Position numbers and translations under genes: made by a program. DNA of 60,000 bases from the NCBI GenBank assembly GCA_965235115.1, contig OZ249436.1, forward strand, positions 27,158,001 to 27,218,000, in the 5' to 3' direction. Under the pieces are notes generated by a model. That model was not told where the DNA came from. It saw only the letters and a program-made list of their open reading frames with translations, and ran no database searches. The DNA is from Laetmonice hystrix. Lineage: Eukaryota. Shown piece after piece: positions 1 through 60,000 of this stretch. Within the stretch, counting starts at the first letter, position 1. The number at the start of each line of letters is the position of its first letter.

Positions 1-777
1 TACCTTGTGGATTCATCACTCAACCAGTTTAAAATAGGCAGAATGGGTTGCACCTGTTCGTTTGATGTTGTTCCGTTGACTCTAAGGGGAAAAGAATCCA
101 CGCTCTGGGGGAGCATGGGGGGGGGGTCCGACCCCCGACCCCTGCTGACATGCGCCTGAAATACTTTGAGAAACTTCACATCTAGCTCCAGAAATAACAT
201 TCTTTGACCATCTAAATTTAAGTCGCCGCCCCCCACCATGTTCGCCTCACACCTTTGGCGCCCTTCCTTTCTTGCAGTACTATTGAACAGGAATATGAAA
301 TCATACATTGTATGCTCTTTTAATTGACACCAAGATTTATTATATACCGTATCATATGATGTCATAATGATGCCATTGACATCTTCCAAGGCTTCTTAGT
401 AATAAACCATTCAAGATAGAGCCATGGTTACAAACACGAATAGGAAGTCATATATGATCTTTCGCTTGACATTTATTACATGACGTGTCTCATGGTGTCA
501 TAGATATTTTTCTCAGGGCAATGACTTGTAAATGGTTGAGGTTGGAACTATAGTTAATATTAAACACTAATAGGAAGTACATGCTCTTTCATTTGAGACC
601 AAGATTTGTGTAGCCTGACGTGCCACCTCATAATTACGTCATTTACCTCATTTAAAGCTTGTAAGTCATTAACCTCGCAAGATTGAGCCATATTGTTCAC
701 CCACTCAGAACGTGTCATATATGACGTGACTCCCCGGGGATGGGATCAATTGTGGTATCGCCACAACGTGTCTAGTT
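1..777 (+). mobile_element. 3' part of a Helentron-associated non-autonomous element (HINE-like), array unit 0
   Basis: Ends in subterminal repeat GGGGATGGGAT, a short hairpin (TTGTGG-TATCG-CCACAA) and GTCTAGTT, identical to the 3' ends of the following units. Confidence 0.75.
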
Positions 778-1052
778 ATCCCATCCCCTACGGAGGGGAT
801 GGGATTTAGAAATTGTGTGGTTTCGTCTTCTGTATTATTATCCCATCCCCTACGGAGGGGATGGGATTTTGAAATTGTGTGGTTTCGTCTTCGGTATTAT
901 TATTATTATCCCATCCCCTACGGAGGGGATGGGATTTAGAAATTGTGTGGTTTCGTCTTCTGTATTATTATTATTATCCCATCCCCTACGGAGGGGATGG
1001 GATTTAGAAATTGTGTGGTTTCGTCTTCTGTATTATTTTTGGCGTCGTAGTT

Positions 1053-1088
<36 letters not shown>

Positions 1089-3197
1089 AACTTGTATGTC
1101 TATCTCAGTCAATTTTCAAAATATCAAAATGAAATTTGGCACACATCTTAACAATGACAAAGTATGGTCAGGCATCGAATCCTGACGTCATGTAACGTCA
1201 CGTCATGACGTGATGACGTCAAACGTATTATGAAAATTGAAGCCATTTTTAAGCTCATATTGGGAATTTTTTTTTAAAAACCATCATGCCCTCATAATCG
1301 GCCAAAGGTGCTGCCTCAATTTGAGTCTTGATTTGACCTTTGACCTTTGACCTTAGGGTGAACTGGGTCATTGGTCACAAATCGGTTAAATTGCTTCTCC
1401 TTCTCTATTTTTTGGTAAAATTCGACAATATTCGGCAAAAACACTCTCTAACGAAAGGTTAACAATACGATTCCAAGGATTAGCGATTTGACCTATTTTC
1501 GCCGAACCACGTGACTTTGAAGTTTGTCACTTTTGACATTTTTTTCTAAAACTGCTTTAGTCATATAGGAATCGTGTATTTGGTCACGAGATATGTGCTG
1601 CTATTGACGATTGGTCACTTTGCATATTTCTTTTCATAAATTTACCAATATCTTTTTTATTTATGATGAAATAATGTAATCTGACGTTGACAGGCTCTAC
1701 CTTAAACCTGTTTAAGATAGCCATATACAAATACAACAATTACAAAGTGTATAGATTCAGGTATACCACTGACTGTTTAGTTCTTGTTTTGGAAAGGTAA
1801 TATGGCCAGAATTGTAAGTTTTAATGGGTATAGTCTTCACTATAATATTTTTACACTCTGACAGGTGGCATCTCTGAATACACAAATCACCTGCTGGGAG
1901 GCCAGAGCCAGGGTCGGCAGAGGGTTACGTAAGCGCTGGTGATAAGGGCCGGCCAGGCGGCCGGGTCGGCAGGCGGGTTGTGACTCCGCCCCCTCCCTCC
2001 CAGTCAGGGTCGGTTTGGTGGAGGATGATTGTGTATTCAGAACTGACATAACTGAATTAGCTGTGCCTTTGAACTGTAGATATAACTGTCTAATGCATTT
2101 GTTTTTAAATCTTACATAGGAGAGCTGAATAAAACACTAGGCTACTACTGATTGTTGGTTGTGGAGTTCAAGAGACACGGCAAACTTTTGGCCAGCTGCA
2201 CTTGGTTTCAGCGTGAGCCAACAGCCTGGTGTGGATGACATTCGCACCTATTGTTCTTGAGTCTGTGATATTTTTCATGATGCCCGTAACGGGTATAATC
2301 CATATAATCCATCAGGACTATAATATTTCATAATGTCAAAAGGATACTAGTAACTTCCATGTGAATGGAAATGACGCTATTGTTGGGACAATAATTAAAT
2401 GAGAGAAAAATATAGGTAATGATAGAAAACCATTCGGGAAATGGGACCTACCTGTATTGCTTGGCAATCAGAGTCTCTAGATATAATTACGATTGTAATG
2501 TATCCTTCCACAATGATTAATATATCAAAATAGGTAGATATACCATGCAGTAGATCTCTATGATCTCTATGTATCTGCACTCTTTCTTTTTGAAGAATTG
2601 ACATTATTGTTAGGCTAGGTCTAAATACAGCCACGTATCTAGGATTTTCAGCAGGGTGGTCGCCGAAATGTTTTTTTTTTAAATTAGAAGCCTTTTATGG
2701 ACCCATTTAGTGCACTATATTTTGTGTAGGCCTATTCATCACTCAACCAGTTTAAAATAGGCAGAATGCTTTGCACCTCTTCGTTCGATGGTGTCCCGCT
2801 GAATCTAAGGGAAAATGAATCTATGCTCTGGGGGAGCAGGAGAGGGGGTCCAACCCCCGGACCCCTACATGCGCCTGAAATACTTTGAGAAACTTCACAT
2901 CTAGCTCCAGAAGTAACGTTCTTTGACTTTCTAAATTCAAGTCCCCCCCCCCCCGCGCCCATGTTCGCCTTGCACCTTTGGTGCCCCTCCTTTCTTGCGG
3001 TACTGGATCTGAGCCTGCATGAAAGCAGGATCATGACGTATGAGATTATAATGATATTAACATTATTTTCCTAAGCCTCCAACTCGTAAACGGTGAAAGA
3101 TTGAGCCATGGTTACTATTGAACAGGAATAGGAAGTCATATATCACGTGACTCCCCGGGGATGGGATCAATTGTGGTATCGCCACAACGTGTCTAGT
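776..3197 (+). mobile_element. HINE-like element, array unit 1, with four tandem copies of the 5' hairpin module
   Basis: 5' palindrome ATCCCATCCCCT-ACGG-AGGGGATGGGAT (x4, 776-1037), (AGT)n microsatellite, conserved core, then 3' subterminal repeat + hairpin + CTAGTT. This is the DINE-1/HINE architecture. Confidence 0.75.
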
Positions 3198-5436
3198 TTT
3201 TGGCGATGTAGTTGTAGTAGTAGTAGTAGTAGTAGTAAACTTGTATGTCTATCTCAGTCAATTTTCAAAATATCGAAATGAAATTTGGCACACATCTTGA
3301 CAATGACAAAGTATGGTCAGGCATCGAATCCTGACGTCATGTGACGTCACGTCATGACGTGATGACGTTAAACGTATTATGAAAATTGAAGCCATTTTTA
3401 AGCTCATATTGGGAATTTTTTTAAAAACCCGTCATGGCCTCATAATCGGCCAAAGGTGCTGCCTCAACGTGAGTCTTGATTTGACCTTTGACCCTTGACC
3501 TTAGGGTGAACTGGGTCATTGGTCACCAAACGGTTAAATTGCTACTTCTTCTTCATTTTGTGGTAAAATATGACAATATTTGGCAGGAAGATTCTCTAAC
3601 AAGAGCTTCACAACTGTTGTTGAACGGATGAGAGATTTGACCTATTTTCGCCGAACCACGTGACTTTGAAGTTTGTCACTTTTGACATTTTTTTCTAAAA
3701 CTGCTTTAGTCATATAGGAATCGTGTATTTGGTCACTAGATATGTGCTGCTATTGACGATTGGTCACTTTGCATATTTCTTTTCATAAATTTACCAATAT
3801 TTTTTTTATTTATGATGAAATAATGTAATCTGACGTTGACAGGCTCTACCTTAAACCTGTTTAAGATAGCCATATACAAATACAACAATTACAAAGTGTA
3901 TAGATTCAGGTATACCACTGGCTGTTTAGTTCTTCTTTTGGAAAGGTAATATGGCCAGAATTGTAAGTTTTGTAAGTTTTAATGGGTATAGTCTTCACAA
4001 TAATATTTTTGCCGTCTGACAGTTGGCATCTCTGAATACACAGATCTCCCACTGAGATGTGGCCGCCGGTCCCTGGCCAGGCCGGGAGAGAGTTACGTAA
4101 GTGCTGGTGATAAGGGCCGGCCGGCCGGCCTACTCCCCCCTCCCTCCCAGTGAGGGAGGAATATGATTGTGTATTCAGGTTCTATCCCCCATGATAACTT
4201 TCCACGAAATGTTTGGGCAGGGGTTAGGGTTAATGTCAGGGATAGGGATAGGGATAGGATAGGGATATGTTTTGGGGAGGTGTAGGGACTGGGGTTAGGG
4301 CTTAGGGCTTAGGGATAAGGTCAGGGCCATGGATCTTTCCTTTCCACCAAATTTCGTGGAGTTTAAGTTATCATGGGCGATATACCTGTATTCAGAACTG
4401 ACTTAGCTGTGCCTTTGAACTGTAGGTGTAACTGCCTAATGCATTTGTTTTTGAATCTTATGTAGGAGAGCTGAATAAAACAATACTACTGATTGTTGGT
4501 TGTGGAGTTCAAGTGACACGACAAGCTTTTGGTCACCTGCACTTGGTTTAGCCTGAGCCAACAGTCTGGTGTGGATGACATTCGCACCTATTGGTAAAGT
4601 TTCATGATGTATGACTACGTGTTGGCTAAATGGCGAGAGATAGAAGTGAACGAACGGTGTGCACAGTAGACAGGTATGCAGTCGTCCAGGCGAGCAGCAC
4701 AATAGATGCAGCCATCACTTGAGCGGGTCTGCGGAGAGACAAGGGGAACGCTCTGTGAGAAATACTTAAGGACTGTTTATAGAAGAGGTACCTTCTCAGT
4801 CATATAACATGCCAGCCATCGGGAGGCAGCTCTCAATCAAATGAGCCGGTCAGGGGCGGTCAGTTAATTGGACGTGGGCCATCGGCCAATGACCAGTGGC
4901 CATCCTTTAGACTGGGACTGGGGCAAAAACGTGAACGAGGGGAAGAGCACCAAGAGAGAGAGAGACTAGGGGAGAAGGAGGAGAGACAGAGCGCCGACCG
5001 GCGCCGCCGGGCGTGGGCACATCCCTCTATGTCCCCACTCTTTTTTTTTTTTTGAAGAATTGACATAAAATTATTGTTTGGCTAGCCCCGGGTCCAGGAT
5101 TTTCAGCAGAGGGGTCACGGGAAGTCTTTAAAAATTAAAAGCTCTAAGAAGAGATTTCCCGCCTTTTAGGGGCTATTTTAGGGCATTATATTTTATGGAT
5201 TCATCACTCAACCAGTTCAAAATAGCCGGAATGCTTTGCTCTATACATGCTCTTTCATTTGAGACCAAGATTTATTACGTAGTATGACGTGTCTCCTCAT
5301 AATTGGCATCTTCTAAAGCTTATTAGTCATGAACTGTGCAAGATCGAGCCATAGTTTACCCTACTCAGAACATGTCATATATGACGTGACTCCCCGGGGA
5401 TGGGATCAATTGTGGTATCGCCACAACGTGTCTAGT
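3197..5436 (+). mobile_element. HINE-like element, array unit 2
   Basis: Begins at the (AGT)n module without the 5' hairpin; shares the core with unit 1; same 3' end. Confidence 0.75.
4176..4388. mobile_element. MITE with telomere-like (TTAGGG/ATAGGG) interior nested in HINE unit 2; copies at 6381-6587 and 7867-8074
   Basis: TIRs CAGGTTCTATCCCCCATGATAACTT / AAGTTATCATGGGCGATATACCTG; TATT duplicated on both sides; the empty site GTGTATTCAGAAC is seen in units 1 and 5. Confidence 0.8.
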
Positions 5437-7632
5437 TTTTGGCGATGTAGTAGTTGTAGTAGTAAACAGTAGTACGTCTATCTCAGTCATTTTTCAAGAT
5501 ATCTCAACCAAATTTGGTACACATCTTGACCATGACAGGGTCTGGTAGGACAACGAGTTATGACGTGATGGGACGTCACGTCATGACGTCATGACGTGAA
5601 AGGTGGTTTTGCACGTTTAGGCCATTTTCTATGCGCATATTAGGAATTTCCAAAAACCTTCATGCCATTGTAATTGGGCAAGGGTGCTGCCTCACTCTGA
5701 CACTTGATTTCACCTTTGACCTTTGACCTTGGGGATAACTGGGCCCTTGGTCACAAATCGGTTAAATCGCTACTCCTTCTTCATTTTGTGGTAAAATTTG
5801 TCAATATTCGGCAGATACACTCTCTAACGAAAGATCCACAAGATGATCGTCGGGGTTTAGCGATTTGACCTATTTTCGCCGAACCACGTGACTTTGAATT
5901 TGTCACTTTTGACATTTTTTTCTAAAACTACTTTAGTCATATAGGAATAATGTATTTGGTCACTAGATATGTGCTGCTATTGACGATTGATCACTTTGCA
6001 TATTTCTTTTCATAAATTTACCAATATTTTTTTATTTATGATGAAATAATGTAATCTGACGTTGACAGGCTCTACCTTAAACCTGTTTAAGATAGCCATA
6101 TACAAATACAAGAATTACAAAGTATATAGATTCAGGTATACCACTGACTGTTTAGTTCTTGTTTTGGAAAGGTAATATGGCCAGAATTGTAAGTTTTAAT
6201 GGGTATAGTCATCAAAATAATATTCTTACGTTCTGACAGTTGGCATCTCTGAATACACAAACCACCTGCTGGGTAGCCAGGGCCAGGGTCGGCAGAGGGT
6301 TACGTAAGTGCTGGTGATAAGGGCCCGCCGGCCGGTCTGTCCCCCTCCCTCCCAGTCAGGGAGGAATATGATTGTGTATTCAGGTTCTATCCCCCATGAT
6401 AACTTTCCACGAAATGTTTGGGCAGGGGTTAGGGTTAATGTCAGGGATAGGGATAGGGTAGGGAGATGTTTTGGGGAGGTGTAGGGACTGGGGTTAGGGG
6501 TTAGGGGTTAGGGATAAGGTCAGGGCCATGGATCTTTACTTTCCACCAAATTTCGTGGAGTTTAAGTTATCATGGGCGATATACCTGTATTCAGAACTGA
6601 CTTGGCTGTGCCTTTGAACTGTAGGTGTAACTGCCTAATGCATTTGTTTTTGAATCTTATGTAGGAGAGCTGAATAAAACAATACCATTGATTGTTGGTT
6701 GTGGAGTTCAAGTGACACGACAAGCTTTTGGTCAGCTGCACTTGGTTTAGCCTGAGCCAACAGTCTGGTGTGGATGACATTCGCACCTATTGGTAAAGTT
6801 TCATGATGTATGACTACGTGTTGGCTAAATGGCGAGAGATAGAAGTGAACGAACGGTGTGCACAGTAGACAGGTATGCAGTCGTCCTGGCGAGCGGCACA
6901 ATAGATGCAGCCGTCACTTGAGCGGGTCTGCGGAGGGACAAGGGGAACGCTCTGTGAGAAATACTTTAGGACTGTTTATAGAAGAGGTACCTTCTCAGTC
7001 ATATAACATGCCAGCCATCGGGCGGCAGCTCTCAATCAAAGGAGCCGGTCAGGGGGCGGTCAGTTAATTGGACGTGGGCCATCGGCCAATGACCAGTGGC
7101 CATCCTTTAGACTGGGACTGGGGCAAAAACGTGAACGAGGGGAAGAGCACCAAGAGAGAGAGAGACTAGGGGAGAAGGAGGAGAGAGAGCGCCGACCGGC
7201 GCCGCCGGGCGTGGGCACATCCCTCTATATCCCCACTCTTTTTTTTTTGAAGAATTGACAAAAAAATTATTGTTTGGCTAGCCCCGGGTCCAGGATTTTC
7301 AGCAGAGGGGTCACGGGAAGTCTTTAAAAATTAAAAGCTCTTAGAAGAGATTTCCCGCCTTTTAGGGGCCATTTTAGGGCATTATATTTTATGGATTCAT
7401 CACTCAACCAGTTCAAAATAGCCGGAATGCTTTGCTCTATACATGCTCTTTCATTTGAGACCAAGATTTATTACGTATTATGACGTGTCTCCTCATAATT
7501 GGCATCTTCTAAAGCTTATAAGTCATTAACTGTGCAAGATCGAGCCATATTTTACCCTACTCAGAACATGTCATATATCACGTGACTCCCCGGGGATGGG
7601 ATCAATTGTGGTATCGCCACAACGTGTCTAGT
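5436..7632 (+). mobile_element. HINE-like element, array unit 3
   Basis: Near-identical to unit 2 in its 3' part, with a different 5' module; same terminal hairpin and CTAGTT. Confidence 0.75.
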
Positions 7633-8957
7633 TTTTGGCGATGTAGTAGTTGTAGTAGTAAACAGTAGTACGTCTATCTCAGTCATGGGTATAGTCATCA
7701 AAATAATATTCTTACGTTCTGACAGTTGGCATCTCTGAATACACAAACCACCCGCTGGGTAGCCAGGGCCAGGGTCGGCAGAGGGTTACGTAAGTGCTGG
7801 TGATAAGGGCCCGCCGGCCGGTCTGTCCCCCTCCCTCCCAGTCAGGGAGGAATATGATTGTGTATTCAGGTTCTATCCCCCATGATAACTTTCCACGAAA
7901 TGTTTGGGCAGGGGTTAGGGTTAATGTCAGGGATAGGGATAGGGTAAGGGATATGTTTTGGGGAGGTGTAGGGACTGGCGTTAGGGGTTAGGGGTTAGGG
8001 ATAAGGTCAGGGCCATGGATCTTTACTTTCCACCAAATTTCGTGGAGTTTAAGTTATCATGGGCGATATACCTGTATTCAGAACTGACTTGGCTGTGCCT
8101 TTGAACTGTAGGTGTAACTGCCTAATGCATTTGTTTTTGAATCTTATGTAGGAGAGCTGAATAAAACAATACCATTGATTGTTGGTTGTGGAGTTCAAGT
8201 GACACGACAAGCTTTTGGTGAGCTGCACTTGGTTTAGCCTGAGCCAACAGTCTGGTGTGGATGACATTCAAGGGAAATGCTCTGTGAGAAATACTTAAGG
8301 ACTGTTTATAGAAGAGGTACCTTCTCAGTCATATAACATGCCAGCCATCGGGCGGCAGCTCTCAATCAAAAGAGCCGGTCAGGGGCGGTCAGTTAATTGG
8401 ACGTGGGCCATCGGCCAATGACCAGTGGCCATCCTTTAGACTGGGACTGGGGCAAAAACGTGAACGAGGGGAAGAGCACCCAGAGAGAGAGAGAGACTAG
8501 GGGAGAAGGAGGAGAGAGAGCGCCGACCGGCGCCGCCGGGCGTGGGCACATCCCTCTATATCCCCACTCTTTTTTTTGGAAGAATTGACAAAAAAATTAT
8601 TGTTTGGCTAGCCCTGGGTCCAGGATTTTCAGCAGAGGGGTCACGGGAAGTCTTTAAAAATTAAAAGCTCTTAGAAGAGATTTTCCGCCTTTTAGGGCAT
8701 TATAATTTGTGGATTCATCACTCAACCAGTTCAAAATAGCCGGAATGCTTTGCTCTATACATGCTCTTTCATTTGAGACCAAGATTTACTACGTAGTATA
8801 ACGTGTCTCCTCATAAAATTTTGGCATCTTCTAAAGCTTATAAGTCATTAACTGTGCAAGATCGAGCCATAGTTTACCCTACTCAGAACATGTCATACTA
8901 TATCACGTGACTCCCCGGGGATGGGATCAATTGTGGTATCGCCACAACGTGTCTAGT
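7632..8957 (+). mobile_element. HINE-like element, array unit 4 (internally deleted copy of unit 3)
   Basis: Deletions at ~7686 (about 700 bp) and ~8270 (about 160 bp) relative to unit 3; termini retained. Confidence 0.75.
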
Positions 8958-10560
8958 TATTATCCCATCCCCTACGGAGGGGATGGGATTTAGAAATTGT
9001 GTGGTTTCGTCTTCCGTATTATTATTTTTGGCGATGTAGTAGTTGTAGTAGTAAACAGTAGTACGTCTATCTCAGTCATTTTTCAAGATATCTCAACCAA
9101 ATTTGGTACACATCTTGACCATGACAGGGTCTGGTAGGACAACGAGTTATGACGTGATGGGACGTCACGTCATCACGTCATGACGTGAAAGGTGGTTTTG
9201 CACGTTTAGGCCATTTTCTATGCGCATATTAGGAATTTCCAAAAACCTTCATGCCATTGTAATCGGGCAAGGGTGCTGCCTCACTCTGACACTTGATTTC
9301 ACCTTTGACCTTTGACCTTGGGGATAACTGGGCCCTTGGTCACAAATCGGTTAAATCGCTACTCCTTCTTCATTTTGTGGTAAAATTTGTCAATATTCGG
9401 CAGATACACTCTCTAATGAAAGATCCACAAGATGATCGTCGGGGTTTAGCGATTTGACCTATTTTCGCCGAACCACGTGACTTTGAATTTGTCACTATTG
9501 ACACTTTTTTCTAAAACTGCTTTAGTCATATAGGAATAATGTATTTGGTCACTAGATATGTGCTGCTATTGACGATTGATCACTTTGCATATTTCTTTTC
9601 ATAAATTTACCAATATTTTTTTATTTATGATGAAATAATGTAATCTGACGTTGACAGGCTCTACCTTAAACCTGTTTAAGATAGCCATATACAAATACAA
9701 GAATTACAAAGTGTATAGATTCAGGTATACCACTGACTGTTTAGTTCTTGTTTTGGAAAGGTAATATGGCCAGAATTGTAAGTTTTAATGGGTATAGTCT
9801 TCACTATAATATTTTTACACTCTGACAGGTGGCATCTCAGAATACACTAATCACCCGCTGTGAAGCCAGAGCCAGGGTCGGCAGAGGGTTACGTAAGGGC
9901 TGGTGATAAGGGCCGGCTGGCTGGCCCGTCAGTTGTGACTACTCCCCTCCCTCACAGTCAGGCTGGGGTTGGAGGAATATGATTGTGTATTCAGAACTAA
10001 CATAAGTGTATTAGCTGTGCCTTTGAACTGCAGGTGTAACTGTCTAATGCATTTGTTTTCTAATCATACCTAGGAGAGCTGAATACATGTCAGGGGCGGA
10101 TCTCCACTCCGAAGAATTGACATTATTGTTAGGCTAGGTCTAAATACAGCCACGTATCTAGGATTTTCAGCAGGGTGGTCGCGGAAATGTTTTTTTTTTT
10201 TAAATTAGAAGCCTTTTATGGACCCTTTTAGTGCATTATATTTTGTGTATTCATCACTCAACCAGTTTAAAATAGGCGGAATGCTTTGCACCTGTTCGTT
10301 CGATGGTGTTCCGCTGAATTTAAGGAAAAATGAATCTATGCTCTGGGGGAGCAGGAGAGGGGGGTCCAACCCCCGGACCCCTACCGACATGCGCCTGAAA
10401 TACTTTGAGAAACTTCACATCTAGCTCCAGAAGTAACGTTCTTTGACTTTCTAAATTCAAGTCCCCCCCCCCCCCCGCCCATGTTCGCCTTGCACCTTTG
10501 GTGCCCCTCCTTTCTTGCGGTACTGGATCTGAGCCTGCATGAAAGCAGGATCATGACGTA

Positions 10561-11560
10561 TTTAGTGGATAAAGCACTGTCAGAGCCAGTCGAGACGTTG
10601 TTATGGCGAAATAATGCACGAGCCGAAGGCGAGTGCATTATATCGCCAGAACAACGTCGATCGTTATCACGTGACTTTCATTGACTTAGCGAGCCACTCG
10701 GAACACCGACGCTGCTTCTGATTGGCTGTTTCTAGGTCATATCCGGAGGCGAAGCAGGCCTCGGATGTATGAAGCGGCCATTTTCCCGTTTTTCGTGCAA
10801 AGTAGTGTAAAGCGGTCGCACATGAACACAGAGAGTAAATAGTCGACCCCTACGCACAGGCACATAGGCCTAGTTCAAATATAATTTCTCAGCATACCTG
10901 TACCTCGAATTTTCTATCGTGGAGACAAAACAGTCTCTTCTTCACCTGGGAGGAAACCCAGATATTCTGACTTTGTATAAAGTCCGACACTAGGGAGTTC
11001 TACATTTTCGGCACGGCGGCAGCGCGCGAGTTTGTTGTTTACATCCGGGTCAGCGGTCCCGACCTAGCCACCCACCCACCCCACCCCCCAGCATGGGAAC
11101 CTTCGTCGTACAGCCGAGATATGACGGAGTCAATCGTGGGTGAGCCGAGTGTTAGCGAGCCTATAAAAGGAGCTTTCTGATTGGACGGAACATTAAGGCC
11201 ATGCATTCAGCAATAGCGCCATCCCCTCTACTAGGCAAATGGACTCGGCGCGTCATTTAAACGATGTAAACAGAGTTCGCTGTGGGCATATCGAATCGAA
11301 ACGACCCAACTGAACTATACAGACGGGTTTCTTCTCGTAATTCTATAACAACTGCGAAGTCTCAGCCATTAACACTCCATTAGTTGCTAGTTCTACCTAT
11401 TGACAACCTTGAAGCGAGGACAGGCAAACACAATGAATTCGAATGAGCACCCTCTCCGATTGGTCAATTCATGACGCGTCATACCCGTGAATTATGGCTC
11501 TAATAATTTCACGGTTTTGGGCCTATAACACACGCTGGGAGCAGCCAGGCGTGTGCTAAG
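10561..11560 (+). mobile_element. Non-autonomous Crypton-like (tyrosine-recombinase-dependent) element
   Basis: About 1 kb insertion absent from unit 1 (empty site ACGTATGAGATT at ~3037); no TSD; palindromic 5' end around GAGCCGAAGGCGAG; hairpin 3' end ending GTGTGCTAA; 5' end repeated at 41109. Confidence 0.55.
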
Positions 11561-11690
11561 AGATTATAATGATGTTAACATTATTTTCTTAAGCCTCCAA
11601 CTCGTAAACGGTGAAAGATTGAGCCATGGTTACTATTGAACAGGAATAGGAAGTCATATATCACGTGACTCCCCGGGGATGGGATCAATT

Positions 11691-12396
11691 CGCTGCCTTT
11701 CTGGCGAACCGTCGAATATGGGGTTTAGACGGAACTGAGAAAAACGCACTTGAAGTTTTGCACTTTTCTCAAACATCCTCAAAATCAATCTAACATTATT
11801 TCTTTCATTATTTTTATGGGAATCGCTAATATACGATACGATACGGCATACTTTGGAATCCATTTGACGCTAACAGTAATTTCCGGCAAAATAATGAAGG
11901 CTAAAAATAGCCATGCCATATTCGACGGGTCCCGAAAAAGTTCTACGTCACTTTATGTCATATTCGACGCATATTCGACGCATATTCGACGGTTCGCCGG
12001 AAAACTTTTATCTCGCCCGTGAATATTCGACGCATATTCGACGGTTCGCCGAATATTCGACGTGTTGCTATAGAAACCATACGTGATCACTGGTCATATC
12101 ATTACCTTATTTGGGCATAATTTCTATATTCGACGGTTCGCCGTAAAAAAATTATCAAGTACGTACAAATAATTTCCGGGAGAACCGTCGAATATGAATA
12201 TTCGACGGTTCACCGAAAAGTAAATCGAAGACATTTCATATTCGCCAAAGGACCCGACGTTAATATCTCGCTAATTCTCGCCCGGAGGGTAATGAAATTT
12301 TCAGGGATTACAGATGTCTTCAAAATTATTAAGAATCAACTAAAAACTCAATTTCGCCAAAACCCCCATATTCGACGGTTCGCCAGAAAGGCAGCG
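11691..12396. mobile_element. MITE, Sola1-like
   Basis: 33-bp TIR CGCTGCCTTTCTGGCGAACCGTCGAATATGGGG, 4-bp TSD AATT, internal repeats of ATATTCGACG(GTTCGCC); splits the HINE 3' end. Confidence 0.8.
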
Positions 12397-14238
12397 AATT
12401 GTGGTATCGCCACAACGTGTCTATATATATAGTTAGACATAGGCCTAGTCCCGTCTATAGTCAAGAATAGAGACTGTGTAGGACATGCATGCGTGGCCCA
12501 GGCACTGCAGGATGGGTGCAGTTTTTCCAGTAGATCTAGGCCTAGATCTAGTCGCTGTTTCAAATGGCTAACCTGAAAGCTTCCAGCTGCTTATACTCTT
12601 CAAACTCGATTATTTCTATGAATTATTACTTTTCTAATTTTAGGAGTAAAAATGACCAAATTTGTTATCTCTTAGCCTTTTAGGCCTATGGCGAGGAGAA
12701 ATAGCCTGTGGACTCGGCCTAATCGAATGCGCGCAGGCCTATAGATCGGCACCGTAAGTTGGGACCTTGGGAGGGCATCCAGTTCAACCCCCACTTGAAT
12801 CTTCAGAAAGTGATATATATATTGTTCTAGTTGATAATAGTCTGAAGAGTCAGTCTTAATGTTAATGTAAACCTGAATGTCATGAAAATCAATCCTTATT
12901 TTATGGTTATAAACAGTATTATTTCAGAGCGCTGCTGCTCAAAAGCCTGTCCTGGCCGGGTGTCTTGTGCTTGTAGTTGTAGAGCTATCAACACGTTCGT
13001 TGTCATCGCCTGGGCCAGAGACTGGCCGGCGACAACGTCCTCGTAATCAGCATTGGCTACAATTTTATAGCCTGGGTTCAATCTGTTTGTGCTTTCATTG
13101 TCACTTGTGACATCCAAGTGACATCATAGTATAGTTAGCTACGTATTTTGATACATAATATTACAATGTTTCACTGGCAAAAAGACAATGCGTGCCTCAA
13201 CTGTGGCTGTGACGTCATAGACATGACGTGCGGTGCAGTCTTGAATAGAAGGCTAGATCTAACGTAGACTGCACTCTTTTGCTGTCTAGCTCTCGTTTTA
13301 TCGAAAGATGCATTAAAATACTACATAAGCAGAAACTTAAAAGGTCAGTAGATATTCTCAGAATATTATAGCATTATAATTTATCTTTTTAAACATCACC
13401 GTAGGCCCCTGATCCGACAAAGCTTAGTTTGGAACCTGGCTTTCTGTTGTGATATTTGACGTCATTATCAAGTTTTGGGCACTTTTGAAATTTCCATAAA
13501 AAGCTCGCTGTATTCATAACTATAAAGAGTCTCGCTAAAAGGAAGACATCCTCGGAGACCTTACGATGTGGGGAATAATTCTGGGTACTTTTTTGTATAG
13601 GTCGTCGCGACAGATTTTGCGTGGCAGCCTGCCAAACACGGAAAGGTCATACGTTTTTGGAAGTTTTCATAACAAGTTTCTATGGTTTCCATAGCTCGAG
13701 AGAATTGAAAATTATACGTAATCTGTCTAATTTCTATACTAGCTCATAGCCTTGAATCTCTACTTTCATTTGCCACCATTCCTGTCCCGATTGACCAACT
13801 ATGCACACCGCGAGCATGCTTTTAATCAACTGAGGTATCAAAAACTAAGTTTTTGGGTCCCAATTTGAGGTGCCGCACCTGGAATCCTTGTCAAATTCCC
13901 TTTCCACCAATATCAATTTTATGAAGATTGGTCCAGTAGTTCCTGAGATATGATGGTTCAAAGGTAGGCGGTCAAGCCCGGTTTGACCGAAAATCTCAAA
14001 GTTTGGGGGTCCGTATCTCCCAAACCACTGGTCCGACTGACCTAAAATTTGCGATTTGGTGCTGTGGGATCCCAATCAACAAGTATACCAAGTTTCATCA
14101 ATCGGAGAGGGTCGGGTTTAAAATGTTTGTTTTTTTGGGTGATTTGACATGGAATGACCCCATGAAAGAGATCGTTCACTTCACTCAACCTCTGCCACAC
14201 CCTGGGTCCTCCCTACTGCCGTTTCAGTGACCCCTGAC

Positions 14239-14696
14239 TGGCCTGGTCCCCAGCTCTATATTAACTTCGTATATAAAGCCTGGTGATGGCCAATCGAAGC
14301 AAGCGTTGTGATTGGCCCATCGAAAACATGGACGCAAACGAGGTATAGTTCCGTACCCTCCGTATTTCTCCAACAAGACACAAATATTTTCGTCAATCCC
14401 TTTAAAATACAAGTGTTAAATGTCCTCGCTTTTCTGAATGTAAACATAGCGTCACCAGTCCCCACACCTGCTACGGTCTGCATACGCACGGGCATGTTGC
14501 TATTGTTGGCCACTCCCGGCCACGCTCCAAGCAGAAGTCAATCACTCTGTTAACGCTGACCAACGGACCGGAGGCGGAAGTGATTAGCTCCGAGGCGGAA
14601 GTGCTTGGAGATCATCACTTCCGTTTTACAGCTTTCTGTTAGCCATCACCGGGCCTAACATAGCGGATGCGTATGGTAGGCGCGGGGACCAGGCTA
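14239..14696. mobile_element. MITE with 9-bp TSD (Academ-like termini)
   Basis: Termini TGGCCTGGTCCCC / GGGGACCAGGCTA flanked by direct repeat ACCCCTGAC (14230-14238, 14697-14705). Confidence 0.7.
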
Positions 14697-15039
14697 ACCC
14701 CTGACCTGACCCCCCGGGTCTGGTTTGCTCTCAGCTGATTGGTCAATTTACCACTTCGCAGTCTCAGCGCGCGCGAAGCATCATGGGATTGCATCGGGAT
14801 AAACAAACCGGCTGGCCTCAGTAAAACGCTCTAATATCGCTCATATATTCAGAACATTCCAACTGTCTCTAGCAAGGTATATTTGGATAAAAAATATCAA
14901 AGTTTGCGGGACGACTGCCCATATAGGCTAAATAATGAAGATTTCAAACGTTGTTTTATGGGTGACTGAGTATTTTATTAGAAAACATCCAGGAGTTGGC
15001 TACGCCTACGCCGGCCAAACATAGCCTCACTGACATAGT

Positions 15040-15401
15040 CATAGGCGTACATAGCACCGGAAGATATTCACAGGTGTGGGGGGGGGGGGCAAAAACCAAA
15101 TCATAGGTCCCAAGTTCCGAGCGCCAAAGGCACGAAGCCTCGAGCGGGGGGTCTGGGGGTCCTCCCCCAGAAAAATCTGAGATTTAAAGTGCCAAATACG
15201 CGTTTTCCTGGCATCTTCTGGTAGGGAACAAAGTCTAGGACTAGGCCCTCTGTCTCTGACGGTCTGACCATCTCCTGCCACCTTTGACCAACTTTAGCTG
15301 GGGGGGGGAACTATTTGCTTGCCCCCCCCCATCAGCTTTTGAGTTGGGGGGGGGGCAACGGCCCCCTTTGCCCCCCCCCCCCCCCCCGGTTTCGGCGCCT
15401 A
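15040..15401. mobile_element. G/C-run-rich MITE-like repeat
   Basis: Termini CATAGGCGT...GGCGCCTA; interior motifs (GAGCGCC-AAGGC, GGGGGGTCTGGGGG, poly-G/C) shared with the repeat at ~45460-45740. Confidence 0.5.
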
Positions 15402-15659
15402 GACCTAGGCTATGCCAAACTTTAGAATTAGGGAGTCAGCTAGCTAACGCCGGTTAACGGTTAGAGTGCCGCCACATCCACAACCTGGCACAGGCACAGG
15501 CACAAATTTGAGGGGATTAGGATCTAGAGTAGAGGCTAGACACTAGATCTATCTCTAGGCCTAGATCTACTATAACACGTTAGACTATAGTGGACTGGAC
15601 TGGAGCACTCTGGCTCTGCCAGCTCTAATAATTTTTAAAATAACGATAACGATTTTAAA

Positions 15660-16192
15660 CGCTGTTCCTCAGAAGGACTACCCCACCTTAGAGCAAGGCC
15701 GGTTGAGTGTCAATCTAATTAAAATTAGATCTTGGTATTCCGCTTCTCTCTCGGCTGTTTCAGTGCTGGAGCGCATGCGAAATAACTAAGACCTAATTTT
15801 AATTAGATTGGTTGAGTGTCAAGGGCAAGAAAGATGAACTATGTGCCTTACTTTGCCCTTAGCCTGTGCTTCTCACTGCATGTGCTCAGAAACCTGTGCT
15901 GCTGTGCAGCTCAGGAAAGTACCAGAAAGAAATTTGAGGAATACCAGACATTGCTGAAAATTGACAGTTGTACCATTCCCGATCCCTTTGATCTTTCTGG
16001 ATGGGTTGGCAAGGCATATTCCTGTTTTGACTCTGCTTGGCTTCAGCAGATATGTTACCACCACATGCCCTATTTCTGAAAAATCTCCAGTATGCCTGAT
16101 GAAGTCCTCATCCACCCCTTCTGCCCAGATATTCAACCCCTCCCACCAAATTTGGGTGGCTGTTGAGAATATATTTGCTCATGTGTTGCTGG
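15660..16192 (+). pseudogene. Decayed DNA-transposon accessory gene (SAP-like N-terminus and SWIM zinc-finger region)
   Basis: Frame-shifted peptides LSVKGKKDELCAL / EYQTLLKIDSCTIPDPFDLSGWVG / KAYSCFDSAWLQQICYH / ISEKSPVCLMKSSSTPSAQIFNPSHQIWVAVE / ICSCVAG followed by GTAAGT; resembles SWIM-domain ORFs of ISL2EU/Kolobok-type elements (recalled, not searched). Confidence 0.55.
15711..15810. mobile_element. 100-bp MITE with 9-bp TSD
   Basis: TIR CAATCTAATTAAAATTAG / CTAATTTTAATTAGATTG; TSD GTTGAGTGT (15702-15710, 15811-15819). Confidence 0.8.
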
Positions 16193-17612
16193 GTAAGTCC
16201 ATAAAAAAACATTAAAAAATGTCAAAGATTAATTATAAATAAAGATAAATACAGTTCTTTTTATTCCAATAAATTTTTCTGTATAGGGGGCTACTCCATT
16301 TTTCATTACTTCAGGTTTGGGATACTTGTATGCAAAATGAAAGGGAGTATCAAAAAGGTAAACAAATTACAATTTTGTGAATTTACATCTGGGGATTTTA
16401 TGGACTGATTGTACAGCATGTTTGTGTGGTAGACAGCAGGTCCAGGTTGTTTGGATTCTTTGGCCTGGGTCAATATTTAGTGTACCATGATGATGCTATA
16501 TCTTTTGGTTGTACCGCTCTGTCATTTTTTAAAAACTCAAACTGGTGGTGGGTGCTCTACTTTAGCATGACAATAATGTTCCTTCTGTTGGATGATGTAA
16601 CATTCCCTATTTAGTGTGATTCTTGAATGAATGAAGGTGCTACTTCAATTCACTGACCCTTATTAAATTTTAGTATTTGCATTTATGTAGGCCCTACGTA
16701 GATGTAAAATACAAAAAGGCTCATGCCGCTAAAAAATGCAACCAAGCAACCAGAGCTAGTTTTGCATGTTGCATTCAAAACCATCGGCCAGCAAATAAGC
16801 ATGATCTATATGAACAGATGAATGCAAATTTACTTTAGTTGACCCATGATTTCACCAGGTCTCAATGAGTATGGTCTTTGGGTAAGGTAATCCTTTATCG
16901 ACATGTGCTAAATAAATTGTGATATTCCTTTTTAATTCAGAAACTGATAAATTCCTTGCTAGTTTTATAATCACTTTGTGTGTAACACAGTGTTAACTTC
17001 CATGCAAATTATACATGTATGTAGAAATTAGAACTTGTTTTTACTAAGTACCGGGCGTACTACCAGATTTCTTGTATCCTTTTCTCTTTCTCTTTATTAG
17101 CAGTTTATTCACACCCCCAACCGCCCTACTGAGGAATGGGATCTTGAAATTTTTGTGTTCGTAGTAGGGTAGTAGTAGTAGTAGTAGTAGATCTAGTAGT
17201 AGTATAATAGTTTCTGATCCAAATTTGCATGAATGTCTGCTGCATATCATCTATTTCCATCGCTGAATGGTGTAAGTACTGTTGCTACACCCGCTAACTG
17301 CACAGATCCGCATGATTTTTCCAAGTGTCAGCAACTGACTGAAAGATAGAATAAAACAAGAGCCGTAGACAAAGAGAAGCAGGAGAAAACACATTTTTGG
17401 AGATTCCACTGAGACAGTTTTATCTATTATTATTAGATCTCTAACCTTGAAATAAAGCGATCATTTCATTTTGGCAAATATTCTTACTGGCCCACATTAC
17501 ATGAATGAGGAGGATTCCAAATCCCTTGGCTTATACAAACCTGAGAAACACTAGTAGATCTAACGGTTAGTAGTTACCAGTAGCAAGTTTAAGCAAAAAG
17601 GATCAAAGCATG

Positions 17613-17769
17613 CAGGCGCGGATCCGGGAGGGGGGGAAGGGGAGGGTCCAGGGGGTCCGGGCCCCCCCCCCCCCGCTCAGCATCAACTTAGGTTTTTGCT
17701 ATGTTATCGGGGAAGGGCCCCAGACTTTTTGCCCCCCCCCCCCTGCATAAATTCCTGGATCCGCGCCTG
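17613..17769. mobile_element. Small G/C-rich MITE
   Basis: TIR CAGGCGCGGATCC / GGATCCGCGCCTG; flanking direct repeat GCATG. Confidence 0.7.
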
Positions 17770-17782
17770 GCATGATAGGTGC

Positions 17783-18130
17783 GATAAGGGTAAAATCTTA
17801 CCCTAGGATCGCCACTCGGGGGGGGGGGGTCTTACTTTTCTAGGTCTTACTTTTCCTCAGGGTGTCTAGAAAAGTAAGACCTAGAAAAGTAAGACCTAGC
17901 TGCTTGCTAAAAAATAGAAATGGATAAGGGTAAAATCTTACCCTAGGAGTGCCACCAGGGGGGGGGGTCTTACTTTTCTAGGTCTTACTTTTCTAGGTCT
18001 TACTTTTCTAGGTCTTACTTTTCTAGGTCTTACTTTTCTAGGTCTTACTTTTCTAGGTCTTACTTTTCTAGGTCTTACTTTTCTAGGTCTTAGGTCTTAC
18101 TTTTCTAGGTCTTACTTTTCTAGACACCCT
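17783..18130. mobile_element. MITE with a 15-bp internal tandem repeat (GGTCTTACTTTTCTA), preceded by a partial copy of itself
   Basis: TIR AGGGTGTCTAGAAAAGTAAGACC at ~17859 and its complement ending ~18130; 17783-17853 duplicates ~17923-17993. Confidence 0.7.
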
Positions 18131-18144
18131 AGGTGGGGCATTCA

Positions 18145-18705
18145 TTGTGAGCAGCAGTCACTGTGAGCGGCAGTTACTGTGACAGTCGAGCGGCATGATT
18201 TTGATGGAACTATCGATGGAATTTTGATGATTTTGATCAAACATTTTGATGGTTTGATGGAAATCATTACATTATTTTAATTTATACAGTAACTTGAGTA
18301 AGTCGACGGTGGTGGCTGAGATGAAGACCTGCTGGCGCTGCTAAAATTAAATAATGCTGGTTGGCTTTCTGCTTCATCTCAGCGGCGATCTCAACTGACT
18401 CAAGCCCTTGAGTCAAGGGCCTTGTCCCTGCCAGGCTCTACGGGGTGGATGTGCTGCTGGGGACCGGGGGTGAAGCTGTCGTCGATCTGGTAGACCTTGG
18501 CGCAGAGGTCTAGCCCCTCCCTCTGCTCTGGTGCTGCCACAAACTGTCACTGTCACTGTGTCACTGACTGTCACTAAAGTGTCAGTGTCACTGTGTCAAG
18601 TCAGTGTCAGTGACCGCCTCAGACTCAGTCATGACCGCCGCTCACAACAACTGTCAGTGATCGCCGCTCACACTGTTGTCACTGACAGTAGCTGCCGCTC
18701 ACAGA
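18145..18705 (-). mobile_element. Mutator (MULE)-derived non-autonomous element containing a FLYWCH-type transposase fragment
   Basis: Inverted arrays of CTGTGAGCGGCAG on both sides; the minus strand of ~18510-18350 reads LCAKVYQIDDSFTPGPQQHIHPVEPG..EIAAEMKQKA, resembling the end of a FLYWCH finger. Confidence 0.5.
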
Positions 18706-18902
18706 CTCAGTGATTGGTATTCTTTGTAATAATAAGTGTACCATACCTGGAGATGTGAAGAACTGCAGTGGAATGACGTAATGGCTGCTAGGATTCACCG
18801 GTCGAAACGTACGCCATGCGGCCAGATCGGTTTGTTTATCCCGAGGCGGACAACCGGAAGTGTGTTTCAGACATGCGCACTCGAGACTGTGAAGTGGCTT
18901 AT

Positions 18903-19627
18903 AGGGAGCGTAAGTATGTCACGTCACAATGCGTGAATCGACGAGAAATGCGGTTTGGAGGCCCAAACTGGCGCCAGCCAAATTCCGGTTCCGTTCATTT
19001 AGCATTGGGAGGCCCATTGAAAAAACGTACTAACTGATAACTCCAAAAATACTGTTCTCTTTGTTATCAAACTCACTATACATCAGAACCAACATCTCTT
19101 ATGTCAGAAAAAATACATTTCATACTTAAGAAATATTTAATTGTCAAAAGAAAGGCCGATGTTTGGAGAGGTGTACGCTCGCCCTATGTTAAACCAGTGG
19201 GGGATTGTGACGTAACGGAAGTTGCATGTCGCCAGCGGTCTGACCCAGTTAGACCGAGCCTCGTTTTCGGTCGCGAGACTTAGAATGCGGTTTGGAGGCC
19301 CAAACTGGCGCCAGCCAAATTCCGGTTCCGTTCATTTAGCATTGGGAGGCCCATTGAAAAAACGTTCTAACTGATAACTCCAAAAATACTGTTCTCTTTG
19401 TTATCAAACTGACTATACATCAGAACCAACATCTCTTATGTCAGAAAAAATACATTTCATACTTAAGAAATATTTAATTGTGAAAAGAAAGGCTGATGTT
19501 TGGAGAGGTGTACGCTCGCCCTATGTTAAACCAGTAGGGGATTGTGACGTAACGGAAGTTGCATGTCGCCAGCGGTCTGACCCAGTTAGACCGAACCTCG
19601 TTTTCGGTCGCGAGACTTACGCTCCCT
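18903..19627. mobile_element. MITE (ISL2EU/Harbinger-like) with an internal 337-bp tandem duplication
   Basis: TIR AGGGAGCGTAAGT / ACTTACGCTCCCT, AT on both flanks; 18947-19283 is repeated at 19284-19619. Confidence 0.75.
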
Positions 19628-19629
19628 AT

Positions 19630-20026
19630 AGGGCGCCTAAGTCTCGTGACCTGGTTATGCAAATGACGTTAAATAGCCTCAAACCAGCACGCGATAGCAC
19701 AAAACGTGCGCCATGTGATTGTGACGTCAAAAAATTTCCCATAGGATTAGCATTGACAGGGCTGACAGGCTTACAAAAACCAGCCCGTATATTCACAATC
19801 TAACTTTCTAAACCATAAAACAAACTTTATCCCAGAGTAAACATGCCAGCCATCATGTATTGTAACGTTTAAATATTAACAGCGACTTCACTGCAGAATG
19901 AAAATATTTTAAAGTTGACTGTCACTGTTCCCTATGGCCATCGCAATGTTAAACCAGCGAGGCTATCTGCTCCTTGTCCCGACAACGCGAAATCTCTTGA
20001 ATTCTCGTGACATACTTAGGCGCCCT
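19630..20026. mobile_element. Related MITE abutting the previous one in inverted orientation
   Basis: TIR AGGGCGCCTAAGT / ACTTAGGCGCCCT, AT on both flanks. Confidence 0.75.
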
Positions 20027-21984
20027 ATTCGGCCGCAGGCTGACATGTGTGAAACATTGTACCTTTATGATCGGTGTTATGCAATTACAGAATCCGCTGA
20101 CGACATGGCAGCACGGATGGGGGGAGGGCGGCGTTCTACTACCACGCCACCCTGCGACGAACAAACGCCGGACACAGACTTGCTCAGACTCTCGCACAGC
20201 AAGAGAGTCGGCTAACCTAGACTGATCCTGCAGCTAGCCCTATTGTTCTCTTTGTTAGGCTTGTGCGCTTTAGGACCTAAGAGATGCCGATTCGTGGGAT
20301 TTAAACTAAAAAGATTACAGCCAGTCTCGGGGTACATTCTGAGCCGTGAGAAGCAGGAAGACTCGTAGATAGGTGGACACAACTCTTCTAAAGGGATCTA
20401 GCAATAGAACCCGTACCCCGACAGTGGGCTCAATCTGCGGCAAGGTTCCAAACCAGTTGACTCTCAATGGGCTATGGTGGTCTCCAGACGCCAGATCTTC
20501 GAACGGTAGGACTTGGACCAAGCCACTTAGATCAGTTCCACTTTTTGCCAAAATTGGAAATCGCCCTCCTATACAAAAAGACATCCGATACGACACTATC
20601 GTTTGGCAAACTCCTGCACAAATTACGTCCTGGTATCCTAGGACCAAAGTCATGCTGTTTTATGCATTATTAGCAGTGCGATTTTTCCTTGTGATGTGCT
20701 TGTCTCAAAGTGGATTTCTGCAAGGGGATTTGCTGGGAAACCAAGAATTGTTTCCAAATCAGGAGTTTGTTTCAGAAAATTGTTTTTTGGGTTTGCATCT
20801 AGGGCTTGGTCAATATATCAGAGAAAAGTCCCTTTTATCCTCAATCAAGTATAGATGTTATATTTTACAGGACTGTGGTATGGGGATGGATCAACCCCGA
20901 CTGCGTAACGGGCGAGAAGTGGACACCCTGCTAACTGCAGCCCAACATCTCGGGGTCACCAGGCGGGTCGACGACGGAAAGATGGTAACGCTGCCCGGAG
21001 GAGGGGGCGGGAGATTTTTTGCATCAGGTTCTACTTCCGTGGTCGACTTCGGCTTAGAAGACTAGTGGCACTTTCCCCCCATTTTACACTGGTTGTACGT
21101 TTTCTTTTAGGGAGTAAAGTACATGTTTTCTAGATTTCCCTAAGTTAATAGACCTATACCTTTAATAAATTCCTTATTAGATATTTTTTCCGTTTATAAA
21201 TCGGTCTTCGTTCACTTTTCAAAGGGCTGGGAAAGTAATTACCCATGCCTAGAGAACCTACGAGTGCCTGGCAATGGTGAAGGCGACATTTCGGACTCCG
21301 TCCTATGCTGCCATCTAACGACGCCCGAAAACAATGATTCGCCATTGACGACAGAGGTTGCGAGTGTTTGGATAGCTCCATCTGCAGGAAGTGGGTTGTA
21401 CGCATACAGGACTGGTACTTTGAACTCATATGGACAGCTCTACTGAGACCGGACATATATTAGGGGGCTTTCTGAAAACTTACTTATATTCATATAGAGG
21501 AGAAACTATTTCATTAGACCCTTTAATAATTTGTGACCAGTCGGTTTCTGTGAGCCAATAAACATTCAGTAATTTCTCTGCAGTCCCTCACTTTGAACCA
21601 ATAAAGAGTTAACAGTTTCTCATTCGCCCGTGCACGATTGATGCCTAAATAATAGATGGGCCCTTATATTAGCTGGTTGGTCAGCTGCAGCTTGTTGTAG
21701 GCCTATATAAAAGGTTCTGCCACTTTGAAACAACGTGGAATATTCAGAAGATGCGGACAGATCTCACAAATTCACCCCTTCAACCCCCTGGCTCAGATCA
21801 CCGAGTATATACTCGTTGCTCAGATCAAGGTCAAGTAAGCCAGTAAGTAATGTTTTAAATTTGACTTTTTAACTGAATTTTGAGACCTTGATTTTCATCT
21901 TGGATTGCAAATTTTCCGGGAGCGTTTCATGACAGAAAATGCTCTAGGCCCTACCGCATTTTCCCTTTCCCAACCGGGGAGGGA

Positions 21985-22262
21985 GCCCCACCCTTAAGAT
22001 GACCCGAGAGGACCAGAGGTGACCAGAGATGACATGACATGATGGAAACCCCTTAATACCGATCAGAGAGGACAAGAGATGACCCGCCGAGACTATCTTT
22101 CGCGGGTCATCTCTGGACTGATCATCTCCAGGTCTCGGGTCATCTCTGGTCATCTCTTGTCATCGGTAGGCCATTAAGGGGTTTCCGTTATCTCTGGTCA
22201 TCTCGACTTGTCATCTTTTGTCATCTCTGGTCATCCCTTGTCATCGGTATTAAGGGTGACCC
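21985..22262. mobile_element. Palindromic MITE built of GATGACCAGA-type subrepeats
   Basis: CACCCTTAA...GATGAC array on the left mirrored by GTCATCTCTG array...TTAAGGGTGACCC on the right. Confidence 0.6.
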
Positions 22263-22532
22263 CAAATGGGCGAAGCGGTTCGAAGATAGAGCGAGAGTCC
22301 GCAACGGGGTCAGCTAAGCGTTCTTACATTACATGTGGTTGGTCTCACTTCAATTTATTTGAGTTTTGCATGTGATACTAAGCTGATTGTACAGGTTTTA
22401 AAATCTGTGGACAACCGCCAATGTGTACAGGCCAGACACACAGGCCGTGGAATTCTAAGCAATTTAACAAATAACACAATTGGTGCTCAAACAGTTAAGA
22501 TATTTACCTTAGTGCCGGAGCCTGCTGAGAGC

Positions 22533-23045
22533 TAGCCTACGTAGTAAGCCTTGCGCCGAGCCAGCAAGGCTTACAGGCAGTCGAATTAAATTCCTGGCGG
22601 GTCAGACCACACCCAGGCCAGACCACCACCGCTTGCACTAATCAACTCACCGGCATCCATTTATCTCGACAGTAGGTGTGTGGGGTCCTGAAGCAGTGTT
22701 TCTAATAGTACAACGTCAAATTCATGTCTAGATCACCCATTTAACGGCGTTTTACCGGCCGCCATGCTGCCTTTGATATCCCAGCATGCATCTCTCCGAC
22801 GGTCAACCAGCATTGAAATTTCTCGGTTCGAGAGATGTGACTGTCTTTATTGTGTCGCATCGTGCTTTTCCAGCTTGCAGATATGAGAGATAAGTTAGTT
22901 TGAGTTTATTTATCAATATTTCATCAACATATAGAGACAAGGGAGGGCTTTTCATGGAAAACAGAGGATTTGTCCGGGTACGCTCGGAAATTCTGAACAG
23001 CGACCTTCGGCTCTGTACAGAGCACAGAGCCGAATTCTTTGGCTA
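22533..23045. mobile_element. Non-autonomous DNA transposon with TAGCC...GGCTA termini and 9-bp TSD
   Basis: Direct repeat GCTGAGAGC at 22524-22532 and 23046-23054. Confidence 0.6.
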
Positions 23046-24690
23046 GCTGAGAGCTAGCTCAGCTGGTGGATGCCGCCATAGCGTCTGCTAATTCAGCGTC
23101 ATTGGGCCGAACCCAAACTGCACATGCTCGACCTAGGCCTGACCAATCACAAGACCATTGCTCTCCAGTTTGGGAGGAACTAAAAACTGCCGCACCTGTT
23201 GCGTTGAGCGATTAAAAAGCTGTACAAGCCATATTTGTTAGAACATAGACGGAAACCATCGATAGTGATGAGAAATGGCTAGGCGTTATTTAAGGTAATA
23301 TCCCACCGATGGTATCGACCGAAATCTTCAGTTTCCTGCTTACCTGCTCACCACTGACGTAAGTTATGGCACTGATTGTTTTTCATATTGATTCTGTTAA
23401 CACATGCCACGAGTAGATAGCTGTGAAATTCTCCCTAATGGCAGAAAAATGAAAAAACTAGCGGCAGTGTCCGCAAAGTGCGATGAATCCGCCATTTTGG
23501 CCCCTTTTGGCTGCCGCGAATCATTTGAACGGGTCCCATGATCACGTGATCTCGCTCTGATTACTCGAGATGTAAACACGCGCCATTGCCGATCATGGGA
23601 AAGGGTGAAAACACAGCCGGCTGCAAATGCCGGGGTCTCGGATCGAAGTGTGTCATTTTCAGTGACCGCATTAAGAATTGGCGATTTTCTTTCACAAAGT
23701 ATCGGCCAAATCTGTATAAAAAGGCAGGGGAGCCTTGAGGCATATCAGAGAACCGCAATGCAGATATATTTTTGGTGAAACACGATGTATTATTTGAAAT
23801 TCGTGCAATGAAACCTTTAAGGCTATCGATATCAGGGTGTATAGATAATCAGGGTGGACACGGATCTGGGCAGCCGGGGTTCGGCCGCCTGCATTCAATT
23901 CGTCCCACTCGGAGGTGTGATGTTGACGGAGCTCAGCCCCGCTGGCCCCCATTCTGAGTCTGACTACGACCGGGCACTGAGATCCGGGCAGTACGTGTCA
24001 GCACAGGAACCCCAGCACAGACCTGTTGCGTTTAGTTAGCCTTTTCAAAAAGGTTTAGGGCTTCACGGCGAAAACAGAATTAGAATACTGAATAGTCACA
24101 GTGAAAGGGACCTATTTTATCCCGGGTCCCAACGGGAACTGCTGAAAACAGCACAAAATGTTATGGATAATGTCGACATCATAATGTAGTATTAGGCCTA
24201 GTTCTCATAAAAACGTGGAAGTAAAGGAAGACAAATTTAATTTTTTTTTAATTGACAAAACATACTCTTTGCCATTTTTGTACAATATGCAGTGTTTGGA
24301 AGAACATAAACAAATCCCGGATATCGTATGGCCTATCATTAGCCCATCTTATTTTAATCCGTTTATTCCTTCAATCCCCTTACCGTCCTTTCCAGACGCC
24401 GTAGATGAGGACTGTCCGTGTGTGTACCCGGCATCCTAAGTCGGCCTCCCTATAAATTGTCACAGGTGTGGCTCGAGAAAGGGTAGGCCTATCTAGAGGC
24501 GACACATTTTGAGCAAAGTTAGGTTATGTTCTGTCAGCCTATTTCTGAAAACTTATAGACAGCCTCCACTCCATCCCTATAATGATTATACCAAAATTGT
24601 TCCGTCAGTCCTATAATGCAGGCAAAATCCCGTTCAGAACACCTTTCCTAAGCCCCCCCCCCCCAAGCCAGCATGGGGGCCTACAGAGGT

Positions 24691-27600
24691 TCATATGAAG
24701 TAGCTGAGTTCTAACGCCGTCTCGGCTGCTGCAGCTGCGGCAGTGGCACTTGGACACGGGGCCGCAGACGTTGTCACCTCGTAGTTCGCGAGGCTGTCAC
24801 CCTTGGCAACGCTGCCTACGATAATGTCTGTCGTTGTTTCGAGTCTCTCCAACGGACCTCCAGGCGTCACTTTCATCTGCGCAGACAAACAGTGCAGCCG
24901 TAAATACAATGTACATACTGGATACAAATTTTGGTGTGGCCTAGTAGCCCCCCTAATTATATGAAACGTTAACAGCGAACACGACGGACACTGAACCTTT
25001 GAACTAGGAATCGGTCAGAACAGATCCCATCGAGCATTTTAAACACTCTGCTATGGTGGTATGTGACCTGGATGTAATATGGTAATTATTGCAATGTTTT
25101 CACTGATTAATGTGCTATAATACAGCATCTGGGAATGCTAGCATTTAACCTCCATAACAAGCTTTTTATGAATGCCTATGTGCTTCCACCAAGAGGCCTT
25201 CCTTTGTGATAGCCAGAGTAGAGACGTAGGCTAGGCCTATAGTATTGCTATGTGGTCATACATATTATTTTAAGATCTGATACAGAGTCATCATACTGAA
25301 GATGAAAGCTCATCGACTGACCGGAAGAGAAAATATGCACCTTAAGAGTATACCAGAGCTCCATTAGTGTACATCCTTTCAGACCGCTAGGGGGCGTGTC
25401 GGGTACTATGATTTCTTCCCGCCAAAATTGCGTGGCCCCAGGCAAAATCTCGCCCTTCGTTACAGATCTCACGGAGCGCCGTTCGTGTAGATAACGCCTC
25501 TCCGGGGGCTCAAAATACCTTACATGCTGCAAAAATAAACCAAATTTAAAGAATAAAATTATGTATAATGAAATCCCGGGAGGCCTACTTCAGGTGTTTG
25601 CGTTCCTTTGATTGAACCTATTCTTTCCATTGCCTAATGGGTACTAATAATGTAATTCTCATGAATAGGCTACTTTTTACCCTTCAAATTCACTCTATTG
25701 CCACAATCAAGAAAAGTAATAAAAACAAATTTGGAATCACTATACAAACCGTTTGATTTATTTTACCTGGACAAGGGATGCTTTCGCTTGCTTCACTTTC
25801 ATTCGACTTTTGTTGTTGACCTGGCCGTGTATGTGGATGACCTCTCCAGGGACATATCCCATCCGGTCCAGGTGCCAGTTAGCCTGGATGTTTCCCACCA
25901 CACAACACAGCAGGGACTGATCCTGGTGGATCTCACTGAATATCGGCTTCTGTCGATGGCAAGGACACAACAGGTCATCACACACAACAGGTACGTCTAT
26001 ATGGATCTACCTGTTTACGAATCTACTACACAAAAATTCCCCAGATTTGCATTCAATAAATGAATCCGATAAGGTTTATGGGGAAACCACTCAAACCAGT
26101 GTATTCCATCAATATCATTGTAGTGCCCATATTGAACATAATAGTTAGACTTTGTTTATCATTAACGAGTGTTCGGATTGTGAAACATAAAGATTGCTGC
26201 ACCTTTTTAAATACTATACTGAAGGATAAAAGAGGGTACGAATAAAGGTGTTGAAATCATTCTATGAAAGGAAATATTCAACAGACATGTGTAGCGCCCT
26301 CAAATGTAAAAGTTCCTCTAAATATAAAGACGCCATCATATGTAACAAATATTTATAAGAAATGTGAAAACCTGCGTTAAATGTGATAAAAATCTTTCGC
26401 ATATGCAAAAATTGCCTTTCTTAAATGTAAAATAAAATAGATTTAGATTTAGCACATTTTTTTTTACATCTGACGGAAGGTAGTTTACGAACATTTAGAT
26501 TTAGGTCAATTTTTTTACATCTGATGGAAAGTAGTTTTTACATATGACGGCGTTTTTACGTTTATCGGAATTTTTACATAGGGTGCTACAGATGTGCACT
26601 CTACGCCTTTGGTCTCATTGCTCACCAAAGCCTGCGGTAGATGGTTCAAATCCCGAATTGTTCTGACCCGAAATTCCTTTGACGTGGTTTCTTTGCGATG
26701 CCATGGCCGTGTTAAGGTTGCCTGTGATACGTACTGAATATTGCCGTGGTTTGCCGTAAAAGTCGACGGCAGATTGTAAGGTAGCTGGACTTGAAACTGA
26801 AACACCTGTTTCCCCATCGACACGAGGAAATTACTACTAGCGGTATCTGTATAACAACAAATACATAACACGGTAAAATACAATTTTCACAACTTCTGGC
26901 AATAAAAAAAAGAACTTTTCAAATTGTGTAGTCTAACTTGAGTAGAGTCGTACTAGTCTTAGCACATAAAGACTAATAATAATACTATTATCATGACACA
27001 GACAGATTTCGCTTATTCAAAAAAGTATTACCGGTACAATTACTAATCTCATTACTCACCGCGGGTGTACAATGAAATGGTCTGATTGAGGTAGTTTTCC
27101 TCGTGAGGAGTTATTGCCATAGGCGTATCGCGATTTCTTCTTTTCCGCCTCTTCTTTCTTGAACTGGCGTCCTTTTCTTCCTTTAACCTCCAGTTAACCC
27201 TAGCTGTCCCGAAGAACTCAAGCTCCAGACCTTTGGAAAATTAGTTTCACACACTAGAGCTGCATGTTAGCCTTTATGACATTAAAGATGGATGTATGTA
27301 AAAGAGGACGTTTAAGACTTGAATCATACATATAGTCTATTTATTAACCTTGGTTCTAAACTCACAAAAAACAACTTGACGTATTAGCAAAGACCCACTG
27401 AATGCGGGATCATCCGGAGCAAAGAATTTTAACATGCACCAAGCAATCATTGTGTGGTTGAAGAGAAAAATAATGAACGATAATTTCATCCGTTTCGCCA
27501 TTCTTCATTCGACTGGCAATGTGGGTTTTTTTCACACCTCTTTCTTTGGTGCATAAATAATTAACCAGTAATATCCAACCGACTCTTTAAAATTTTTGCC

Positions 27601-27725
27601 TTACTTTCTATCACCATATCTTGGGCCAGATCCAGCTGCACCTCTCCCCGGATTTCTTGTCCCTCATAGTATCCTAGCGCAGGTTCGTTCAAAAAGTGGA
27701 TCTCAAACGTCCTTACAGCGTCCAT
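24691..27725 (-). CDS. ARRDC: Alpha-arrestin / arrestin domain-containing protein (ARRDC-like), 6 exons, 355 aa
   Basis: Exons 27725-27605, 27230-27060, 26846-26626, 25949-25767, 25526-25341, 24876-24691; all GT-AG with consistent phases, 1068 nt total. Arrestin_N/C motifs: YYEGQEIRGEVQL, FQVQLPYNLPSTF..HGNIQY, DRMGYVPGEVIHI..NNKS, VPDTPPS..GC, DIIVGSV. Confidence 0.92.
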
Positions 27726-28799
27726 TTGGTCTTGGGCGACGATTACGGAGTACACCCCTGCTCTCTGACAGTCATCTTCCCTGGGGCGACCTTACACCAG
27801 TCACCATTATTCTCGTGATAACATTTCCACTTTACCGGCGGATCTATATCCTATATACCAGGTGAATCAAGGTCTCCATTTAAAGATATCAGCCTGTATA
27901 CAGTCTCTGGAAAGATCCGGTCCTCAGCTGACCTATTTTCCTTTCTGCCTTCGTCGAGGCACCTGTTTCTTAGATACGCAATCATGCATAGTTTGTTTGT
28001 GAATGCGCCTCTCTTTCCTCAAACAGAACAAGACCGTGCTCATACATAAGAAGGACTGGCCGCCCTCATTATAACTTCGTTATTACTGATACATATCGTT
28101 ACATTCAGACATATGTATTGAGTATGCCTCTTTCAAATAGCGTAAACTCTCCAATCTCCAATACCACACCTTTCTTGCGGTGTAGTACAAGCTGGTGACC
28201 GAGTTAGTCCTTCGCGACTTCCTTGCTGAAGTTGTAGATTTCTAGCTTCAAAATCTCGTTATGTTCGTGGTCCTCCCATGACTTTTCATCCCCAGTGAGG
28301 ACGTCATCTTTGCTGTAACCCTCCCACATACTTGACGTCCTGACTTGACCAAGATTTTGTTGTGTCACTGTGACGCAGACGTTTCTCGACTTCGCTCTCT
28401 GCATGAGTGAGGGCTTCAGACTGAACTCGACAGCGCCACAACCAGAACACCGTTCCGCTACAGTGGGCTCCGAACCAGACGCGAAGAGCTTCATGGGCCC
28501 TGAAAAGTGGACCAGTAGGACTATGATAAATGTACATTAAGTAAGCAGGGCAGTGCATATTTATTTATTTATCCTGGCCTACTTTTCCGTCCAGGCAAGC
28601 ACGGCTGTGGTAAATACCTATATAATAAAGACAAACGTCAAAGAAACACTATAATCAAAATGTACATGTATGCTGTATAGGCTCTACTTAATAATCATGC
28701 ATTTAAGTGGGTACATGATTTAAGTCATGGATACTGATTTGTATTATAAATTGTCTGGGGTTTGGGGGTTACGTGTCGCTCTATAATCTATGTCCCATA

Positions 28800-29316
28800 T
28801 GGGATACCGTTGGTTCTTTTATTCAGCATTTACAGATAGCTTATGAAGATATCTTCAATTCATTTGAAGATATCTTCAATTCATTTGAAGATATATCTTT
28901 AATACATTTCAAGATATCCACAATTCATTTGAACATATCCACAATTCATTTACAGATATCTGGAAATCAGCATCTATACAGATATCTTCAAATGATTTGA
29001 AGATATCTGTAAATGAATTGTGGATATCTGTAATTCAATTGAAGATATCTGTAATTCTTTTTAAGATATCTTTAATAGAATATGTGGATATGTGTTTTGC
29101 AGATATCCCTAAAAGAATTGAAGATATCTTCAAGTCATTTGAGGATACCTTCAATTCATCTTTAAATAGTTGCAGATATCTGTAAATATTTGCAGCTATC
29201 TTTAAATATTTAAAGAGATCTATAAACGAATTGAAGATATCTTCTAATGAATTGAAGATATTTCAAATATTTGAAGATATCTGTAATTGCTGAATAAAAG
29301 TACCAATGGCGTCCCA
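28800..29316. mobile_element. Palindromic MITE with TA target site and GAAGATATCTTCAATTCATTT subrepeats
   Basis: TIR TGGGATACCGTTGGTTCTTTTATTCAGCA versus TGCTGAATAAAAGTACCAATGGCGTCCCA, TA on both flanks. Confidence 0.75.
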
Positions 29317-29414
29317 TAATATCTGCTCATTGAGCTTTCCTTTTCAGTCGGCACCGGTTTTATACTTACATTAATCGACACATGGCCTAGTCTTAGCCAG
29401 TCCCCTCCATCAAG

Positions 29415-30745
29415 GGCTCCAGTGAGGGCTCCCAACATGTGTTGTCTGGCCTTATACTCGTGCAAACACTACAGCGAGGGCTCACCACATGTACTGACTG
29501 GCCTTATACTCTAGTAAACACTACAGGGAGGGCTCTCTACATGTATTGGCTGGACTTGGGCTGGAGCAAACACTACAGTGAGGGCTCCCTATATGTATTG
29601 ACCCGCCCTTCGGCTGGAGCTAACGGTACATGGATTGTACATGGATTGAGTGGCGTCATACTCGAGCAAACTATGTACAGTGAGGGCTCTCTAGATGTAT
29701 TGACCGGACTCAGCCTGGAGCAAACACTACAGTGAGGCCTCCCGACATGTACTGACTGGCCTTATACTCGAGCAAACACTACAGTGATGGCTCCTTACAT
29801 GTATTGACTGCCCTTGGGCTGGAGCAAACACTACAGTGAGGGCTCCCTACATGATTGCATTGACTGCCCTTCGGCTGGACCAAACACTACAGTGAGGGCT
29901 CCCTACATGTATTGACTGATCTTATACTCCAACAGACACTACAGTGAGGGCTCCCTGCATGTATTGACTGATCTTATACTCCAGCAAACACTACAGTGAA
30001 GGCACATATATTGACTGGCCTCAGCTTGGAGCAAATACTACAGTGAGGCGTCCCCACATGTACTGACTGGCCTCAGACTGGAAGCAAACACTACAGTGAG
30101 GGCTGCCCACATGGACTGTCTGGACTTATACTCGAACAAACACTACAGTGAGGGCTCTCTACATGTATTGACTGCCCTTCGGCTGGAGCAAACACTACAG
30201 TGAGGGCTATGTACATGTACTAGCTGGCCTTAGACTGGAGCAAACACTAGAGTGAGGGCCCCTACATGCATGTATTGGCAGGCCTCAGACTGGAGCAAAT
30301 ACTACAGTGAGGGCTGCCCACATGGACTGACTGGCCTTATACTCGAGCAAACACTACAGTGAGGGCTGTCCACATGGACTGACTGGCCTTATACTCGAGC
30401 AAACACTACAGTGAGTGCTCCCAACATCTACTGTCTGGCCTTATACTCGAGCAAACACTACAGTGAGGGCTTACCACATGGACTGACTGACCTTAAACTC
30501 TAGCAAACACTACATTGAGGGCTCTCTACATGTATTGGCTGGCCTTAGACAGGAGCAAACACTAAAGTGATGGCTCCTTACATGTATTGCCTGCCCTTGG
30601 GGTGGAGCAAACATTACAGTGAGGGCTCCCTAATATGTATTGATTGGCCTTTAACTCGAGGAAACACCACAGTGAGGGCTCTATACATGTATTGACTGGC
30701 CTCAGATTGGAGCAAACACTACAGTGAGGGCACTCTACATTACAG
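29415..30745. repeat. Minisatellite, ~52-bp unit, about 25 copies
   Basis: Consensus approximately GAGCAAACACTACAGTGAGGGCTCCCTACATGTATTGACTGGCCTTATACTC. Confidence 0.9.
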
Positions 30746-30884
30746 TACCAGATATCCATACAAACATTGCAATAATGACCTAATACGTTGTGGTGATACC
30801 ACAATGGATCCCATTTTCGGGGTGTCCCGTCCAACATGTTATGAGAAGGGATAACAATGCTGCCATCATGCAACCGGACGACTA

Positions 30885-33170
30885 AGAAGCCTTAGAAGAT
30901 GCAAATTATGTCATTATGACAACTGAATTGTTTAATAGTAACTCTGGTTCTAACCTCAACCATTTACAAGTTATAGCCCTAAGAAAATATAAATGACATC
31001 CTTATGATATCACAGGTCACGTGACCTAAAAAGTAATGTTGTCAAATGAAAGAGCATACCGATCGGGTATGGGCCTAAAAATTTTAGAACACTCTTTTCT
31101 TGACTGTAACTTTTACAATTTTTACCCCAATGTCATAATATATGGAACATGATATCATCTAGTTAATTGGGGCATGTGGTACAAATTTCAGATAAATAGG
31201 TCAAAAATTGCAATGCCGGACCAGGCGTCCTTGGCAGAGTTGGTCCCGCTGTGTCTGGAACACTATAGATTCTACAATTTTCATAGTTTGTCACTGATAT
31301 TTAGGGCATCATGTTGTATAGTTAATAGCCTTTTGTGGTGAAAATTTGGCAGATGGGCCAAAAACTCTTTATGTGGAAACGAATCAAACATCAAATGTCG
31401 AAAAATGCAATGCCGGAGAGCCATATAAGTGTCACCCACCTATTTCAGTTAAAAAGGAAAAGGTGATCGATGTGACCCCCATCCTGTTCACTGTTCACAG
31501 CCCTTAGTCTCTTTTTGAATATCCCGGCTGACTTCCTGACTTCTTCTAGAGTAATTCCTCCCACCTTTCCCGAATTTTCTCCTTCAGTGCGTTCTCGGCG
31601 AATTTGTGTTTGCGACCTTTATATACTTTATTAGACAGGGAATCCCAAATAGTGTAATCTATGGGGGTTAAGTCGGGACTGGCCACCAGTTTTGGGCAAG
31701 GGGCATTTTATACATTTGACGTCACATCATTCAGACACAGTGGCAACAACCCTGCCTTAATTTGGACACACACTAAGAAAACTGGGTCATTCGATGCGAC
31801 GGGACAATTTTCCGCTGGTCCGGCATTGCAATTTTTGACACGAATTTTTAGGAATGGCCCTATTTGTAGAGGTTTTAACCTATTTATCTGAAATTTGCAC
31901 CACAGACCCCATATGATATCATGTTCCAAATATTATGACACTGGGGTAAAAATTATAGAAGTTACAGTCAAGAAAAGAGTGTTCCAAATTTTTTTGGCCC
32001 ACCCGATATATGACTTCCTATTTTTGTGTCTAATAATATCTAGGGCTCTAACTTCAACCAATTACAAGTTATATCCCTGACAAAGTATGGTTGACATCGT
32101 TATGACGTCACAGGTCGCGTGACCTGAAAAATAATGGTGCCAAGTGAAAGAGCATATAGGACTTCCTATTCGTCTTCAATAGTAACTATGGCCCTATCTG
32201 GCACTGTTTAGAAGTTATAGCCATATAGCTAAACTGACCACCGTTGAAAACTTCAAGGTCACGTGATTCAGCGAATATAGGTCAAATCGCTTATCCCTGA
32301 ATGATTCTATTAAAGCACTTGTTAGAAAGTGTTCCTGCCCCATACTGTCAAATTTTACCAAATTCCCAGTTCTCCCAAAGGTCAAAGGTCAAATGAAGGA
32401 TCAATTTTAAGCATGACCCATGCCTGATTATAGCAATGATGGGTTTTGGAAATTCTCAATATGAGCTTTAAAAATGGCCTCAATGTACAAATCACGTATG
32501 ACGTCATGACAAGACGTCACGTGACGTCATGACTGATTGTATGACCTGTCTTTGTCATGGTCAAGGTGTGTATTCATGAACAATTATGGCTCTGTCTTAT
32601 ATCTTTCAAGAGTTACAGCCAGGAATCTTCCAAATGGCCTAACTTTATAACTTGCAGGTCACGTGGTTCAGCGAAAATAGGTCAAATCGTTAAAAATAAT
32701 GGCGCCAAATGAAAGATCATATCACTTCCTATTTGCGTACAATAATAAACATGGCCATTTATGGCAAGCATCTTCGAGTTATAGCCTTATATTGTCACGT
32801 TTTATCAAAAAATGAATAAGTAGGATTTAACCCATTTACGAACTAGGACCCAGTTCTCCCTAAGGTCAAAGGTCAAAGGTCAAAGGAAGGGTCTGTCTTT
32901 GGCAAGACCCTTGCTTAAAATGCCTTGATATATATTGTAAATTCCCAATACGAACTTTAAAAATGGCCCCCAATGTCCCAAAAATTTGACGTCATGACGT
33001 TACGTCACGTGACGTCATGAGTCATTGTCTGACCAGACTTCGTTATAGTCAAGATGCCTACCAAGTTTGGTTGAGATATCTTGAAAAATGACTGAGACAG
33101 ACATAGTGTTTACAACTACTACACAAAGACAATTTCAAAATCCCCTCCCCTCCGTGGGGATGTGATAATA
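30885..33170 (-). mobile_element. Diverged inverted member of the same HINE-like family
   Basis: Minus strand from 33170 reads TTATTATCACATCCCCACGGAGGGGAGGGGATTTTGAAATTGT..AGTAGTTGTAAACAC..TCTCAGTCATTTTTCAAGATATCTCAACCAAA, then CRE-rich and TGACCTTTGACCT modules as in units 1-5; 3' terminus not found. Confidence 0.75.
31059..32006. mobile_element. Tc1/mariner-type MITE with long (~170-200 bp) inverted repeats, nested in the inverted HINE
   Basis: TCGGGT..GGGCC.AAAAATTT.GAACACTCTTTTCTTGACTGTAACT mirrored at the right end; inserted at TA within GAGCATAT..GACTTCCTATT. Confidence 0.7.
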
Positions 33171-34439
33171 AAGAACGACAACAAACCACTTCATGTTTCA
33201 AATATGTTTTCCTTATTTGTGAACATTATAATCACGCCACTACCTTCATCACATGTACAAAAGAAGAAATAATTTATTATGTAAATTAATTATGTAAATG
33301 ACATGATACTTTCATAATTTGTTTCCAGCATTTTACATTCAAATAATTCTTTGAAATGTCAAACTGAACTAACAAGGACTTTGTATATCATTTAATTATA
33401 ATTATACACAATACATTTATGTAAAAGGCTTAACAGTTGACTTTACATAAACTATTGTGCTTGTACAGATTACAAAAGTCCACAGTCACATGTACAATTT
33501 AAGCCGCGAAATGAACGATTAGGCCTACAATTATGATTACAGAAAGATTGCGATTGCGATTACAGAAAATTTGCAATGGTCGATTACGATTACAGTAATT
33601 ACAAATTATTACGATTCTAATCGTAATCGGCCCCATGGCTGCTCTCATGTACCTAAAGTGAAATCAACCCTGTGTAACAAATAATATCACGTATATTAAT
33701 TATTCAAAACCAGCTAAAACAGAACATCGTGTTGTATTACGCTTGTCATATGTTGTAAACCTTAAAGTTCCGTATTGTTATAACTGAACCATCGCTGCTT
33801 GTTGTGCTTCGATATTTCACTGTGAACACGATGATGCTCGACTACGTGGAAAACATAGCAAGATTGAATGAACCAGGTTACTAATATTGAAACTGAATAA
33901 TCCTGTAGTTTAATTAGGACATAATGATGTATTCGCATCTTCACTTCAGATCAAAATTGCCTCATCAGTGAGAGAAAATATTCTTAACTTGATCCAGCGA
34001 TTCCACTTCTTTATCATATTCAAATAAAATTTCGACCGACCATCATTCTATTTTATCATTCTCACATACACATTCGCTTCAAATTATTTGTTACTGAAAA
34101 AGGCATGAAACTTCGCCAATATACACATATCATATTGTGTTTACAGTAAGCTAACCTATAATCTAATTATTCGGTCAAGTTATGATGCCCCCCCCCCCCT
34201 CCCAACCTCCAGCCTAGAAGAAAATGAGGCTGAACCTAACCTTGGTCTTCAAAAATTCCTTCACCAAACCACAGTATATGGAGATGGCGGTTTTGTGAGA
34301 TTTTCTAGAAAGTCGCCCTATAGAAATATGCTGATGGGTGGGTACTAAGGCGAGAAAACAGCTTTTATAGCTAATGTATAATGTACCCATCAAGAAACAA
34401 ATTGATCGATTGGCAATACCGTGGTTTGCAACAAGAACT

Positions 34440-37400
34440 TTAGTCTCTTAACCTCTTTTCGACCTTAAGCCAAATCCCGTTTTTGGGTTGAAGCAAACTA
34501 CTGGGTTTGAACTTCATCGGAACCTGAAAATATGAACAAGAATGAGAATTAGGCAACAGCCTTTGAGGTATGCATGTATAGAGGAATTTACGGGTGGTAA
34601 ATACCCGAGGAAATATCATGCTATACTGCATAAGGTAAGGGAATGCAGCAAAAAAAAACCCGACAATTTATATCATTAGGAAGTACCAACATTTTATGAT
34701 GAGTCAAAAGGGCACAGTTCCTATATGTCACCACGTATGATCTTAGTAAACCTGTCGGGCATACCTCGGTCTTTGAACACGTCGTGAACTTGACCTTTCG
34801 AAGCGTCCTGACCACTCCGACCTTGACCTCAACCAGAGCCAGCCTCATGGCGACGCAGTTCCTTGGTCCGTAACCGAAAGGCAACCAGTCAAACGGACCA
34901 TGCTTTGCCTTGTTTTCTGGGGAAAACCTGATCAAAAACAGCACACACGAATACAAAACACACTGCATAAAGCATTTAATCATGGCACTTCATTAATGTG
35001 TAGCGTCTTTTTATTTCCAAATTCCTTTTTCCATTCCTTGTCATGGAGGTGTCATAATATCACACCTTGACTGTACATGTATACAAGTACAAATGTATTA
35101 TTGTTTCTTACCTGTCAGGGATGAACTTTTTGGGTTCGGGCCACTTTTCTTCGTCATAATGAATTTGAATTATCGGGATGGCAACTGACATGCCTTTTTT
35201 CAAATGTATACCTTTGATGGTGAGGTCACGATTGGCCTCGCGGACAGTCCTGTAAATCAAAACATGTGAAGCGACGACTAGAAAGGACAGAATTCAGGAT
35301 GGGCTTTTCTGATACTTTACCAATTCTATGATATGGTATTGCTGCAGCATAATGTCCATAATTATAGGCCTACATGCCTCGGCCTAACCAATTGGCCTAC
35401 CTCCAAAAAAGCATGCTTATCATGCCAATTTGTTGTTTTAATATTTGAAAACAGCGTTCAAAATGGGTAAATTTAGCTTTCAGCATATGGATAGAATTTT
35501 TTATATGAATGAAGTAAAATCGTAGCGGGTTGATATACTCACGAAGCGGCTGGTGGAAAGAGTCGTAGCGATTCATGGACACATTGGTCCAAATATGACA
35601 TCTTTGCCAGCATGTCGTATGACAACTCCTCCTATAATAACAGAATGTGCAATAAGTGACGCTACGTTAACTAAAGATGGCGAAGTGCTATCAATGGAGG
35701 CCTGCCTTACTGGGTCATGGGATACCTTAACCCCAAGCAGATTTATTTTTCAGTATGGCTAAGAGGGAGCGTAAAAGGACAAATAGAAAAATGCGTGGAA
35801 AACAGAACCTGAAGAGTTATTTGTCAAAAAAGACAAGGGCCAATTTTAGGATAAACTGGACCGGCACATCTGCTCTAACTCATTTTTATATTATGGAGTG
35901 AAAGTTTCATTCAGAATTATTTCCATGTCTAAAATCTTTACTTTTATCGGCAAAACATGTTTTTCTCATGGCAACTTCACCCTCTCCTCATAAATATGAG
36001 AATGCTATAGTGCGTATTTACGGAAGGTCGGCCTGTTTGTCACAAACCCGTCCTTATATGGCTTCCTTGGCGTGCATGGATTCACGAATTTGAGAAATAG
36101 TTGAGAGGGGTATACCTTTAAGCCCGAATTCCTCTGTTAGTATTGTAGTTACCTTGTCCCCCATTACGCTGTCAATTTCCTCAATCACTTTGTCCTGACA
36201 GTCCGGGTTCAAGGCCAGGTTGTACATCAAGAACGACAAGGCAGTTGCCGTTGTTTCATACCCCGCCAGGAAAAACATGATTCCATTGGCCAGCAGCTCA
36301 TCGTCGGTGAGACCTGAAAGTGTCAGGTTTCCCCTTGCCTAGTTTTACAACTGTATTGTTGGTCACTCTCATTAAGGTATTACATATAGGCCTACATGAG
36401 TTATTGCTGCAAGTGTTACAGTTATACTTTATATTGGCTTTTATAGCCCTAGACGCGCATCTGCATGCCCCAGAGAAGGGCCTATATCATAGAGTAGGAG
36501 ACGCAAGGATGGGTATTGGTATCGGCAGTATTGTAGAGAACAGGGTCCAGAGTGGAGAGGAAATCCTCACCATAATAAATGAATAAAGTATATCGGAATC
36601 CCAACAACGAGTCTTCCAAGACTTCAACCAAACAGCGACCCCGACATAACAAAAAAAGGGGGGGGCCTTAGAGGATGAGGATTTGGTCCAAATTGGGAAA
36701 CTGTAAAAAGTTTCATAAAATAAATCGAATTATAATGTCAATCTCAGTGAAGCAAGCGAAGAAAAATCTTTTTTCTGACCTCAAACTCAGTGAACAATCT
36801 TTGAAGGCGGGCTGGTGACAACCCCCGACACGTAGAGTGCCGATATCGATACAGCAACCCCTCCCCGCCATGGTTATGGGTAAAGGCCCTGCCAGCTTTA
36901 CCTTTTTTCAAGTGTTTATCATCGTCGTCCTTGTTTAAGTCCTGACCAGGCACGTCATGACTAGGCGCATCCTCTCCAGTGTCCCGGATGTCCACTCCCC
37001 GTTGAGCGTTTATCATCAGCTGGAGAAAGTCGGCGCTGCTCTGCCAGAAACAATCCATGCGCAATGCCTATACTGTAATTCAACTGCCGCAGAAGCCGCC
37101 CAGATATTACCGACGTCGATTTATTTATCAATGGGATACCTCACAAAACTTAACGTGGATCTGTTTTCTAGTCTGAGACCTCAACAATATGGCGGACAGC
37201 AGTGAGGCGTGCCGAAAAAGCGGGTAAATAAAGTGTAGTAAAATACAAGTGAACAAAAAGCTGAATTATTACGTGAGTGACAAAGAACTGGCACAACCCA
37301 CAAGAAGAGTTTGAGATAAATCAACAAGAGCACTAAAGAGTTGCATGTAATCAATATCTGAGATACTTTGGATGACTTTCTAGATTTACTGGAGTCTCCT

Positions 37401-40400
37401 ACAAACACGATCTGATCCGAGATACTTTGGATGACTTTCTAGATTTACTGGAGTCTCCTACAAACACGATCTGATCCGAGACACTTTGGATGACTTTCTA
37501 GATTTACTGGAGTCTCCTACAAACACGATCTGATCCAAACCTGGAGAAACGTACCTGGTCGGCCTTTTCTTTTCGTGCCTCCTTGGCCTGTTTAATGACG
37601 TCACGGAAGAACAAAAAGACACCTTTTCCGATGATGGTGTCCAAGTTGAGGAACCTCAATAGACGGATTAGCCCGGGGATAAGGACTTTTTTTTTAAAAA
37701 AAGGAAATACCATTAGTGTTATGTTCTAATTAGCAACTCCTAAACATTAACACATACAGAGACTGGGTGTTTCCGGGGGGGGGTGCCCTCCATTTTTCAC
37801 GTAAGACACAAAAGCGATTTGAACCACGTGGTGAGAAACCGTGTCATCACAAGTCAGATATTAAACCACTGAGCTACTGAGGCCAAACACACGTCTGAGT
37901 CCGACACGTGTGAATATCTGATACTTGAGGTAATCAGTAAGCCAAAGAACATTCTTCTCGTATCGTTGACAGTATGTAGAACCTATAGGCCTACATAAAA
38001 GTTTCCACCGGTAGTAATATGCTCATTGATGTAAAACGCTATTCTTGCATAGTTAACAAAATATCACTTTGTGCACGGGTGTTTTGTCGCTGTTTCATGC
38101 ATGACTCCGGGATTCAAGGTCTGTGCCTCACCAGGAATTAGTTCCAAGGTGTATGACACTCATATTATTTCTAATTTGAGGAAAAGAGCCGAGAGTAAAC
38201 AAGAATTAAGAATTAACAACACATAAGCGTCAACTTATACGAGTGTCATACAACTTGGAACTAATTCCTGGTTAGGTGTATATTTAGGCCTTGAATCCCG
38301 GATACTGTCTGATCTCCCTTCATGATATCTAGTGGATAGGGCCTACTGTCTGACCACATCCAAAAGGCTTAAATCTCCCTTCATGATATCTAGTTGATAG
38401 GGCCTACTGTCTGACCACATCCATAAGGCTTAAATCTCCCTTCATGATATCTAGTGGATAGGGCCTACTGTCTGACCACATCCAAAAGGCTTAAATCTCC
38501 CTTCATGATATCTAGTTGATAGGGCCTACTGTCTGACCACATCCATAAGGCTTAAATCTCCCTCCATGATATCTAGTGGATAGGGCCTACTGTCTGACCA
38601 CATCCAAAAGGCTTAAATCTCCCTTCATGATATCTTGTGGATAGGCCCTACTGTCTGACCACATCCATAAGGCTTAAATCTCCCTTCATGATATCTACCG
38701 TATAGGCCTAATATAGTCATGGTAGATTCGCCACAGATTCGCCACTTTGACAGAAAAAATCTTAATTCCACTAATCTACCGCAGATTCGTCCCATGCAGG
38801 GCACTATACCCATCACCATTATATTGCACATTCGCTGTTTCAAAGAAAAGAAATTCAGGCTTTGATTTCTATAGTTATGTCTCGGACCAGCGAATGACTC
38901 ATTCGCCTGTATGAGAAAAAAATACTTTTCATGTATATTCGCCAGAAGCATTAATTAAATATCTCGCTAATTCAGACAGATAATAAGATAATATTTTGGA
39001 TGAAGTAGGTATATATCTAATCTAACAAGATTTAATATTTCCCCTCAATGAGTTGAGTGTACTTTATGCTTTACCGCTAGGACCAGTGTCATTTCAAAGC
39101 AGTCTGTTGACCAGTTAGGGAAACGGAAGTACCAGTAAGTAATGAGAAAACTTTCCATAAAAAAGATACTAAACAGGTATTCCAGATCTTCACTGAACTA
39201 AATATACGTAAAAACGCCCCTCCCCATCAACCAACCAAAATCTCAGTTCCATCTACTTTATGTGTATCTTTATCGTAAAGGAAATGTATGTTGTTCATGT
39301 ATACGTACATAACAAGACCATAAGAGGGTTGAAGGTAAACGCCGCCTTTGCATTCTTAACAAAGGGATTATTCTTGTCTTGCTGAGAGTTGAGTTTTACA
39401 CCGAAACCAGTGATGGCGATGGTATCTAACGTGTAACATCCCGCAGACCTGAAGTAGAACAAAAACTATCTTGTTTTCATAGTTACCTTTCAGGGCATCT
39501 AATGCTACAATATCCATGCAATGATAACATGGCTGGTCATGTTCCTTTACATAGCCTACAACCCTACACGTTTACCAGACAATATCTATACCCACTCTTT
39601 GAGTTCCACCTCCTGTCCATCCATCGCCACCGCGTAGTCAGCCATCTGTGCCGCACACCGGTTCATTTCTGTCATCATCTGAAGAAATAATTTACAAGTA
39701 ATTCTATAATCCAGGCAAGGCGCAGTGGCTTAGTCGTACGACTTCTGGCTCTCGCCTTGGTCGTTCGAATCCCCTTCTAGATTTCCTGGAGTCCTACAAA
39801 CACGATCTGGCCCTAAGGCCAGTCGTTTTCCCTGGGCACTTTGGTTGTTGCTTTGCAATAATGCCCTTTCTTTCTCAAAGACTTAATAATTTGCCAGGGG
39901 AATGGTAATTCGCGCGTAGTTTATCTGGAAGTCGGGACAAACAAGGGAAACCCATAATTATTTGAATCCGAATGAGTTACAAGCACTTGCTGTATGCCCC
40001 ATTTGTATATTATACGTCATCCATTATAATATTCCTAAACACTTTTGGTACGATTGAGACATTGTTTATTTCGTGTTTAACTGATGGATATACTTTTGGC
40101 CCTTTAAAGGTAGCTGTCATTAAGCGTCCACAAGTATAATGCCCCAAAGAGGACAGGGAGAAGGAATAGGTTACATTGTACCTTTCCCCAATCACCGTGT
40201 AATTCGGTGTGGATAGCGACCCTTACCCGCTTCAGTTTGCCCGTGCTGAAAGTTGGACTTATGATTGTACGTAGATGCTTCCAATGTTTGCCACGCGCGT
40301 TTGACATCATAGCATCAATCAACCTATCACCGGGCGAAAAGTTCTGTGAACGTAACGGAAACAGCCATAGAGATTACAGTAATAAACTGTCGGAGGAGCT

Positions 40401-43400
40401 GTACAACTCGTCCACAGTGTTGTATATCAGTTATTGGAAAGTTACTTAGACCACCCAGACCACCAGCAAGATTCCTGGTCCAACAGCAACTTCTGTTACC
40501 TTTTAAAACATGAGGAGATATAAACAAATTATATATTTCCGGCTCGAATTTCTGTCGGCTGACTTCTGTGCACTAACTTTAGTATAGATTTATAGCAGCA
40601 AGTTTCCCAACACGTTATTAACGAGGTTATAACAATAATAAACGGCAGAAGGCAGGTTAAAGACAGCAACACACCACTCTTTACCCTGGAAGAGCATGGT
40701 GGGCAATAACATCTATAACCCTCAGTTTACTTGGACTAAGTACTTGTTCGCCATGTTGTCACGCTATCTTCTCCCATGGCATTTTTTATTATTCAATATA
40801 CACTGACTTTGTGAAGGGCGAGGTAACCGGTCGACCCTTACTTTACAACGTGTATCTCCTGAAGTAAAGCTGATCAGAAACGTCTTTTAATCATCACATG
40901 ATTAAAACAACATTACAGTAGGCCTACCGGTCTGTTTGGGAAGTTGTCAAAGTCCTTCACAAATACATCCGAAAGGATATCCTCATCGAAAACATTAAGG
41001 ATAGGCATGCTGCCAAAGAAGAATCTGAAAGAGCGATCAACAGTTTATGATTCATTTGTACGGCGAACAGATGTACATAAAGGTTTACGCAGCGCAATCA
41101 GCCTATTATTTAGTGGATAAAGCACTGTCAGAGCCAGTCGAGACGTTGTTATGGCGAAATAATGCACGAGCCGAAGGCGAGTGCATTATATCGCCAGAAC
41201 AACGTCGAGACTGGCTCTGGCAGTGCTTTATTTACTTTAGCACACAACCTATAACTATAAACAATTCAAACAGTGCCAAAACTACACCCAGTTTAGCCTC
41301 TAACATAGGCCGTACGTGTGTACGGCCTATCCGCTAGCGAACGGAATGTGGAATATAATGAAGATTTAGTAATAATAATATTCAAATACATAAAAAGTTA
41401 AAAAAACAAATGTAAACATTATTACACATGTATATGTTATTTGGTGCGGGGGACGTGGGCATGAAATGCTACAAATGAACACTGAAGACACTAACACGAA
41501 TAGATATAATTTCACTCACGATGACGTGGTGCCATATTTTTTCTTTATGTCCATAGTAGCCCATGGAAAGTTCTGTAACATTGATTATCAGGAACATAGT
41601 AAAGAATTAATGACATCATCCATTTTAAACATTCAATGGGGCAATCAATAGCCTATATATTGTTTCAAAATGAACAAGACCAGCCTGGGTCGGGTCCATA
41701 AATGTTACGTCAGAATTTAGACGTAACTGACGTAAGGGGCTTATTTCTAAGCAGCTGGAGCCTGCCTGCGTAACTTCCTAAAATAAGAATTAATATACAC
41801 GAAACTTTGAATTAATGTAGTTTATGATGTTACATCAACATTATATGAAGTTTCATGGTGGCACGAGGAAGATACTCTATGTGGTCCCATTAAAGTTTTA
41901 ATAAAAATTGATGTTGCGTTGAAATAAAAGCCCACATCATGCCAAAGTCCCTACCGACGGCTCTCCACTTGGACGGAGGCGGACCTACGTTAAATCGGTA
42001 TAAGAAGTAGCATTCTACTTCTTACATCAATGCTTCGTCAATTTTTAGGCAAAAATGTATGCCCCCCCCCCATCAATCCAACACGACACCGACGGTGTAC
42101 TTTGTGCCATATTCATACGCCAGGCATAGAGTTTATTAGTATGCGTTTGGATTATTTCTAATTTGAGGAAAAGAGTTAACAGTAAGCAAGAATTAACAAG
42201 AAATAAGCGTTTTTCCGCGGGGCTACAGGAACGGCAGGTTGTTAAGTGAACACCCTCCCCCCATTTTTTCTACACGGTGCTCAAAAAGTGGTAGCAAACT
42301 AAGGGGCTGTTTAACGTCGCACCACCCCGTAACGTGTAGAATCAGGAACGCATATAAAAGTTCTACAATTTTTATCCAATTGTCAGAATATTTTGAACAT
42401 GATATTATCTGGTTATTTGTGGCCTGTTAAACAAATTATGAATTCATTTTTCTGATCAGGGTGCCCTTTTGAACCTATGCCTGTCCCCCAGCAAATTTTG
42501 GCTGAGTACGGCCTGGTGTGGCATCTGGGGCGACATGGTTGTATGCCCTATTATAACACCTAGATGATATCAGTACCGTGAGAGTTTCTCCCCACAACCG
42601 TAACGAACCGATGAGGGGGTATGGAGTGACGCCATTAATCCCTTGTTTCTTGAAGTAGTTGAAAGATCGTGTGGTATGCCTGCAAGGACCAAGAATCACG
42701 GTGAACACAATGTATGGTATGACATAGTCCTAGGCTGTCCAATACCTGGCCCACGTTCTGGTAGAACCATGATAGACTATGCATGTGTTATACCTTTCCC
42801 TCTAGGTATAATTGTGACAGCTACCTTTCATCTTATTTCCTGACCTGGGACAGACTGGGACCCACATCCCAGATGTCCCTTAAACTTAATCCACATAGCT
42901 CCCCAGAATTAGCCTAGGCTACATTATTATTATTAGTTATCTGGTTGTACGCAAGTATTGGCCAACCTATATACATGCAGTGATTGCTACCTGTTTACAT
43001 GTATATTATAATCCAAAGCTAATAATTAAGATCGAGACCCAAATAATTATGTAGACTTACAGGGGTCGAAGATACGTCCGAAGTTAATCATTACCAATAC
43101 CATGCACAGGTATACTATATGATGTTTCAGAAAAAAACGTGTAATCTCCAAAAACTCTGGACGCCGAAGGACGGCAAGAAGCCAGGAAAATGTGGCTGAA
43201 AATGCACAGAAGAGTTGGTTTTTGCACTGTTTTGAACCCATTCACGTAAAGGCCTCTTGTGCAGTCATGCAAGAAGCACTCAGACTCAGAGCAAACATTT
43301 CAAGAGCAGCCTAATTTACATCCCACTCTACGTCCCTCCAAATTTATAGCCCAAAATCGTTTTAGTTTTAGGGGACATTTTGGAGATGACACGTTTTTTT

Positions 43401-43658
43401 CTGAAACACCCTGTATATGTGAATCATTCACTGAATCGAGTGTACTGTTATTATAGATTTATCGTGTAGGCCTACGAGTAACTGACGTCATGTTCTTCGG
43501 GCTTGCCATAACCACGCCCACGTACAGTAGCAGTTTGTCACGAGCAGTGTTTGGTACTTGTCATGCCACTCACAACCTACTTACCACAGAAACGCAACGA
43601 TGGCAGCAGTGAGGAGGAGAAGCCATATAGGCAAGTCTATGAGGCCAAGGATAAGCAT
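34440..43658 (-). CDS. CYP3: Cytochrome P450, clan 3 (CYP3A-like), 14 exons, 523 aa
   Basis: Exons 43658-43585, 42679-42577, 41572-41520, 41024-40928, 40343-40227, 39678-39596, 39448-39309, 37685-37555, 37040-36902, 36313-36153, 35631-35543, 35249-35112, 34927-34765, 34523-34440 (1572 nt, phases consistent). N-terminal anchor, WKHLR..SPTFSTGKLK, FFLAGYETT, ESLR, FIPDRF, heme motif FGYGPRNCVA. Confidence 0.95.
37360..37537. repeat. Tandem repeat, ~59-60 bp x3, in CYP intron 8
   Basis: GAGATACTTTGGATGACTTTCTAGATTTACTGGAGTCTCCTACAAACACGATCTGATCC repeated; part resembles the SINE body at ~39777. Confidence 0.9.
38106..38302. mobile_element. Small fold-back element (MITE)
   Basis: TCCGGGATTCAAGG..CCAGGAATTAGTTCCAAG.TGTATGACACTC mirrored at the right end; central part recurs at ~42150-42210. 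Confidence 0.6.
38312..38697. repeat. Minisatellite, 61-bp unit, about 6.3 copies, in CYP intron 7
   Basis: ATCTCCCTTCATGATATCTAGT(G/T)GATAGGGCCTACTGTCTGACCACATCCA(A/T)AAGGCTTAA. Confidence 0.92.
39718..39890 (+). mobile_element. tRNA-derived SINE (degenerate)
   Basis: Pol III A-box-like TGGCTTAGTCG and B-box GTTCGAATCC followed by a non-tRNA body (GTTTTCCCTGGGCACTTTGGTT). Confidence 0.55.
41109..41244 (+). mobile_element. Palindromic 5' end of the Crypton-like element (second copy), in CYP intron 3
   Basis: First ~100 bp identical to 10561-10660; continues to complete a ~125-bp imperfect palindrome followed by TTAGCACAC. Confidence 0.7.
43118..43413. mobile_element. Tc1/mariner-type MITE in CYP intron 1
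   Basis: TGTTTCAGAAAAAAACGTGTAATCTCCAAAA mirrored by TTTTGGAGATGACACGTTTTTTTCTGAAACACCCTG-TA. Confidence 0.6.
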
Positions 43659-45247
43659 GGTGCTGATCACGACACACGACTGTTGGCCGTTGAACCAGGC
43701 GACTGATGGCCGATTGAAACACTCCCGATGAACTGAATGAGGCCGCGGTCCGTGCCCGGCTGCAGTAGGCCTAGGTGCCTGGCGTGCAGCCCATTTTATG
43801 CGAAGCCCAATCGATCATAATACCAAGTGGCTGTACCATGGACCTTGTTCCTGAAAACTAAGACCTTATAAGGCCTACGGGGAACCCTGTGCGATGTGGC
43901 AATGACTCATGATGGCCTCTGAGATAATAATCTTGATCGGAAAGATAAGATGAGTGCGGCGTGGCGCCACACTACGAAGAGGCTATCATGAACTTTCACA
44001 CATGGTGTCTTAAGAAATTAATATCGGAAAATGGCAGAAAGAAATAGTGGATGCCGTAATTAGGATTTTTTTAAATGCACCACACTCAGCATGAAAATAT
44101 GTATAGGCCTATAGGTCTACATATTTCGGACTTAAAGGTCCACTTTTTTTAAAACCTGTAATATCGACCCTGCCATAAAAATCAGCATAGTGTCCCATGT
44201 AAAACTCAAATAAATGGAAGTGAGACCAACCAAATGTAATGTGAGAATGCTCAGCTGGCTCCGTTGCGCTCTGCCTTCGAACCGCTTGGCCATTTTGATA
44301 ACCGTGTACTAACAGGGAAATTCCCACGAGTTTCAGTGCTGCCCGCCTCACAGTCAGCGCCCCTTCCGGAGAGCGGAGGCAAATTCAAACTCCTACTAAT
44401 TATCATGTTTTAGCTTCGGTCCGAGTTTTAGTTAACAAAAATCATTATACTGCAGTATTGCAGTAACAGTGTGTCTTCATATATATGTCAATAGGTGAAT
44501 ATATAGGGGACAGGCAAGTGTTTTATTCTTGAAGATACCAACGATGCTACTTTAAGAGAAACATGTTCTGATTTTCTTTCTTTTAAATTGCTATACCTAG
44601 ATCTACTGCCGGCTAACTTTGCTTTTAGTTTTTTTTTATAGATTCTAACTGCAATATCGCCTATGAATCACCACTGTCTTTTGAAATTCAATCTCGTGCT
44701 CATACACATTAATAGTAGAGGGCTAGGCCTAATACACACTGCGCGGGTCAAACAAATATAGGCCTACCATGGTTAGCAGTTGATCATGACATATTCCTCG
44801 AGTGAGTTATCGTTATTTTTAGGCGGCGTATCATTCTGCGGCGGCTTGCACCACACCGTGTAGATCTACACAGATTAACAGACTGTTGCGGCATGCAGGG
44901 AACCCTGCAATGATCTACACTTGCAGTTGCAAAATGACTGCAAATAGAAATTGTTTATCCGACCACAACGTATCCCAAGCTGGTTTAAGGGCTGATGTGA
45001 ATTTTACTTCGACCAAAATTTCATCTATGGGGGCGTCTTACCTCTGGTATGGGGCAAGACGCCCCTTTGCAATAGCAAAATTCTTTCCACAAAAAAAACT
45101 ATAGGTACGTATTTCATCTATATATCGATGGTCCCAAAATATAGGCCTACCAGGGATGGGGGCGTACCCCCCCCCCCCCCCACCACCACCACCACCACCA
45201 CCACCATCACACCTTTCCTTGAAAAAAGTTGTTCAAGCTATGCAGGG

Positions 45248-45409
45248 CAGGGCCGTGCCCGGGGTGGAGGGGGGGGGGTGTCTAACCCCCCCCCCCCCCG
45301 GTGCCAAAGGTTTTTTTTACCATCTGTACTGTTACAATGTTACTAACACTTGGATCCGTCCACTGTAACCCCCCCCCCCCCCCCGCATCAATCTCTGGCC
45401 ACGGCCCTG
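45248..45409. mobile_element. Small G/C-rich MITE
   Basis: TIR CAGGGCCGTG / CACGGCCCTG; flanking direct repeat CAGGG. Confidence 0.6.
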
Positions 45410-46764
45410 CAGGGGACCTCCCCGTCCCCCCTTCCCCTTTAAAAGTGGGGGGGGGGCAACAGGGCCATGCGCAGGATTTTTCGAGGGGGATTACAGTTTG
45501 GCCGGGGGACTGGGCGAGCGCCGAAGGCTCGAAGCCATGCTAGGGGGGTCCGGGGGCAGGCCCCACCCCCTCCCCGATAAATTTTGAAATTTATAGTGTA
45601 ATTTGGTGACATTTGGTGCATCTTAAAGCAGAAAATAAGGTCTGAAATGTGAGAAAATACCCTTATTTAAATAATCAAGGGAAGGGAAAAAGTGGGGGGC
45701 CAAAAGATAATCTGCCCCCCCCCTTTTCCTACGCCCCTGAAGGGGATCCCCCCCCCCAACCTGCAGAGCAACATTTGACAATTAAAAACGATTTCATTTA
45801 TAGATTTGGGAGAGATTTTTGCTCTGAGATGCGCCTCCGGCATTCCTGAAAAAATGTGACTGACTGTATACCACATGTCCACTTTCGCCACAATATCCTG
45901 CATGAGTTTGCGAGCAGATATTTGTGTTACAGTCGGTTTCCACCAGGTGGCGCCACGATTCCGTGACGACAAGAAATGAGATGTCGACAACGTGTGAACT
46001 GTCCAACCCAAGAAACTCTCCGCGAATGAATTACGCGAAGGCAATGAATTCCAAAGAATCCCCCCCACCCCCCCACCCCTCATCCCGGGGATATGCGACG
46101 TAATTGACTGCTGACCGCTCTACGGGATCTTTACTGTGAGGGAATTGTAAGTAATGTAGGGCTAACCTACAATGTTGTTCACTTCTAAGTTAGGACCTCC
46201 CTGATTGGTTTATTAGTAGCAGCCTATACTGAAGCTGGCTGGCTCGCGCTCCATACAGCAACGTGATAATGTTCCCCCTACGCCTAGGTCTATAGGCTCA
46301 GGGGGCGGATCCAGGATTTTGGTAAGGGGAGGGGGTGGTTTAGGGGAAGAATTTGTTTTAGAGGGACTCAGCATTGTCAATTCAGACACTTTCATGGGGA
46401 AAAAGATAAATCGGTTGCCTTCACAATTGCTGTTATTTTAACAACTTCAAGCGGACCCCCCCCCCCCCCGTTCCAACACGTATGCTACGGTCCTTTTCAA
46501 CAAATCCGCTATAGGCCTAATTCGGTTGGGCGAATCTTTGAAGCTCTGCCCCAGAGATACAATCACACAAGAATAGGCTCCTATGTAAATCAGATGTAGG
46601 CCTACACGTACCAAAATAGGTATCTTCGCCTTTTAGTTTCGATACGGGACTTATTCTGATTCCGCTCGGATAACTTTGCTGGCGCGAATTATCCTAGATT
46701 TAATCGCGCGAGACCTTGCCCCTGGCCACAGCGAAGTTGCATTGCGCACGCTCAGATCAATTAG

Positions 46765-46772
46765 TGACGTCA
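46765..46772. promoter_or_regulatory. Full palindromic CRE in the CpG-rich proximal promoter of the kinase
   Basis: TGACGTCA about 110 bp upstream of the ATG at 46883. Confidence 0.45.
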
Positions 46773-46882
46773 CATTGCCTAGTAGCGAGTATCAACTAAT
46801 GCAGCGCTCAGAGAGCACTTTGCCAGGCGCTGCCACTGGACGGCCACAACATTAGGTGGTATCATCCTGTAAGAACGTCGGA

Positions 46883-49800
46883 ATGCCCGAGGTAGATATG
46901 TCTGGGGACTGTTGGGTACAGGAGAGCATCAGGGAGGTTAAATTTGAAGACTGTTATTCACTTGGGAAAGAACTTGGAAGGTGAGTGACTGGTTACAATA
47001 TTTACAAATGAAGTTCAGGTATGTCGATGCCGTGTTATTGTGTCGGGTGTGGAGGGCTGAGATACGCTGAGCCTGGGGTAAGGACAAGGGGTATATATGG
47101 GTGCTATTTTTTATGCCCGTGTCCCAGTGTCACACGATAAGACATTTGTCCATGTCCCATGTCACTTTTTAAAACGATTCAATCATGTCTCGTGTCACTT
47201 TTTAAGCTCCAGTCTAAGACTAAGACTGAGACTGGCTCTAGTGTAAGACTAAGACTGTAACAGTGTAAGAGATTTAGGCCTAGATGGATATGGCAGATCT
47301 ATGTCGCTTCTACTGTAGGCCTATGTCGCACGTCGCTATTTAATAAGTGTCGATGTCGTGTGTCACCTGTTAAGTAAATCAATGTGTCTCATGTCTATTT
47401 TTATTGCAATTCTGGATGTCTCACGTCGAATTTTATCAGCCATTTGGGAGCTGTGTCCGTCGCATGTTAAGAAGAGGATGTCGCAATGTCGCCCTTCATT
47501 TTACGGCCGTGTCGGCGTGTCGATCGTGTCGAATTTTACCCATGTATACCCCTAGGACAATCAAAGCCTTAGCGCCGACCTTGGCTTAGGCTTACACAGA
47601 TAACATATTTCATACTGTGGTCTACAAAGTGTCTGTTTAATGTTGGACGAAGTAGTCCTATGTTTTTCACTTTCAGTTATGCATGGGCATCTACAGGAAC
47701 TTTCAGGTAGCAAAGTCAGATGGGGGCAGGCACTGACGAATCCAGGATTTTGATAAGGCTGGGCCCGCCAGGATTTTGATAGGGGGTGGGATCAGGATTT
47801 TGATAAGGGCCGGAGGCCCACCTAAATCTTTTTTTGCCTCACTGTGCTGGGCTTTTGATTTTGACTGTACTAATGCATCTTCATCCAACCAAAAAGAAGA
47901 AGGAAAATCTAAGGGGGCCGGGCCCCCTAGGCCCCCTCCAGGATCCCCCACTGGCAGGCCATCGCAGACACTATTCGCGGCAGCCAACTCCATTGAATGC
48001 TCTGTACCCATAAGCCTACGTGAAAATGGATCTTGGAAAATGCCCCTCTGCTTGTGGCACATTGCCAGGAAATAGGCATAGGCTATCAATTTTAATTTTC
48101 CACTGTTCCCTTATCTCTCTCACATGTCCATTCTTCTTTGTTTCTTGCAGAATCTCTAGAAGTTGTAGAACCAAACAAAAATTTTTTATAAATAATTTTT
48201 TTTGCAGGAGGGGGACAACAATGCAGGGTTAGAGGGCATACAATTAGCCCTCTTTTGATTGAACACCCCAAAATGCCTGTGGGTAGGCCTACATCAACAA
48301 AATCTGTGATCAAGCCCTGGTAAAAGTCAACATTAGAGGATTTTGAGGCCATTGATCCATAATTTTACAAGTAAGGATAGACCAATTTGAAATGTACCAT
48401 TAGTCAGCAGAATTTTATTTTTTTCACATCAGTTCTATTAACTGACCTTTGGTTACACCCAGTTTTCTCTGTGAAGATGGTTTAAGCTGCCAGCACGGCA
48501 GAAAATTACCAATACTCACATAATAAAGACTGTGGCAGAGTTGGCTCGGGCAATGATACCTTTATAATATCAGGATTTCCTGGAGATTTTCGACTTTTTT
48601 TGGGGGGGGGGGGGAATGCTATGAATGTAGAAATTTTCAAGCCAATAGGACTCATCAGACATTTTACAGCGGGCTTTGAATGAAGGTGGTCATGGTAACG
48701 GAGGGACACTTGCAAACGGTAACGGAGGGACAGGATTGCAGTTGTCCATTTAGGCAGCCATTGTACATCATGTATCAGGTGTTTCTATCCATAGCTTTAT
48801 TGAAATTTATTTTTGACACCTGTGGACCACCTTTTCACATTATTTTCAAAAGCTGTGGCATATCCATGGCAACTGCTGCACCAGTATTACAAGGAAGTTT
48901 TCAACTGGTGAAAGTTGAAAATAGTGTGAAAAAGTGACCAAAAGAGTGTCCAAAATATCATTCCTCAAAACAAGAAGTCAAATATATAATTCTAATTGAT
49001 TGTTTTATTAATACGATCATGTGAAAATGCAATGGTAATGATGAGATCTTAGTGTTCCAGTACACAGCGTACCATTTTTTTTTTGGTTGGTTTTTTTTTT
49101 TGGAGTAATGAAGACATTTCTACCCCATAGACTGACACATCAGCGTGGCATTGGTGAAGATGTGTTATTCCACTGCTAAACTTTGAAAGTATGCCTGAAT
49201 TGTTTTCCAAAGCCCACTGACTTGCAAAAATAATATGCTGAGAATTTGTTTCACAAAGGTCAATCGCGAAATTTCACTGCCGCAAAGTTTTCCCGATCTA
49301 CAATACCTAATGCCTGCAAATAACTTCGTTAGTCATAATTAGTAACAGAATGATGATTCTAGCTTTAAATATTCTGAATTCAGATACTTTGAACTTTTGT
49401 CCCTCCGTTGCCGGTAACTGAGGGACAGATTTCACCCCCCTCAAAATCATCGTTTAGCAATTTTTTTTTTAAACTGATTATACTAACACACACAAATGCT
49501 TTCTTTTAGAAAGTTTCCCCTTTCTGGATAGAAGTTTGATATTTCAAAAATTCAAAAATGATGTGTTTTCGGTAACAGAGGGACAAGTGAAAAGCCTGAT
49601 TTTGATCGGCATGTGAAAAGATTCTGAGGTTTCTGTTTCCAAAATGAGTTAGTATATTAGATACATGGCCTCTTAATCTCTACAAAAACAGGCAAGTTTA
49701 CCCCACAAACTGTTGAAATGTCTGCATGCAGGTGCTTTCATAATTGTACCAAATTGGGGGGAAAAATAGTTTTGCAATATTGATGGGTTCGGAAGGCTGT

Positions 49801-52800
49801 AACTTTTTTTCTAGTTGAGATAATTAAAAACGGTTTTCTGCTCCATGCACTTTATGACATTGACGTCAAAATAAGGGTAGTGGGAGAATCTTCTACACAA
49901 TCTGAAATTTTGCCCCTGATGTTAACATCCGCTTGGCCTGGCCCTATACAGTAATATTGGGACAGAGATTTGATTCCAGTGGGGTGGTACTATAGTTTTG
50001 TCTTTTGGGAAATTTAACAGGGTTACCAGTAAATCTGATGAAACTTTTAACTTTCCAGCATGATTTCTCAAATTATGTGCAGTTCCACTTTCCCTTCATG
50101 AGTACTTGCTTCACATTGCATGTGTTCAGGTCTTAACTAACAACTGGTTTAAACTGATAAAAGTTGTCAGTTTAGATCCAGGTCTGAGCTGGCAAATAAT
50201 TATCACCAGTGCTGGAATGATAATCACTAATTTGAACTGATTCAGGAAATGACAGCGCCGAACAATAATATTCTCTGTGAAAGGCACTGTAGAAATAAAG
50301 GTTCTACTTCATGATTTTCTCATTCTCGGGGTGGGATGAGCCATGTTATGTGAAAGAAAATATTGAAATAATAAATGAACAAATATGGATTTTTCATAAG
50401 TTTAGTAAATGTCTACTGTACATGATGGGATCACCTGATGCCTCGGTTGCACAGTTGGCAGACACGCAAGGATAGGTACAGGTGGATTCCCAGTGGAAGT
50501 GGAGCTAAGGATCAGGTTGTCTGTATCTGGAGATGCGGATCAATAAATGAGTGTGCATCATGCGTGAGGCGCTGCCTGGCGGTTTGACTGCCAATTATTG
50601 AGGGACTTGGTAGTAGGCTAGCATATGCCCTTTGGTTATGTTGTAGGCAAGCTCTTGTTCATCAGGGGATGGTCCGCCATCAAAGCTTGGATGACTATTC
50701 ATAGACAATTCGGCCAAGGTCAAAGTCAGGCTCAGAGCCTCATCAGTGACACTATTCAGGCTGCAACAAACGTTCAGTAATCTTTGGACTTGTTTCTGGT
50801 TGTTCACACAGAGATGATAAACTGTTAATGAACTGGCAAAAATATCTCAAATCGGCATTTTTAAAACACATTTATATGATAGCATGGTACTTGGTGTCCT
50901 TACCTCTAGAATACTGCCACTAATTACTTCATTTTGTGTACATTTCCTTTGCGAAATTGGTGAGCAAAATCGCATCATTATTGGGTTTAACCTTCCTTTT
51001 AATGAAATAAAAGGGTTTAGGAGCTATTCTCTTTTTTTCAGTGTGCCTTAGTTGGTCGTAAACACATTGAAGGGCCAGTGCAGGCGCTATATCCTTAAAC
51101 ATTTACATCCTGTGATGATAAAATCTTTGCTAAAATGCCATGAACACTGTCTTATTGAGGTGAATTTTAATTGCAGCCCACTTCCAATTACGACTAGTCT
51201 AAAGACTAAAGTGCAGAAAAAGACACAAGGGCAAACCAGAAATATAAATACAATATGTACACAACAATAACCAATAACAACTACATGTACTGAGACATTT
51301 CATTCAGTAGTGTACACAAAATGAGATATTACCTGAATGCATAGATGTTTTACAAATAACTTAATCATGGGTTTCAGTTCCCTAGGAATCTGAATAAACA
51401 TTTTTTAATTATTTGCTTCTTGCCTCCTCAAGCTTTGAACTTTTACCAGTACATGGTGTCTGGGTAAAAAAAGATCTATTTTAGTATGGATTTATATTTT
51501 GGCACACGTCCAAGGCTGTAGTTAATAAGAATGTAAAATCAGATCCATAATCGTCCTTTTTTTAAACTACCGTTAGGATAATGAACCTCTCCAGCAAAGT
51601 CTGATGGTGCCTGTCAGCCTTTATTACAAAGCCTGAATGAGAAGTGTCTTGCACATGAATCACATAAAAAAAAGTTTGCAGTTTAACGGAAAACCAAATG
51701 TGAGCCAGGGTGTGTTGTGGAAACAGTAATTCTGTTTACATGTCATGTACTGCTGTTCAGTGTGGTATTTGAAGTTTTACAATCAGGTGTCCAAGGGTAG
51801 CTCAAGGTCAAACACCATGAATCTGGTACCCTCCTCAATCTGTTTTACAGTCAGGTGATTGACCGTGGGGTTATCCATCAAGTCAGCCATTCCCACGTGG
51901 AGGGTGAAATTGAAATGTTCTTACATGTACATGTATGTTTTGCTTGTAATAACAGTTGTGGTAAGTTGATACTTAGTAGAATATTAAATTAGAGCATTTG
52001 GTTTATTCCAGGAATTGCTTTACAGTGTAGCCGGGTGTTTGGCCGCAGATTGAGTCTACTGCATGCAGCCAACATTATTCCAAACAAAAATGTTGATCCT
52101 GTGAATGAATAGGAAACGTTTTGTCAATTATTTGGTGGAATCATTCACCATGAAAATAGGCGATGTTTGGAGCAATGATGTAAATTATGGCGAGTTGTCT
52201 GCGCTGTCACATTTACCAGCTGAACACTGTTACCCAGCACCCCCCTCCCCTCAACCAAGTGTCTATTTATAGGTTTACCGCAGTCATTGGGTGCAAGAAT
52301 CGGCGCCCATTCAAAGCAGAGTCCCGGGTATATCGTGAATGAAAGCCAGCAGAACGACGGCTCCAGGTCCACTGAAACCAGTCACTTTCACCCCCCACCG
52401 CCCTGTAGCTCTTCTATCTGTCATATATCAGTGCGATATATGGAGGCGTCTTTACAAATATGTTACCGTCAGTCTGTTTCCTACAGGAAGGGACTTACTA
52501 ATGATAGTGCAGTGCCATTGATTTGTTCGCTTTTCGGTATGGAGTAATATTGACGCAGCATGCAATATTTAACACGTGTCAAGGTTGTGGGAGGGTGGTT
52601 GTGGCCAAAGGGGGGGGATGTTGATAAAAGAGGTAAATTGTCAGTATAAAGGCCGGTTTATAGTCCGTCGGTCGACCATCGACCGACCATCGGCCGACCA
52701 TCGCTCGACGTCAGGTCAAAGTTCACGTAGGTTTAACTGTCAGCGATCGGTCGACTGACGGCTGGATCGCTGAACTATAAACGTCGGGCGATGGTCGGCC

Positions 52801-55800
52801 GACGGACTATAAACCGGCCTTAAGTCTGCAGACAGGTACCAGCACTTGGAGATGATCAAATGTAAACTCCAAGGTACCACCACTATGAGATGTTCAAATG
52901 TAAACTCCAAGGTACCTCCACCATGAGATGATCAAATGTAAACTCCAGACAGGTACCAGCACTATGGGATGATCAAATGTAAACTCCAAGGTACCTCCAC
53001 CATGAGATGATCAAATGTAAACTCCAGACAGGTACCAGCACTATGGGATGATCAAATGTAAACTCCAGACAGGTACCACCACTATGGGATGATCAAATGT
53101 TAACTCCAGACAGGTACCACCACTATGAGATGATCAAATGTAAACTCCAAGGTACCTCCACTATGGGATGATCAAATGTAAACTCCAGACAGGTACCAGC
53201 ACTTGGAGATGATCAAATGTAAACTCCAGACAGGTACCACCACTATGGGATGATCAAATGTAAACTCCAGACAGGTTACCACCACTATGAGATGATCAAA
53301 TGTAAACTCCAGACAGGTACCACCACTATGGGATGATCAAATGTTAACTCCAGACAGGTACCACCACTATGGGATGATCAAATGTAAACTCCAGACAGGT
53401 ACCACCACTATGGGATGATCAAATGTAAACTCCAGACAGGTTACCACCACTATGAGATGATCAAATGTAAACTCCAGACAGGTTACCACCACTATGAGAT
53501 GATCAAATGTAAACTCCAGACAGGTACCACCACTATGGGATGATCAAATGTAAACTCCAGACAGGTACCACCACTATGGGATGATCAAATGTAAACTCCA
53601 GACAGGTACCACCACTATGGGATGATCAAATGTAAACTCCAGACAGGTACCACCACTATGTTCCCTCTCAGTCAAGTTCCCGTGTGGGGAACTTGACTGA
53701 GAGGGAACTTGAAATCGTTATACCAGGATAAAGTAGGTCCCTTTTACTATTCAGTATTCTAACTCTGTTTTCACCGTGACGACAGCCTTAGATGCCAACA
53801 CAGCATAAAGCCACCATTACTGGCTCAATAACTCACTCGTTATGAGTATTTCTAAACATATAAGGGACTTACTGAGAGCATAAAGAGGCGTAACAATGAA
53901 AACAAGTTCACAACAGATTTTCAGTCAATAAAGAACTTGATGCAGACGTATCAGTACGTGGATTTGTGGCTGGTATTTCGAAAAGATAGATTTGGACAAA
54001 TTACAAATGTCATAACTATTACTGCAGCACTATTGCCAGTTTTCAACTGCCCACTTGTAAACTTAAAATACTGCAATCATGTCACTGGTGAAAAAGACAC
54101 TACAACATGTATCTCATATTCTAATATTATTTCGATCAATTAATTTAACCATGGGTTATATCAGTATTTCCAGTAGGCATCTTTTTGCTCTATCAGAAGG
54201 GAACTGTTTTCTATTTTTGTTGTGTTTTTTTTTGCACATCTTTATTCAGGAAATGACAGAAAGATACACAACACGGTCTGTTGACCGAAGTTAAAGCTGT
54301 GTCCTGATTAAGTTAAATTCACAAACTACAAACAACCTTTAATGAGATGAAATGCATGTGGAAATGATATGTGTAAATTTGTTTATATTTATTTTTAACA
54401 ATAGACCGCTCCTCTCCCAAAGTCACCAAAAGGAGAAATCCTCCAGAAAAATCTTGTTAATATTAATACATGTATACGTATGTTATTTATTTATCCAAAC
54501 CTATATTATGACAGTCATATTGGTTAATTTTCCAGGGGCGCCTCATCTGTAGTGCTCAAGTGTGAACATCGGGGGACACAAGAACCATGGGCCGTCAAGA
54601 TCATCCAGAAAAAGGTTGGCCATGAAAACCTTTGATCATTTCCAGGCCCTGGGTTATAAACGGCCAGGATACAAAGTAAAGCTCGTCATACCTCCGATTT
54701 GTGGGACATAAAGCAATGTGCTCAGATTATTGTCATGTTGAGGAAATGGTACTGAATATTGGGTGGCATTATTAGTTGTTTGGATATATAGTGCATAGGA
54801 GTCAATTGTAGTCTGTTGTCTTGTTTGCAAGGCTGCAAACTGGCAGACACGATGTATCATTACTGAGTAGGGCGTCTCGATGATGGAATCGTCGGGACAG
54901 AAATCAGTGTTTATTGATACTGTATAAAAACTGTGCATTTTTTCCTTAGCATGAAGGGATGAGTTTAGATCTAAACTTAAAACTTTAAGTTCTGCATTTC
55001 TAAACAGAGCTTCAGCAAACAGAATGTCATTAATTTGAGCTGCATCTTGCATGCAATTGATTTCATTGAAAATGTCTCATGATGTAACACATAGGTTTAA
55101 CATCATCAATGCATGTCATGCCTTCGGGTAAACAAGATGCATGTCATGCCCACAGGTAAACAAGAAGGTAAACAAGATGCAGTTGGTATTATTGAAAAAG
55201 TCTCATGATGTAACACAGGTTTGACATCATCATTGCATGTCGCCCACAGGTAAACATGATGCAATTGGTTTTATTGAAAAATCTCATGATGTAACACAGG
55301 TTTGACATCATCAATGCATGTCGTGCCCACAGGTGAACAAGAAGGTAAACAAGATGCAGTTGGCATTATTGAAAAGTCTCATGATGTAACACAGGTTTGA
55401 CATCATCAATGCATGTCGTGCCCACAGGTAAACATGATGCAATTGGTTTTATTGAAAAATCTCATGATGTAACACAGGTTTGACATCATCAATGCATGTC
55501 GTGCCCACAGGTAAACAAGAAGGTAAACAAGATGCAGTTGGCATTATTGAAAAGTCTCATGATGTAACACAGGTTTGACATCATCAATGCATGTCGTGCC
55601 CACAGGTAACCATGATGCAATTGGTTTTATTGAAAAATCTCATGATGTAACACAGGTTTGACATCATCAATGCGTGTCGTGCCCACAGGTAAACAAGAAG
55701 GTAGTGCGGTCAGAGATTGGCATCTTACTGAAGGTTGACCATCCAAATCTTGTAAGTACTTAACCATTTCTGTATACCTGAAATGACGTTTTGATTTCTT

Positions 55801-57474
55801 TACATGGCACGTTAATAGTAATAATGATTTAATCATCAGACATCAGAGTGACTTATTGTTGTTCTCTCACAAGTATGGCATGAGGAAATACCAGCAATGA
55901 TAGAAACCAATGCCAGTAGTATTCCTCACACATGGAGCGATTGTGTGTGAGAGAACCAAGCACTGTAGCGGCACTGCAGGTGCTAGGTATATTGATGGAA
56001 TTCAATGCCTGACTGGATATCAGACTTTTTTCATGCTTAACATTATGATATGACACTCAGTTTTATTACAATATTTAATCTTGTTAAAGCTTAAAATTTG
56101 CTATAAATTCTATATATTCCTATTCTCCTAGAATGAGAAAACCTTATAATAATTAGGATGATATGCTACATACATGTACTCTCCTATTGATCCAATTATA
56201 GATACGGCTAAAGGAAGTTTATGAGACACCAACGGATATTTACATGGTGTTAGAACTAGCCACAGGAGGGGAACTATTTGATAGGTATGCTTTCTTCCCC
56301 CTCAGAATTTCATGAAAAGTGTAAGATTATTTTGACAAGTACACATGTACACTTTTTCACCTCAGAATTCATGATTAGTTTAAGATTATTTTGACTTTGA
56401 TGTGAGCATTGGTTATATTTGGAACATGACATAATTTCTATAGATTAAGCAATTATTTATTGTGTTGTGATTTTAAAATGTGAACGTTTTGGTACTTGGC
56501 CAGAATTGTTACACAAGGGTACTACAGTGAAAAGGATGCCGTACGGTGCGTCAAAGACATTTTAGAAGGTGTCAAGGTTGGTCCGGCTTCCACATCTCTC
56601 TCGGCTTATTCAATCCCTTTTTTGTATAGTTCCAAAAATTCCAAATTTTTTTTGGAAGACATCATGAAATATTACAGGTAGATTTTGTTTCTGAATATCT
56701 TGAAATCCTTCTAAGGACTCAATGAAAAAACTACAGGTTCAAATTTTTGATAAAGTAAACTTGCCTGACGATAAAAGAACAGTTCAGCTTCTTGCAGGTT
56801 ATGCCAGCGGCTTTATGAAAATCTTGGGGTTAGTTAGCTTTGGCTAGCTTACACATTTATTTTCTCTTTTTTGATTTAGCATCTACATGAAAACGACATT
56901 GTTCACAGGGATTTAAAGGTAATTACCAGGTACCTTCTACTTCCTTGACACAATACCATTGATGGTAAGATCTGTGATTGCTGACACACTGAAGAGGTTA
57001 AAATATCAACTTGATATCACAGTCAGATACATTATAGTGTTGTATCTGCATCTTCCGTTGAACGACACACATGTAAAGTAAAGCATATGGACATTTTAAA
57101 GAGAAAGTTGATATCTGCATCACGGTACAACGTATTCCTACTTGTATGGTTTCAGCCTGAAAACCTTTTATACAAAGATAGCACTGATGACGCAAAGTTG
57201 AAAATAGGTAAGTTTTTCTTAAAGTGCCCGGTATATTTTTTTCATTTGTGACATAGAAAGTTTATAAATCAATAGCCGTGACTACGGGGGAAATGCGTAT
57301 CATCAGTATCAACCACCAGTAGTGTAAAGTTTAATTTGTATGAATTTTAAGAACTCTTTTTTTGAAGTGTGAGTAAACATTGTTTTATTTCTGCCACAGC
57401 TGACCTAGGTCTGTCTAAGATCATAAGTGGGGACCTGATGATGATGACAGTGTGCGGCACACCTGGATACTGTG
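46883..57474 (+). CDS. CAMK4: Calcium/calmodulin-dependent protein kinase IV-like, exons 1-8 (3' part lies beyond the window)
   Basis: Exons 46883-46980, 54536-54614, 55689-55751, 56202-56284, 56504-56576, 56880-56918, 57156-57207, 57400-57474, all GT-AG and in phase: ELGRGASSVV, WAVKII, RSEIGILLKVDHPNL, LELATGGELFDRI..G.YSEKDA, HRDLKPENLL, ADLGLSKI, TVCGTPGYC. Confidence 0.92.
47087..47553. mobile_element. MITE with 6-bp TSD in kinase intron 1
   Basis: TIR AGGGGTATA(T/C)ATGGGT; TSD AGGACA (47081-47086, 47554-47559); TGTCG-rich interior. Confidence 0.75.
52650..52820. mobile_element. PIF/Harbinger-type MITE
   Basis: TIR AGGCCGGTTTATAGTCCGTCGG, TSD TAA. Confidence 0.8.
52826..53660. repeat. 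Minisatellite, 38-42-bp unit, about 21 copies
   Basis: CCAGACAGGTACCACCACTATGGGATGATCAAATGTAAACT. Confidence 0.92.
53660..53708. repeat. Perfect 22-bp inverted repeat with a 5-nt loop
   Basis: GTTCCCTCTCAGTCAAGTTCCC-GTGTG-GGGAACTTGACTGAGAGGGAAC. Confidence 0.85.
55053..55702. repeat. Higher-order tandem repeat (alternating 95- and 83-bp units) overlapping the acceptor of kinase exon 3
   Basis: Units contain ...GCATGTCGTGCCCACAG|GTAAAC; the last unit supplies the real acceptor at 55688/55689. Confidence 0.9.
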
Positions 57475-58726
57475 GTGAGTCAGCCAGACAGTTCATGTCC
57501 CAATGTCTTGTAAAGGTCAACAGGACGAGTAAGGTACAGCCTTTACAGCCCCACTGTCTCATTTGTTATGTGACCAGGAAGAAAAATGTTATTTGATGAA
57601 AATAGAAATCAACAAATATTTCATTTATGATGGACGGAAAACTTGCAATTATATCAAAGTGATTTTTTTTTCAAAAAAAATATATATGTGCTGTAGTGCT
57701 ATGTTACTTCTGGATGTAGAAATAGAAAATAGAGGCAAGTAAAATTACTCCTTTTCTTTTCTATAGTTCACCCAAGATTGTATGCACATACAGTTCAAAA
57801 TCATCAAGTCAGTTCTGTCAGTTTTCACTTGACACCAAAGATTTGCATGTAAACTGTGTAGTAATTGCTCAGGGTGTTTACTTGTTGGTGTCATAGATGA
57901 AATTACTTACCACCATAACTAAATGAGATAATTTGTATACGGAGTTCACTCTGGCGGAATTTAAATAATGATCAGTGGTCAACACCTAGCGGTCAGTGGA
58001 CCGCCACTACTCCAGCGCCCTCTGGTGGGTCAAAGGTCATTGACCCTGAGGGTCAAAGGTCATTGACCCTACTCCCAATATCAATCACTGTAGTTCCGCC
58101 AGGCAAGGAGCGAACATGTGTGTTGCACTACGCGGGATTGCCTTGCCTGGGGAACGATTTGTTAAGGAGAATTATACTTCGGTCCGGAAACGCCAGGTGG
58201 CGTACAGATGAGAACGCGTTCCATGTAAGTGACAGGCACTTGTTCCGAGTTGTTGACAGGCAACAGACGTGTAACACGGAGTGCCGTGTTAGGTATAGGG
58301 AGAATACGTGTGATATGGTGGGTGGAAATTTTCCTCCACTCTCCCGTGAAATCTGGGCTGTGCCCGGCTCACGGTGAGGATACGTGTGATATGGTGGTTG
58401 GAAATTTTCCTCCACTCTCCCGTGAAATCTGGGCTGTGCCCAGCTCACGGTGAGGACTTGGCCCCGGGGTCAACACACACGGCTGTGATATCTGGGCAGT
58501 GCCCAGCTCACGGCATTGCAGTGACCGGTACCTGCAACTGGGCAGTCGGGACCTACACCGCTACCCACTGAGTTGACCTGTGTACACCTACCACACAGAC
58601 GTGAACCTGCACGCAGGCCTGCACTTGAGCAGGCAGGACCTGCCCTCAGACCTACACACTGAAGGCACCTAGTCAGTCGGGAATTGCACTCTGACTGGGG
58701 AAGTCCGCCTTACTACTGACGTGAAT

Positions 58727-59881
58727 ATGCCGGGTTCCACAGAGAAAAAGCAAAAGGAGAAGGAGAAGCGCGAATATGTCGACACTAGTGCGGGTCCGTC
58801 GTCAGAGCAGTCGTCCCCCAAAATGCCAAAACTGACTCCGGCCAGCGGAACTTCGAGTTCGAGCCAACAAGGCAAGGAGAAAATGGCGTCTGAGGTAAAC
58901 GGCATGTGCGAGGTCCTTAGACAAGGCTTCAAAGACGTTGCTGCTACCATAGTCGACAAGCTAGATAATGTCAGTAAGGAAATAGGGGCAGGCCTAGAAG
59001 AATTGCACGACTCCCTGGGGGAGAAGTTGGATTCGGGCCATAATGAGACAGCATACGATGAGACGGCAGACGGTCACTCAAACACCGGTGCACCGGACTA
59101 CCTTTCCTCAGAAACTTCTGGGGAAAACGTATCTTTCTTCAAGAAACTTAACAAACCCGAAGTAGACGATACAGTAGGGCCACCAGTGGATGCGGACCTG
59201 GCAGAAGGAACGGACCGCTTCTTTAGAAAGCCTATTTCTAACGAGGAATTCAAAGAAATGAAACTCAAATACCCCAGGCCAGAGAACGTTAACTGGCTTA
59301 GAGCCCCCGATATTTCACCGAACATCTGGAGAAGACTCCCTGGAGACTTCAAGGTCCTGGACAAATCCCTCAGGAATGTACAGGAACAACTGGTACCAGT
59401 GGGGGCTTCACTGGTCGCGGCACTGGAGAGCCTGGGCAACGATCGTGTCCAGGAGGGCATGGATCTGTTAACAGACACTCTAGCCATGTTCGGGTATGTG
59501 TATCGTATGAATCTCACAGAAAAAAGAAGGGAGTACCTGAAAGTTAAACTCCCGGAGGACTGTAAGGCACTGGCTTCAACCAGGTGCGAGCCATCTCCTA
59601 CCAACCTCCTGGGGGATATGGCGGAACTCCAAAAATCGATGAGTGAGACTGAGAAAATCACATCTCTGATGGACAAAGCCAAGGCAAGAGTACAGAATCA
59701 GAGGAAGGATAGGGTACCCTTCCCCGCTCGTAGGGGGTTTGCTAACAGGAGGGGTGCCTTTGGAAGGAAGTTTGAAGCCCAGAGGAGGTCCTACGCTGCT
59801 AACCAGATGCAGGACCACAGAGTGCCGGCTGACAAGACGCCGAGCTACAGTAATTTTCGCCGGGGACAGGCACGTCGTTAG
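58727..59881 (+). CDS. Gag-like ORF1 of the DIRS element (384 aa from ATG)
   Basis: Intronless intact ORF; VGPPVDADLA, KYPRPENVNWLRAPDISPNIW, DKSLRNVQ, RREYLK and an Arg/Gly-rich C-terminus typical of DIRS gag. Confidence 0.8.
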   Translation: MPGSTEKKQKEKEKREYVDTSAGPSSEQSSPKMPKLTPASGTSSSSQQGKEKMASEVNGMCEVLRQGFKDVAATIVDKLDNVSKEIGAGLEELHDSLGEKLDSGHNETAYDETADGHSNTGAPDYLSSETSGENVSFFKKLNKPEVDDTVGPPVDADLAEGTDRFFRKPISNEEFKEMKLKYPRPENVNWLRAPDISPNIWRRLPGDFKVLDKSLRNVQEQLVPVGASLVAALESLGNDRVQEGMDLLTDTLAMFGYVYRMNLTEKRREYLKVKLPEDCKALASTRCEPSPTNLLGDMAELQKSMSETEKITSLMDKAKARVQNQRKDRVPFPARRGFANRRGAFGRKFEAQRRSYAANQMQDHRVPADKTPSYSNFRRGQARR

Positions 59882-60000
59882 AGGTGTGTGCCTGTTCACT
59901 GTTTGTAGCAGGCTCCACTAAAAATCATGTAAAGGCCTGGTTTAAGATCACCTCTGACCCAGTCATTCTCCAGATGGTTTCTGGGATTAAGATAGATTTT
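59854..60000 (+). CDS. Start of the DIRS pol (RT/RNase H) reading frame, truncated by the window edge
   Basis: Open frame after TAA at 59851-59853, overlapping the gag end; encodes AWFKITSDPVILQMVSGIKIDF. Confidence 0.65.

Follow-up and report, generated by a model that had tools for sequence, protein, structure and literature searches.

A stack of small rolling-circle transposons probably built by repeated insertion into resident copies

Positions 1 to 12432 of the window (the whole stretch of 60,000 nucleotides analysed here) hold six related elements that abut one another on one strand, raising the question of whether such a block arose as a tandem array or from separate arrivals. Our analysis indicates that the stack was probably built by repeated same-strand insertion of non-autonomous HLE2 elements into resident copies.

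The six units share a 3' terminus composed of GGGGATGGGAT, TTGTGG-TATCG-CCACAA and CGTGTCTA(G), with ends at 775, 3196, 5435, 7631, 8956 and 12423. The subterminal repeat, hairpin and CTA(G) end described in the initial annotation were thus found at all six ends, and this end structure supports its assignment of the units to HINE-like, rolling-circle elements. The 11-bp subterminal inverted repeats (subTIRs) are asymmetric, with ATCCCATCCCC in the five copies of a 5' hairpin segment of 62-68 bp (hereafter the cap) and GGGGATGGGAT at the six ends, where the 3' subTIR stops 29 nt ahead of the final G. The 5' hairpin includes the 5' repeat in a 12-bp stem (z -4.45; as stable in 0 of 200 shuffles). 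The 3' stem-loop directly follows the 3' repeat, and its 6-bp stem is kept in all six ends (7 bp in a dispersed copy); it is energetically weak (z -1.4 to -1.9; matched in stability by 8 to 17 of 200 shuffles), and one of three minimum-energy folds lacks it. CTAG is followed by TT at five of the six ends, and the sixth is an expanded CTA(TA)4G, extending to 12432, again followed by TT; the 3' flank of the old dispersed copy is not TT. The target is TT, without target duplication, and the empty inner site is represented by the intact joint between the cap and a T5 run in units 1 and 5; insertion as T^T or as A^T reads identically in the sequence.

Microsatellites lie close to the 5' end, (GTA)14 at 1047-1088 and (GTA)10 at 3208-3237, and both unit 0 and the dispersed copy contain internal tandem repeats of ~133 bp. 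No reading frame of at least 130 aa was present between 396 and 19377, with one open-ended frame of 131 aa at 3-395; Rfam gave 0 matches on 1-13000, and Pfam 0 families on two frames outside the array. Together, these features support classification of the elements as small, non-coding, non-autonomous HLE2 (HINE/Helitron2-like) rolling-circle transposons. A canonical Helitron (HLE1; 5' TC, without subterminal inverted repeats) was rejected, because the elements start with TT(A) and possess subTIRs; their CTRR terminus is the only feature that fits. No autonomous Rep/helicase partner with the same ends was seen, and no relative in the metagenome, genome and viral contig collections scanned. The 3' end pattern matched 0 loci in metagenome contigs. 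The cap-hairpin pattern matched 1 locus in metagenome contigs, 6 in genome contigs and 0 in viral contigs; none of the 7 resembled the element beyond the hairpin, and they were attributed to chance.

All parts of the stack lie on the + strand. Unit 0 (1..775) is the 3' part of an element truncated by the window start, its cap lying to the left of the window; it combines a stretch resembling X and an end resembling Y with several of the ~133-bp subrepeats, and both parts are ~10-12% from the other units. Four caps follow: cap a (776..837), with a TTA leader, ATCCCATCCCC in the 12-bp hairpin and a TTA tract, is outermost, followed by cap b (838..902), cap c (903..970) and the innermost cap d (971..1035), which runs on into body 1; cap borders within the TTA tracts are uncertain by ~3 nt. 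Cap b differs from the other three at 2 of 56 positions, and one of these variants (TTTTGAAA) occurs in the dispersed copy too. Body 1 (1036..3196) comprises T5, (GTA)n, 5' module A1, a core at 1485-1832, an X-type 3' part and the 3' subTIR, hairpin and CTAG. The next three bodies are capless: body 2 (3197..5435) has 5' module A2, a core at 3634-3990, a private post-core allele and a Y-type 3' part; body 3 (5436..7631) has 5' module B, a core at 5862-6206 and a Y-type 3' part; and body 4 (7632..8956) is of B-Y type, 0-2.3% from body 3, with two internal deletions of ~710 bp including the core (joint 7684/7685) and ~155 bp (joint 8268/8269). Unit 5 (8957..12432) has a full cap (8957-9024), module B, a core at 9451-9795, a private post-core allele and an X tail.

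Insertions inside the units and one dispersed copy complete the inventory. An inverted-repeat insertion of ~200 bp at 6384..6585, with a 9-bp duplication (TGTATTCAG), is common to the Y bodies (also ~4179-4386 and 7870-8072), and its empty site is found in units 1 and 5. Unit 5 carries a secondary insertion of ~1 kb (10561..11559) with a long terminal palindrome, its first 102 bp identical to 41107-41208, as well as a 706-bp MITE (11691..12396; ~36-bp terminal inverted repeats, AATT duplication) that separates the 3' subTIR from its hairpin. The empty site of the former is present in unit 1 and read contigs, that of the latter in the other five ends and read contigs. The dispersed, older family member (30781..33171, - strand) has one degenerate cap, subrepeats and a 3' end but lacks the core; it includes the 5' module twice, 66-74% alike to A and B.

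Although the initial annotation described a head-to-tail array, only two of the five internal junctions (775/776 and 8956/8957) join an end to a cap, and the fourfold cap at 776-1035 had been missed. At the other three junctions an end meets the T5 run located behind the cap position, exactly where units 2-4, which have no cap, begin: all three capless bodies start with CTAG|TTTTTGGCG, the point at which the cap repeat stops in units 1 and 5. When caps and ends are parsed as brackets, four caps are matched by four ends, depth 0 is regained at 8956, and one cap and one end follow. With 416 TT sites in unit 1 (233+183 on the two strands), three insertions at one site are not a matter of chance. 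Between the caps there are 2, 4 and 4 TTA, compared with 1-2 in lone leaders and lone inner tracts; the inter-cap counts are sums of tracts, as expected of insertion without loss. The segment 776-8956 is thus likely a four-deep nest, cap[cap[cap[cap body1]body2]body3]body4, with each insertion at one TT site behind the previous cap. Cap a would pair with body 4, cap b with body 3 and cap c with body 2, and the implied order of arrival would run from body 4 first to body 1 last. As a check on this pairing the caps are weak, having only 0-2 differences in 56 positions; two sites distinguish cap a from cap b, yet bodies 4 and 3 are near-identical.

The modules themselves point to several sources. 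Units 1, 2, 3 and 5 were compared over five alignable blocks with gap-adjacent columns removed. Fifty-nine sites group units 1+2 against 3+5, all within the 5' module and core, 34 group units 1+5 against 2+3, all behind the core, and 1 groups units 1+3. The site patterns form 4 runs, against a permutation mean of 45.7 and minimum of 26 (0 of 100,000 permutations as low), and the grouping switches between unit-1 positions 1737 and 1841. An unfiltered global alignment gave 65, 87 and 1 sites; one of the 1+2 sites fell behind the core (at 1974 of unit 1), and the tail contributed many columns that lack true homology and were dropped. The mosaic of A/B with X/Y modules reported initially is therefore real, the sites switching once and the module trees being incongruent. 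The accompanying view of two modules of each kind did not hold, given 38 differences in 393 sites (9.7%) between the A modules of units 1 and 2 and four alleles, 9.1-14.1% apart, of the post-core segment (~177 bp); the array contains three 5' alleles. The core is indeed near-identical between units (1.1-2.3% apart), over ~350 bp rather than the ~450 bp first given.

Since the four post-core alleles are this divergent, at least four distinct donors contributed to the block, which single-template read-through with recombination inside the array cannot build. Unit 2 (AY) is not derivable from its neighbours, since it diverges by 9.7% from unit 1 in the A module and by 12.6% from unit 3 in the post-core segment; the post-core segment of unit 5 is 10-13% from all others. 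Recombination near the core, as initially proposed, is supported, whereas read-through followed by production of AX, AY, BY and BX in the array is not, in view of the caps and of these segments that have no match in neighbouring units. We infer that the chimeras mostly arose earlier in the family, through recombination at the two core edges, and arrived ready-made. The B halves of units 3, 4 and 5 are 0.8% apart, for which local exchange is possible on sequence grounds; that at least one chimera or duplication among units 3-5 formed locally is conceivable, if somewhat doubtful.

Contigs built from reads, covering four of five runs (X1, X2, X3 and X5), bear on both the joints and the exchanges. 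The sets X2, X3 and X5 come from one sample, which may be the source of the assembly; no read record spans the array, the order of units rests on the assembly, and the contigs are too short to bridge the 350-bp core and so link 5' with 3' modules. All three junction classes are present: end to capless body at depths of 941 (X2) and 868 (X3), end to cap at 770 and 703 (X2, X3), and cap to cap at 139, 76 and 26 (X2, X3, X5); by comparison, the lowest-depth contigs among those listed for X2 and X3 have depths of 31-62. Among the joints listed, cap-to-cap depth is ~1/7 of end-to-body depth, whereas pure nesting predicts equal totals, a ratio that unlisted variants could change; the end-to-body joint retains one TTA in the reads, and the zero-TTA form of the array is not among the joints listed. 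In some contigs the core-start box is joined directly to the 3' subrepeats, with skips of 2113, and unlike sequences enter at 9448 (11 contigs) and leave at 9487 (13 contigs), which identifies this box as a family-wide swap point. Units 3 and 5 both have G at 9701. This allele makes up only 1.2% of summed depth in X2 and 1.8% in X3, a rarity suggestive of local kinship between these units rather than independent arrival. A marine metagenome from another study (X1) contained 14 matching pieces, a small share, including core pieces and no joint; one has Y-type sequence on either side of 10011-10085. These pieces were given no weight in the argument.

The caps could also reflect a head-to-tail array of full elements, in which slippage or unequal crossing-over between the flanking TTAT repeats later duplicated the cap in unit 1 and deleted it in units 2-4. 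The cap does sit between two short direct TTA tracts, caps a, c and d are identical across 56 nt, and the end-to-TTA-T5 joint in the reads is an expected deletion product too. However, all three capless junctions of the array lack TTA, leaving just 2 nt of homology, two cap-cap junctions carry 4 TTA, equal to two whole tracts together, as many caps would have been gained (3) as lost (3), and the cap b variant is present in the dispersed copy, so that we regard this history as quite unlikely. We consider decidedly unlikely a mixed history of shallower real nesting, in which a multi-cap donor arrived, as has been proposed for FoHeli, and either a capless body (unit 3 or 4) was duplicated locally or the B half of unit 5 was copied from unit 3 or 4. 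This would be consistent with the small distances between units 3 and 4 (0-2.3%) and between B of units 3 and 5 (0.8%), with their common rare base at 9701, and with the transposition of multi-cap copies in Fusarium (PMC5148889; PMC13342296, available sections), but the counts of caps and bodies would then match by coincidence. Moreover, 0.8-2% also separates the cores of unrelated units, and such low distances may therefore only date a common burst.

The model of the initial annotation, a rolling-circle concatemer from one donor followed by core recombination or template switching in the array to give AX, AY, BY and BX, agrees with the incongruent trees and their switch within 1737-1841 of unit 1, with the two genuine end-to-cap junctions, and with the presence of 98-99% identical cores as direct repeats 2-3.6 kb apart that could recombine. 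It is nonetheless very unlikely: one template is expected, yet there are four post-core and three 5' alleles, parts of units 2 and 5 have no possible source in a neighbour, and three of the five junctions are capless with three extra caps in front. Mis-assembly or concatenated haplotypes would agree with two points: no read record crosses the array, and alleles of marine invertebrates can differ about as much as units 3 and 4 do. Against this extremely improbable explanation, the read contigs contain each of the three junction classes as well as the two empty sites, the longest identical stretch between any two units is 240 bp, and the brackets balance.

Under repeated insertion, each element would offer as targets the two TT-containing tracts that it carries on either side of its cap, the 5' TTA leader and a (TTA)n-T5 tract 62-68 nt inside. 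Insertion into the inner tract would split the host into cap and body, giving the nest at 776-8956, and insertion into the leader would give the head-to-tail junctions 775/776 and 8956/8957; a Rep/helicase would presumably act in trans. Every insertion would add fresh copies of both tracts, so that the site renews itself. A further proposal, tentative and rather unlikely, is that the family's transposase is guided to its landing site by the 5' hairpin of a resident copy and nicks the TT tract on either side, making every copy a self-renewing, strand-specific target; cores would then recombine in nests, where capless bodies form close direct repeats behind spare caps, and the outer cap would mobilise the recombined body. 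If this reading is true, the chimeric subfamilies of this family originate in nests. Neither the class of element nor self-insertion in itself is new. For the choice of target by HLE2 elements, the available sections of PMC4067079 offer only a hypothesis, and a complete nest with one exact site provides a testable target. Its last-in-first-out order would also date subfamilies relatively without a clock, here B-Y, B-Y, A2-Y and A1-X, and Helitron 'tandem arrays' can be nests that annotation and read-through models would misread.

HINE or DINE-1 elements (Thomas, Vadnagara, Pritham 2014, PMC4067079) are the non-autonomous partners of Helentrons. As described in the available sections, they resemble our elements in their short subTIRs, an inverted repeat nested with the 5' subTIR, a 5' microsatellite, a 3' stem-loop, a T-rich target without target duplication and a lack of coding capacity; insertion into their own cap and nests are not part of that description, the 3' subTIR lies 38-60 nt from the end in mite families compared with 29 nt here, and our collection scans found no endonuclease-bearing partner of the kind that defines Helentrons. 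Helitron2/HLE2 elements (Bao and Jurka 2013, PMC3627910; HELIANO, PMC11417382) likewise have asymmetric TIRs of 8-15 bp, the 5' TIR in a 5' hairpin, the 3' TIR 20-30 bp from the end just before a 3' hairpin, a 5' T and T/T insertion. Our elements differ in their CTAG end, as in canonical Helitrons, in a 5' TIR 2 or 5 nt from the end, and in self-targeting, which is not among the features described in the available parts of those papers.

Adjacency from site preference is known for tandem TE dimers formed by double insertion (McGurk and Barbash 2018, PMC5932611); those elements duplicate their target, unlike ours, and Helitrons are unmentioned in the available text. Plant Helitron concatemers also show multiple 5' ends (Xiong et al. 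2016, via PMC12628747), but as summarised there each copy is a truncated version of one template and only a single 3' end is present, unlike the stack. Nesting is not shown in the available account of oyster HINEs (PMC7492417). In the main texts of a mainly open-access literature we found no description of an animal HLE2 element whose 5' hairpin is followed by a complete nest at one fixed site, nor, in mainly open-access literature, of Helitron template switching giving chimeric elements.

A further parallel is FoHeli of Fusarium and Metarhizium, whose 5' termini of 31-85 nt are repeated up to five times, a pattern ascribed to self-insertion (Chellapan et al. 2016, PMC5148889; PMC13342296). 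According to the available sections, three Helitrons of M. acridum were interpreted as the product of two insertions into a 5' end, and one copy lies 2 bp upstream of another; closer cases may be present in the supplements to PMC5148889 (Table S6, Figs S11-S13). FoHeli shares with our stack several short 5' termini and the same self-insertion model. In contrast to FoHeli as described there, the present locus lies in an animal-type genome and has additive TTA counts, and whereas the fungal product mostly consists of several 5' termini with one 3' end, four bodies with their ends survive here, making this nest complete and orderable.

Self-BLAST and motif mapping placed six units on one strand within 1-12423, and the common 3' end reported by the initial annotation was recovered in each: GGGGATGGGAT, a 6-bp stem-loop, then CTAG (at 775, 3196, 5435, 7631 and 8956). 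Unit 5 closes at 12421-12432 in CTA(TA)4G, in place of the plain CTAG seen in read contigs, possibly through slippage or as the footprints of a TA-targeting element. Unit 0 is cut off at the left edge of the window, and unit 4 has lost sequence in two internal deletions. Neither open frames of 130 aa (396-19377) nor Rfam matches (1-13000) were found.

The mosaic of alternative 5' (A, B) and 3' (X, Y) modules also held up. In five alignable blocks of units 1, 2, 3 and 5, with columns near gaps excluded, 59 informative sites, every one of them in the 5' module or core, grouped units 1 and 2 against 3 and 5, and 34 grouped units 1 and 5 against 2 and 3, all behind the core, with one discordant site; the series formed 4 runs, whereas 100,000 permutations never gave fewer than 26. 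The unfiltered alignment gave 65, 87 and 1 sites, with one uniting units 1 and 2 behind the core; it contained many tail columns that are not homologous, and these were dropped. The grouping switches between 1737 and 1841 (unit-1 positions). A and B modules are 20% apart, units differ by 1.1-2.3% in the ~350-bp core, and all three Y bodies, but neither unit 1 nor unit 5, carry a 200-bp insertion and its 9-bp duplication.

Missed in that account was a cap layer. The 5' end of the element is a 62-68 bp cap, consisting of a TTA leader, an 11-bp subterminal inverted repeat (subTIR) in a 12-bp hairpin (fold z -4.45) and a (TTA)n tract that precedes a T5 run, and the older dispersed copy (33171-30781) likewise opens with one. 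Four caps stand consecutively at 776-1035 and one at 8957; units 2, 3 and 4 have none and begin exactly at the T5 run. In a bracket parse, the four caps have been matched by as many ends by 8956 and unit 5 forms a closed pair of its own, so that three of the five junctions are nest exits and two are end-to-cap. The proposed head-to-tail array thus stands for the latter two but not for the three exits, where bodies lack caps. Unit 1 offers 416 TT sites (both strands), and the three inner insertions all used one of them in the same direction. TTA counts between caps are 2, 4 and 4, the sums of a host tract (1-2 where it occurs singly) and a guest leader (1-2), as predicted by insertion without loss.

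Between units 1 and 2 the A modules show 38 differences over 393 sites, and the ~177 bp behind the core comprise four alleles (units 1, 2, 3=4 and 5) that are 9.1-14.1% apart; X tails (units 1 and 5) differ by 2-3% and Y tails (units 2-4) by 1.7-2.8%. Since A, post-core and Y-tail distances disagree, unit 2 is a composite of three or more pieces. These alleles, the A-module difference and a longest identical stretch between any two units of 240 bases are not what read-through copying of a single template yields.

We consider it probable that the locus is a self-targeted nest, four elements deep and adjoined head-to-tail by two neighbours, and that it is built of recombinant subfamilies. A putative trans-acting Rep/helicase would place single-stranded copies into TT tracts flanking a resident 5' hairpin, with insertion into the inner tract giving a nest and insertion into the leader a head-to-tail joint, and every new copy would restore both tracts; the enzyme may be guided by the hairpin, or may need nothing beyond the T-rich tract. 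Body 4 would have arrived first, then 3, 2 and 1. The chimeras most likely came from family-wide recombination at core edges and arrived ready-made, and their formation would be about as old as the 1-2% core divergence. Cap slippage is an unlikely source of the repeated caps: microsatellite slippage could add TTA units, but recombination between tracts would leave fewer TTA than seen. A shallower nest plus local duplication seems rather improbable, and read-through followed by shuffling inside the array is very unlikely given the several donor alleles; from the sequences compared, neither unit 2 nor unit 5 could be built from neighbouring units alone. Mis-assembly has hardly any probability.

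The read data were contigs only; five runs contain part of the stretch, and four of these were compared with 8957-14200. Runs X2, X3 and X5 are one sample, possibly the source of the assembly. Contig depth, which when summed does not equal copy number, was 941 and 868 for ends joined to capless TTA-T5 bodies, 770 and 703 for end-to-cap joints, and 139, 76 and 26 for cap-to-cap joints. Lowest-depth contigs among those listed for X2 and X3 reached 31-62, so that all three joints seem to exist at many places. Some contigs fuse the core-start box directly to 3' subrepeats, and unlike sequences enter this box at 9448 and leave at 9487; these joins indicate that the middle of the element, core plus tails, was acquired and that the box is a family-wide swap point. 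Against the nest reading, no contig in the read data spanned the whole array; among the contigs listed, no zero-TTA exit like that of the array was found and the cap-to-cap joint was far shallower than the exit joint. Also against it, units 3 and 5 share a G at 9701 that X2 and X3 carry at only 1.2-1.8% of depth. Taken with the B modules of these two units, which are 0.8% apart, this single site gives a hint of short-range hopping, of one period of activity of a small subfamily, or of exchange within the locus; the in-array recombination first proposed survives to this extent for units 3-5.

Unit 5 received two later insertions, and the empty sites of both are present in read contigs. The 706-bp MITE (11691-12396), with ~36-bp terminal inverted repeats, its own end motif repeated many times inside and a 4-bp AATT duplication, lies between the 3' subTIR and hairpin and has probably disabled this end; its AT-rich duplication presumably recalls Sola elements. 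The ~1-kb insertion (10561-11559) showed neither terminal inverted repeats nor a clear duplication; it begins with 102 bp that recur without a mismatch in a stand-alone palindrome of ~125 bp (41107-41231), and its depth in read contigs is high.

Several ~133-bp subrepeats lie near the 3' ends of unit 0 (1-775) and the dispersed copy (30781-33171, minus strand), and the X and Y ends resemble such an array shortened in different ways; the subrepeat stretch has the top depth in read contigs (bin 11582-11756). Inspection of the alignment by eye suggests that the X tail (2626-3016, 10145-10540) contains a degenerate element of ~390 bp, which has inverted but imperfect ends and a GGGGGTCC..CCCCGGACCCC hairpin and of which Y tails keep the left part only. 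At 17135-17204, a degenerate GGGAT..TTGAAATT..(GTA)n resembles the family's cap-microsatellite region and is possibly a decayed 5' fragment. The entire window is rich in repeats: a 52-bp minisatellite (29420-30740; 25 copies, 77% matches) directly abuts the dispersed copy at its 3' end, and tandem arrays with 82-98% matches occupy 18947-19619 (337-bp units), 37356-37536 (59-bp), 38312-38697 (61-bp), 52829-53660 (41-bp) and 55051-55703 (83/95/178-bp). A 402-aa open frame (58673-59881, plus strand) had no Pfam match and by look resembles what we take to be the first ORF of tyrosine-recombinase (DIRS-like) retroelements.

The ends agree with Helitron2/HLE2 as described in the available portions of two sources (PMC3627910, PMC11417382), and their layout with DINE-1/HINE in the accessible part of another (PMC4067079); Helentron membership would require an endonuclease-bearing partner. 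The openly accessible article texts searched showed no animal HLE2 with a complete nest at one fixed site. Self-insertion itself is already known from fungi: the sections consulted describe Helitron insertion near the 5' end with repeated 31-85 nt 5' termini and a possible double insertion at a Metarhizium 5' end (PMC5148889), and up to five 5' termini within one fungal copy (excerpts of PMC13342296). Tandems arising through site preference are likewise described for Drosophila transposable elements in the available text of PMC5932611.
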